Below are positions 1 through 64,000 of a stretch of 64,000 bases of DNA, one piece after another; position 1 is the stretch's first letter; every line of letters starts with the position of its first letter. The notes under the pieces were generated by a model that worked only from the letters and a program-made list of their open reading frames with translations, was not told the DNA's origin and did not search any database. The translations under genes were made by a program, and so were the position numbers. The DNA is from Ascidiella aspersa. Taxonomy: Eukaryota. The stretch covers positions 5,022,001 through 5,086,000 of the forward strand of contig OZ004609.1 of assembly GCA_963924565.1 (NCBI GenBank), written 5' to 3'.

Positions 1-131
1 CCATTTTGACATTGCGCAAATGCTGTGTTCATGTATCTAGTGTGAAATGTTTTTAGGCTCACTAGACATTTTAACTACACAATTGTCAGTTGAACTGAAC
101 GGCCCACAGACAACTTTTTGGGCTTTGCCCA

Positions 132-672
132 TGTAGTGTTTAGCTGGCGAATTTATTTGTTAAGTTTTTGAAAATGCACGTTTTGTGCACTGTTTTGAGT
201 TATTAGCGGTTTTAAGCAAAGCTTCCTGTAATCTGACAAGCCTGCCCTAGTTTTTAAGTTCTGCGCGCGTTCGTGCTCCTATAGCTTCCTAAGCCATTTT
301 CCGGACCAGCCTCTCCACGCGCTTCGTGACCACATGTTTTTTCATCGACCTTTTTCTCGCGTTTATCTGCTCGCTCCCGCTTCGCATCCTTTCTCTTTAT
401 TATAAATCCCTAGCCTTCCTCGTTTCTGATTTCCTGTCGACCGCAAACGCAATCTCAACTTCTCTCCCTCTTTCACTTCACATTTTTCTGAGTCTTAAGT
501 TAGACGTGTTATTTTTTATCTGTTGTACCGGAGTCTTCTTGTTGGAGCGAAGTTCTGTCAATCAAAGTGAGTACTGTATATATTATAACGCTATTATATT
601 GCATGAAATAAATCAGATTTGACCCCCTTGTTATACGAGTTTCTTTTTATTCTAAATGAGCTAAACACCTCA
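132..672 (+). mobile_element. Solo LTR of a Gypsy-type retrotransposon
   Basis: Starts TGTAG, ends ...ACACCTCA, flanked by 4-bp direct repeat CCCA (128-131 / 673-676). Last ~125 bp (549-672, includes AATAAA) align with 37875-37992, which directly precedes the PBS and gag-pol of the Gypsy element. Confidence 0.72.
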
Positions 673-779
673 CCCACAACCTATAAAAAATAGTATGTGC
701 TGTTGGTGATAGATCTACAGAAGAAAACCTTAATGAGAAAGTTTATATCATAACTGTAGGTGCATATTTTTTTTTTCAG

Positions 780-1330
780 ATAAATTAATTTATTTTTATA
801 GTTCAACAAATAGTTGAGGTAGAGGTCATGCCTTCTACTAGTGGAGACCCTGAAGAAGAAATTTCAAATATTTTGGGAGAAAGTAGTGGTAGCAGTGGTT
901 GACTCTCGAACAGCAACTAAAGCAAACGAAGATTAGGTGTGTAATATAAACCTTAAGCTTTATTGGTTACCTAACAACCAACCATATGTTTTGGTTATGT
1001 TCTCTGCGAGGCTACTGATTGCATGATTAGTTCTGTTGCTTATGTTTAACAACTTTGCGCCATGAAGCTGAAAATAAGTTATGTTTTCTGTGACAGCATC
1101 AGTTGTGGTGGTAACTTTTTTTTTTATAGCTTATATTACCTACTTAGGCAAAGAGGTGAGTTTCACCATAATAGACTTTATTGTGCTCTCGTGTTTCATC
1201 AAAGTCTTTGAAACGGAAAGTGAAAAGGACATAAAGAGCAGAAGAAAACATGGAAGCGATGGTTTTGTTTTTTATACCTTCGAGTGCAAGATTATATATT
1301 TTTTCACTACTTTCAGTTTCTTCACCTCAA
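780..1330 (+). pseudogene. Possible remnant of the second (Myb/SANT-type) gene of a Harbinger element, convergent with the nuclease
   Basis: Short GT-AG bounded exon-like blocks with acidic/Ser-rich coding and a C-terminal EKDIKSRRKH-(fs)-MEAMVLF segment, tail-to-tail with the nuclease. No Myb core seen. Confidence 0.25.
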
Positions 1331-1487
1331 ATAAAATACAGTGTTCTAGAAAAAACTTTAATTTGTAAGCAAAACACAAAAATGAAATACACTCAAAAAA
1401 GCAGAGAAATGTACTTTCTGGTGCTAGTGGAAAAGTAAAATAAAGTGATGTAAATATTATTTATAAACACTACAAAAATCGTAATGC

Positions 1488-2495
1488 CTACTGCCGCAGT
1501 GGCTGGTTAACAACAACAGTAAGATGGTCAAGAAGTGCGCTTGACGTTTGTACCACCTCCAGAGGTGTACATTTCTGGATGTGGAGTTGTGAATATGGAT
1601 GGCTGCATGAATTGAAAATTAGCAATTTCATTGGACAGAGCAACATGGCGCTTCTCACAAATGTTATGTAAAGCACAACACGTAGATATTATTACTATTG
1701 GTGCCATATTGATGTCAACATCCATCTTTTTTCCTACCTAGTATGCGCCAACGTGCCTTTAGTCGACCAAATGCATTTTCCACACAAATACGAACGCTTG
1801 AAAGATTCTTTTTCTGGGGAAAGATTAAATCCTATTAACCAAGGCAACAATGGAGATAAATTACTTCTTTGGTAACATAAATTTGTAAATTCCTGATTGT
1901 TGAACACTTCCTGGCATTGTTGCCACATTAATATCCCGAAATCTTTAAAAGAAATATACATTTTTATGAAGGTCAAGTACCTCTAAGTTATCCAATTCAC
2001 ATCAACTAAACCTTGCAGGATTAAAGAGTCCCAACCCTTACGATTGGTGTAATCTTTTTTCCCTCGAATTGGGGCAGTTATTGGAATGTCAGTTCCGTCG
2101 ATGCAACCCATAACCTTTATGTTTTCCCGGGGGTTAGTGGTGTCATTTTCAATTCTACATGCAATTTCTTTTGCCTCATAAAACAACTGTTAATAAAAAA
2201 CTAATATCCCTTAAATTAACTTAAATGAACAAAACTTTTAAGGCAGTTGTACCAAACACTAGATTTGCTGACACCAAAATTATGTGCCACGTTTATTTTT
2301 AATAGGGTCCCTCACAGTTATATCCTCTGTAATCATTAACAAAAAACATTTTTCTCTGTATTTGTAAAGCCGCCGCCTACAGTTTAATTGTATACCTGGT
2401 TTCATGTCATTCGTAATCAACTCCAACAACAACTCAATAAAAGTTTCTTTAGGCGTGTGTACTTCAACAGGTGAGGGAGACATGATGACCACCAT
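1488..2495 (-). pseudogene. PIF/Harbinger DDE nuclease (DDE_Tnp_4, HARBI1-like) transposase remnant
   Basis: Colinear motifs across frameshifts: VMGCIDGTDIPITAP..DYTNRKGWDSLILQGLVD, PLLPWL..LSPEKESF, APIVIISTCCALHNICE. Confidence 0.88.
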
Positions 2496-2775
2496 GCTAT
2501 CTGACTCATCGAAACTAAAACAAAACTGCCATTTAATTTAAGGAGCATACTGTCAGGTTTCTTATAGATTTATTGTACATTCACATAATTCAGTATAGCT
2601 TGCTTTCAATAAAATGGCTTACAGCGCAGTAAACGCGAATGCGTTGAGGATTAAAACTGGCCAGTTAACGTGCAGGGAAAGGAAAATATACCAGAACGAC
2701 CTAAACAGGCATTTAGCACACGCACAACGAACACAGTATATAACAAATACAGACGTACACCATTTCTCTCCTCCC
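2463..2775. repeat. Dispersed direct repeat, copy 1 (copy 2 at 3923-4302)
   Basis: Shared block including CATTCACATAATTCAGTATAGCTTGCTTTCAATAAAATGGCTTACAGCGCAGTAAA. Copy 1 lacks an internal stretch present in copy 2. Confidence 0.85.
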
Positions 2776-3922
2776 TGGAACACGAAAAAAGTTTCGAGCA
2801 GTTCGTTGGGGCCGCGCTTCCTTAAAATCTTCCCAGAATCCGATCACGAGTCAACGTCGGACATTCGTGCAAATACTGAAGCAGCACGTGTTGGGAATCT
2901 CGTGATGTTCAATAGAGCGAAGGGCGTTCATGAATTCCTTTTCTTGGCGGCCAACGAACAACTCCAGCCAGGGGTAGCTGATTGTGCGACACGATGGAAC
3001 AAACGTCTGAAATGGTTAAAAGGCATAATAAACAACACAATGCAAAAACACTTTTGAAAATAGCCTATATAGAAAATTATCGTCTTAAAACGCAGTTCGA
3101 ATTTCAAATGCTTACTCTAGAATACCAATTAAAAGGGGGTAAGGTGCTAAAACCTCAGAAACGCGAAAACGAATTACATCGCCTAGTCCACATTAGATGG
3201 GTGGTTGGTTCCCTAAAGCAGACATAACAATCTTGGCGCTAAAGGTTATTCTAGAAAGTTACTCACTGCCTGCTAGTAACTTAATGTGGATTACATGACG
3301 GTTATCTCACACCATCTGAAAGTTAAATGAGGCACAGCAAAGGCCTTAAAAATCATGGGTTTATAGCGAGCAATCACAAAATCTCGCGTTATGTTGGTAA
3401 TTGGCAACAAGGTTTGGCCTTCTGCTCTGTTTTCCTTCTATAATGAAACATTACGGTTAAGTGGTCAGGTTATTTTATGTGAGATATAAAACATCAATCA
3501 CCATAACACGTGACCTAAGACAATAGCCGCAATGGCTTTGACACTTTAGAAGTAACGACTTCTTTAAGTGCTGGTTGAGATATAGAATCTATCCGTTTAT
3601 TGGTTTTGAGTTCAACCTCGATCGTAATACCTTTAAAACTTTACCAAAATAGGCCATAATTTTGCAACAATAACAATAACAGTCTTGCGTAACTAACAAT
3701 TTAAAAGCGTCAAACGATTTTTCTCTGCATTACATCTAATCAAACATCAAATTAACAAGCAATAACGCTGGCATAAACTTGTCAACAAACGTTTCAACAA
3801 ATCATAACGGATCAGCGTAGCTTAAAAATAAACGAGAAACTGCGCTAGCAAACCAAATTAATTCATAATTCAGAAGGGTTTATTCGCATGTTCATATCTC
3901 AGTCGGGGTCTCCAATGTGCAT

Positions 3923-4302
3923 TTCAACAGGTGAGACATGACCACCGTGCTATCCGACTCACTAAATCGAAACTAAAACAAACTGCCATTTAATTTAAGG
4001 AGCGCATACTGTCAGGTCGCTTATAGATTATTGCACATTCACATAATTCAGTATAGCTTGCTTTCAATAAAATGGCTTACAGCGCAGTAAAAACACGTGT
4101 TGCCAGTAAGGGGAGCGCATCGTTGACTGTGTTGCAGTAGAAAGGACACCCACGACTAACGCGTTGAGGATTAAAACTGGCCAGCTAACGAGCAGGATGC
4201 AGGGAAAGGAATATATACCAGAACGATGTAAACAACAGGCATTTTTAGCACACGCACAACAACGAACACAGTAAATAACCTCCCCTACACAATTCTCTCC
4301 CC
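3923..4302. repeat. Dispersed direct repeat, copy 2
   Basis: Aligns by eye with 2463-2775, with indels. Confidence 0.85.
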
Positions 4303-6794
4303 CAAAGACTCCACAAAAGCATCTAACCAAAACTTTATTATTGACACGCTTTAAAGGCTTGAAATGGCAGGACGAAATTAATTGTAGGCGAGTGAGCGGT
4401 TTTCTAAAATCAACGAATAGGCAAATTATATATACATATTTCAACACAAAACAACAAATAGCACAAATCTCACCGAAACGTTTGTGCCTGGGTCTTCAAT
4501 TAAATATGCGTCGGTACGAAGCCAAACTGTAATAATAACATGATTTATTGTTGGCACAATGAAAACAATTGCCGTAACAATGAACAATAATGACAATTCT
4601 TACAATTACTACTCACTGAGTTATGTTTACATGTACACTTACAACAGTCAAGACAACACTTACCAAAATATCAGCTTGCGTTCAAATACACAGAAAATGT
4701 AACTTCACACAGTTAGGTCAAATTTAGGTTTTAAATTACTTCTGCAAAGGTTAACAATAAAACAAGGCGACATCGTGACCGCATGAGGCGGTGTTTTTAA
4801 CCATTTAAATTACACGGAAAGGGGAAACAGTTTACAAAAATGTAGATTTGCGATGTAACAACAATGCCAATAATCCAAGGGGACTACAATCAATGAATGA
4901 CTGGGATATTTCTATTGATACGATAAATTAGTACTATTTGGATCCCACCTTAAGCACCTAAGACCATGCACACACTTAGGGCACTCTGGTGGTCTACAAT
5001 CCTACTAGGCCTACTTTTTTTTACAGTAACGAAACGAGTTGTCAAAATTTAAATTTCAAGTAAGAAACAAATCGGAATAATAAATATAATAAAATACTTA
5101 AAAAAACAGATATTGTTTGTTGTATAAACCCTCGGACTAGACCAGCGCCAAATACAGTTTTTATTGTCACCTTCTTTTGTCCACTCTTCCTTGAATATAT
5201 TCGTCGACCAGCATACATAAGCTTCTGTGCTTACGTTCTGTTTGCCAAGCAAACTGAAGAACACTCTATGCAGTCACAAACATACTTAACCAGCAAACCT
5301 AACGCAAGTAATTCTTGTTGTTTCATTTTTAGAAGCAGAATTAGACTACTAACGCAACGAGTAAGCCGAAAATGCGGAGGTCATAAGTTTACTGAAGGAA
5401 CTGCAGCATACTGGAACAGGGTTGCCAGATGCTCGGTTTAGGATTAGGACATTGTTGGTGTAAAGTTCGGACATTTTAGGACAAATAATAATTTGGCATG
5501 CACCCAGTGCAAGACTAATCGGAGCAGACAAAATTTCTTACAAATTTACTGTTAGTCGTTGATAGTAGTAGTCCAATAATTTCTTTCTGTAAAATTCGAT
5601 TTCCTTTTAGCAAAACTGCAACACTAAAATTTTATTGCGGAAATTTTGTAGATGTTTTGGAAAAGGTCATGATATCGCCGAAAAGTAGAAATACTTTGCC
5701 TGTATTTTTTAGGACTTATTGCAATTTAGACGGCACTACGATATAGGGAACTGTGTTTTTTTATTACTACGTTTATGTTGTTCTTATCTCGGTCTTATGA
5801 CTGGAGTCCGCCTGTAATCTATTGTAAACCTACCACAAATTTTTTTGTGAGTTGGTTAAAATTTAAATTTGGAACTAGAGCGCGCCCCATACTACACAGA
5901 ATTACTGCAGAAATGCGATCAAAATCGCGCGAAGCGGGAACAATTTTTGGATTTAGGTTGTAAAAGTTGGTATAAACAAAGTTCGGAGGCCTCATGCCAG
6001 CCAAATTAGGACAGAAAACTACTGTCCTAATGATTTGCAAACCGTCGGACACAGCAGGTAGAATTAGGACAATTTATCGTTTTTTTAGGCCACCAGGCAA
6101 CTGTGGTTTTAGACTGGCGTAATTACCTGTTTTGCAAGAAAAAAAACATAAGCATATCACTTGTTACACTCAAGCTGGCTTAAATTTCACGCCATGTAAA
6201 ATTACGACGCTGGAACGGATTACTTTTTAAGCCGGCTTTTACTTTATATAATCTGCCTTAGAAAGGTGCATGCATATAAACAGGCTTACTATGACTTCCT
6301 GAATCACCAATGTCTACCATGGATATAATGATCCAGACATTGGAGATGCTTGAAACATTACATGCTTGCCATAAAGTTTCACTGCCTCTCGAATTCTAGG
6401 GCGATCATCTTGCACCACTCGTTTTTTGTCGTTGGCATTCTGAGATACAATGGCTGCTGACCAGTGGTGGGGATTCAATTGTTTTGTCAGCCGGTTTTGA
6501 GTCATATTTTTCGGCAAATAAATAAATAGAGATTGAACGTATGTTACAAGAACAGAACAGGTTACTTGGATATTGCAGCCCACGCGAAAGTTGAACGCAA
6601 TCGTTTGCTGGGAAACACCGGTAGCCAAGTACCTAAAAATATGTTTTAAATAGTGTGTCTGTGCTTATTTTACATTAACGGTCATTGCCAGCCCCGTTGT
6701 TTGGTCGAAATAGATTGTCTGAAAAGGCGAGTTCTTTTTTTGAATGTGAGGACGAACCAACAAAAAATGTACTGTTTCAATTATTCTGTTTTCA

Positions 6795-7197
6795 GGCACC
6801 TGTTCTAATAGAGGGAGTAGAAGTTCCCTTGCTTTTGCTCCCGCGCCTTATAAAACCCTATATTGGAACCAGCATTTCACCAGCTAAAGAATCATTTAAC
6901 TGCTACTATCATAGTAGTGCACGCATTGTTGTGGAGAATTCTTTTGGGAAATTAAAAGCAAGGTGGAGAATCTTAAAAAAGATTGAGGCTAATGTTGGAT
7001 TTGCACCAACTATTATCGCTTCGTGTTGCATATTGCATAATATATGTGAAACATCAATGTACCAATAATGGAGGGGGAAGGCATACAAGTCACACCACCA
7101 GGAACGTCCAACATCAGTCGATGAACAGCCAACAAATAGACCCTGTCTTGCTGTTAGTCAGGAAGGGTCTTTAATCAGAGAATCCCTTCGCCACTAG
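6795..7197 (+). pseudogene. Second Harbinger nuclease remnant (C-terminal half)
   Basis: LLPRLIKPY..SPAKESFNCYYHSSARIVVENSFGKLKARWRILKKIE..IIASCCILHNICE in ORF 6685-7068. Confidence 0.88.
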
Positions 7198-7767
7198 ACA
7201 ATCAAGTAGATTTTAAGATCTTGTGGTGTAATATATTTAGTTTAGTGTGTTGTATTTTTTTTTATTTCAAAAGATGTATTGAAACGCCATGTCAGAGGTG
7301 GTTTCTAAACAAACAAAAATTAAATTAGCATCAACTTAATAACCACTAACGATTGAACCTTTGCGATGACGGCGCTTTTTGTGAGGTGTCTCTTCATCGG
7401 CAACAGGTTCTATTATTATAGGTTATATTTAGGTGTTTTAAGTATGTGTCAAAAACAATAATTTAGCTTACCTGGTAGTGGACTAACTGGAAGCTGTTTC
7501 CGATGCTAAAACAAGTAGAACATTATTTTTAAAAGTCTCATATACACCCTAACGTTTTTTTGTACTTTATTTTCATTAGCCAGAACTTACTTGAGGCAAA
7601 CTCAGACGTTCTTCCATTGCCTGTAATCAATTTCAAGTTATGTTTAATACCAAACGAAATATTAGAATCAAAAAATAATTCAAATCTTTGTCGAAGTATA
7701 TTTTTGCTAACTAAACATTAACAGTTGAAGCTGTAAATACATCAAATTTGATATCAGGTAATATTTG

Positions 7768-8152
7768 GGTGACATACGAAGGTATGTTTGAAATTCCGCG
7801 GTCCTCCTCTCCAAACGCAATTCCATTATTAACCGAATATTCGCCTGTTAGGGTGATCTATTATTGTAATGTTTTTTAATATTAACATAAGCACGCCAAA
7901 AACAATCAAGTGGTATATTATTCTTGCCAAGTTCATTTCTTCTTAACCACCTCCGCCTCTGCTTTTTTCTTTTTATTACATTTCTTCTTGTTGAAACTAA
8001 GGCTACCACCTTTTAGGTTACTTGTTTGCTGAATCTTGCCATTATTATTTTAACCTTGGCTAAACTGTACTTTCTGACAGAAAAATAGCGCGCAGTTTTG
8101 CCTTGTATTATCCATAGTGACGCTCTCGAGCGCCACCTTTAAACGCGCCTTA
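7768..8152 (-). mobile_element. 5' fragment of a third Harbinger element (terminus plus nuclease N-terminus)
   Basis: Minus strand reads KKKQRRRWLRR and LIMELRLE..EFQTYLRMSP, typical of the ALP1/HARBI1 N-terminus. Terminus reads TAA|GGCGCGTTTA at ~8152. Confidence 0.55.
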
Positions 8153-8399
8153 AACGCTTGACCAAAAATGCGACGCTTGACGCATTCGCAGTATGTCCAC
8201 CATTTCTCTAAAAGAATCATATGCTTTGAAGTTGAAAACAAGATACAATTTAGGTAGCAGTGAAAGTATCGATGAACAATCCTAAGAAAAATAAGTGCTA
8301 CATTAGACTAATTAAACGTAACTTTCTCACTAGTGTTTAATCCACTTAAGAAGTTGCGAAAACGCTCATTCACGAAAACGCTCATTCATTTAACAAAAA

Positions 8400-9360
8400 A
8401 CATGAGCAAATGAAGTCTTATCGTGCTGAAATTCAGACACCACTCGATCAAAGAAGATTCAGCTAATTAACGATCTGTCAAAATTTCCACAACAGAGAAA
8501 AGTTTGTTAAAGATATATGGCTGAAAAAAAGATTGGTTTTGGTGACACTAAATGAGTTGTAGCAGGAGTTTAAAAGAGAAAACAAGAAATGAAGATTATT
8601 TGTTTGTCAAAATTTTGCACATAAGGAAGGGTGCGTTTTGACAGGAACTTCTGGAACCCATTCAGGTTGAATTCATGAGAATCCCAAGTTACTGATAGAG
8701 GCGGGAAACTTGGCCTTTAATGGTATATATCACCATATGTCTCTTCTAAGTGTGACTAATGTCGATCAAGGATCCAGCAGTACATGTCCAGAAAAAGAAA
8801 ATTTGCAAGGTGACTTTTCGAGAATTATTCCTTTCATGTGCAAAATAAAATCGAGGGCTTTCACTGGACACACGGCCAAGCAATTGTGCATCCAGTTTTC
8901 TTTGATATGGTTAAACACTTCAGCTTTTCTGAAAACAAAAATCCACACACTGGCTAATATTGAAAATATTTCACTGACAGACTGTGCCGTACAAAATAAG
9001 AACAACACCAACGTCAGCATACAGCCAAAATAGTACAAAATATATACACCCGTCTAAATCCCAAAAGGTCCTTTTTAATTTGCTGTGTTGACTCCTGATT
9101 GGTAATAAAATGACACAAAAGGAAATACAGTTGTTTAATGTGAAATCTAACATCGAGGAAATAAATGAGGCTCACATAAAGCAAAAAATGAAACAAACCA
9201 ATTACGACAAGAATTGAATTAGAGCAGTATGGCCGCAAAGAATCAAAAATAGAAAGTAATGCTGGGGAGGAACGGCTGCTGATAGAAATATTATTTAAGA
9301 GTTTTCACAGGTAGAGGCGGAACCGGATCTTCATATGGACGAATAAGCATCTGAAAAAAA
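8400..9360 (+). pseudogene. Sola2-type transposase remnant
   Basis: Across frameshifts: KKRLVLVTLNEL, LSKFC..GCVLTGTSGTHS..IHENPKLLIEAG, DF.ENYSFHVQNKIEGFHWTHGQAIVHPV, TD.CAVQNKN. Same motif series as 57050-58327. Confidence 0.72.
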
Positions 9361-10099
9361 AAGTTCAAGTAAAAAAATCGTTTTATACAATGATGCGTGT
9401 TATATATTAAAGGGCTGTTTAGTCAGTAACAAACGCTCGTGTGACGTGGTGTTGGTGGTGTCAGTTAATACACAGAAAGGTTGTGTTACTCGCCGGCTTC
9501 TGGCTGGCTTCAGACTACAGCAAATTAGTTTAATGAGATTTATCACAACTTGCCAATCCTGATTTGACTTTAATCGAAATGTGTTGTGGTAGAGATGCAG
9601 TGTACACACTGTAGGTAAGGCAGCAGCATAGATTTATTTTAGTGCATACCTGTACAGTTTATTCTTGAGCTTGACACATGTGCATTTAAAGAAAGAAATG
9701 AAAGTGAAAAGATTGCTTTTTCCAAAAATCCATCAAGGTAAAATATCATGGACCCCAGGTTGGGAACCACTGAGCTAGCCCAATATCGGTTATATACCAC
9801 CTTTCTTAACACAATAATTGGTTTTGAGTTTATGTTTGGAGGTCAAGAATGCATTAAAAGAATATTTATTCGTTTCATCGGAGAAAGCAAGACTAGACAA
9901 AATTTCAAAGCAATCAAGATGTCCACCATTATGCTCCTACAATTCAGAAAGTTTGCTAGAGCACTTCACAGCATTTAGCTGTAGGTGTAATATATGTGTG
10001 GCAAAGGTACAGTAAGCAAAATATTTTTGTTAAAAATAATATCACGAAGCACCGGGTTAAAAGAACACAGGTAATCTTAACAGTTCATTATTTGTTAGT

Positions 10100-13000
10100 A
10101 TGCAACCCTAAATCAAAGTTTGTATTGGTTTTTGAAAGGCAAGTGTGTGAGCAACTTCCGCCATCCGGAAAAAAACTTTGAAGATGCCATAATTAAAGAA
10201 TGGCATGCAACAAAAAGTAGGTATATTGCCTTTCACTAACATACATTTATTTCATTTAAAACGATTTATGCACAAGTACAAGTAGATTTCGTGAAAAGGG
10301 GGCAATAGAATGCAATTTTTCTGCAAAACCACATTTTAAGGATAAGTTCACATATGCCAGAGAAAAAAATGTTGGAAATTTCATACCTTAACAAATTGGT
10401 GGAATATAATATTATCTCACAATAAAAGTACATGATCAATCCCTTGAGGCATTATCTCCTTAAAGTAAAAATTAATACATTGAATAATATCATCTAACTT
10501 ATTAAGGGTAAACTTTTTTTATTGGTAGATTTGGCATTGCCAAGTTGGAAAAAAAATGATATATTTACCATGGAATATTTTCTTAAAAATAGGAAGATTC
10601 TCTGAAAACGGGTTTTAATCCAGCTGACTGCAATTCCTTTTTGTCAAGCCACAAAACTAAAAAAGCAACTAAAATTTGCCAGGTAATCCAATACTACTGC
10701 ATGTAAGCTGTTTTTCCTCTAACATGTTTGCCAACTCCGGTGTTAAAACATCAAAAATGCTGTCGTAACTGTGGCCTTTTTTGGTAAGGTTTCAAAAATC
10801 TGAAGCAGGAATTCACAAAATAAATACAGTGTTTCTCAACAGGAAAAAAAATCTTATACTAATTTATCATGTGGCAATTGAAAAAACAATAAAAATTACC
10901 TTTGACCAAAAAGACATACCAATCTCCCTTCTGCGACAAGCTGCATACCACTTCATTGGCATGCAGAATATAAAATATTTTACATGCGATGTTTGTGAGA
11001 TATATCCAAAAATATTGGTTGGTGATGGGAATTGGGCAATAATACATGTGTCTAAGGCCGTAGACACATCAATAACAACCATGAAGCGAGACGCTTTCTG
11101 TGTTGCTTCGAGTTCGTGTTCAGCAAAAAAGGGCAGACGATTACACATTGCAATGCAGAGGAAAAGAACGAAAGGAAAAAGGCAATATGTCCGGTTCGGT
11201 GCAGTATTACTGTGTGCGTCGGTAAACAGAGCGCCGCTACAACCAGCTGCATTTAGTGAACTGTATAAAAAAATGTCAACCTTTGAAAGATGATATTAAT
11301 ATTGATGAAACCTGGGAAAAGTATACCAAGAGGTTTTTTTTCAAGTGTTAATTATGAAATAGAATAACCTAAAACAGGAACTTATATATGTTTTTAAGCC
11401 CTGAAGCAGTAAGATTTTTTAAAAGTTATATTAGATCATTCAAACTTGATAAAATTATAGTTCTACAAAAAAAAATATGTTAAAAAAACCTGTGCGAATT
11501 GTATGGAATAAAAGAGGACACTATTGACGATATGGTTAATGACTTATCGGAGCTTGTGCTTTTTAAAGAGCATTTTCCGAAGGCATTCAGAATGTTACAT
11601 GTTGCACAGCATGTGCTATTTGTATTTATTTTATGCACCATCACCAATTTAACAAAATAATAATAACATAACAAAATTTATTTTGTTTAAGGTGGCGTTA
11701 TACACTTTAGGTGTGCATTCAGTATGCACATACATGAAATGTGTACTACGACAAGAAAGTGCCAGTGAATATATTGATGGGATTCTGCCTCACAAGTATG
11801 ATTTGGCCTTAAGGTATAATTGTATTTAATCGTGTTTAAATTGTATTTTTTATCAGATTGCACTTCATGGAGAGCAAAGAAAGCAGGGGAATGTTTTCAC
11901 CCAAAGGTATGTTTGTATTCTTGGACCACCATTTTACAGTTTAAGTGACAATTTCCACCTAAAATCCAAAAAATCAGGATGACCATGCAAAACTTTCAGA
12001 GATATTAAGTTATCAAACCAAGTATCTGTGAACAAAAAAATGCGCAGACATGGCAAAAGACAGGTAAAAGTAAATAAGTAAAAACAAATAACGAATTGTG
12101 TAACGATTTTTTTTGACACTTTTTTACTAATTTAATTAAAATGAAAAAAAGATTTGGATGCCTTTAACCCAAGGCATATAGGAATGAATGTTAAATACAA
12201 CCGTTAGATGGTAATTATTTGCAGTTGGTATCCACATGAAAATACTGCAAATTTTTTTTTTAGACTACTTTAGAATATCCACACAAAATGTTCAAAAGAT
12301 CCGGATCGCGATCCGCCACAAAATTTTTTAGACAATTTACTATGTTATTAAAAGCCTTTGTCAAGAAAAAAAATCCGTACTTCCCATGGACATATTTGTT
12401 GTCAATAGTATCATTGATAATCAAATTAATATTATGAAAAGACATCAATTGAAAAAGGTAATGTTCAACATACAATATTTAATTACAATGGTTGAAATAA
12501 CAATATATTTAGATAAAGTTTTCATCATACCATTATTGATGGTAAAAGTACATCTGAAATGACATGTTCTGCTAATAATATAAACTGTTTGGCCAAAGTA
12601 TCATTGATAATCAAATTAATATTATGAAAAGACATCAATTGAAAAAGGTAATGTTCAACATACAATATTTAATTACAATGGTTGAAATAACAATATATTT
12701 AGATAAAGTTTTCATCATACCATTATTGATGGTAAAAGTACATCTGAAATGACATGTTCTGCTAATAATATAAACTGTTTGGCCAAAAAAAATTTTTAAT
12801 AAGGTTGTCAACATTACAACACAAACAATTTATTTGATTGACCCATTTCGTTCTTACATAAAAATTACTTTGATATATCATCCTTTATAAATAATATATG
12901 CTAACAAAATATAAAACCTGAGAAATTGATTTCAGCCGCTGCCATGATGACGACAAAAAACTTCTTTCGGCTGAATCAAAATGATGGTGTCACAGCTGTG

Positions 13001-13200
13001 GCATTTTTGTTATGACGGTTTCTGAAATGCAGTTTTACATTTAAAGGAATATATATGTTTTATACCTATGTTAAGTAACCTGATCTAGAGAATTGCTGAA
13101 AGCCTAGCCGGAAATTTCCAAGAAAGATTAACATTTAATGGGGATGCAAAAAGCATTGAAGAATTGAGACATTATTTTGGGGCATTAATATTGCATACCC
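10100..13200 (+). pseudogene. Zisupton/KDZ-type transposase remnant (HMGXB3-like) with SAP-like helix and C-terminal Ulp1/C48 protease; spliced
   Basis: FTCDVCEIYPKILVGDGNW (10980-11035); SAP-like MLKNLCELYGIKEDTIDDMVNDL then FPKAFRML; GGVIHFRC-(fs)-VCTYMKCVLRQESASEYIDGIL..YDLA (11691-11810); VVNITTQTIYLIDPF (~12805-12850); QNDG-(fs)-HSCGIFVMT (~12977-13018). Confidence 0.7.
12407..12787. repeat. Perfect tandem duplication, 190-bp unit x2
   Basis: AGTATCATTGATAATC...TGTTTGGCCAAA starts at 12407 and again at 12597. Confidence 0.95.
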
Positions 13201-13559
13201 CGGTTTGTCAAAAATGGGTGCATCTAAAATATATACAGGATCGCTAGTGATTTTGGGTTTTTGGAACCACTTAATGCCCTAAAAAACTGGTATTTGGACT
13301 AATCGTTTTGTTGCTCTCTTACGAGAAAATGAGACGTCGGCCATTCAAGGACCCCTTGAATTTGACTCATTTATGCCACCGATTGCAACATTTTCCACCA
13401 AGCCTCTGGAAAAAATTCCTAATGGTAAAAAAAGAAGGAATTTTCATTGTTAGTAACGTAACGTCATGAACGTTAGTCAGGATTCGGAGTTGGAGCTGCT
13501 TAAAACAATATACTAGAACAGTGTTTTACAAGAAGGAGAACAAATTAATCGAAGTGAGA

Positions 13560-14950
13560 GAATTTAAGAGAACCGAACGATGATGAGGAAATAATAGTGA
13601 CTAAAACTTACTACGCCAAATTAGCAAGTGATAAATCATATAAAAGAAAAATAACCTGGCTCGAGAATATTTAATCCAAGATTTTCCGTCTTTTTTCGTA
13701 GCAGAATATATAGGAATACATCCAGGACATGTACATCACGGTAACTCAAAGCATAAGAAACAAGCAAATGTTAGAACTCGTCCCGAAGTGTTGGAAGAAA
13801 TCAGTGACGGTATGTCCACTTTAGGTGCAAAAAAACTTTATGATCATTTGCAAAAATCAGAAAGCTTCACCGATGGCGTAAGAAACCTAGAGAGCAGTTG
13901 CACCGAAAAAAGTATAATGCTGACAAGCAAAAAAGGAGGTTGTTTTCAATCTTACCAAAAAAATTATGCAGACGATTTTACAGGTAATTAACATGGCTGC
14001 TACACACAACTTTGTGAGGAAAGTAACCCATGGAAAACAAAGACCGACTTGCATTCATTTATATGTTGACAAGCAAATAGAAAACATTATTAGGCAATTT
14101 TGTTTACCCGGAAATGGTACTTGGAGCAGATAAAACATTTTTAACTTAGGTCAAATATACGTGACAGTCACAAGTTTTAAACAGTTGGCCTTGATTAGGA
14201 CTCGGACAGGAGAACATCCGTTACTTTGGACAACAAATCAGATTATGAAGCATACTTCGACTTTTTTGGAAATTTAAGTCTCATTTTAAATGGAGATTTT
14301 AAAAATCTTATATTTGGATCGGACAAAAAGCCATGCATAAGGGGGCATTGCGCAATGAACATTTAAAAGATGACCTACCTAGCACGTTATTTGCGCGACA
14401 AGGTTGGTGTTAGCCAAGATATCATCCGCAAACACGTTTTTAATCTATATGACGAGGCAATTAAATGCTGAAACAGAATTGCATTTTGAAGCAAAATCTA
14501 ACCAAATTTACGAACAATGCAACAACGATCAGCCTGAGGCTAAGCAATATTTGCGCCAATTTCTGGGCTTGGCAAAAGATAAACAATGGAAAAACATAAA
14601 AAATAAGGCTGGGTGGAGGGCAAAACAAAATACCTGAATTGATCATGATTTACGATATAGTCTTATCGCAGTATGTCGATTTAGAGAAAGCCTTGGTGAA
14701 ACTTGGGCCTTTTCATCTTGCCCCTGGCTATGAAAAGTTTGGTATGGGAGTTAATGATTAGGCTAGCTAAATCCCAGAAGGAGCAGTCGCAGCATTTAAA
14801 GAACTTTGACATTTAGCCACACTCCAAGTGCCTAGGCAGCAGCACTCAACGAACACCCTTCTCACACAGCAACCTCCATCAACAACAGCAGGAAAGAAAC
14901 GAGGCCAAATGGAAAGAGAATAAGAAGCCAACGAACAAAGAAAATGAAGC
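13560..14950 (+). pseudogene. Mutator/MULE-type transposase remnant
   Basis: HPGHVHHGNSKH; FVRKVTH..LYVDKQIENI..FCL; DKTF-(fs)-NLGQIYVTVTSFKQLALIRTRTGEHPL; LIFGSDKK. Many stops and frameshifts. Confidence 0.62.
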
Positions 14951-15021
14951 AATGAGCTTATATAGCAGCCTTCGTCATATTGTGTTTACACAGAGAATTT
15001 TTTTGTTTTAATCGATGTGCC

Positions 15022-15205
15022 GTAACGGAAAATTTTCAGTAAAAATCTATGGCCTAAATTCTTTGCAATCCTTTCAATGTTTGCGTTACTTCTTGCAGCC
15101 AATGTGCAAACGATAAACGGAAAATTTTCGGTAAAATTCCGTTACGTAGATTTCTTGCAACCACATTCTAATGTTTGCGATATCCTTGCAGCGAATTTGC
15201 AAAAA
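15022..15205. repeat. Two diverged ~92-bp tandem units (subterminal-repeat-like)
   Basis: AACGGAAAATTTTC(A/G)GTAAAA..TTGCAA..AATGTTTGCG..CTTGCAGC..TGCAAA occurs twice. Confidence 0.7.
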
Positions 15206-15486
15206 TTCAAATTGCTGACACCAATTTTTATGCGTCAAGGCATATTTACATTCGTTTTAGTATATGTTTTCAAAACGCCGCGGTCTGAACATATTAATCG
15301 GTTTCCCCGGTCGTGTGATTTCAAACTGTTGACATTTGTTTCGCAATCGCATTTTGACGTAAAAATTGTATGTTTCGCGTCAGCAGAAATAAGTGTGAAA
15401 AAGGCTTGAGATTTTGTTAAGTATCATAAGAATTAATGACCTAAATCTTTCTTTATTCGCAGAAATTTTCTTAACTGATTCTCGTC

Positions 15487-15522
15487 TATAAATAGCGTGT
15501 TCAATCAATAAAATACTCAGAC
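15487..15522 (+). promoter_or_regulatory. Candidate Pol II core promoter (TATA box plus initiator)
   Basis: TATAAATA at 15487 and TCAGAC with A at 15519 (32-nt spacing), immediately upstream of a long open frame. Confidence 0.5.
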
Positions 15523-15545
15523 AGCAAACTCGAGTGCTTTTGTGA

Positions 15546-16481
15546 CTGAACCAGATAGAGGCTACTCACCCGAACCGCAGAACAGGGTTTGTACGCCGAG
15601 AACCAGAGTTCTCGCCAATCAGTTCTGCAAGCTCAGATTCAAGCAGAAATTCTCCTGTCAAGAAGGTACGTAAACCCTTCGTTAATCTTGATAGACTTCA
15701 AGCATCTACTTCAGCAGCTGAAGCAGCCATATCGCGAGGTCCAAGAACTCCACCTTTGATTAGACGAATTTCAGGATCCAGATCACCCATAAGATCACCA
15801 CCAAGAAGAAGATATCCATCGGAAAGAAGAAGCAATTACAGAAGAAATAGCCACGAACGTTCTCCGGAATCCGAAGATTCTTACGAACTGTATCTCCCGC
15901 CAGCTCCAAGACCTTCGTGGCGAATCCACGTCCCGTTTAGTGCAGGCACATCAAAAGAGCAAATTGCTTCCGATCGGCGACTTGAAAATCAGGAATCTTG
16001 CCCCTTTGTCGATTCTTATTTCAAAGCTCGTGCAGTAACTACTCAACAAATCAGACTTCAAAACGGATCTTTTGAGGCCAATTTTGCTATTCCTAGCATC
16101 AGAGAATTTCGACATATCAACAATATAGACAATCTTGGAATTGTGGCTGTGCATTCTCTGCAAGTCAACAAGGAACCAGGAGACGTGTTCGTGTGGCGAT
16201 CAAGTCATACTCCAACATCTATTGAAGGCAAGGTCTTAACAGAGACGTTCTTGGCATTAAGAATATTCCTTAGTGTTCCATTACGTCTTGTAACAAGTCT
16301 TGTTTCTTCAAGCTCGACTCAATTGTTAAGGTTTAATAATTGTAAGTCACCCGTGTATCTCGAATATATTTGTTTGTCCTACCGGGTCGCAGTTATAATA
16401 TTCTGGTTTATTTGGCTTCCGTTAGTTTTTGTTATGACACTTTTTTGCAACACCTTAAAATACCGGATATTCCTCTGGTAA
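15546..16481 (+). CDS. Orphan intronless ORF: Ser/Arg/Pro-rich N-terminal half plus unknown globular segment; possibly pseudogenised
   Basis: Frame is stop-free from 15546 (track reports 15756-16481). RSPIRSPPRRRYPSERRS repeats. AATAAA at 16570. No ATG near the 5' end; the last ~75 codons may be out-of-frame read-through. Confidence 0.5.
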   Translation: MNQIEATHPNRRTGFVRREPEFSPISSASSDSSRNSPVKKVRKPFVNLDRLQASTSAAEAAISRGPRTPPLIRRISGSRSPIRSPPRRRYPSERRSNYRRNSHERSPESEDSYELYLPPAPRPSWRIHVPFSAGTSKEQIASDRRLENQESCPFVDSYFKARAVTTQQIRLQNGSFEANFAIPSIREFRHINNIDNLGIVAVHSLQVNKEPGDVFVWRSSHTPTSIEGKVLTETFLALRIFLSVPLRLVTSLVSSSSTQLLRFNNCKSPVYLEYICLSYRVAVIIFWFIWLPLVFVMTLFCNTLKYRIFLW

Positions 16482-16904
16482 AGTTGTGTTTTCAATAACT
16501 GTTATTTGTCACATTATTTAATTTTACAGCCTTTACCTTACTTAATGCAGACATTGTGATAAGTTTTAAAATAAACAATGTTCTTTGGCATTTGTTTTTT
16601 ACTCAATACGATAGTATTGAATCAGTATGTGACGCAGTCCAAACATGGTAAAAAAATGAATACAATTTTTGTTATGGTTATGAATGAGATTTTGGTGCAC
16701 ATAAGTTTGTCTAAAAAGTTCTACAGCGTGCTTTGGGAAATGGTTGATTAACTATAATTTTTCACTTTTGGTTCAGTGTACTGGCTAGCCACGGGCAATT
16801 TTCTCAGAAATGGTGGTTAGGAGGCCTTTCGAATAGTCTGTTCCATTAGTCCCTAGATTATTTAATGAACATATTCCTAGTTTTAACGGTTGTTTACTGA
16901 GGAC

Positions 16905-17640
16905 CAGGACTGCGGAGTCGGGACTCGGAACTCGAGTAAGACTATGTAAAACTAGCCGAGTCCCGAGACCGACGTGCGCAGTACCAAATTGTGAAACTGA
17001 TATGGACGTTAACTGGAAATTCTAAAGATTGGTTTCCGACCATGTATTGTGAGTGGATATGGATTGTGGCTTACACACCCCTATGAGAAAATTGCCGAAA
17101 ATCGAACGTATTTATTTCCGTAAATTGGAGACAATACAGGCGCTGTCGAGCAGGGGTCGGGAACTTGAAAGTCAAATTGTTTTTCCAGGAGAGCCATACT
17201 TTTTACATAGGCTATAGTAAATTTAGCAGGGTTCGTTTATCTCATTTAAAGGAACATAATATGCACCTAAAATTAGGGAGTTTTATTGAAAGAAAAGCGT
17301 TTTTTTAATATAAAGAAATTCGCGCGAAGCGCCGAAAATTAGCTAACATGTGTAAAATTAAAAGGGAAATATGGAGAGCGGTTGTGGCCGCTTGCAGTTT
17401 TGTTAAGATCATGCTCAGAAATGATAGCTCAAAAATATGTCTGCAAGCAAGATAATTTATTTCATCAAACGAGCATATATGGCTCGCGAGGCAACAGGGG
17501 ACGTGGCAAAAATGTGCAAAAAATGTTCGCATCCCCGTCTCTCGCTGGGCTGTAGAGTCAGATACGGACAAAGGTTGATTGATTTACACCCCTGTTGATT
17601 ACTCTGTAGACAGGAGTCGGGCTCGGGAATCGACAAAATC
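16905..17640. mobile_element. Nested hAT-like MITE fragments
   Basis: CAGGACTGCGGAGTCGG start with GGAGTCGG-type subterminal motifs (also 17612-17634). Inner CAGGGGTCGGGAAC (17151) pairs loosely with GTTCGCATCCCCG (~17525-17537). Confidence 0.4.
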
Positions 17641-18490
17641 GCACGTATTTTATTTTTTATTATTTCTGAAGATATGTTCTCCTGAAGAAGAAAAATGATT
17701 TATATAATAAACTTGGATTGCATTTTGTGCTTGTTTCCATGTTTTTTTTTTAATTTTAGTCTTCTCAATACGTGGCCAATGTTTGTTAGTGTCAGCAACT
17801 AATTCCGGACATCCATGAGATATTAAAAGCAATTAAATAAAATACCTGATTCTACTTATGCATATAGCGTTAATTAAACCTTACTACTACTACCTGCTGC
17901 TGTTACTATTATACAAAAATAAATGCTAAGAAATGTTGTTGTCAGAACAGCGTTACCAACCAGCATAGTTAATAAATGTACATAATAAATACATTAACTA
18001 GACTGATCAAAAAGGCCATTCCAAAGATTTGTACTTAACGGCGTTGCCTAGTTGCAATAAAAAAAATATTTTTTGGTGCGAAGTATAGTTCTCTATCAGC
18101 AGGAGCTAAAATCAAGTTATTCTGCTTTATTTTTTAGTATTGTGTATAGTACCAAGCATACCAATACACATCACTAATCCCCCTCAAAATGACGCATATG
18201 AGGCCAACATTACCTTAACCTATGCTTGAGAATGATTTGGTCAGGGCAACACGGAGTGGGGGACACAGCGCCTTCACATGTAGGGCCTATTGTTGTAGAA
18301 AGTATTTACCCGACCCATTTTATTCTCGGTTACAATTTGAATTACTTAGAAAAAACACCCTAAAAATTATTTGTGGGTGAGATTACTAAACAAGGAAAAT
18401 GAGACAAGTTTGTCTAGAAAAATAGCATCATTACCCATCTGTTCAGACCACAAACATTTTTGTACTGTGTGTTGCGCACCTGCTTGATCG

Positions 18491-19715
18491 TCTTCTTCTT
18501 TCGTATGGACGATCTTATTATTCCAGTTCAAATAATGTCCGGGCAGAAGTCGAGATGCCAGCGGATAGTAGTCCTCATCGTCCAAGAGTGTCAGACCATT
18601 TGTCCCACTTGGGGCGATATATCGGCACCTTGAGACTATGTGATCTGCAGTCTGTTCCTCCAACAAACCTAGCACGCCCGACCCCCCTGTTCTCAGCCTG
18701 TTAAGGCAAAAGTCTAGGCTCGAATAGGACAGGCCAAGGGGGGCTCTGCACACATACTGCGTTTCGCTTCAAGCGGCGCGTCAAGCAGTGCGTAACGACG
18801 CTTCAAACGTTCGGCTGCGTTTGGCGTGGCGCGTTCTACATAACGCGTCAGGCGACGTTCCCGGTTTGTTGTCAGCAAACAGCGTCAGTTCGCAAAAAAC
18901 TGGCAAATTTATCAGTTAGATATTTTTTTTTATTTTCTTACCATGGATGATGACGATGACGATGCGGATATGATTTGTGTGGGAAAACGCTAGTAAACTC
19001 ATCACTATTAATCACACCTAGTTGTCGGTCCTGTGCACCTCGCTTATTTTCATCCATATGTTGTTTTTCCTTAATTGGTCTTTGTAAAATTTATTTTTTG
19101 AATCGTATAGATATGGGGCATTTCGATCCATTTGGATTAATATTTCAACTCTTCACTGGTTTACCAATATAAAAAAGTTATGCTAAACCACTAATTTATA
19201 TCAGCAAACCAATATATTTCGTAAATTTATCCAATATTTAACACAAAAAATGAGCGCGTCACGCGGAAAAGTTAAACAAATTTTAACCCTGCCGTTTGAC
19301 GCGTTGAAGCGAGATCTCGACGGTTGCGTCGCGCGCGTTTTTGAGTGTGCATGCTTTGCCGCGTAACGCAGTTTGTGAGCCCTTAATATTAGGCTTATGG
19401 TGGTGGGGCATCCATTCACCTCCACCAGAGCTTTTACATTTCTGCAGTGATTTGAGTGCAGCTGGTAAAAGGAGAATCTCGAGGATAGTAGTAGTAGTGT
19501 AGTAGCCCTTTGGTATTGTGGGCTCCTCTGGGGCGAAGCTCAGCGGGCTAGGTATGTGTAGACATAGCCAAGTCATCAGCGTATGCTTGGAGAGACACTA
19601 TGGCGGGCAGATCACTGTAATAAACATTAAACAGCAAAGGAGAGCCATGGAGCCGTTGTTTGTCTTAAAACAAAGCTGCGATTATGGACAAGTTCCATGA
19701 TCATGCTGACCATGT
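18491..19715 (-). mobile_element. Vingi/Ingi-like non-LTR retrotransposon remnant (RT to 3' tail), interrupted by a MITE
   Basis: Minus strand: MIMELVHNRSFVL, PLLFNVYYSDLPAIVSLQAYADDLAM (YADD), LNRLRTG, EEQTADHIVSRC..GLTLLDDE, ending CATACGAAAGAAGAAGA with a (GAA)n tail. Confidence 0.8.
18751..19383. mobile_element. Harbinger/Tourist-like MITE
   Basis: Left CACATACTGCGTTTCGC matches the reverse complement of the right end (CACAAACTGCGTTACGC) at 15/17. Right end ...GTGAGCCCT|TAA. GC-rich subterminal inverted motifs. Outer left TIR appears deleted. Confidence 0.65.
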
Positions 19716-21779
19716 GTTTGTTAAAAATATTAATCACTGATTTTATGCTGCTGCTATGTTAAAATGACAACTCTAAAAATGGGGTAAAGTAGGGCTTTCG
19801 GGCTTTAAGAATACATTTTAAGTTACATAAAACTGGAAAATTAGTGATGCTTTTTCTCTTGCCATTATTTCTTTGTTTTTAAAGAAAAACATACAGTATC
19901 GGTTAGGGGTAGTCCCGGATTTTAGTGTGATAACTAGGGTAATACTAAAAGTGTAGGCGACTAAAATGCTTAAACACATATTTTTAAAGACTGGTTTGAT
20001 AACTTTAGGCACAGCATATTCACCATGTATAAAAAATATTTTTTAGTTTAGCAGTAGTAAGCAATGTTAACATATAATTTGGAAAAAAATGTTATGTTAA
20101 ATATATATTTTATAAAGGCGCGCTTTTTTGGTGCCTAATCTTTTTTGCCAATTAAACTGAATTTTTTTCTTCTCAAGTATGGAATATCGAAAACGTCGGA
20201 TACGTTTGACTGCCCCTAAGTTTATGTTTTCTAATCAAGTTCTTTACCCTGATTCGGCTCCCCAACAAATAGAACCCCCAGATCAAAATCTAAACTTGTG
20301 CATTGAAAAAAGTGGTTTTCGATCCGATCAGTGAGATTGCCCTAACTTGAAAAATGAAGTATAGGATACTTGCATTTTTATAGTGAAATAAACTGTAAAT
20401 TTGGTTTATTGTTATTATCTTACTTTGTATGATTTTAGTGGTTTCAGTTATACCAGAAAGCCAGGCTCACTATGGAAGAGATTTCAAAATCAACAGCAAC
20501 TACTTTAAAATTGCATTATTTTTAAAAATATGGTTGGTTATATTACAAGTTATGGGTATAGCTGTTTGTAATAAAGTATTATTAACATACACCAGTTAAA
20601 TAAATCTATGGTGGCTACTTCGGCCTTCTCTCCAATGAAGTATGCTTGTCGTACTGTTTTATTAGGATGCTTTGTTGTGTTTAGATTGTTCCAAGAATAG
20701 AGTTCATTGGGATGCAAAATGTTATATACCCCTATATTATTAAAGAAACAGAAGGCTTCAAGTTATTACCCGTAAACTATGACAATAAACAACTAAAAAA
20801 TCGATGTTCGATTTTCATTATCAAAAGTATTCTTATTTCCACAATTTCAGGTAAGAAATGATATTTTTGTTTAATATGAGTTGAACATTAAGGACTGTAG
20901 CCATTAATATTTTTCCCAATTTTTTTATTATGCCTTTTGATGAACCAAATTATTTGACTACTACTAATGCAAGGTAATAGAAATTAAATGAACTAAAGCA
21001 TAGATAGTAATAAAAATGTGTTTTGAGGTTGGTAATGAGGACCAAAGTGAATTTTTAATGCATTGCAGAACTTAGGTCAAGTGACATTTGGAAAAATAAG
21101 TATTTAACATGTGGCTAAAAGAGAAAGAGAGGTTGAACTATTTTAATATAATAGATTTTCTTTTAATAAATTTAAAAATAATGCTTTACTTTAGCGATGT
21201 GTACCTCTATCGAGCTGATGGACTGAAAATATTAATTAGAAGAACCAACAATGCCACATAAGACTTCGTACAGATAAATCACTATTCTCCACAACGAATT
21301 TCTTCCTGAAGAAAAACAACAAAGGTAACTGAATAAAAATGATGGTATATTTTTTTACTTACTGTCTGTTTGTTCTTTTAAACGGGTACGAGGAAAAAAA
21401 TCTCAGGTTTAGCTTTACCTCTGGTACTATATAATTCTGTAGACTTGATGTTGTCAGCAAGATTGCTTCACCTCATGAAAATTTAGCTGAAAATTCTCTT
21501 TGACTTGGCTCCGCATCGGGAAGATCCAACTAATGACAAGCCAAAATCCAAAACTATCAAAAAAACCATTGTAGACCAATAAGCAGAAATAAAAAATTTA
21601 AAAGAAGTAGAGGAAAATCTTGCTACAATTATGACGCTGGGATAAGAATTTCCCGCAGTGATGCATCTCTTAAAAAAGACAATTCCAAAACAACTCCCAC
21701 AAATATATAAAAGAACTTGCAACCTAAGTCATAATAAGCTTCCCCGGAAACATCCCAAACCAAATCAGTTTTCTTCAAG

Positions 21780-22400
21780 ATAAAATGTTTTGTTATCCCA
21801 TGACCACAGCTTTCGTGCTGGATGGCTACATGATAACTCAGTTTATGCCACAGCAACATCCTTTATGTGTCATCAATGGTTGCCCAAGTTGTACAACAAA
21901 AAGGCTCTATCAAGCGATTATGGTCTAAACACATGTCTCACTGACAAGAAGTGGTTATTCGTGCCGCGGAACCCAAGTGGTCGTCATTGGATATATTACT
22001 TGCCGTCAATATTGATAAGCGACTTCTTTTGTACCTGGATCCTGTACAAATATAATGGTTTGCACCCAAACTAGTATGAGTGTTATACTTTTGTAAATTA
22101 CCTCATGACTAAAAAGTTTGGATTTCCCCTTACATCTGTTGAAAGCTATGCTCGGACTCTACAGTCAGACTAAGATAGTTGTATGTATGCGAAATGGCTT
22201 TCCTCAAACAAAAGTCGTGTTGTGTACATTCTGGATCAGTATTTGAATATCGCCGCAAGTATATGATTCTGTCGTGGGGGCGGCATGTCTTGGGAAGACC
22301 CTAAAAAAGTTCATTGGGTCCACAGTGGTTCCACAGCACATGTGTAGGGATGACAAAAGAACAAGCAGCAAATGAAAAGCACTTTCTATGTCAAAACAGC
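21780..22400 (+). pseudogene. Ulp1/C48 (SUMO-type) cysteine protease followed by a PHD finger
   Basis: AGWLHDN; KWLFVPRNPSGRHWI-(fs)-LLAVNIDKRLLLYLDP (His and Asp region); TLQSD*DSC (Gln/Cys region); QWFHSTCVGMTKEQAANEKHFLCQN. Confidence 0.78.
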
Positions 22401-22839
22401 TTTTCTTTAGAAAAAGACAATCTTTGCCTTCTACTGACTGTCCTTTACCTCTTAATTATTTTTATATTGATTAAACAAAATTACTGTAATCAATTTAATG
22501 TTATTCAATTATTATTTATTGAACTATCTTCCAAATGAAATATTTCTCTGTTTTTAATTTTTTTATGTATATAGATCACTTTTATTCTGTAGTTAAACTA
22601 ATTACATATCTATTGAGCAAATCAATTTATGTTTAATTTTATTCATTGTCAATCAAATCATTATTTAAGCAAGCAATCATTTATATTGAAATGAAATGAA
22701 TTATTTGGTTTTTCCTTTATTATCAAATTTTCTCTTCTACCTTTATTCTGTGTCTGCAATCTACACACAGCATCATTTGATTTCTACATCTGCACCCATC
22801 TTAACAACCCATGACTGCAATAATGAAAAATACACATGC

Positions 22840-23491
22840 TGTGACGTCCAAAATTTTAGGACGGTCACGCATAGGCTTACAAGTTAGCAAACCTAGGCTT
22901 TTGCCTTTGTCGTAGGTGACGTCATCGGGCACGATGAGTCAGAAATTCACAACTGTCCTCTAACTGCACAAACTGTGGTTTTCAGTGTTATATTATGGCG
23001 ATGAAGGTGAAAGAACGGTGCACGAATTCGGCAACGGATAAACAAATACAGTATCCAAAGAGGGTTCATTCCAAATCATGACATTGAAAGGCGTTTACAT
23101 CATACAGAACATGTTGGGATTATACAGTAGAGGACACATTCAGATTTCTGAAGTTCACAGTACCTAGGTGTTTAGCATTACGGTGTTGGTTTAATCGTCT
23201 AAACATTTAAAGAATAACAACAAACAAAATGTTACCAAAACACTTTACATAACTAGACATTCACTAAATTGCAATTATCTTACATTAACGAGCATATAAA
23301 CAACTAAACTTAGCCGATTCCAACAGATAACTGCCATACGAAGACTGCAACAGAAAGTGAACAAAGACTGCACTAAAAAGGGGTGCGAAAACAAAGCCGA
23401 AATACACAAAGGAATCATACCGTAACGCATGGTTGCACTTGACAGAGAAGCATAGAAAACTTATATAAATATTGTTATTTTGTCCGTAACA
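22840..23491 (-). repeat. 3' LTR of BEL element (652 bp)
   Basis: Direct repeat of 28234-28866. Confidence 0.96.
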
Positions 23492-24302
23492 TTCCGGCCC
23501 CAAAAATGTCAGAAAGCATGGAGAACATTTTTCAAAACAAAGGCGGACAAAAGAACAATAATGGTACACAAACACAAATGTTTTGTTTGACAGAAACAGC
23601 TGGGAAGCCAAAATTCGATTACAAGTTTCTCAATAAAACTAACAATGAACATTGCAATCTTGGACTGAAAAAGAAACAAGGGCACAAATGTTATACAACA
23701 AGACACTGACAGGAGTTTCATAAAATGCACAGTTCAAATGCTTCATATCAAACTACAAATTTGCACCAATATTTGTTCTAGGAGGTAAACAGCAATGACA
23801 AGTTTAGGCAAAGCAATTTGAAGATGACAAAATGGCATGTAAAGGCTAGAATAAAGCACGTTCAAAATAAATGAAAACATACATTAGGACCACCAAAAAT
23901 TAAGAAAATTAGGAGGTAAAGGTAAGCATAAAGGACTAGTAAGAAACCATTTTCACAATACTTGAAAATCACATTTTAAGAAACACAATGAGTAAATTGA
24001 AATGTTGATAGAAACACACAGTAGGCTATCTTAAGCAACTCCATAATACTTGATAATGAACATTCAGGCAACACAATGGGTAGTGGGCAACAATATGAAG
24101 TATGAAAGGTATTCGGAATGTTGGCATTTAAAAAATAACACAACTTCACAACACAGGCATGTAAAGTAAAAAGTACGGCAAGATGAAGGTTCACATAGGT
24201 AGCAACAGGTTTGCAAAAATGACATATGTAGAGGGATGTGATAAAGAAATAAAAAGAATGAGCAGCTTACAAATAGAAACAGCATGCAACGAAAGTAAAA
24301 AC

Positions 24303-25049
24303 TTAACCACGTTCCAGCAAGCACAGCCTTCGAATGTCCCTCCTCAAGGTTAAGCCATGTGTTCGGACTCGAACCCTCCGTACAACTCCATCCTGATCAG
24401 GAATGACCTGCTTAACCCGTCCTATGGGCCATGCTCTTCTCTTTGTGTTAGTATTGATTACTAACACAACATCTCCGACTTTGAAGTTGTTCATCGGTTC
24501 CAACCACCTTTTTTGCAAAAGTGGCAAATATTCCTTTAACCAGCTTTTCCAAAACTGGTCACTAAGCCATCGTACTGCACGCCAGAATTTCTTGTCATCA
24601 TCTGTCTTGTGTACTTCCTTTCTTTCATGTAACTCGTGGTTAGCTTGAATGAAGTTTCTTTTGTTGGTGAACTTGGGTTTAATGGTAGACCATCTTCTGA
24701 GCAGAAATGTCAGAGCGTCACTACCACCTGGTTCCGTAAAAACCTCAGATTTGCCAGAATGCTTGGCAGTCCTGTCAAACCCAATCGCAAACTTGCGATT
24801 AATGCAACGGCGAGCTTTCTTCGCTTGTGGCTTTCCCCAACCAAGTACTTTCCTTGGTTTTCCCATTTCTAGGTGATGACTGGTCTTCTCAATGTACTTC
24901 TGAAACAGCGACCAACCCATATCGAATCGCCTCTGTTTACCAAGAGGGTGTTTTTTCGCTTTTCCACAATACAAAGACAGCTTGTCATCCTTACCTTCAC
25001 ATGGTAACGCAAGCTGTTTGTCTTCCTTTTTTACAGTTGATTTCATCAT
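24303..25049 (-). pseudogene. BEL pol remnant: pre-RT spacer fused to the integrase C-terminal (DUF5641-like) domain
   Basis: KKFWRAVRWLSDQFWKSWLKEYLPLLQKRW..FKVGDVVLV..WPIGRVKQVIPDQDGVVRRVRVRT..RRDIRRLCLLE. No YxDD, RNase H or DDE motifs upstream. Confidence 0.88.
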
Positions 25050-25143
25050 AGTGATTTCTCAACGGACGTAGAAATGCCGTTTGGGCACATGTCATCTGTG
25101 GTAAACCGTTTACCACAGCTGTCCTCTGGCGCATCAGTGCCAA

Positions 25144-26700
25144 CTAGGGTCCATCCAAGACCAGTTTGAATGGCTGTTGGCTGACTTGGTTTTCCATACC
25201 GCATTTCCCGAATGGAATGGGCTTCTTGTGCACCGGCCCCAATGAGAATGAATACCCACTTCTGCTTTGGGCAACTTTTGAAAGGTAAGTCCCCTTAGGT
25301 GCGAATGACGCTGCACATCTTCCATTGTAGGTAGGTATACTCTCCTTTAGTTTAGGTAGACTATTCACAGTAAAGGCATCCTCAATATGGATTGAATCGG
25401 TCTCCTGAATCCCTTTCAGAGACAACCCAACCTCATATCCTTGCAGATCCCTACTGCCACTTATGCCAGCGAGTCTTCTGGTAACTTGTTTTCCTTCTAG
25501 CTGAAGTCTTTGCTTTAGACCCAATGTACAGAAAGTAGTGTCCGAACCCTCATCCAGTAATGCGTATGTCTCCACTACTTGATTCGGGTCGTTTCCCCAC
25601 ACTTGGACTGGTACCACCTTGAGTCTAACTCTGTTCCTACCAACATTGGGTGTAGTCACAGCAAGATATGAATGACATTCTTCTGTAGGACTGTCAGATT
25701 CCTCCTTTACCTCAGTTGGCGTAAAGGTTTTTTCTTCTCTTTGTTGTTCATCATTATGTAGAAGGGTATGATGTGATTTTCCACAGGATTTACATTTTGT
25801 TGAGCAGACACATTTATCTGCTTTGTGGCCTCGAGAAAGGCAGTTGAAGCATAAGTTGTTAATTTTAACCGCAGTCCAGCGGTCAAGCTGTTCCTTATTC
25901 TGGAACTCATCACACACCCATAACGGATGCGGTTTGGCGCAAACCACACAGGGTGGAGGATCCTTCTTCCTAGACCGCTCTGGAGGTCTAGATTTTTCAG
26001 CATGGACTCGTTTTGGTGACCTTGGATTGGTTTGTGTTGAAAACACAAGATGTTTGCTCTTCTGTGGCTCGTCCTTTGTTTCCCTATCTTCAACGGAAGT
26101 CAACGAATCACCGAAAATGTTGTTAGACTCTTTGACCTTTTTGGAAATGTATGCAGTTAGGTCGCCGAATGTCACACTGCCAGTCTTCTGGTAAAGCGAA
26201 CTGGCTTTAGAAGCAAATTTATACTGCATGTACTCGGGCAATCGTTGAAATATTTGAACTAAGAATTGGGGGTAGTCTAACTGAGACTCACAGCCCAAAG
26301 ATTGGAAAATCATAAGAGCATTTGTCATGCGCGAGGCTAGTGAACGAAGACCGTCTTTGTCTCCGACCTTGATTGCAGGACCATTCGTCAGTTCTTTAAC
26401 ATGTGCATTTACAACTAAATCTGTGCGCCCAAAGTTATCCTTTAATAACTCACGAGCAGTAGCCAGACCCAATTCGGATGGGCTCTGGGCACAACACCCA
26501 CTGACAACGTCATATGCCTTTCCTTGGCACATGTCCACCAAGTACTGAAGTTGTACAGCAGGATCAGGAAAATGCTTTGTGATAGTCTCATCAAATCGCT
26601 TCATAAAGTTGTGGTATTGCATTGGATCCCCAAAGAACTTTGGTAGCTCTCTTTTGGGCAAAGTAAATCCATGCAGCATGGTTTTAGTACTCTTCACCAA
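25144..26700 (-). CDS. BEL Gag (DUF1759-like capsid, three Cys-His knuckles) plus aspartic protease
   Basis: LPKRELPKFFGDPMQYHNF; CVVCAKPHPLWVC, CFNCLSRGHKADKC, CKSCGKSHHTLLH; YALLDEGSDTTF. Frameshifted near the C-terminus. Confidence 0.92.
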   Translation of the reverse strand: MVKSTKTMLHGFTLPKRELPKFFGDPMQYHNFMKRFDETITKHFPDPAVQLQYLVDMCQGKAYDVVSGCCAQSPSELGLATARELLKDNFGRTDLVVNAHVKELTNGPAIKVGDKDGLRSLASRMTNALMIFQSLGCESQLDYPQFLVQIFQRLPEYMQYKFASKASSLYQKTGSVTFGDLTAYISKKVKESNNIFGDSLTSVEDRETKDEPQKSKHLVFSTQTNPRSPKRVHAEKSRPPERSRKKDPPPCVVCAKPHPLWVCDEFQNKEQLDRWTAVKINNLCFNCLSRGHKADKCVCSTKCKSCGKSHHTLLHNDEQQREEKTFTPTEVKEESDSPTEECHSYLAVTTPNVGRNRVRLKVVPVQVWGNDPNQVVETYALLDEGSDTTFCTLGLKQRLQLEGKQVTRRLAGISGSRDLQGYEVGLSLKGIQETDSIHIEDAFTVNSLPKLKESIPTYNGRCAASFAPKGTYLSKVAQSRSGYSFSLGPVHKKPIPFGKCGMENQVSQQPFKLVLDGP

Positions 26701-28181
26701 TCCACAATGGCCTTTCCATAGTGAATGTCATCTTTGGCGAAGCTCTCGTGTGAGAGAGAAGGTTTGTGGCAGGAGGCCGGCCCCATTGAAGGACTGAAAG
26801 CCCCCTGCATCGTGTCAGTTTGTTGGCACATAGGTTGCGCCTGTGAAGGTACAGGCAAGATTGGATTGGCAGATACATTTTTTGGTGATTTTTGATGGGC
26901 AACAGGGTACTTAGGCTGCGGTACAATTGCTGATTCTGGCAGCAACAAGGGGATGAAAGCAGGAGTGGTCTGCCTTTCACCAGGCATCATATAGTCCATC
27001 GGGGCCAGGTCACGGGCAGCCTGCTGTAAGTGAGCAGAACTTCCCATCCTGGAAGCATCTATCTGATTTAGTGGGGACAGATTCAACCTGTATTCATGAC
27101 TAGAATCACAGGATCCCACCGGTTCAGCCTCGAATGCGACCAGGTCAACCTCATGCCTCTTACGCTGCATCTTGAACTGTGCTTTGCAAGATTTTTTCCG
27201 ATGAACCAATTTTGCCTTGGCCAACATTGCCTCAGCCCTTTCCTCTTCCCTTTTCCTTCGGGATGCTGCCTGCTCCATTTTCATTTTGAGCACTTTCACC
27301 TTAGCATTTGCATCTTCCTCCTGCCTTCTTCTTGCCTCTTCTTCTCGTATTTTGCGAGCATATTCTTCCTCTTCTCGTCTTCTTCTGGCCTCTTCTTCAC
27401 GTCCTTTGCGGGCAAGTTCTTCCTCTTCTTGCCTTCTTTTGGCCTCTTCTTCCCGTCCTTTGCGGGCAACTTCTGCCTTTTCTTCTTCAAGCATAACTCT
27501 CAGTGCCTCCTCCTCTTCCTTGGCCTTACGTTTAATTTCTTCAGCTATCCTCTTCGCTTCATTAACCTCATCAGCTGATACCTGAAGTGCTAATTGTGCC
27601 TCCGTCTCGGCCTGCTTGCTTTGCAGATGAGCAAGGTGCAGCTCCTTTACTGAGCGTCTGCTGCTTCTGCTAGACCTTGAAAAGGAGCCAAAGAATTTCA
27701 CACTAGATCCCTTAGAACGACGTGAGTGATGGGAAGACCTAGAGCTTGCCCTTTCGGAATAAGATGATTTACAGGATTTTCGACTAATCTTGGCCGTGGC
27801 ATCTTGTATAAATGCCTGATACTTATCATTAATGTTGTCCCTGCTTTCTTCCAGGGACTCTATCTTGTCCAACGCTTCCTGCTGTTGGGTGGGCAGTGAT
27901 AATGGGATTGCAATATGGTATTCTCTGCAGCAATTTAGGCATTTTGTCAAGGCACTGTTGAAGGTTTCCTTTGCATTCAGTACTTCCTTGAGATTGGCAA
28001 CATCTAGCATTAAGTGACATAAAATATTTTTTGCTCTGGTAACAGCACCCAGCAGCCCACTTCGTGATGATTTTAAAGAACGTAACCTTTCACTTAGTAC
28101 CCCCTCTACATCTTCGTTGGAGGATATACTAGAATTTGATCCAGGCATTTTGCTTACAACACCATAAATGCTACACAACAA
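26694..28181 (-). CDS. BEL Gag N-terminal region (Ser/Arg-rich plus E/R/K charged helical repeats)
   Basis: 495-aa ORF directly after the 5' LTR, overlapping the next ORF via a one-base frameshift. Repeated ARKGREEEA(K/R)RR units. Confidence 0.85.
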   Translation of the reverse strand: MLCSIYGVVSKMPGSNSSISSNEDVEGVLSERLRSLKSSRSGLLGAVTRAKNILCHLMLDVANLKEVLNAKETFNSALTKCLNCCREYHIAIPLSLPTQQQEALDKIESLEESRDNINDKYQAFIQDATAKISRKSCKSSYSERASSRSSHHSRRSKGSSVKFFGSFSRSSRSSRRSVKELHLAHLQSKQAETEAQLALQVSADEVNEAKRIAEEIKRKAKEEEEALRVMLEEEKAEVARKGREEEAKRRQEEEELARKGREEEARRRREEEEYARKIREEEARRRQEEDANAKVKVLKMKMEQAASRRKREEERAEAMLAKAKLVHRKKSCKAQFKMQRKRHEVDLVAFEAEPVGSCDSSHEYRLNLSPLNQIDASRMGSSAHLQQAARDLAPMDYMMPGERQTTPAFIPLLLPESAIVPQPKYPVAHQKSPKNVSANPILPVPSQAQPMCQQTDTMQGAFSPSMGPASCHKPSLSHESFAKDDIHYGKAIVDW

Positions 28182-28233
28182 GTTTCAGACACCTTGTTTC
28201 TTGGTAACAGGAGTCTGGTTTCTTCAGAAATTA

Positions 28234-28866
28234 TGTGACGTCCAAAATTTTAGGACGGTCACGCATAGGCTTACAAGTTAGCAAACCTAGGCTTTTGCCT
28301 TTGTCGTAGGTGACGTCATCGGGCACGATGAGTCAGAAATTCACAACTGTCCTCTAACTGCACAAACTGTGGTTTTCAGTGTTATATTATGGCGATGAAG
28401 GTGAAAGAACGGTGCACGAATTCGGCAACGGATAAACAAATACAGTTCGTATCCAAAGAGGGTTCATTCCAAATCATGACATTGAAAGGCGTTTACATCA
28501 TACAGAACATGTTGGGATTATACAGTAGAGGACACATTGAGATTTCTGAAGTTCACAGTACCTAGGTGTTTAGCATTACGGTGTTGGTTTAATCGTCTAA
28601 ACATTTAAAGAATAACAACAAACAAAATGTTACCAAAACACTTTACATAACTAGACATTCACTAAATTGCAATTATCTTACATTAACGAGCATATAAACA
28701 ACTAAACTTAGCCGATTCCAACAGATAACTGCCATACGAAGACTGCACTAAAAAGGGGTGCGAAAACAAAGCCGAAATACACAAAGGAATCATACCGTAA
28801 CGCATGGTTGCACTTGACAGAGAAGCATAGAAAACTTATATAAATATTGTTATTTTGTCCGTAACA
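28234..28866 (-). repeat. 5' LTR of BEL element (633 bp)
   Basis: Differs from the 3' LTR by a 4-bp insertion, a 23-bp deletion and one substitution that I can see. Confidence 0.96.
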
Positions 28867-31800
28867 CATGCCTGTGTGGACTTCTCAGTATTGCAACAAT
28901 TTAAAACTTCCACCATATTCTTTCAAGCCAGCCCTCATTAAGACGTTCATCATCCTAATAACTGCACAATTAATTTAACATCAACATATTTCGGAATCAC
29001 TGATTCGAAACAGCATTGTTTTAAAATTTCAATCAACGTTTTGAAAAACAGATATTAACAACTCTCCAATATAGTAAGTTACCACTTAGTTGTTTGTAAA
29101 AATGTTACACATTAACAAATATTTTACTATAAAACATTTTGGAAATATTACGCAGCTCGAGACTACAGCTTAGTTCCTCCTTGTTGTGAAATAGAAACAC
29201 ATTTAATGAAGACTTATTTTATTGAAATGCATGGAAACTATTAACAATGTAAGTCACATGTATTTCACAAGTTTGAATTTGGGTGTATATCATTTTCCAG
29301 GCAATTGATGTTTAAAAAGGTTTAGGTTCTAGTTAAATGCCTGTATTGAATATACAATAAGATATTTATTTGATTGTCTTAGACCTGCCCATTTTAGTGA
29401 AGAGTATTTCTTTCACTTTATTCCAAGCTTAGTCAGCTGTATTTTTAAGGAAGCCACTCAAAGCAATGTAAGAAACTTTTGTTTGATTTATCTAACTAAT
29501 ACTATACAGAACAACGTAAGTTGACTGGTAGTCTAAACATTTGTTTCTAATGAATTTACTATGTAGTATATAATAAATTTTGTTCATAATTATTAATTTT
29601 TCGATATTTCCCTTTTTATATGTTTTTTAAATTAACCTTTGCGAGGATCCAAATTATTATATAAATTGCATGTTTTATTAAGCTGTTTAGTTATTGCTTG
29701 TTTATTGCTACCAAAACAAAAAGAACTTTCAAAAAATTGCATGTTTGCTTTTTATTAAGAGCTGTTTAGAACTATCAAAAAAAGTACATGTATTTCGTTG
29801 TTGTAAGTTATTGCTAAAAATTTTGTGTTGTTAGTGTTTAGTTCTATGTTCTTGATTATAAAATTGTCCATAATTCACTTTATCTTTTTTATGTTTATGC
29901 TTTCTGTTTAAATTTTTGTTTGCATGCGGCTGGGAAAGGAGATGACAACCTTCACGTGGTCTTCCCTGTGATATGTTTTAATTTTTTGTCAGGTGTTAAT
30001 TGTTTATTCGTTTATCTTCTTGAATAAAATATGTCCCGAGCACATTTAGTACTAGACCAAATAAATAAGATGTTTGATTTTTAGTTTTAATTTAAGCATT
30101 GTATGAATTAGTCGCCTACACTTTTAGCTAGATACTTTTAAACGTCCATTGTGAGGTTCCAAATCCAAGAATTATTGGAACGCTTCCTATTGGCTGAAAT
30201 TTTATGACGTCACAGACGGTCAGCTGAGCGGCTGTAGTAAGCGGGATTTTAACTTAAACGGTATCGATTAGGACACGCCGTGAATAATTTGCTTAAGGGC
30301 AGGTTTGTTGTCATCGATTAATACAAAAGCCTGCTTAAATACGTTTTTTCCTTTACAAAAATTGTTTTTTTAATCCAGTAGACGTTATAACTACCGTACT
30401 CAATAAATTCTCTTGTGCTTTTACAAACATTTTTTTACTCTGTCGCCCAAGTGTTTGCAATCTTTGCATAGATCAACTAAACACATACGAGCTAACTTAA
30501 AAAAAATTTACCTAAATTTGCCAACCTTAATCAAAATTCTCCATAAATAAGGTTTATACTTCAAAAATTCGACATCGTGTTGCAAACACTGCTATTTTCA
30601 TAATATACAAACGTAAAAGATTATTTTATTCTTCCCAAAGATATTGATTTCATTTAATGTCTTTTTGCAAATATTTTGCTAGAAGACAACAAAATGTGTT
30701 TAAACTAAAAAAACAAACACACATATTAATATAAAAATGTACACAACACATAACATTTTATAGCATTGGCACGTTTTTTAAAATAAGAAACTGAATTTAA
30801 CCAATTATTTCATGACAGAGATACGTAGGTAAAATTCTTGAGCTCCTCTTTAATCTTGTTTGCAAAATGTCATCTGATAATTCAAGCTCCATTCAGAATA
30901 AAAATCTGGTTGACAACTATGTTGAAACATCTCACAAGGTACGTTTGGTAATACTACAAAATATGTTCCTCTTTAAAAGCTGACATTCTTTTATTCAGTG
31001 GTTTTCTTCTGTTGAGGAAGGCTTGGTTGCAGTTAAAGTCTTTGAAAAAAAAAGATATACAATTTTGTATTAGTTGCAGCAAAACGTGTGGTAAATCTAT
31101 GTGAAATAACTGTCAAATTACATATGCCTTGTTTAGATCTTACTTACCAAAAGTAACATTTATTGGACTCCAACTGGAACACCGTATAAGATTCTCCATA
31201 CAAAATATATGTTAGTATTTGTCAGTTTAAAGAGACATTGGTTATTATCACAAAAAAATATTTTTTTTATTATAGTTCAAAGACTGTGAAGGATCAACAA
31301 AATACTGATGGCAAATCTAAAGACATTAAACTATTAGGCCCATAAAACATTCATATATCATGACAACATAATTGCAAGGGAATTTTATTAATTACAAATC
31401 TTGTTAATAGGTGTCCAATGCTTCCAGACATCAGCAAAAAAAATGTCACAAAAAAAATCATAGGAAGATAAAAGTGTCCAAAAGGTTGTAGGGTGCATTG
31501 TGTATTTTCCCCATATCAACAAGGTAAAAATTTGTATGAAAACCAGGACAAGGTAGTTGTTATGAAAATCATCCACATTTTGCACCTAAATATAACATAT
31601 CAATACTAATATAACTTTGAAACCTGAAAACGATAGTCTAACGAAGGGTGTATTTATAGTATTATATAAGTTTGTGCAGCAACCCAAAAGTAGCTTGGTT
31701 GTAAGTTTGGGATAAGCGACTAGGAAAATCAGAGTGATAGGGTTTGCAAAAATTATTTCTCTCCTAAAAAATGAAAGAATAGTGACAATCTTACCAGGTA

Positions 31801-32019
31801 ATGACGTTAGATTTTCAATAGCACACACACAAAATCTTGATATTTGATGGCAAAATATAAAGATCTGCAACAAACAAAGATTTTAGTTTTCAGCTTCAGA
31901 ATAGTTCAGTAAAAGCCTAAAAATAGTGACTTGATTAGAATGACAGGTCTGTAAGATAAATAACAATTTAATATTTTAGAAAATACCATATAAAAATTTT
32001 GACATAATTATTATTTTTT

Positions 32020-34480
32020 AGGTTTGGAAAAAAACAGAATTAGATGGGATGAAACCAACACGCCCCGCCCTACATAATTTGCAAGGCAAAGATAGGCATA
32101 AGGATTATAACATAAAACGGACTCGACATGTGAGTGCTTTTCACTAGATATGTTTGAAATCAATGTTTTTGCATAGCTGTTACAAATATTTTTGTAATAT
32201 TTACCAAGATGTTAGAGAACACGATGTTAGTCAGAAAAAAATGATGATTCAGGGGTCCAAAAAAATGGGCTGTCAGGCAACTATCAAATTATGGGAAGTT
32301 TATAAATTTCCAGAACACAAAGTGAGTACAAAGTAGATTTTTGGAGTTTTGGATATTTGTGCAAAAAGTTTTATGTTACAAATATTTTTGTAATATTTAC
32401 CAAGATGTTAGAGAACACGATGTTAGTCAGAAAAAAATGATGATTCAGGGGTCCAAAAAAATGGGCTGTCAGGCAACTATCAAATTATGGGAAGTTTATA
32501 AATTTCCAGAACACAAAGTGAGTACAAAGTAGATTTTTGGAGTTTTGGATATTTGTGCAAAAAGTTTTATTTTACATTTTTTAAGACAACAACTGCTAAT
32601 GCTAAAACAAGAGCTTCAGGTGTTAATAAACTGTTTGCCTGTGGGGTAATATTTCCAATTGAAAACGATCATTCAGGACATGTTATTGGAGAGGTAAAAA
32701 TACACTTGTTAACAATCTATTGCTACAACTTTAACCCATAAAAAAATAAAAAAAACTTAAGAGCCACAAAAATCAACATTTAGTGCTTCAGCCAATTGAC
32801 TGTCGATTAATCGAAAAAATCAATGAAATGGTGGAGGACGGAATTTGTCGCATTCCAGAAATAAAACGTGGATTGGCATCGTTTGTCATACATGAAATGT
32901 TCAAGAATCAGACACCCCCAAGTTTTGACAACAGGCGTTTTTTCCCACAAAGAGAGAGATATCCGAAACCATTATTATCAGGCTTATGCTAAAGCGCAAG
33001 CTTAGCCGCATTGACCAATCAAACATGAAGGCAATCATTGAAAGTTGGCGGTCATCCTCTGCAAAGGATGATGAAATATTCTTTCGACCTTACGTTGCAG
33101 GATAAATCGCGATTTTTTTAATCACAATTTTTTATTTTTTTAATATAATATATAAACATTCCACTTTTTAAAAGCAAAATCAATAACATAACAAAAAGTA
33201 AAAAGAAAACTTACAATTAAAGGTGTTGGTCAGTGTGTGTGCATGGAGAAGAAGATGAAGTTGACGACAACAATGCCCCTGTCATCAACTGTGAACAAAC
33301 TCTTTTGTTTGATCAGTTTGCTTGGCAGAGGAGGCTTCTCCAGCGCTACGGGCAAAACATATGTTTGCTTGACGCAACATATAAGACAACGAAGTACGTT
33401 TTTCTTTGTGTCAAAACAAATGTTGGCTGACGCTCTTTCCACCCTCAAAAAATGGTCAGAGTTGGAACCCCACACACACTGTTTATGACCGACAAAGTGA
33501 CGCAGAGATTAATGCAATAGAGCGAGTTTTTCCAAGTAAGTGTAGAGTATGTGATTAACCCTGTGCAGTAACAAACGTTATTAAAAAAACAAACGAACCA
33601 AAAATTAAATTGCTTGTATTTTTACATTTATAGAATGTCGCGTTTTGATTTGCGACTTTCATCGTGAGCAAGCATGGGAGCGTTGGTCTAAGAAATCTGA
33701 TAATATGGTTGCTAACCAGCGTCCGGAAGCCCTTGCTCTCATGAGAGAAGTTGCGAAAGCTGACAGTGAAGGATGATGGTTGGCTGCAGCTTTATACGAT
33801 TTACAAAATAGCGACATTTGGAAAAACAATGAGATTTCAAAAATATTTTACTAATGTTTGGCTTACAGAGAAAGAAGTGAGTAAATAAAGGAGTATGATT
33901 AATTGTTGGAAATGGTTTAACATTTTTTTGTTTTCTTGAGCAGATAGCCGGCAAAACAGGGTGCTGAAGGAGTGTCACATGCGGTTTCGCACTGACAAGT
34001 CGCGCTCTCCAGTTTAGTGACTGTTTTGCATAAAGAATTTTTACCAGAAACTTTAGAAAGGTGATATATTTTGATTTGGTGTATGCAAATTGTTATGTAG
34101 AATGTTATTTTGTGGCTCTAGCATGGTTAACACATTAAAATAAAACATTACAAAACTTTTTAATCTTAAAGGTATAAACAAGAAAACCTGTTGGCATCTG
34201 ACAACTACCGCCGGTACAGTGAAGACGTTCTAGCCTTTTTACACAATCGGCCACGTAAATTTGAGCAGAAAAAAGTGTAGAGAGAAAAGCAGTGTACAAC
34301 GTTTTTCTTGGTACTCAGGACACTTTTCCTTCTTGTAGCTGTCCGGATTATCGGTGTCATTTTCTGCCATGCAAGCATATATGTTCGCGGTGTTTAAACT
34401 GCAGCGAAATATCTTGGAAGAATTTACCTCAGTGGATAAAGATGCTGCTGAATTACCTGAAAAATGTAGGGTGATAAATC
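32020..34480 (+). pseudogene. Mutator/MULE transposase with CaRF-like N-terminus and SWIM zinc finger; spliced, decayed
   Basis: IQGSKKMGCQATIKL; HSGH; QPIDCRLIEKI..NRRFFP; WQRRLLQRYGQNICLLDATYKTTKY..LCVKTNVG; ICDFHREQAWERW; PSCSCPDYRCHFLPCKHI. Confidence 0.85.
32178..32569. repeat. Perfect tandem duplication, 196-bp unit x2
   Basis: TGTTACAAATATTTTTG...AAAAGTTTTA starts at 32178 and 32374. Duplicates one exon with its splice donor. Confidence 0.95.
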
Positions 34481-35189
34481 CTGACATGATCAGGAGCAGC
34501 TCAGAGAAAGTGGTATTTTGAGATTCCCAAGCTCACAGACTTTACAGGACTATCGGTATGTTTAGGGAGTCGTATTTTTTTCAACAGTGTTGTGACCAAA
34601 TCTTTAAAAAAGGTGAATTTATCTTATTATGTTTTAGAAATGTTTACCAAACAGCACCAGGTTTACAAAATCATGTGCTGAAAGAGAATTGGCAGATCAT
34701 GAAAGGTATTTTGGCAGTTGAGAATATTTCAATAACACACAGTATGGGGTAATTTGAATAGAATTGTTAAAAACCCTTGATATTATTTTTTATTAAAAAA
34801 ACACAAATCAACTAGTGCGAAGCACAATAAAATAACATGGAAAAGTAGCGATTCACTTATTGGGGTGTTGTCGTATAATTCATTCACTCACAAAACATGG
34901 TTGGAAAATATTCTACCATATTCTATTCCACCTTTACACACTGGCTGTCGGTTGCCTAACATGTTCTGTGTACTAAAACCTAAATTATTAAGTAGTTGAA
35001 TATTTTTATATTACAGTAAAATAAAATATTGTGTACAAATGCCTCTTCTGCGCGAAGCATTGTCAGCGCTTATTCTAGGCCTGTTTTATGAGAACGTACA
35101 AACAACGTCAAAGCTTGGTTAGTATGTTTTGGGAAGTGGTTGAATCACTTCTCAAATGCAATTTTACAGTAGTTTACAGTATGCAGATG

Positions 35190-37867
35190 GTGCTTCATGT
35201 AACCGAAAAATGCCACATCTCCTTAAAACAACATGTAATTGTGTTCGTTCAAGTCGGCCAAATGGATCTAGATTAATGAAATATGATAAGCATTTACATT
35301 TTATGGCAGTATTTCTGTACCCCAGCTCTTTCAAAGTACAGAATTGAGAAGCTGCAAATTAACAGACTGTCACTTTTCGCATCAAAGTTATGCAAAAATG
35401 AGAGTTTGTTATGCTGCTCAACTTCTTTCAGGATCTGTTGCCAAATTAATGGCCAACCGTGGTGGCGAGGAGATGACAAGAAGTGCATGGTTTGCTGACC
35501 TACCTGATGAATAGATGGTTTGATTTAATGAACACCCGAACAGATTTTGGATATAATTCTGACTTAATTCCAACCTTACAGGTCAGAAGATGCCGCTTAG
35601 TCTGGTTAAGCACAACCTTCCTCGAAGAACTACTGGAAATGTAGTTTAAAAGGTTCGTTGGCAGAGCAAGCAAAGCAATTTTTAAGCCCCCAAACTTATA
35701 AGGGCTTGTTAATAACTACAAAAGCAATTACAGAATTGGTCAAATTTATTCCTAATAAGAGCCCGGAAAATGTTTATGTAGTTTACAAAGAGATTAAATC
35801 AGGATCCATTGGAGTAATATTTTGGCCACATGAGACAAATAGGGCGCAGGAATGAAATGCCTGATATTAATCAGTACTCACAATTTGAAAATGTCATTGT
35901 CTGCCAAAAAAATATAAAGTCTCTCAAAGGGTCAATGTAAAAACATAAATTGGATTGGAAGAATGCTAGTATCTGATGAACAGCTACCAAAGCGCCAAAG
36001 AAACCTGACATAAAGCCTAAACGGCCCTTCACAAGGGCACAAAACACATACAGAAGTTACATTTTGTAAACGATTTACATGACTTGCATGTAAAACTTAT
36101 TCCAAAATGCTATCTACTTTTGTATTCATTTTGATATTTAAAACTATGAATGGTTAACTTCACAAATGAACACTATTTCATTTTTTTACGCAAACTAACA
36201 TTTTGGTCAAAGTTCACATTCATATTCGAAGTTATATTTTTTGCCTTTTGATGACAGCGAATTTTAAGAAAAAACTGAATAACTTTAAGCAACAATACCT
36301 GTGTAAGCAACTATCATAAATATACAAATTCATTAAAAATATGCTGTACATAAACAAAATCGATAGATTCCAAAACAGTTTTTCTAGTATTTTCAACAGA
36401 ATAATATTTCTAAAGTTTCTTTCCAAATATATAATGAACTTAGTTACAGATTTTACTGGCGTTGTAAGAGAGCCATAGTTGTGTTTTTAACACAGTTTAA
36501 TGAAGTACCTTATTTCTACATTAGCAGCGTCTGATAAGTTTGTTTAAAATGTATCCAGCCATGTTCAATTATACTCTCTTCGTCTTTGTTAAGAGCGTGT
36601 CATTAAGATTATGTTTAATTGAACAGTTTTTTTTTTTTAAATGAAACTATTTTTCTTACTGTCCCTAATGCTTGAATTCGCGGTAAGGAAAACAATGATG
36701 GGGATAATAGTTATATTCCATCAATAGAAAATTTACGAAATAAAATATCTCCAGATGGTTTTTGCAAAAAAAGCTTTAAAAAGTATTCTTCCAGTGCGTT
36801 GGAGTTTTAAACTTTCATCGTTTGAGCAGGATTGAACATTTTCTGTAAAAATAAGTTATGTAATATTAGTTAAGTAGTCTGTTATTGTAATATCATGCTT
36901 TTCTTTTTGATGCCAGATAACTTCGTCATCATTTTCCAAAATTTGATCACACTTTTGTTGGCATCTGTACATCAGTGAAACATTTAGTTATTAACTGGCT
37001 AATTAGTTTCTAGTTAAAAGTTACACGGATGCAATTTACTAAACAGTGCATACAAAATTAGGTTCATTACAAATTCCAGTTCCTACTTTTTTTGTTCATC
37101 ACCAAAAATAACTTCAATAGATAAATTATAATTCATTTTGCTAAAACTTGGTTAATTAATTTTATTAGGATCTATTATAGTAAAATTTTGCTGTTACTTG
37201 TTGACCCTTCTACTTAAAAAAATACTTCAGTAATAACTATTTTTTACATTGTTAATAGAGATATTTCGCTTCTACCGATATATCGGTATCCGTAAATGTA
37301 GACGCATATGATATAATCATTCCTGTATAACAACAAACTACTTACCCATTCTTTGTTAAAAAATCAATCTCTTATTCTTAACCTGCTATACAAATAAATA
37401 AACCAGTACATCTCTGGCTTGTGTGTAAACACAACTTCAAAAAATAAATTAAAAAAGGGCCTGTAGTGTTAATAATATTTGGGTTAGGGTAGACCAGAGT
37501 ACAAAAAAGTATTAAGAACAAGTTTCATTTTTCGAGAATAATGGAATACGTAAAAGTTTTGGGTTGCAGAGCACTGGCCTAAAGGAACTAAAAAACGTCA
37601 AGCTTTACAAATTTCATTTAGGTGCGAGATCAGCTAAACTAAACTTTTAAGCTCTGATGCTAGAGTCTTCTGCAGCAGCAAAGCACACTATACAATGTTT
37701 GCGTGCCTCAGCTTACGACAGACTACACCTAATTATTTCTGCGTTATTGCACCAAAATTTTGGCTAACTAACGTATCAGTCAAACGATAGTTGTGCTTGT
37801 TTTACTATTATGCACCAGAGCGGAACGCGCTACGTTAGAGTTTGTCCTCATGGTTATAATCTCTTTG
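35190..37867 (+). mobile_element. P-element/THAP9-type transposon remnant (transposase ~35190-36010 on +, convergent ORF relic ~36460-36620 on -)
   Basis: PHLLKTTCNCVRSS..GSRLM; QFLSPQTYKGLLITTKAI; RLNQDPLE*YFGHMRQIGRRNEMPD. Minus strand LNKDEESIIE..AGYILNKLIRR. Candidate terminus CAAAGAGATTATAACC (reverse complement ending 37867). Confidence 0.72.
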
Positions 37868-40800
37868 GTTGTTCCGAAGTTCTGTCAAGCTAAGTGAGTA
37901 TGTTTATTATAACGCTTTTATATTGCATGAAATAAATCGGATTTTACCCCCTTGTATACGAGTTTAATTTTATTCTAAAGCCTAACACCTCATTTTTGGC
38001 GACGCCCTAGTGTGATTTAAACACGCATAAAACCTTCAACCTAACTAACTAACTAATTTAAGTCTACGCCTTGCTTGATTTGCATGTTGCATGTTTTTGT
38101 TGTTGCATGATTAGCTTTACGAGTAATGAGCACTTACTGATAAGTTTCGAAGTTCTAAAAGCAGTGCTAAATCTTCCGATATGATGGCTAATCTGGGACA
38201 AATCGCATGCATTAACAGGCTCTTTTCTCAATCCTAATGACTTTCCCCTAATCTATCTACTCAACATACCAAGTAAAGTATTTCGGCTGTTGCACTCGAT
38301 TTACTCGCAATCAGGTTGTCAGCTACCACGTTTAACCCTTTCGAGATAACAAGTTGCACGTCATCGCAGGGTACGGTTAGTTCAACTTTTACGAACATGA
38401 CCTCTAATTTAACACAACAGACACGTTTGGTCAAATTAAATACACCAAAATATTATCAATAAACAACCCCTGTATAGGATACGGTAGCTGGCCAATCCAA
38501 ACTCACACCTAACGTTCAGCCGAGTTTTCAATCAACTCCAAATCAAATTCAAACTAATTTAGGTTCCACGGCGCATGCCTTGCGCAAAGTAGCCTTACCT
38601 GATTTTTGCGCAATCGAAGCAATCTTCGAAAATCATTTAATTTTTGGTGAACATGAACGTTTCAACCTAACAATTTCGGCCTTTCACCTTCCGTTTCTCT
38701 CAAAATAGCTCTTTTAAAACAATATCAAGACAATGTGACATTCGTCGTCTTGACAAACTTTTACACGAGACACAACTTGGAAGTTGCCGCCCTTCCGAAC
38801 TAATGAACAAAATGAAGCAGTTACTAATTTTAATGGTGGTGAACAAAATTCAACAACAGAAAAGGTTTCAAAAAAACTTTTTCTTGAGCGAATGCCAGAA
38901 AACTTTCGTTTGGTTCTCGCTGCTGATTACGAGGGATCTTGATACGCCTTAGCAGATAAAGCTGACAAAATCATGATGATCGGAAATCCTAATGGTTTTG
39001 GCACCTAACTCAAACAAAAACCGACACATCAGGTTTGGTTAATTCTCAAACCTTAATAAACAACAAAACAATTTCTCTAATCAAAGGCGAGAAGGTTACA
39101 ACAACCGCTCGTATCATAATCCTAATTCTTACCGAAGAGGCAACCTTGGCATTCTCGACCGCCTTTTCGAAATCGAAATGAAAGATCTTGGGATTACAAA
39201 AATGACCCACCTAAGCGCTATAACCTCTCATCAGACATAACGGCGCAAGTTCAACGCGTTTTGAACAACCGAACTACCGGCACTTTTCAAAAAACGAGCC
39301 AAGTCAAATATTAACAATCGTTCACCGTTTTCGACTGCTCAAATCAACTATCTTTTCTCGTGGATTCGGGAAGTGTTTTAAAAGCTTAATTCCCAAATCT
39401 ATGGTAACTGAATTTCGCCGTTCTAAGGCAGTTAATAAATGCGCGATCGGCAACAATTTTAAATCTTATGGTGAAGTTGTTCTAAATCTAAATTTGGATG
39501 TTGGTTCTTTCAAATGGAAATTTTTAGTTTGTGATGGATGTTCACGAATGCATTTTAGGTGCAGACTTTTTAGGCCGCCACAATCTTTTAGTCTCTAATT
39601 CCAGTGCAAACGCGACACGTGTGTTATCTTCCGCCGTTACTAACACGTCACAGCCGTCGCAAGAGTATTTGCAAATCTGTCAAACAGAGAAGATGATCTG
39701 TAAGCCGCACAGATGTTCATTGTTCCGCCTTTCCTGACACGTCGCCTGAAAAGCCGCTGACAAAACGAGGCAAACGTATTAGCATAGCAAATCTGCTAAA
39801 CAGAAGAAATCTGTAAAACGCACACAGCAGTTGTGTTAATCTTTCCGGCAGCCAGTCGCGGAAATGCTCCTCCATTCAGCCTAAAAATGCACGGCATTCG
39901 TGACATGCCTGTTTTACTTATTAAACATTGCCAGCTTGTCAATTCATTCTTTGATAGGCAGAAGTGCCCGCTTGATTACAAATATATCGCGCCTCGTTGC
40001 GATTATTCTTTCTGCCCCAGCGCCAATCGCAAAACAATTCAGTGATTGTTGCGTTACTTTAAAAACGGCCGCTGTTTCCTTATCTGCGCCAAACGAACCG
40101 GACGTGCCTCTCAATCAATTCGAGAAACTCCTCGATAATTTTCCAACGCTAACCCAACCGATATCAGTTAATCGGCCGGTTAAGCATGATGTCACACATG
40201 TGATTGAAACAAAAAGGGTTTACCAGTTTCTTGTCGCCCGCGTCGCCTCGCGCCCGAACTGTTAGAAGTCGTAAAAAAACAGTTTGGCGATTTACTTGAA
40301 AAGGGAATTGTTGAGCCAAGCAATTCGCCTTGGGCTGCTTCACCGCTTCACTTGGTAAAAAAGAAGGATAGTTCTTACAGATGCGTTGGCGATTATCGTC
40401 CTTAATTTAGCCACTGTAAAATATTCTTACCCAAAATGCCTTTCTTGCGTGACTTTGCTTACAATCATCGATTTGCTATCTGCGTACACCATCATGCAGA
40501 ATACCGTAGGATGAATTTTGATTTATGTAACGCTTCTCAAACGTTCCAAAGATTCATCAATAATTACGCGGATATGAAAGCTTTTGTTTTGCTTATGACG
40601 ATGATTTACTCGTAGCTAGTGCTGACGAGGAAGAGAACACAAACGCCATCTTAACTTGATTTTAAAGTAAGATAGGCCATGTCGAGTCGAATCTGTCAGG
40701 AATTTTCCTCGCCCTCGGACTGTTACCCAATTATTACAAACGGTTTCTCCCAAATATATCAGAGTCGCTGCGGGACCTAAACGGCATGATTTAAGCATAA

Positions 40801-42780
40801 TGCGAGATTTTCTCTCATTTGCGATGCCAGCCAATTTGCAGTTGGTTGGTTCTGCTTTGAATCAATTTGATAATGGGGAGTGGAAACCCATAGGTTTCTT
40901 TTCAAAAGCTCTAACCGCACCTCAAAAGGAAATTTTTGAATTTTGATCGCGAACTTCTCGCAATTTATTTGTCTCTTAAACATTTTAAGGACATACATAC
41001 TTCAAGGTCGATCCTTCCGCTCAAACAGCGAAAATTTCACTCCTCGCCAAACGCGTTACATGGATTTCATTGCGCAGCACACCAACAATGTTGAATTTAC
41101 GAGTGGTTTTCTGAACACCGCCAGTGATGCTCTTTCGCGCATTGAAATTAACGCTGTCTCTTTAGCTGACGAGCTACTTCCTTTAACGGAAATTGCAGAC
41201 AAACAAAAAGGCGAAATGTTTCTTAACACTATTGCGGATGATTATGCTTCTTTGCGCCTACAAACAGATTTACTTCCAGGGGAGCAACGTGTGTTTGATA
41301 CCTTTCACTCGTTGTCACACCCTGGTAATAGCGACGCAGCGTCTTATCGGCGATCGTTTTGTGTGGCACGGTATGAAAGCAGACATTCAAAGATGGTGTC
41401 AAACTTGCATTGCATGTCAACGTTGCAAGCAAGGTCATTCGGCACAATAAGGCTCCTTTCCGAAACGTTGGTAGAAAGTAATATATATTGCCAGAGGAAC
41501 CTGTTTTAAATATACTATGCCTGGTAGCAACAGCATATTTAAGGCTCCTTTAGCTAAATTTGTCGAACCTTCTTCTCGCTTTAGCGATTGTCACCTGGAC
41601 ATCGTTGGTTTTCAAACGGATATTCTTATCTTCTTTTAACATGCACTGATTGATGTGGATACACGCGTTGGCTAGAAGCCATACCTTTGCGTGACATTTT
41701 AGCGTCTACTTGCACCGACGCATTTTTGCTTCACTGGATTGCACGTTTCGGCTGTCCAACACGCTTAACTACCCCGATCGCGGCACGCAGTTTTGCTCAG
41801 CGAGCTCTGTTTGCAAACTTTTGCAACAATTTAGGCATTAAATTGCAGACTACAACCGCTTACCACCCAGCCTCAAACGGAGCGATCGAAATAATGTAAA
41901 CACTCAAATCCGCTCTGAAGGTTTATGACGATCCACTAAACTGGCATTCAAACTTAGGTTTAGTTCTTTTAGGCGGCCTACGTTCTGTTTACAAACCGGA
42001 TATTGATTGTGTTGTTCTGCTGAGTTACTTTATGGATCAACCCTTCGTTTGCCAGGCGAATTTTTCGAAACTTACGTTCCGAATGTGCCTCAACATATTC
42101 GCACAACTGACAAGATTTATATGTCGCTTCAATCTTTTATTCCTCGTAGAGAACAAAAAGATACCAAGGTGTATGTATATCTCTTGACCCTTCGCTGTCG
42201 TGTCCTGCGCTCATGCTTTTGTCAGGGTGAAATGCTCTAACAAAAGGCAGTTTATCCTCGTTTTGACGGTCCTTATAAGAGATCTTAAATAAGCATCCAA
42301 AATATTTCACTCTTGCTATGCGCGGACGCAGTAACAACGTCTCCATAGATAGGATTAAGAAATTTTATGACCTTACCGGAAGACGTTGACAGTAACAGAT
42401 CTACTCTTTCAACAGACGTTGCCAACTCGCCAACTGCTTTCGAGTCGGAGGATTTGAACGTCGAAGAACCGTTACGTTACACTCGTCGCGGACGTCAGAT
42501 ACACCTGCCTTCCAGGTTTCGTGACTAATTGAAAAAAAAACAATGTTGTCATTTTTAACACTTTTCCTATGCCTTTGACTCATTCATTCAAGTTGTGTCA
42601 CGAATCGTTAAGGGTGAATATTTTATTCCTCAGCCTGATGTGTTCGAAGCTCCACCCCTAAAGTCAAACTATGTCAAGCAGCCATTTACAAATCCATCAA
42701 GCGACTTTTTGAAATTAAATGTGCACACTTGCCAAATTTTTGAGTCGTCCTATATACTTCTCTCACTTTTTTTTTTTGGA
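37868..42780 (+). mobile_element. Decayed Ty3/Gypsy LTR retrotransposon (partial 5' LTR, PBS, gag-PR-RT-RH-IN; no 3' LTR seen)
   Basis: LTR end CCTCA at 37992 then TTTTTGGCGACG; gag LG..RPSELMNKM, LFLERMP, LADKADKIM; FLVDSGS (~39354); GIVEPSNSPWAASPLHLVKKKDSSYRCVGDYR (~40304); HSLSHPG..FVWHGMKADIQRWCQTCIACQRCK; TRWLEAIPL..WIARFGCP..TTAYHPASNGAIE; TRRGRQIHLPSRFRD* at 42528. Confidence 0.92.
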
Positions 42781-43239
42781 GCTAAAGTCCATGACAGAAG
42801 CACAGTTTCTGCTCCACCTCCTTCAGGCGGTGGACCGGCTTGCGCAAACAACTGATAACACCTGGTCAACTTCTCGAAAGTTAACAATTAATTACAAATG
42901 GCCAAGGTGCAGTTTACACCACTGTTTTAACAAAACCCCTTATAACATAACATACGACGCTGGTATGTATATATGATTCAAACATTATTATGTAGATCTA
43001 TTTATTTTATCATTAGTATCTGGATATTCAAATTCCATAGTACCTGAACCCGAGTGATGCAAAGAAGTTACAGTAGCTGACAGGTTTAATTTAGCGGTAT
43101 AAACAAAACTACATGAACTGATAAACATCTAACATTCTTTAACAAGCTGGAAGACAACATGTTCCATGATCAAGATAGAGAGAGAGAAAAGCACTTGCTA
43201 TGCTTATTGACGAACCAGGAGAAACAATCGCGTCACTGC

Positions 43240-43740
43240 TAACCAGGGCCTAACAACCTGCAAGCTCCTGACAAACAACACGCATGGTGGCACATGGTAT
43301 ATCCAACAGGAGTGACAAAAGTCGATTGAGACGGCTAAGAAATGGGGGAAGGACCTTATAAAACCACTGCCCGCAAATAGTCATCATACTTGGGAAACTG
43401 TCGAAAGTAATCTCAACAAAGTTGTCGCCTCCGCCTTCCCTTTTTAGCCCGTGCCCCCACCTAGCTTGGAAAAGGTCTCCAGCCCGAGCTGCACTAATTA
43501 GGAGGGAGACCCGCTGGCACAATGCGCAACCGCTTATTTAACAGGAGTCGGGGCATACCACCTCGTGGAAGATGTCCGAAGTTTTCCGGTCGAAATCCTC
43601 TTGGCTCACAAAAGGCACTGCCCGGATATCTAGCACCCCAAAAGAAGAAGATTAAAATGATTGTGATTGAGAAGCATTCAATGAGTGGAGCTGTTATAAC
43701 GACGGGGCAATAAATACGGGCCCCTACCTCCTCCACCATT
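43240..43740 (+). mobile_element. Second Vingi/Ingi-like LINE relic, collapsed by deletions
   Basis: Colinear fragments QGLT-CKLL-PDK, KSRLRRLRNG, WETVESNLNK, VASAF, ALIRR. Confidence 0.55.
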
Positions 43741-43808
43741 GCATTGAACTTCACAATTATGACACTAGATAGATATCATTTCATCCTCTGGTATAAGTGG
43801 TTGGTTGT

Positions 43809-44227
43809 GCAGCAGAGTGGGACGTTGTGATTTCAAACCAATTTAAAATCCCAGCTTTCCACAACTGTCAAACAACATTAACCTAAAGCTCCGATCAGCA
43901 TTACGCGGTACAGAGCCAAAATCTATTACAAGCTCCCCTAACAAGCCTACGTTTTTCTTCAAATAAATAAAAATGCAATAAATGGTCATGCTTTTAAGAC
44001 TTTTTTCAACAAAACAAAAAAGCGTAAATTGATTGCGCAGCAGAGTGGGACGTTGTGATTTCAAACCAATTTAAAATCCCAGCTTTCCACAACTGTCAAA
44101 CAACATTAACCTAAAGCTCCGATCAGCATTACGCGGTACAGAGCCAAAATCTATTATTACAAGCTCCCCTAACAAGCCTACGTTTTTCTTCAAATAAATA
44201 AAAATGCAATAAATGGTCGTAAATTGA
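43809..44227. repeat. Tandem duplication, 228-bp period; second copy has indels
   Basis: GCAGCAGAGTGGGACGTTGTG... at 43809 and 44037. Confidence 0.92.
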
Positions 44228-44409
44228 AAAGGAGCGATTAAATTACTACTAAAAAACATATGCATATTTTTTATAAAGACATTACAAACTAAATATGATT
44301 AAGTGGTATTTTATTATATGAACCATTAGATTTAGGGGTTCCCAAGTACTGCTTCATTTCTGACAATATAACAAAATTAACCACTATTATTCAAGTCAGT
44401 AAAAGAATT

Positions 44410-44590
44410 ATTATATAACACAGATACCGTTTAAGTGAGAAAAATCTCCAGAACTGCCTTCTTCCTGCACGCAATTAGTTTGCAATCAGCACCCAGCAAA
44501 CTCCACTCGCTTAATCGTGATGGTAGGTAAAAATCTGCTGCAGATTTTGTTAACCCGAGGTAACACTCTCTTTTGAATAAAACAGGAGGT
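44410..44590 (-). pseudogene. Possible Chapaev3-type transposase fragment
   Basis: Minus strand LGLTKSAADFYLPSRLSEWSLL resembles the DLxLxKxxAELLxSRLxEWNLL motif. Very short. Confidence 0.4.
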
Positions 44591-46339
44591 ACACCAAACT
44601 TGTTTCAGAAATTATTGACTTGAGACATAGGTTAACACCATGTTGTCGTCTTTCTGCGCATATTGTGATAATTCCAGATTAAATGTGACTCGCATTTTTC
44701 TGATTTTACAAAGCCAAATAAGGAGTTTGACTGCTAATCAAAAGACTCATTTGGGACAGCAAAATGGAATTGTTGGATGTGTACACAAATTAGAATGTTT
44801 GTTAAAATCCCCAAGTTGGTAAATCTAAGCTCTGACTTGACAAAGGGAAATAAAAATGGATTTTGTTATAAGTAAAATTGTAAGAAAGCCAATTATTGTC
44901 AAGTGGGGTAAAAAGTTAAGAAGACATAGTCTAACCAGCAAGCCCTCAACCCTCTTAATTTTTATGCAAGACCTTCAGAAACTTTTGTACAGATCTGATA
45001 GCAGCAGGTTTATGACAATAGCCTTTGTTGTGTGTTGTGTCATAACAATGGTCTATTAAACAAAAAGAACTTTATTTTGCTACCTGTTTTACTTTTTCAG
45101 ATATTTAGTTGTTTTTTTTTACCCCAACATTTTGATTAGTTGATTACACAGATTTAGAAAATAAGTACCCAAATGCTACAGTGGATATGCTGGAAGTCTT
45201 ACAACAAAAGGTGTTTATGCAACGGCGAAAAAGTTCTATCTTTCTATTTCTATGCTGCGCAAGTTATTATGGACTTGCATTGTTTCGCAGGGCCGTACCA
45301 CTGCTTTGTCAGAAGAAATAGAGTTGTTTATTGCCAAGTGCCTCAGAAAAATGGCTGAGATGGGATTTGGACCAACTCTTTTTGAAATGCTTGATGAAGT
45401 GTTTAATCGTAAACATGTTTAAATTCGTCAATTGTGCTTATGTAATTTAAACACCAAAACTAAAATTAAACACGAAGGTGTTTAAATTTTAAACGTGTAT
45501 AGACCGTTTTGGTGTTCAAATTTAATAACCACAGAAAAAAGTGCTGACATAATTAAAAAGTTATCCATGACGCTCTGATAGTGATGTTGATTTTCAATGT
45601 CAGTTGGATATTGAGGATGGACAAAATTCAGCAGACCAGGAAACGACCAGCACTGTTCCGAGTACGGTCGAAAATGGAGCATTTGTGGTCGCACGAGTAT
45701 ACTCATCTCAAGAAGAATTTATAGCTGGACCTGATTTTGACAATGACTACGAGGTAAAGTTTCCTAAAAGGTCAGAAAAGGTTAAAGTGGCTTTGTGTAT
45801 CGTAAACATGAAGAGACTTAGTGTGCTGCCTGCCACCTTCACCTGTAGCCCAGACCAAGCGCTTCTCTGGTATCCTGAAATTTTATGTCGATTTATCGCA
45901 TTACAATATTGCTTAATTTTCGTGATCTTTCGTAACACATAGCAAACACCAATTTAGTTTTAAATATGGCTGTCACTGTTGAGCTGTGTCTACCCATTGG
46001 GCGTAATCAGAAGGCCATCCCAAATTTCGAACTTACATATTCAGAACATTACGACATGTGGCCTAAAATTGCCTGGCTACGCCAGTGCTGCCTCTACTGT
46101 AAACGTTTTAATTCTTGATCGCTTGACCCTTGCAGCAATTGTCTCAATATGGTGGGTGCATTGGTCCACAATATAATCAATTAAAGAACAATCAAGCCGG
46201 ATTTGCTTTACTTAACGTTTGTATGCTGTACTTATTGTATAAATTTAAAAAATTTTCGTTCTAAGAATAAAAAGATAGAACAAAAAATGTGGTAAGGGGT
46301 GCATTGGTCCCACTTCTCTCCCCTATCAATTCGACCGGA

Positions 46340-48905
46340 CGGACCTGCAAATTGAAAATTTGTGGTTTGAAGTTACTAACAGCCAAACGAAAAAAATTGT
46401 ACTGCGCACCGTATACAGGCATCCATCAAGTAATATTGACAAATTTGAAGAACAACTGCTAATAAAACTGACTATTTTAATATTAATTTATTGAATCATA
46501 GCATCATTGCATACATTACCAAAATAACCACAGGCACAAACAAGGCCACCAGGGGCGGCATTATGAACAGTTCCTCGCTCGCTAAGTTAACGAGCTCGTT
46601 TTAGCGAGGGATGAGCGAGCGAGAAACTCGCAAACGCATTTGGTATTACGAACGGTCCTCGCTATAACGAGACGCACGCGCGAGAGAATGCGTCAAAACA
46701 CAAGAAAAAGGACGACTGGCTCAGCAAAATAGTCGCAGAAACGTCGTTTGGCGCTTTGTTTTGGAAATATTTAGCTGTTTTTGAATGTTAAATTTATTAT
46801 GAAACAATTTTCAAGATGAACCCCGTGAATTTCATTCCTAATTACTCCTGTAGATCATAGAAAAGGGTTCACAAGGCACAATATTTGAGTATTAAACAAT
46901 GAATATAAAAATACTTGACACACGCTAACTCACACCTTAACCCAAATATTGTTGATTTAATAATTGTGGAAGGATTTTAAACCAGCGCCCAACGTTTATA
47001 TATACGTCTAAAAATGTAAAATAATTATTTTAAAACTTTTTATTCATGTGTATTTATATTTAGTTAGCTAGATTCTGTAAACATGTTGACAATAAATCTC
47101 CAGGGTGCAACAACTATAGCAGTAACACTGGAATTTTTAAACTGCAGTCAACATGCTGCTGGTGCTATACCTACACCCGTATGACTTTCACCAAGAAATT
47201 GTGCATGAGGCTCCGTATAAAGTTAAAGACATTCATATTCACTTAAAAGTGTTGAAAACCATTACTACTTTACCGAGAAAATATTAAAACTTAGGGAACA
47301 CTGAAAAACGCAGTCTAATTTTGGCATTTCTCAACCACCAATAAGTCTTGTAGCAGAACCACCGAAAACATTGTATATAGATCACAGTAAAACACAAATT
47401 AGTCTTGAATCATCTTACTTTCAAAGAGCAAGACAATGGAATAGTTGCTGTGCAGTTTGTGCAATAAATTTCAACTATTTATATTTGAAAACATAATTAA
47501 TAATTGTCTTGCCTCAATATTTTGCTGTGTGAATTTTTTTAGCTTAACTTATTTCTTTCTTAAAGTTAATTATATTCACTTATACACCATGTTTTTGTGA
47601 CTCAAAAATACTTTGTAAGCTTACCAAATACAACAGCATATTTTTAAAACAATAGTGGATTTTGTTTGTATTTCTGTATGCACTTCTGGCCCTAAGGTTT
47701 TTTAGGATGATTTAATACAAAACTAATCATCATAATAAATAAATCATGAAAGATGCTGGACCACTGGAACACCATGGTATACCTCTGGATGTTCATATTT
47801 TTGGATTAGTCCATTATTACTGAATATATTTGTTTATCAAACTGACTCAAGAGCACCAATAAAATGAGCTGCTTTTGTAAATCCTTTAGTTGGATTAAGA
47901 AATAAAACGTTTAAAGTAGTTGGTTTAAAAGTGTTTTTAGCATAGACGCCGATTTTTTGACAGTGAAAATATATGACGTCACAAAATGTCCACTAAAAAT
48001 ATAAGTTTACATGCAGAGTAGTGAAAGAGTTAAAATGTATTTTAAGGTAAATAAAATTGACTAACTGCCGGAATATGTGTAAAATAAGTAGTAGTACCTC
48101 AAGTCGTAGGCATTATAAAAATATAAAGAAATTTGCATACCGATTGATAATTTTTTTAACTTTTTACGAGGAATGCTCTTGGCACCGTACGCACCCCAAA
48201 CTCGGCCTTCATGGTGGTGGTGTGCAGGTAGGAGGATATCGCCTAAATCCAAATTTCACGCCATTTTGACAAATTAATTATGAAACTTTGTTATATCATC
48301 CAATTACGTGTCGGCATTATTATACGTTTATTAATAAAAAAAATGATTTTGTTAACAGCAGTTTAGGCTTTACCGAGTGGTCTGAGCCGCTCGTTAGTTA
48401 GCGAGGAGTTTAGCCAGATTTTGGTAACGAGAAGTGGGTTCGTAATACCAAAAGTCGACTTAGCGAGGTGTGTTCATCATAATGCCGCCCCAGGTTCGAG
48501 CAGCATTACTCCAGGAATTATAGAACATAACATTTCGGATCACCGTACCTATATATCTTCACATTTTAAGAGACACCACACATTTCAATAAGGATTTTCT
48601 TGAAGATCTAGAAAATAATATATATATTAATTGCCACTGAACAGGTCTTCTGACTGTAAATTTAATAAATTTATCAACTCATTCATTACAATTTTCAACA
48701 AACACGCACCAATAAGATCAATGACCCGTAGAGAAACAAAGTTGGCAACTAAACCATGGATAACTAAGGGAATTTTAAAATCCATTAAGGTAAAAAACAA
48801 AATGTTTCGGAGATGTTACAAAACAGAAGATATGCAGAAAAAATTCTATCATACAAAATATATAATAATAAACTGACAAGCCAAACAAATCTATTATCAA
48901 AATCA
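46340..48905 (+). mobile_element. L2/CR1-group LINE ORF2 fragment (AP endonuclease and linker), split by a Harbinger insertion
   Basis: IENLWFEV..TVYRHPSSNIDKF before the insert; PGIIEHNISDH and FNKHAPIR..KPWITKGILKSIKVKNKMF after it. Confidence 0.82.
46553..48490. mobile_element. Non-autonomous Harbinger element with CAG target duplication
   Basis: TIR GGGCGGCATTATGA / TCATAATGCCGCCC, CAG on both flanks (46550-46552, 48491-48493), subterminal CTCGCTAA/TTAGCGAG motifs at both ends. Confidence 0.85.
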
Positions 48906-48947
48906 ATTAAAAGTTCTACCCAAACATGGTGAAGCGTGGAGAGGGGG

Positions 48948-49383
48948 TGTAAGAAGGCTGCTGACCCCGTAGACGAGGGCCGACGGCTGCCTAAGTCTCT
49001 TACAAATTCTTAATCCGACTCCAAAGGAGCAGGCCGCTAGAATACCTGTCCTTAACTTCTTGTACTCTAGGCAAAGACAATCCACTCAGTGATAATTGCT
49101 CTTTGAGTATATTCACAAATCTCAGAAACACAGCGATAAACAGAGCGGTGATTCAAGCCGCTATTAGTAAGACGTATAAGATAGAATGAATGCGAAACGC
49201 GATCAAAGCCCACGATTCGGCGTTAGGTCACGCGTTAGTGAACAACGGTCACGTGTTTCTGCTACACATGGAAAACTATAAAATCCGTACAAAACAATCC
49301 AGTGGCCCTCTTTCGATATATTATCAATGAGTTGCTGTTTTTTTAATACGTCACGTAACTTAGCTTACTTAAATGACTTTACA
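48948..49383 (+). mobile_element. Candidate 3' LTR of an unidentified LTR element
   Basis: Purine tract GGAGAGGGGG abuts TGTAA, TATAAAA at ~49277, ends TTACA. No second copy or TSD. Confidence 0.35.
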
Positions 49384-50793
49384 ATTCAAAAATTATTCTT
49401 GCCTCTTCTTAACCAACGAGATTGCAAACCGTGCTCAAAATGCGTCCGATTCTCTCGGTATCCACCCGATGACGATGCAACACAACGCCATCCAAAAGCA
49501 CACAAAGTTGTCACGCAGCGCTAGAAAAACTGAGACTTCGAAATTCACACTAAGTCCTGTAGCTGACCCGAACGGCGATTCCCGCGGACAAACGCAGAAG
49601 TCCGGTACAAAGGGTGTACAATAATTAAATTTGTGACAATCTGTATGTATATCTTCTGGTAAGTAAGAAAAGTACAAATCCTACATCTGCCTGTGTCTGT
49701 TTTTAAAGTTCGATAATAATAATCGGCTGCCGGACAAATAGCGCCTTACCATCACACGCGGTGGAAAAATTCATCACAGAAAAAGAGTGTGCACCTTTTT
49801 AGCCACCTTTGCCGCACATTAAATGCAGATTAAGTGTACATTTGGTGCAAATATCGCGCACATATAACATCATTGTGCGCACAATGTGCACATTTTGGTT
49901 TTGAGCCCGTCTTCCGCTGCAGCTGCTTGTGTTTTAATGATTTTTTTATTCCTGTAAATAATTTGTCTTCGTATTAACTAGTGAGAATTAACAAGAAATC
50001 TAGAAAGTTCAACAGGCCACTTCCGAGGTCCCGGCGGGCCGCGGGTTGGACGCCCCTGCCCTATTATACCACAACAACATTCACTGCAAGCAGTTTTTCT
50101 TTGATGCTATGAAATACATACAAACAGTGAAATCTCATTGAAAAAAAAACAAATCAATTCAAAGACTAGGTTATTTACACGTTTTTTAATACCGTATATT
50201 TTGCTCTAATGAAGATATAATACTGTTAAAATGACTTTGAATATAATTAAACGATAAATTAAAAAAAAATGAAAGATCAGTTTCAAAAAGCTGACTAGAA
50301 ATTTAAATAAAATCACGAAAGAAATGAAATCAGAACACTGAACTGTGATGTGTTGACCACTGATGCACTGCTACTGTGTGCGGAGGCTCAAAAACATAAA
50401 TTGGGTTGGTGAATTAATAAAAACAGTTTGTCTGTGGTAAACATCCGGTTTTGTATGTAACATTACTTAATGAATTTGTGCTTGGTTTGATTTATTTCTC
50501 TTTTGCCCCTTAAAAGGACATGTTCTGTGTTACAAAAGCTCGAAAACAGCTCAACAGCAAAGTGAAAATTACATTAAAAACTCTATAGGCTTCCCATCCA
50601 AGTTAACAGGTAAAGATTTACAAATGACAAAATTAATGTTTTGCAGCCATTAAGACAAACCTAGATATTCAAAAATATACTGAGCTACATGTTTCTTAAA
50701 AATCTATGTTCCCGAATCAAGAAATTAATTTCCTTGTTTACTTTTTTACAATAGCATTTATTATTTTTTTACACCACCCATTTTTCTATATAG

Positions 50794-51226
50794 TCGGACA
50801 AGCAGTGTTGCTGGAAGACTGCCTAAAAGTTTAAAAAGAGACGCCAACAACAGAGTACAGCAGTACAACGATTTAGCTACCAAGTCCTCCTCAACCAACG
50901 CTCATACTGCTTATTATCTGTGGTTGCGCGCAAAAGAAGAAGAGAACTTTGTTATTGCGGACACGAATAGAGCAATTAGTTTTTATTGCAATCAAATTCG
51001 AATTTGTCAATCATTTATTCCTGGACTTCGTGATGGCGAGCTGTCATTTTTTCACACACATGTCTATTTTTTGCAGACCAACCTTCAAAGTTTGGTAGAT
51101 ATGTTTAGGGCAAACAATGAAGTGAGTGGATTAATAACGTCTACAATTCATTTGGATGACTACTCACTTTATTCCAATTTTCAGGATAACCGAAGTGACA
51201 GCGACAACGATTTGTCAGTCTGTTAA
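50794..51226 (+). pseudogene. Probable last exon of a KDZ (Kyakuja-like) transposase
   Basis: Frame is open from a TATATAG acceptor: SVAGRLPKSLKRDANNRVQQYNDL..LRAKEEENFVIADTNRAISFY, acidic tail, AATAAA at ~51257. Confidence 0.4.
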
Positions 51227-51559
51227 ATTACAAATAGTTTATCTTATTGTTTCTGTAATAAATACATACACAATTGAGTTGAAAAGCCTTGCCTAAATGG
51301 TTTACTTAAAATGTACGTGATACGTGTAATTGTGTATTTTTGTACAGTAAGCTAGTACTTCGCGTCAAGGACGTATTCAAGTCAGTATCTGGCCACCCTG
51401 GTAGGAGACCAGCGCCAAATTTGTAAAAAAGTTCTATTTTTTTGTGAAACAGGCATATTTAACAAAAAAAAACTACTAAACCCCACCAACATTTATTAAT
51501 ACGATCTAATCGAGGGAGATTATATCCTGGGATAGAAAAATATAATTTCACCGAAGTCA

Positions 51560-52970
51560 AAACGCTTCGGTTAGTTTCTTGACGAATCGGATACACAACA
51601 GAAGCGCAGAAGACGCTCCAGCATGAGGTAGGTAGTATACCCCACCTTGTTTCCATATCTAGAATTGCCTGAAGGCCACACCTTAAATTGAGGCTAAGTT
51701 GGCGTTCGTAGTTTTTTCACGACAACTCGTACCCTGTTTAAGAGTAGTGCGGTCGGCTCGCCGTTCAAGGCATCATCCCTTATCCCCAACTGTAAAGTGT
51801 GTATTATTACACAACGCATGTGATAGATTTTGCACTCGAGCCCAGTGTCCAAGGCTTCTTCTTCTTCGGGTTCGTCACCGTCCTCATTTAAAAGCTGCAC
51901 CGCCTTCGTCATGTTTGAAGCGTTGTCGACGACAACTGCTTTAAGCTAACTTTGTATTAAAAAAACATCGTCTATGAGCGTTAAACTTCTTTATGTTTAC
52001 GACTAACCGTTCGATTATAACGTCACAATGCACCAAATGTGGCGTGATGTCTGCTGTGTAAGGCATAAAAGTTACAAAATAAACACATACGTATTTTGTA
52101 CGGCTAAAAATCAAGCTCAAGGCAAAACTAGTGTTTATAACACTTTTGGGTATTGGCTGAAAAGTAACTTAAAATAGCAGACATTATTGTATTCGCACGA
52201 CTGACCTGAGCTTTGCTTAAAGAAAAGAGGTGCATGGTTGCCTCGATCATGTCCTTCGTGTCTCGTCCAGTGTGTTTGCCTTCCCAGTCGCGTATAGACA
52301 GCGTTTTAATTTTTACTTTATTATCATCCCCAATGTACTGCCCCCCTGCACATTTACGGCAAAGTAATTATTTTTTTGGCGGGTGCATCCATCAACTTTA
52401 AGAAAAACCAGCCTTCCACGCAACTCGACTTTTAACTCTTGGATTCTTGCGCTGGCTTCGCCGGTGATGAGATACCTAATGGCATCTCGATCGATAGCAA
52501 CTCCCAGCTTCTGTGCCATGTCTCCCACAAGACCCTTGAACCCGGGACTCGAGAATGTCACCTGAGCAATGAAAAGAGTTAAATTTAGGGTTTCATCCTT
52601 TTCGGTTAAAATTTACAGTTCAAAAAAGAAAAATTACTTCTTACCAGCGGTAGACCGTTCTTCACTGGTAAACTTATTATGTGTTTCTTCATTTGCTGTC
52701 ATCCATGTTTAAATGTTTATTTTCATAAAACGACGTCAGCTTAGCTTGCGTCTCCACGGCACTGCTCTGCATGGTGTTTTTTCTCTTGATATGTCTCTTT
52801 AAATTTGAGCAGACGTTGCTGGCTGCTGGCACATGAAATGCTAACTTTGGTACCGCAGCCAACAACGTCGCACATCAATTTGTCCTTGTCTTCGCATTTT
52901 TTTAAAGTAGTGGTTGTAAACAGCACTGGATTTTCCAGGCCCTTTTCTTTTTTCAGTCATCGGTCCTAAT
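51560..52970 (-). pseudogene. hAT transposase remnant
   Basis: BED-like LMCDVVGCG; FSSPGFKGLV..ELRGRLVFLKVDGCTRQ..YFAVNVQ; HMRC..HTLQLGIRD; RVVVKKLRTP; ETRWG. Confidence 0.85.
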
Positions 52971-53179
52971 TTAACAATTAAATAAGATAACAGTCAACGG
53001 TACTTTATTGTTGCAAGACGACGTCAAACACCTGGGCTGGACTTGCTCCAAAAACCACGCTATAAACAATGCCCCTGATTTCAGCAATATCATTCCCAAA
53101 CAACGACAATTAGAAACACGAAAACTTCAATTTAAGCGTGATGGTAGTTAATGTGCGATGTTTTCAGTTACGAAATTGC

Positions 53180-54150
53180 TACTGCGTAAAGTGTACGTCG
53201 GGACTCGGGTAGATTTTAATAGTCTTAACAAACCGACTCCGCAGCCCTGTGGGAAATCGAGCAGGAAGCATAAATTTTCCAAAAAAGTTAAATCTGAACA
53301 TCGCTAGTGAGTGTATGTTGTTGTCCTTGTTACAGTGGCAAAAACATCTGTTGATCCTGCGTTGGCCGTTTCCTGTTGTTGTTATTTCCTCTTGCTTTTC
53401 TGAATTCTTCCCATTTAAAGGCTTTGTCGACGATGAGAAATGAAATTTCACGCTCGTTGTTTTTGTTCCTTGTTGTTTAGATGATGAACGTGTGTTCCCA
53501 TTTTATTGTTTCTTGGTTCATTTTGATTTCAACTTTCATCGCTTTTTTTTAAAACCAGTTCGTTATATATTTGCTTTCATTGTATTTTGCCACCAGTCGA
53601 ATTCTTTATTTGTTTTATCGATTTCGTTTAATAGCGCCCAACCATGTTCTGTTTGGTTGGGGAGCTTTGGGGTAGTGGTTTCCCCATATGTTTGGAATGA
53701 TCTGTCTTCTTTTAATTCCGATCTGGTACATGATTGTACCACGCGTGAAGCTGCGATTTTTGATTATCTGTGAAACATTAGGGGGCCTTGATTATGTTGA
53801 TTCTTCCGTAAATTTTTGTATTTGTTCCGAATTGCTTGTATTTTTTATTTTTAGCTTTGGTCCAGTTTATTTGGATGAGTTCGTTTTTATTTCTTCACGG
53901 ATGTGGGTTGGGCAGATTTCCTTTAGTTGCGTCTTAATCATCCTGTATTTGGACGTTAAGCGTCAGCTGTATCTGGTAATCCTGCGTGTTACCTTTTAAG
54001 GGGCTTCGTGGGTCCGTCCATTTATGGTTGGTGGGCGATCTGATCTTTCGGGTGCGCGTAAAAGGGGATGGTTGCGTTACGTGTCTGGTGGGTTCATATA
54101 TGAGTGAAAGACGAAAGAGGAACAGAGGGTAGTTCGAGAAAAAAAGGGGG
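53180..54150 (-). mobile_element. Possible 5' UTR/ORF1 relic of an L1/Tx1-like LINE
   Basis: Strong A/C skew on the minus strand like the Tx1 fragments downstream, and a pyrimidine-rich leader. No diagnostic motif. Confidence 0.25.
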
Positions 54151-54599
54151 ACGGGGAATTCGAGCAGGCGAACACAAAATATTGCTACTGAATTTATAGC
54201 AAATCTCGATTGTATTAACTTACTAGAAGGGCAAGATTTTTCTGCAGTCTCTTCTGCACAGAGATTATTAGCCTTAATAACAAAGATTTGTTAATTATAT
54301 TATTTATTTACAAGCATTACAAAAAAATGATCTTACTTGCGCATTTGGTCTTGTGGAAAACAGAGCACGATCTGAACTGTCTGTGATCTTGACACTTTAA
54401 ATTTTGTTGTAGATTTGTTTCAGGTTCATCCATTTTTCTCTTAGCTGTACACCCATGTGCAACGGTAAAGTTAAAATGCTACAAAAGCTAAATATTTTAT
54501 TCTTAAATCATTTACTCAGAAATTAAAATAATGCAAACAAAAAAATGCTTGCCAAATAAACAAACCTAGTGTCTGTTGCCATGCGGGGCTACATCTTTG

Positions 54600-56822
54600 T
54601 GTTGATCCGACAAATACAAAATAATTCTTCCATAAGTTGAGTTGGCCTCCTTACTCTGGAGGTTGACAAATTCGGAAAAGTCTAAAAACGCTGCAACTCG
54701 GCGGTTGTATTTTGTACTTGTAGAGAAAAGGTCACCCATCGCTCCTGCAATTTAGTTGGCAATTTTGCCGCTATGGCCGTTATAAAGCCAACATAATCGA
54801 CTGTAGAGGCGCCGCGTATTTTTGCTCAAGTGCTGCGCAGCAGTTGGTTAGAAGGACGGCGAATTTCTTTAGACCTTCGGCGTCGTTAGCAACTAGCTTT
54901 CGTTGTTCGTAAGGCTTTCACAGCGACGAGCTAGGTAGCGGTTGTATAAATCTTGTAGAGTACTTTCGAAAGCATATAGATAGTTAAGTCAAACGAATCG
55001 ACCTTCCTGCCAATATGTATGGTGTATCGATTGATGAAGCTCCAATAGTCCATCGGATCGCCGTCGAATTTCTCCACTATAGGTTTCGGTAGAAATCGTT
55101 CGCTCACTTCACCTCTGCAACAATGATTCGTGTGATCACGTGGGCGTGACCCCGTATTGTACAAGCTTTTCGATGGGTTTTGAAGGTGTCGGGGTTCACT
55201 CGGAGGACTATAACGAAAAGTGTCGACGGTCGGGTGAAATGTGGTCGAGCGTGTTGGGTCACGTTGTGGAAATCCGGTGCGTGCTTGTTGTAGTGAAAAC
55301 TGGAACTGTCGACCATTCTGACGTCGTAATTTTTTTGCGGAGTTATAGAACCTGAAAAGTTGCGCTGCGAAAGGCCTCTTCGGCGAGTTGAACCACAGTT
55401 TGACTCCGCAGCTTCTTTTCTTGACACTGGAGGGTTAATCGGATTTATGGAATCCGAATAGTAGTTACATAGAGAGCCCTCTTCGACGACTAGAGCCGCA
55501 GTTCGATTCCTCCTCATCGCAGCCAGCTTCTAGCTCCGATAGCTCGTGGCGATGAGGTAAACTTTCTTGAAACTCAAGCTCTAATGCCTCTCGTTCACGT
55601 TGGGTCTTCCGCTCAGCCGCTCTATTAGCCTCCTCGTTCCGACGCGGGCCTCTTCCTTTGCTTCTTCTGCCTGTCGCTGAAGTTGTCTCTCGGCGGCTTG
55701 CTTTTGCGATGCGAGACGTTCCTCTTCATGTACCTAGTAAGGCGTGCCATTTCCAACCTTTTTCGGCTCTCCCGCTGTCGAGTGCTGCTCTGCCTCGAGG
55801 ATGCTTCGAGCTGCCTCATCAGCGGGGCTGTCAGGCAACGGCAACGGCAACGGCGTATGCGCTGGGCCTGCGGAAGAACTTCTCACTAGATCAAACCACT
55901 CTTGGACGTGCTTTTAAAGCCTTTGTAGAGCTGGATCCTGGCACGACTTGGTTGTCGAGGATACTGCCACATAGAGACATAAGGTGAAGGTATTTGGCGT
56001 TGACATATACGGTAACAACGAGATGACTGTAGGGCGACCTTCGGCTTGCTTCACATCTCACTTTCAACGTCTACGTACACGTGGTTTAGCGCTTGCCATG
56101 CGACAATAATGGGATCCATGGTGGTGTATGAGCATAGTGCTGTTTGTAGGCAACAATGGAGAACAAACAATATGACGTATCCAAGAAACAAAGCCTCGGG
56201 TCAGAGCGTAGAACAGAATGCAATGAAAAACTTGATGCTGCAGGCACGATGCGTTGTGACACAAGACGACGGACGTTGTGCTTTACTACAAGGGAAACTA
56301 TGAGCGCAAATGGCACAACGTGCTGAACTTGAGCGTGTCGAAAGCACTTACGCCGCACTGTGGTGCAACGTGACAACGGGAGTCGAAGGCACTTCTTGCC
56401 GAGCGACGATAAATTCGTACGCTGCACTGCGATGCAACGGGACAACAGGGTTCGCTGGCAGTTTTTGCCAAGCGACGATAGATTCGTACGCTGCACTTTG
56501 GTGCAACGGGGCAACGGGAGAGTCGCAGGCACTTCTTGCCGAGCGACGATAAATTCGTACGCTGCACTGCGATGCAACGGGACAACAGGGTTCGCAAGCA
56601 CTTCTTGCCAAGCGACGATAATTCGTACGCTGCACTTCGGTGCAACGGGACAGCAGGAGTCGCAGGCACTTCTTGCCGGGCGACGATACTTCGTACGATG
56701 CACTTCTGTGCAACGGGACAACCTCACCAGCTCTGCAAGACGGGAGGGATACTTTGAAAACTTTTGTAGAAATCAAGCTTTGCAATACTCAGCACTTCTT
56801 TCTATTATTGCTTGCGTCTACA
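54600..56822 (-). mobile_element. Second BEL/Pao element: 5' LTR (56028-56822) plus decayed gag; 3'-truncated
   Basis: TGTAG...CTACA termini; E/R-rich gag region; FLPKPIVEKFDGDPMDYWSFINRY (DUF1759-like); QELPTKLQERW. Confidence 0.78.
56343..56722. repeat. GC-rich minisatellite, ~68-71-bp units, ~5.5 copies, inside the BEL LTR
   Basis: Unit GGCACTTCTTGCCGAGCGACGATAAATTCGTACGCTGCACTGCGATGCAACGGGACAACAGGGTTCGC, with alternating variants. Confidence 0.93.
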
Positions 56823-57049
56823 AGGACAATAGCGAACGTACAATTTTCGCACGGTACAAAGCAAAACAGTAGAGAAATCGGTGCAGGTTTTCTGTAAGGC
56901 GAAAAAGGAAATTGTTAGCGCACAATACTTCATATATAAACAAAAAGGTTGCGAAAAATAAAGATACCAAAGGTTGATGTCTGGCGTGTATAGTGTCTTC
57001 AGTAATATGCTGGTGATGACTTTCACCAAGCACCGCAAAACAAAAGCTT

Positions 57050-58810
57050 TATACAGCAACTAAATTACCCTCAAAGGCTAGAAGAAGCTATTGCATAGCA
57101 TTGCATTAGAAGCGCGCACTACCACGCCTAATTAAGTGAGATCTAGTGGAACACATAATGTTTGTGTATGCACCATTCATGAAATGTTAAGCTGATGATT
57201 GAAGGCGGACGTTTATGGAAAATATTTGGAAGTGATAAACAACAAACCTGCATATACAAAGACTTTTTGTGTATAATTACTTGTAATCCTTCAACAACAA
57301 ACTGCCACCTCAATAAATGCCAACATTGTAAAACAAATATTGTGAAACTGGAAGAAACTCTTAAGAAATATTTTGAAGATGAAGGAATTGATCAAATAAC
57401 TTCAAAATTGTGGTTGACAGTGGACCGAACACATTAGAAACAGTAATTAAAAACTTAGATGACTTTGTTACAACATATTTGGAAAAACTAGTTTGCAACA
57501 TGACTTCATCGCCAAACAACAATCACTTTATTTGAAAAAATTAAAAGAAAGTATTATCTGAAACCGCAATAATAATTGCAGACTTTGCAGAAAATTATTC
57601 TTTTATTCTCCAAGATGCTGGTCAAGGCTTTCATTGAACCAATTCACAGGCAACAATCCACCCATTTATAGTTTATCACAAATTTGAAACAGAAGCAGAC
57701 AAAACGCCCAACCTTAAACATGAAAACTTCGTCATGACACTAATAATAATAATACAGTTCATTGCTTTCAGCGAAAAGTCTTGAAGGGCATTTTTTGCAC
57801 ATGGCAAAGGACCATGTGACGGGTTGGGTGGGACTGTGAAAAGACTGGTTGCTCGGGCAAGTCTGCAGATACAAACCTCAAAAGAACTATATAATCGGGC
57901 CACAACAAATATCACAAATATTAACTTTTCATTTGTATTGGAAAAAGAAGTACCCTTTATTCCAGACAAATCTTGTCAGACTCACATCAAGGTTTTTGAA
58001 TTTTCTGCATCATTGGATTATCAGAAGGTCCTGGTTTGTGACATTGCCTACAAACAACTATTGCATTGGGATGAGCTAAGGGGGTTTGTTACCTGCAAAT
58101 ATAACACCTGCATTTTGGACCATTTGAAGGAATCAGATGAAGTGATGGTCACTTTTCTACATCCAGCTGGACCTTCCAGATCTTTTAAATATCCGAAAAA
58201 CAAAGATGAACTTGTGGTTCCTCGTGACAACATTTTGACTAAAGTTCATCCATCAACAGCGACTGGAAGAACTTATCAATTGACATGCAAAGAACAGCAA
58301 AATGCATCACATGTCTTGAATATGTAAAGCAAAAATAAAATACAGAAATGTTGAGTGAAATTTTTTTTCATACTTGCCATTTTATTAGGTCCACTGAAGA
58401 TAATAGGCAGTATGTAACAATGAAAACAAATATAACTCACAAGTGCCCATTTTAACGTTTACATTTTGTTCGATTTTTACCACAGAAGAGTTATGTTAGA
58501 TAATTATGCTCAAAATATCCTTTTTAGTCCTTTAAGGTGCAAAATTACCATTCTAAGGATGCATAACATTTTAATGTAGCTTTTGTACATATATGGCTGG
58601 TTTTATGTAGGAACAGCGCCCTCGAGTGGAAAATACGCATTTTATTTAAACCTAAATAACTTTGCAAATACACAACAGACTAGAATAAAATTTGGCACAC
58701 ATCTTCAAATAAAGGTCCTTTACATACATACATTCCTGGAATCTGAGAGTGTCATGTCAAAAAAGCAACTTTTTTGTGTTGATTTGACATGGTTTGACTA
58801 TGACCAACCC
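57050..58810 (+). mobile_element. Sola2 transposon remnant (transposase to 58327, candidate right terminus at 58810)
   Basis: SGTHNVCVCTIHE; CHLNKCQHC; HDFIAKQQS; ADFAENYSFILQDAGQGFH*TNSQATIHPF; HGKGPCDGLGGTVKRLVARASLQ; FLHPAGPSRSFKYP. End reads GTTGATTTGACATGG..TGACCAACCC. Confidence 0.85.
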
Positions 58811-60057
58811 AAAATGTAATTATGACAAAATTATGCAACTTGCAAATAACAAAAGCTTCTGTGTAATGAGAAATTTGCTGCTGTCTTTTTGGTGTTATAC
58901 GTGGTTCTATTGAAGTTTAGGATTTAAACGAGTTGTAGCCTACTTTTAAATAGTTGGGCCCAACTCTTGCAACAATGCGATGGACAAACTCCTTCAACAT
59001 CTTGCTTTTTGCAATTGAGATGACCGGCGGTTGAGAACCACTAATGTAGAGCCCTGCTTTAACGTAGTAAACGCGTTACGCCAAATTTCGGGCATTGTGA
59101 CGCGTAATACGAACGGTTAGTGGTAAACAACAAGTACGCCCACAAAAAATAATATTAAATACAACATAATGTGTGCAACCATGTAGTTAGCGCTAGTGAT
59201 GTTGTACACTGCAGCATGTAATAAAGAGAAAAATAATTCAAAAAGCTATGGCGGTAATACTGTACAACACACATGGGTTTAAAAATGCCTGAATGATACT
59301 TTGTGAAGATCCACTTCCCACATAAAATAGGCAAATTGAATAAAAATTTGGTTTTCTTTTAATATTTGATGTAACATATAAGAAATGAATTGCTGTTAAT
59401 GGGCTGAAAAGTTGTTTTGCAGCAGCTTCCAATTGTGGTAAATTTATTAAATAACTTCAACCATACAGCACTAAAATTAAAGCTCTATGCTACAACCAAT
59501 CCGTGTAATTGCTTCATAGGCTAGAAGGGAAGCTGAATCTCCCCCACCCACGAGACCCTAAACCGATGATTGCTTCTGGTGCTGCCTTGATTAGTGGTTG
59601 TTGTAATTCCACTTCTTGGGCAACGTTAAGCAGTTCGGCTATTACCTCACTTGTCAGTTCAATATTTGACATGTTAATAGACATAGAAAACTTTTTTTTT
59701 TGTTTTTAGAAAAATTCCTGCATTAACTGAAAGGCTGAATAAAATACGCAGGTCAACAAACGACATGAATACTCGTGTTACTCATGCGTGACGAGACCCA
59801 GTGAGCCTTCTATATAGTTAGTATTCTATGGTGAAACAAAAGTGACAAGCATAAATTAAATAATGATGTTAATATTTCAACTCAAGTTGTGGGTTGAGCA
59901 TTTTATAATATGGGGTTTAAATGATTAAAACTTTATTCGAGAGAAGAAAGAGAAAAAAAACAATAAATGCTTGCGCTGCCGCTGTTAAGGTCTTCAGAAT
60001 TGTCGACAAACTTGACCAATCGCTCTGGTGACAGCATGTTTACAAAAGACTTAAATT

Positions 60058-60645
60058 TCCGATAATTGGGACTTCCCGTTCCGAATTGGTGTGATAATAT
60101 TTAACGTATGATTCTTTAAGAGAACGGTATTCCAAGTGTATTTTTTTTGGACGATGTATTTATAGAGATGTTTGTTTTTTTGCTGTTTGGCGATTAATTA
60201 AGTTGAAGTTTGCATTTTTGGGTAGTTTTGGTTATACAATTTCCTGTTTATGTTTTTTGACTTGAAGCCGAGGTTATATCTGCTGGCCCATGAGTGCCAG
60301 AAATCGGAGATGGTCAAATTTTTGTAATATTTGAGCTGCTCGAGTTGAGCAGCTTCGATTTTGGCTCCCCACCTTCCTTTATTGGTGCGATTAATTTTTT
60401 CCTTGCTACGGGTTCCATAGAGAGTGGAAACCACAAAAAGCCAAATATGAGGGATTGAAACTGTTTAATATATGTTTGCCTCATCGTTAGAATTCTTGCT
60501 ACAAAGATACTTGTATCAGATTTATTTTGCCAAAGACCGAAAGGTTTCTATATTTGTGAATTTGGATTATTTTTTTAATTTTATCAATTTGTTTTGGCCA
60601 GTTTAGCTTTTCGTGGTCTCCACTTTCCCGGTAGAAGATGCCTAA
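60058..60645 (-). mobile_element. L1/Tx1 LINE ORF2 fragment, deleted paralog of 63238-63960
   Basis: High nucleotide similarity to 63238-63960; GAKIEAAQLEQLK. Confidence 0.85.
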
Positions 60646-61119
60646 AAAAAAACAAAGACCTAAACCAAAACACCACAATGGGAAGATAAATGGAAATCCA
60701 AGGACCTACAAAGCCCCAGACTAACTTTGTGAAAATTATGAGTGAGGTAGATCGTATCACTCGACTTTATCTTGTTTCACCCCTTTTCGAACTTTGTTTT
60801 AACACGTTTGTAACTTCTTTTCCTTAAAATAAACTAAGTAAAAAAAAGCCGATGATTTCGGCAAGACAACGACTGTCACAGCCAGCAAATAGGAAAAAAG
60901 GCCACTACTACTTAGACCAGAATTACACTGAAAACCGTTGTAACTTTTTAACATGAGCTAAACAAAGACTGCAAACAACCTCTGAACACAGGGCTGCTAC
61001 AGCCACTAAATTTGTACACTCCACAAACTAAAGAAAATTATTTGAAAAAATTGGAAAAACTCGCAATCGCAAAAAAAGCATCGCGCTCCCTTTGAAATCG
61101 GGTAGTTGGTTGCTGTAAT

Positions 61120-62700
61120 CTTTTTTTTATATTATTTATTGGTTAAGAACAGAAATGAAAATACAACGAACGACGAGGTGAACATGTAAAAACAAAATAA
61201 GGCGAGGCTATGACAGGTAGTGGGCGAAAGAGATTTGTTTCAGTTATGCAATAACAGTTGATTCATTGTACGTAGAATTACAGGTAGCGGGTACATATAC
61301 ATGTAATATTGCTATGACAGGTATTGTGTTAGCGAGTATACGAATATTGTACTAGGCGAAAGTCGTTTCAGTTATGCGGTAACAACGTAAAATTACAGGC
61401 AATGGGTACACACATACATGTAATATTCCAGGTGCTTGGTGTGCATTGTACGGGTGTATCGTCCGTCTGCCAGTTTTTCATACTATGGATTCACTAGTAT
61501 ATTTGGAGATGAAGATAGGTGTATGTAGCCAGCTTGGCAGTTTGTAGATAGCGTTGTTGCTACGCACGAGCATATACACAGTTGTCGCTTTAACTTTAAT
61601 GTTCAGTCTATTATTATGTTTTTTGAAGTGAAGGTAGTTTGTAGTTGGGCTATATTTTAAACCATAACCCTTGAACATATCCAGTTATGCTTTGGTTAAG
61701 GCGGGATGCCAGCCGGGGCTCTTAATTGTAACGGGATTTAAGAGTTTCGATTAAATTATATTGTCGGGGATTCGAAAGTGCCGGCGCTTTAGCTACTCGG
61801 CCAATAGAACGGTTAGTTAGTATTAGTAGTTTTTGCTTGCTTAAGCTTCGTTGAAATTCTGTTGGATTTTGATTATATAGGGTTGCATAGTAGTCGGGGA
61901 GGAATGTGTGTCCGTATTCGTTTATGGTTGTTTGGTTGAGGTTTGTAAAGATTTTGTTAGTGATGATGTTACAGTGGTTAAGAAGAATTAATGTTATCGT
62001 TGGGTCCATGACAAAAGTTTTTCTTTGTCCTGTTGATGTTCGGATTATGTTTCGTTAATTCCTGAAGTCGCCCCATTTGTAGCCTTGGTGAGCTGTTAGG
62101 TAAGATGCCTCTCTTTCTTGGTTGTTATAGATCTTTTTTGTTTTCTTTCGTTGAGAAATATATGTGGTTCCAGTTAATTGATTTTGTTCCATTTTTATGT
62201 CTGTCGATATTGCTTTTGTTGGATTAGTACGCCGTACGCGGTCCTCATTTTGTTATTTTTCTAAAAAAATTCTTCATGTTCTTGTTGGATTTTGTTTGTT
62301 TCATTTTGAATAGTGATTTCCGAAAAGGCGTGAAATTATGTTACAGATATGGTACGGCTGCGTTGGCGTGATCGTCTTTTTTAGATGCATTATTTTTTCC
62401 ATTTGGGCAGCTGCTATTTTTGTTTCGAGGTCTGGCATTTTCAGTCCTCCTTGGTTTTTTATTTTGTTTATTTCTTTTATTATTTTTTTATTCGGTGTGA
62501 TGATTCGTGCGATGTGGATGGTTTGGGCTATCATTAGTGTATTTATGATGTGTATTCTGCTGTAGATGGTTAGTTTTAGTTTGCTATATTTGTGTTTTGT
62601 TTTTGCTTTTGTCCAGTTAGTATTTATTAGTGAATATTGTAATATATGCCTAGAATTTCCGGTTGAATATTGTCCAATTTTGGGTCCAGTAGAAATAAGT
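61120..62700 (-). mobile_element. L1/Tx1 LINE 3' portion (post-RT region, 3' UTR with internal duplication, A-rich end)
   Basis: KLTIYSRIHIINTLMIAQTIHIA..KNQGGLKMPDLETKIAA. The UTR block TTACAGG..GGGTACA..TACATGTAATATT is repeated at ~61279 and ~61394. Confidence 0.7.
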
Positions 62701-64000
62701 TTACATAACCATTTAGCTTGTCTTGCCTTGTTTTATGGGTGCAAAACTGTGTGCCTTTGGGTCAGAGGCGATTTTGAATATATGATCTTGGGTCCATTCG
62801 AAAGGAATCGGGAAGAGGGTAATTTTGGTTTGGGGGAGGGCAGGCTCTGGTGACAGAATGCTAGTGAATGACTTAAATTTAGTTCGAATTTCCCAATATG
62901 TTTTATTAATAAATTTCGTTTGATCCCATATATATTCATTTTCAAAATCTTGTTTTTTCTTTGCTTTAATTAAGATTATTTTAAAAATGTTGGCTAGTTT
63001 AATTATAAAGGGGTGGGTGTTCCTTGGGCTGGGATGTTATATCGTAGAATGGATGTGGATAATAGCCTCTGTCCTCGAGGATGAATGCCTCGAGTCTTCG
63101 GGCCAATTGTTTAACTACTTAGGTGTCTTCTTCGCCTCTGCAGAACTTGTAATGCAGTTTGAATACCCTGCCCGTTTCGTTTTGCAAAATTTGGCGGTTC
63201 ATTTTGAACTTACCCAAAAAATAGCCTTTTTGTGCTATCCGATAATTGACTTCCCGTTCCGAATTGGTGTGAAAATATTTAACATTATTATTCTTTAAGA
63301 GAATGGTATTCCAACTGCATTGCGAGTCCCGCAGAGGGAGGTCGGTGGCAGTGTATTTTTTTAGACGATGAATTTGTACATGTGTTTTTGTTTTGCTGCT
63401 TCCCAGTTAAAGTCATTGTTTGTTTGGCTGTTAATTAGATTGACATTAGCTATTTTGTTAATCCATTCGGGTTTGGTTTGCAGCATTTTTGGATAGTTTT
63501 GGTCAATACAAATTCCGGTTTATGTTTTTTGATTTAAAGCCGAGGTTGTATCTGGCCCATGAGTGCCAGAAGTCGGAGATGGTTTCTAAATTTTTGTAAT
63601 CTTTGAGCTGCTCGAGTTGAGCAGCTTCTATTTTTGCTCCGACATCTGGCACCCATAGGCCGCTTTCCTTTATTGGTGCAATGATTTTTTTTCTTGCTAC
63701 GGGTTCCATGAAGAGTGGAAACCACAAAAAGCCAAAAATGAGGGATTGAAACTGTTTAATATATTTTTGCCTCATCGTTAAAATTCTTGGTACAAAGATG
63801 ATTTGAGACATGACGAGGGCTTGTATCAGATTTATTTTACCAAAGACCGAAAGGTTTCTATATTTGTGAATTTGGATTATTTTTTTTAACTTTATCAATT
63901 TTTTTTGGCCAGTTTAGCTTTTCGTGGTCTCCACTCTTCCCCGTAGCAGATATACCTAGTATTTTGCAATCCTTTTTAACGTATTCTGGGTATACAAGAG
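62700..64000 (-). mobile_element. L1/Tx1 LINE ORF2 (thumb/post-RT region), continues beyond the window
   Basis: CKILGI; RNLSVFGKINLIQALVMSQIIF..FGFLW..VARKKIIAPIKESGLWVPD. Confidence 0.88.

What the first reader, a model, noticed from the sequence alone, without database searches (positions are those of the whole stretch)
19945..30127. Hidden TIR element pairing a Ulp1 protease-PHD gene with a convergent tandem death-domain-like gene
Seen: a 20-bp perfect inverted repeat 10.2 kb apart. Excising the BEL at its CATGC TSD leaves a ~4.2-kb unit with a plus-strand Ulp1/C48 protease and PHD finger, and a minus-strand relic that reads through the insertion point like two death domains (..ISKMFY/YWRVV..FKTLIEIL.. 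then LMRAGLKE..VF/SLLQSWVVKMGA..NDAVCRL). Known: Ulp1 and PHD cargo occurs in Zisupton, Ginger1 and Rehavkus-type MULEs. I do not know death domains as standard DNA-transposon cargo. Inference: a mobile cassette combining deSUMOylation, chromatin reading and a possible decoy of apoptosis/innate-immune signalling, i.e. a candidate anti-silencing module. The death-domain reading needs several frameshift corrections, and no transposase is visible inside the TIRs.
Basis: partly seen in the sequence, partly recalled or inferred. Interest (0 to 1): 0.8.

Follow-up and report, generated by a model that had tools for sequence, protein, structure and literature searches.

The report
Dead Mutator-like transposon, no death-domain gene
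The inverted repeats are the ends of a decayed Mutator-like DNA transposon with a young BEL/Pao retrotransposon nested in it. Its Ulp1-PHD relic is the broken tail of the transposase, and the "death-domain gene" is non-coding AT-rich DNA, so the locus is ordinary.

Summary
The sequence facts hold, but the interesting interpretation does not.

**Confirmed:**
- A perfect 20-bp inverted repeat sits at 19945-19964 and 30108-30127.
- A BEL/Pao LTR element at 22840-28866 has a CATGC target duplication.
- Ulp1 and PHD relics lie on the plus strand.

**What it is:** The unit is a decayed, internally deleted copy of a Mutator-like (MULE, Rehavkus-like) family.
- Two near-identical relatives of about 8.9 kb on C7 and C4 have 65-bp TIRs and 9-bp TSDs.
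- They encode CARF-like and MULE DDE domains in upstream reading frames.
- SWIM, Ulp1 and PHD lie in one open 627-codon frame, so Ulp1-PHD is the transposase C-terminus and not separate cargo.
- The window copy has lost the DDE part and carries stops, frameshifts and half a PHD.
- It also lacks the outer 7 nt of its right TIR and has no TSD.

**Death-domain reading: no support.**
- There is no Pfam, PDB or genome-wide Death-profile hit here.
- The minus strand is no more open than shuffled sequence.
- The pieces have no paralogue in the genome, and no family copy has such an ORF.
- Part of the stretch is conserved non-coding 3' sequence of the family.

First-stage notes elsewhere in this genome had already flagged MULE-Ulp1-PHD fusions. 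Low interest.

The parts
19938..19985 (+). Left TIR of the decayed MULE copy (GGTAATACTAAAAGTGTAGGCGACTAA...).
   Evidence: Homology to the C8:23483870 and C1:23174251 copies starts at 19937/19938 (alignment). All family TIRs start with GGTA.
19938..20955 (+). 5' region of the element, with a non-coding stretch and a first-exon relic. The deletion breakpoint relative to the C8 copy is near 20955.
   Evidence: Matches the C8 copy in three pieces: 74% (19937-20255), 85% (20247-20906), 96% (20906-20955). Window 20336-20565 matches reference positions 463-698.
21036..21248 (+). Small remnant just downstream of the MULE-domain exon (reference positions about 3318-3552). The rest of the DDE region is deleted.
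   Evidence: 68% identity, E 9e-14, to the C7 and C4 copies. No Pfam hit on its own.
21520..22400 (+). Pseudogene of the transposase C-terminus: linker, Ulp1 (Peptidase_C48) and the second half of the PHD finger. It carries stops and frameshifts, and the stretch with the first four PHD cysteines is missing.
   Evidence: tblastn against the intact 627-aa family ORF gives E 7e-8, 2e-27 and 1e-26 in different frames. PHD hit E 0.0026.
22401..22839 (+). 3' non-coding region of the MULE, left of the BEL insertion.
   Evidence: Blocks 22441-22497, 22686-22747 and 22744-22820 are collinear with other family copies. No Pfam hit.
22840..28866 (-). Nested BEL/Pao LTR retrotransposon, internally deleted. 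It has gag and the integrase C-terminus, and no RT domain was found. LTRs are 22840-23491 and 28234-28866. The CATGC TSD is at 22835-22839 and 28867-28871.
28872..30090 (+). 3' non-coding region of the MULE, right of the BEL insertion. Blocks 29403-29477 and 29879-29969 are shared with the family.
   Evidence: No hits.
30091..30127 (-). Right TIR, lacking the outer 7 nt. It is 97% identical to the C8 and C1 left ends.
30129..34488 (+). Neighbouring element, not part of the unit: a second MULE-type element ('MULE-B'). It has a high-copy TIR of about 100 bp and a decayed transposase at 32783-34435.
19401..19936 (+). Neighbouring element, not part of the unit: a high-copy TIR repeat whose terminus faces the left end of the MULE.
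   Evidence: at least 195 candidates. Most alignments end at 19925, some at 19935. Inverted pairs occur elsewhere in the genome.

Best explanation
The stretch 19938-30127 is one old, dead copy of a Mutator-like (MULE, Rehavkus-like) cut-and-paste DNA transposon. A much younger, internally deleted BEL/Pao LTR retrotransposon later inserted into its 3' non-coding region.

Autonomous relatives in the same genome move by a DDE transposase and make 9-bp target duplications. Their upstream reading frames encode CARF-like (ALS2CR8) and MULE/RNaseH-like DDE domains. One 627-codon frame then encodes a SWIM finger, a Ulp1 (C48) protease with an intact H-D-Q-C set, and a C-terminal PHD finger.

The window copy has:
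- lost about 2.3 kb holding the DNA-binding and DDE parts;
- kept only a frameshifted Ulp1 and half of the PHD as a relic;
- lost the outer 7 nt of its right TIR;
- no recognisable TSD.

It therefore cannot move by itself, and probably not in trans either (inferred). The minus strand between the PHD relic and the right TIR is the family's AT-rich 3' non-coding region and not a gene.
For: **Intact relatives**
- C7:10980006-10988913 and C4:30956558-30965919 are 99.93% identical over 8.7 kb. They have 65-bp TIRs and 9-bp TSDs (TGAATGCAC, AACTCAAAT).
- A third copy, C7:14203814-14209769, has 56-bp TIRs and the TSD GGATACTTA.
- Pfam on the reference ORFs gives ALS2CR8, ZSWIM1-3_RNaseH-like and MULE in one ORF. 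It gives SWIM (residues 78-102), Peptidase_C48 (447-549) and PHD (578-620) in one 627-aa ORF.
- The reference has minisatellites (periods 23, 82, 93) between the PHD and the 3' TIR.

**The window copy belongs to this family**
- It is collinear with the reference: 463-698, 4329-4390, 4624-4677, 4971-5669 and 8005-8090 appear in order and in the same orientation.
- The C8 copy has the same TIR and continues into reference positions 1174-2224, which the window lacks.
- Protein-level decay is shown.

**The BEL insertion is young**
- The LTRs differ by 1 mismatch in about 630 bp.

**Negatives for a Death domain**
Against: - This copy has no TSD: the 9 bp on the left are GATAACTAG and on the right CTAGATACT.
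- The right TIR is 7 nt short.
- The right subterminal region is much shorter than in the reference. The conserved block lies 158 bp from the end here, against about 820 bp in the reference.
- Window 28872-29400 has no counterpart in any copy I hold.
- Single-insertion origin therefore rests on collinearity alone.
- DDE-domain phylogeny against curated Rehavkus and MuDR sequences was not done.
Confidence: 0.85

Rival explanations
1. The two arms are ends of two different MULE fragments that lie in inverted orientation in a transposon-rich stretch. On this view they are not the two ends of one insertion.
For: - There is no TSD, and the right TIR is truncated.
- Both arms directly abut the termini of other TIR elements.
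- The 20-mer also occurs as solo ends at the C1 and C8 sites.
- The right subterminal region is far shorter than in the reference.
Against: - Left, middle and right homology blocks are in the same order and orientation as in the 8.9-kb reference.
- The right arm has the orientation expected for a right end.
Confidence: 0.11
2. Pack-MULE-like capture: the unique 28872-29400 segment is a captured host gene fragment, possibly of death-fold type, read on the minus strand.
For: - The segment has no homologue in the other family copies.
- MULEs are known to capture host gene fragments (PMC6446971 abstract).
- The genome has at least 26 Death-profile matches elsewhere.
Against: - No parent locus appears at the DNA level or the protein level.
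- The pieces give no Pfam hit at E up to 10 and no PDB hit.
- The genome-wide Death profile search reports nothing in this region.
- The path needs at least 6 breaks in 173 codons, against 7.0 +/- 1.4 for shuffles. The longest open run is 37 codons, against 48.5 +/- 12.
Confidence: 0.03
3. One reading: a mobile cassette pairing a deSUMOylase/PHD gene with a convergent death-domain decoy that acts as an anti-silencing module.
For: Only the presence of Ulp1/PHD relics and helix-like strings on the minus strand.
Against: - Ulp1-PHD is part of the transposase ORF in intact copies.
- Both putative genes here are broken.
- No family copy examined has the minus-strand ORF.
Confidence: 0.01

Closest known systems
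Rehavkus group of Mutator-like elements (Repbase; summarised in Dupeyron et al. 2019, PMC6446971)
   Same: - 9-bp TSD.
- TIRs within the 26-400 bp range.
- PHD finger in the transposase.
- Minisatellites just before the 3' TIR.
All four were seen in the intact relatives.
   Different: - This family also carries a SWIM finger and a Ulp1 protease. The table in that paper does not list either for Rehavkus.
- The host organism is coded, so I cannot say whether it falls within the reported arthropod/annelid range.
- DDE phylogeny was not done.
- The window copy itself lacks the DDE domain, the minisatellites and the TSD.
Ulp1-carrying MULEs: plant KI-MULEs and other plant MULEs, and MuDR-type elements of Hydra and lancelet (cited in Bao et al. 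2010, PMC2836005)
   Same: - A Peptidase_C48 domain is associated with a Mutator transposase.
- That paper's Figure 1e aligns Ulp1 and PHD domains of Mutator transposases.
   Different: I did not compare sequences with those elements. Relatedness beyond domain content is untested.
Ginger1-9_HM (Ulp1 plus PHD at the transposase C-terminus; PMC2836005)
   Same: The same C-terminal Ulp1-PHD add-on.
   Different: - Ginger has a Gypsy-integrase-like DDE.
- Here the DDE is a MULE domain (PF10551) with a SWIM finger and 9-bp TSDs.
Pack-MULEs
   Same: A MULE TIR-bounded unit without a transposase that holds a segment not shared with the family.
   Different: No parent gene and no coding signal for that segment.
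BEL/Pao LTR retrotransposons (for the nested element)
   Same: - TG...CA LTRs and a 5-bp TSD.
- DUF1759 and DUF5641 domains, which I recognise as BEL/Pao gag and integrase C-terminus.
   Different: It is internally deleted. No protease, RT or RNase H domain was found in the three ORFs scanned.

Membership tests
Mutator/MULE superfamily | MULE DDE transposase domain (PF10551) | tested here: met
   Met in the intact relative: MULE E 6e-10 and ZSWIM1-3_RNaseH-like E 2e-12. NOT present in the window copy, where it is deleted.
Mutator/MULE superfamily | TSD of 9 bp (8-11 bp range) | tested here: met
   Three relatives have perfect 9-bp TSDs. The window copy has none.
Mutator/MULE superfamily | Terminal inverted repeats, often long | tested here: met
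   65-bp and 56-bp TIRs in the relatives. In the window the match is about 37 bp with an indel, and the right arm is 7 nt short.
Rehavkus group | PHD finger in the transposase | tested here: met
   PHD E 2.5e-7 at residues 578-620 of the 627-aa ORF. The window keeps only half of it.
Rehavkus group | Minisatellite before the 3' TIR | tested here: met
   Arrays with periods 23, 82 and 93 in the reference. The window copy has none.
Rehavkus group | DDE domain clusters with Repbase Rehavkus transposases | not testable with these tools
Ulp1 / Peptidase_C48 | Profile match and catalytic His-Asp-Gln-Cys set | tested here: met
   The reference scores Peptidase_C48 at E 1.3e-10. Its sequence shows GRHW...(17 residues)...LDP and Q..DSC (read). 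In the window His and Asp lie in different frames, a stop sits just before the Cys motif, and 5 residues are deleted there. The window pieces give no Pfam hit.
Death domain (PF00531) | Profile or sequence match to a death-fold domain of about 80-90 residues | tested here: not met
   - Six minus-strand pieces give no Pfam hit at E up to 10.
- The PF00531 six-frame scan of the genome gives 26 matches, none at C3:5041945-5052127.
- PDB phmmer on three pieces gives no death-fold chain.
Death domain (PF00531) | Six-helix-bundle fold | not tested
   The reading needs at least 6 breaks and crosses the BEL junction. It has no single reference and was not typed in, and the pieces are too short to fold meaningfully.
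Pack-MULE | Captured fragment with an identifiable parent gene | tested here: not met
   Only self matches at the DNA and protein levels.
BEL/Pao LTR retrotransposon (nested element) | LTRs with a TSD, and BEL/Pao-type gag and integrase C-terminal domains | tested here: met
   DUF1759 E 6e-10 and DUF5641 E 3e-24. LTRs and the CATGC TSD are shown. Assigning these two Pfam families to BEL/Pao is from my own knowledge.

The most novel reading that the evidence does not exclude
MULE-type elements of this genome may integrate preferentially at the very termini of resident MULE-type TIRs, giving end-to-end nesting.
- The window copy has both ends abutting the outer termini of two other TIR families, within 1 bp on the right and 11 bp or less on the left.
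- An independent family member on C7 sits exactly in the first 9 bp of another copy of the right-hand neighbour, with a clean 9-bp TSD.

The alternative is simply chance in a transposon-dense region, or later rearrangement.
Probability: 0.2. Interest if true: 0.4.

Novelty: new member of a known kind. Interest (0 to 1): 0.13.

Why it matters
This result removes a false lead: there is no death-domain cargo and no immune-decoy cassette in a DNA transposon here.

What remains is routine annotation of a dead non-autonomous MULE with a nested BEL element.

The mildly useful by-product is the family itself. It is a recently active MULE with SWIM, Ulp1 and PHD in one transposase reading frame, Rehavkus-like minisatellites and clean 9-bp TSDs. 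That makes it a good natural system for asking what a SUMO-type protease and a histone reader do for a transposase. First-stage notes on other pieces of this genome already point to the same fusion.

Tried and rejected
- **Left terminus at about 19908.** I first placed it there from a MAFFT alignment to the reference TIR. I rejected this because 19401-19925/19936 belongs to a different high-copy TIR repeat. Homology to sister copies starts at 19937/19938.
- **Split TIR.** I looked for the missing outer part of the right TIR beyond the neighbouring element. No copy exists in the window or in the held loci, so this stays untestable.
- **Shared duplication.** I considered that the right arm plus its neighbour is a duplicate of the C7:14209769 junction. 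I rejected this because the neighbour is 97% identical at the junction while the TIRs belong to clearly different subfamilies.
- **Continuation of the right neighbour on the left flank.** None was found.
- **Conserved 70-bp block as an RNA gene.** There is no Rfam hit and the fold z-score is +0.5.
- **Minus-strand ORFs in the reference's 3' region.** They derive from minisatellites and give only sub-threshold chance hits.
- **RNA evidence.** No RNA run holds the stretch.
- **Joined protein across the BEL junction.** A read-through with frameshift corrections was not searched or folded, because it has no reference and I did not type it in. The large protein searches were not spent, because Pfam settled the domains.
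Full report
**Observation**

The 20-bp inverted repeat is real: 19945-19964 and 30108-30127 are 100% complementary. When the two arms are aligned with two other genomic copies of the same terminal sequence (C8:23483851-23483870 and C1:23174232-23174251), the match extends to about 37 bp. The left arm carries a 7-bp deletion in that stretch. The 20-mer has 4 exact and 4 near matches (2 mismatches or fewer) in the 308-Mb genome, while its reversed control has none.

The LTR element at 22840-28866 is also real.
- Its LTRs (652 and 633 bp) differ by one mismatch and two indels.
- They run TG...CA and are flanked by CATGC on both sides.
- Its minus-strand ORFs hit DUF1759 and DUF5641 and nothing else, so it is internally deleted. 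I recognise these two families as BEL/Pao gag and integrase C-terminus.

**What the unit is**

A search of the window's own genome with the two halves of the unit returned many loci. They share short conserved blocks in the same order.

Two of these loci are 99.93% identical over 8.7 kb: C7:10980006-10988913 and C4:30956558-30965919.
- Both end in 65-bp terminal inverted repeats (GGTAGGCACTTTATGCC...).
- Both are flanked by perfect 9-bp target duplications, TGAATGCAC and AACTCAAAT.
- A third copy, C7:14203814-14209769, has 56-bp TIRs and the TSD GGATACTTA.

Pfam scans of the reference copy's open frames give the following:
- ALS2CR8 (CARF-like), ZSWIM1-3 RNaseH-like and MULE transposase domains in one frame;
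- SWIM (residues 78-102), Peptidase_C48 (447-549) and PHD (578-620) in one uninterrupted 627-codon frame.

The Ulp1 part shows the His...(17 residues)...Asp and Gln...Cys spacing expected of an active C48 protease (sequence read). Minisatellites with periods 23, 82 and 93 lie between the PHD finger and the 3' TIR.

[quoted passage not shown] Ulp1 domains, some with PHD, are already reported in Mutator and Ginger1 transposases (PMC2836005).

**The window copy**

The window copy is collinear with the reference:

| Reference positions | Window positions |
|---|---|
| 463-698 | 20336-20565 |
| 4329-4390 | 21535-21599 |
| 4624-4677 | 21728-21781 |
| 4971-5669 | 21787-22400 |
| 8005-8090 | 29879-29969 |

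A weaker match joins reference positions of about 3318-3552 to 21036-21248. The part of the reference that holds the DNA-binding and DDE domains, roughly 1000-3300, is missing. A sister copy on C8 has the same TIR, matches 19937-20955 in three pieces at 74-96%, and continues from there into reference positions 1174-2224. The window copy therefore has a deletion with a breakpoint near 20955.

At the protein level, 21520-22400 matches residues 171-622 of the intact ORF, with E values down to 2e-27. The match needs several frames and shows clear damage:
- it contains in-frame stops;
- a stop sits just before the catalytic Cys motif, and 5 residues are deleted there;
- the stretch holding the first four cysteines of the PHD finger is missing.

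So "no transposase inside the TIRs" is correct, and the explanation is an internal deletion. The Ulp1-PHD "gene" is the broken C-terminus of the transposase and not a cargo gene.

**Termini**

Homology to the C8 and C1 copies begins at 19937/19938, at GGTAATACTAAAAG. Every family TIR I could read also starts with GGTA.

The right arm stops at 30127/30128 and lacks those outer 7 nt. No TSD is present: the 9 bp on the left are GATAACTAG and on the right CTAGATACT.

Both ends abut other transposons.
- **Right side.** From 30129 runs a different MULE-type element. Its first 100 bp or so are a high-copy TIR, with at least 112 candidates and many inverted pairs. It carries a decayed transposase at 32783-34435.
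- **Left side.** Window 19401-19925/19936 is another high-copy TIR repeat, with at least 195 candidates, whose terminus faces the element.

That the two arms belong to one insertion therefore rests on collinearity and not on a TSD. I give the two-fragment alternative about 0.11.

**The death-domain reading**

The quoted strings are present on the minus strand. Dinucleotide shuffles of the same stretch need 7.0 +/- 1.4 breaks, and 36% of them do as well or better. The longest open run is 37 codons, against 48.5 +/- 12 in shuffles.

The direct tests were all negative.
- Six stop-free pieces give no Pfam hit at E up to 10.
- Three pieces give no death-fold chain in the PDB.
- A six-frame scan of the whole genome with PF00531 finds 26 matches, none in this region.
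- Two pieces searched as proteins against the genome find only themselves.
- The DNA has no parent locus.

Blocks 22686-22747, 22744-22820, 29403-29477 and 29879-29969 are collinear conserved non-coding blocks shared with other family copies. Part of the "second death domain" is therefore family 3' non-coding sequence.

The reference copy has no minus-strand ORF there apart from minisatellite read-throughs, and these give only chance hits.

Window 28872-29400 is unique to this copy. A Pack-MULE-like capture cannot be strictly excluded, but it has no positive evidence (about 0.03). I did not search or fold a joined, frame-corrected protein, because it has no reference and I did not type it in.

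**How it works**

- **The family (shown from domains, TIRs and TSDs; mechanism inferred from the superfamily).** Transposition is cut-and-paste by a MULE DDE transposase that makes 9-bp staggered cuts. The near-identity of the C7 and C4 copies and their open frames argue for recent activity.
- **The Ulp1 and PHD domains.** Their role is unknown. Published suggestions are involvement in transposition or in ubiquitin/SUMO-linked repair (PMC2836005).
- **The window copy.** It is inert. It has no DDE domain, its C-terminus is broken and one TIR is truncated.
- **Order of events.** The MULE decayed first. The BEL element then inserted recently into its 3' region, as its LTRs are nearly identical.

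**Verdict**

This is an ordinary nested-transposon locus. The family is a new member of a known kind. First-stage notes on other pieces of the same genome (s1-790954, s1-790918) already flag MULE-Ulp1-PHD fusions, which agrees with what I found independently.

Noticed in passing
window 30129-34488: A second, different MULE-type element. Its first 100 bp or so are a high-copy TIR, with at least 112 candidates and many inverted pairs 0.4-5.4 kb apart, which suggests MITE-like derivatives. It has a decayed transposase at 32783-34435 (42-54% aa identity to the reference MULE transposase, with stops). No right TIR is present in the window.
   Followed up: partly
window 30127-30131; L044:3815-9770 (C7:14203814-14209769): Two independent cases of a MULE-A-type element lying end to end with the left terminus of the 30129 element family. 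In the C7 case the insertion sits exactly in the first 9 bp of that element's TIR, with a clean TSD (GGATACTTA). This may be a preference for inserting at TIR termini.
   Followed up: partly
window 19401-19936: A high-copy TIR repeat with at least 195 candidates. Inverted pairs elsewhere (for example C1:16951824/16953358 and C7:24145080/24145942) suggest TIRs of about 165-190 bp. Its terminus faces the left end of the studied element, with 11 bp or less between them.
   Followed up: partly
window 29900-29969 (also L022-L035 around position 1501-1590): A block of about 70 bp, TTTGCATGC..GGGRAAGGAGATGACAACCTTCACGTGGTCTTCCCTG, is 83-90% identical in at least 14 family copies whose flanks do not align. 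It is better conserved than the coding part. It contains an octamer-like TTTGCAT and an E-box CACGTG. There is no Rfam match and no unusual fold, so it may be a cis-element such as a promoter or a transposase-binding site.
   Followed up: partly
L038:5007-5110 (C7:10980006-10980109): At one end of the reference element the TIR is followed at once by its own partial inverted copy (CACATAGAATACTTATATTTTTAAGTATTCTATGTGTCAC). This gives a foldback hairpin at the terminus.
   Followed up: no
window 26694-28181 (minus strand): The BEL element carries a 495-codon ORF upstream of gag with no Pfam hit. It contains a 54-bp x3 tandem repeat that encodes a charged E/R/K-rich coiled-coil-like stretch.
   Followed up: no
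L039:4801-5244 (C4:30956800-30957243): The C4 copy of the otherwise 99.93% identical reference element has about 440 extra bp near one end compared with the C7 copy.
   Followed up: no
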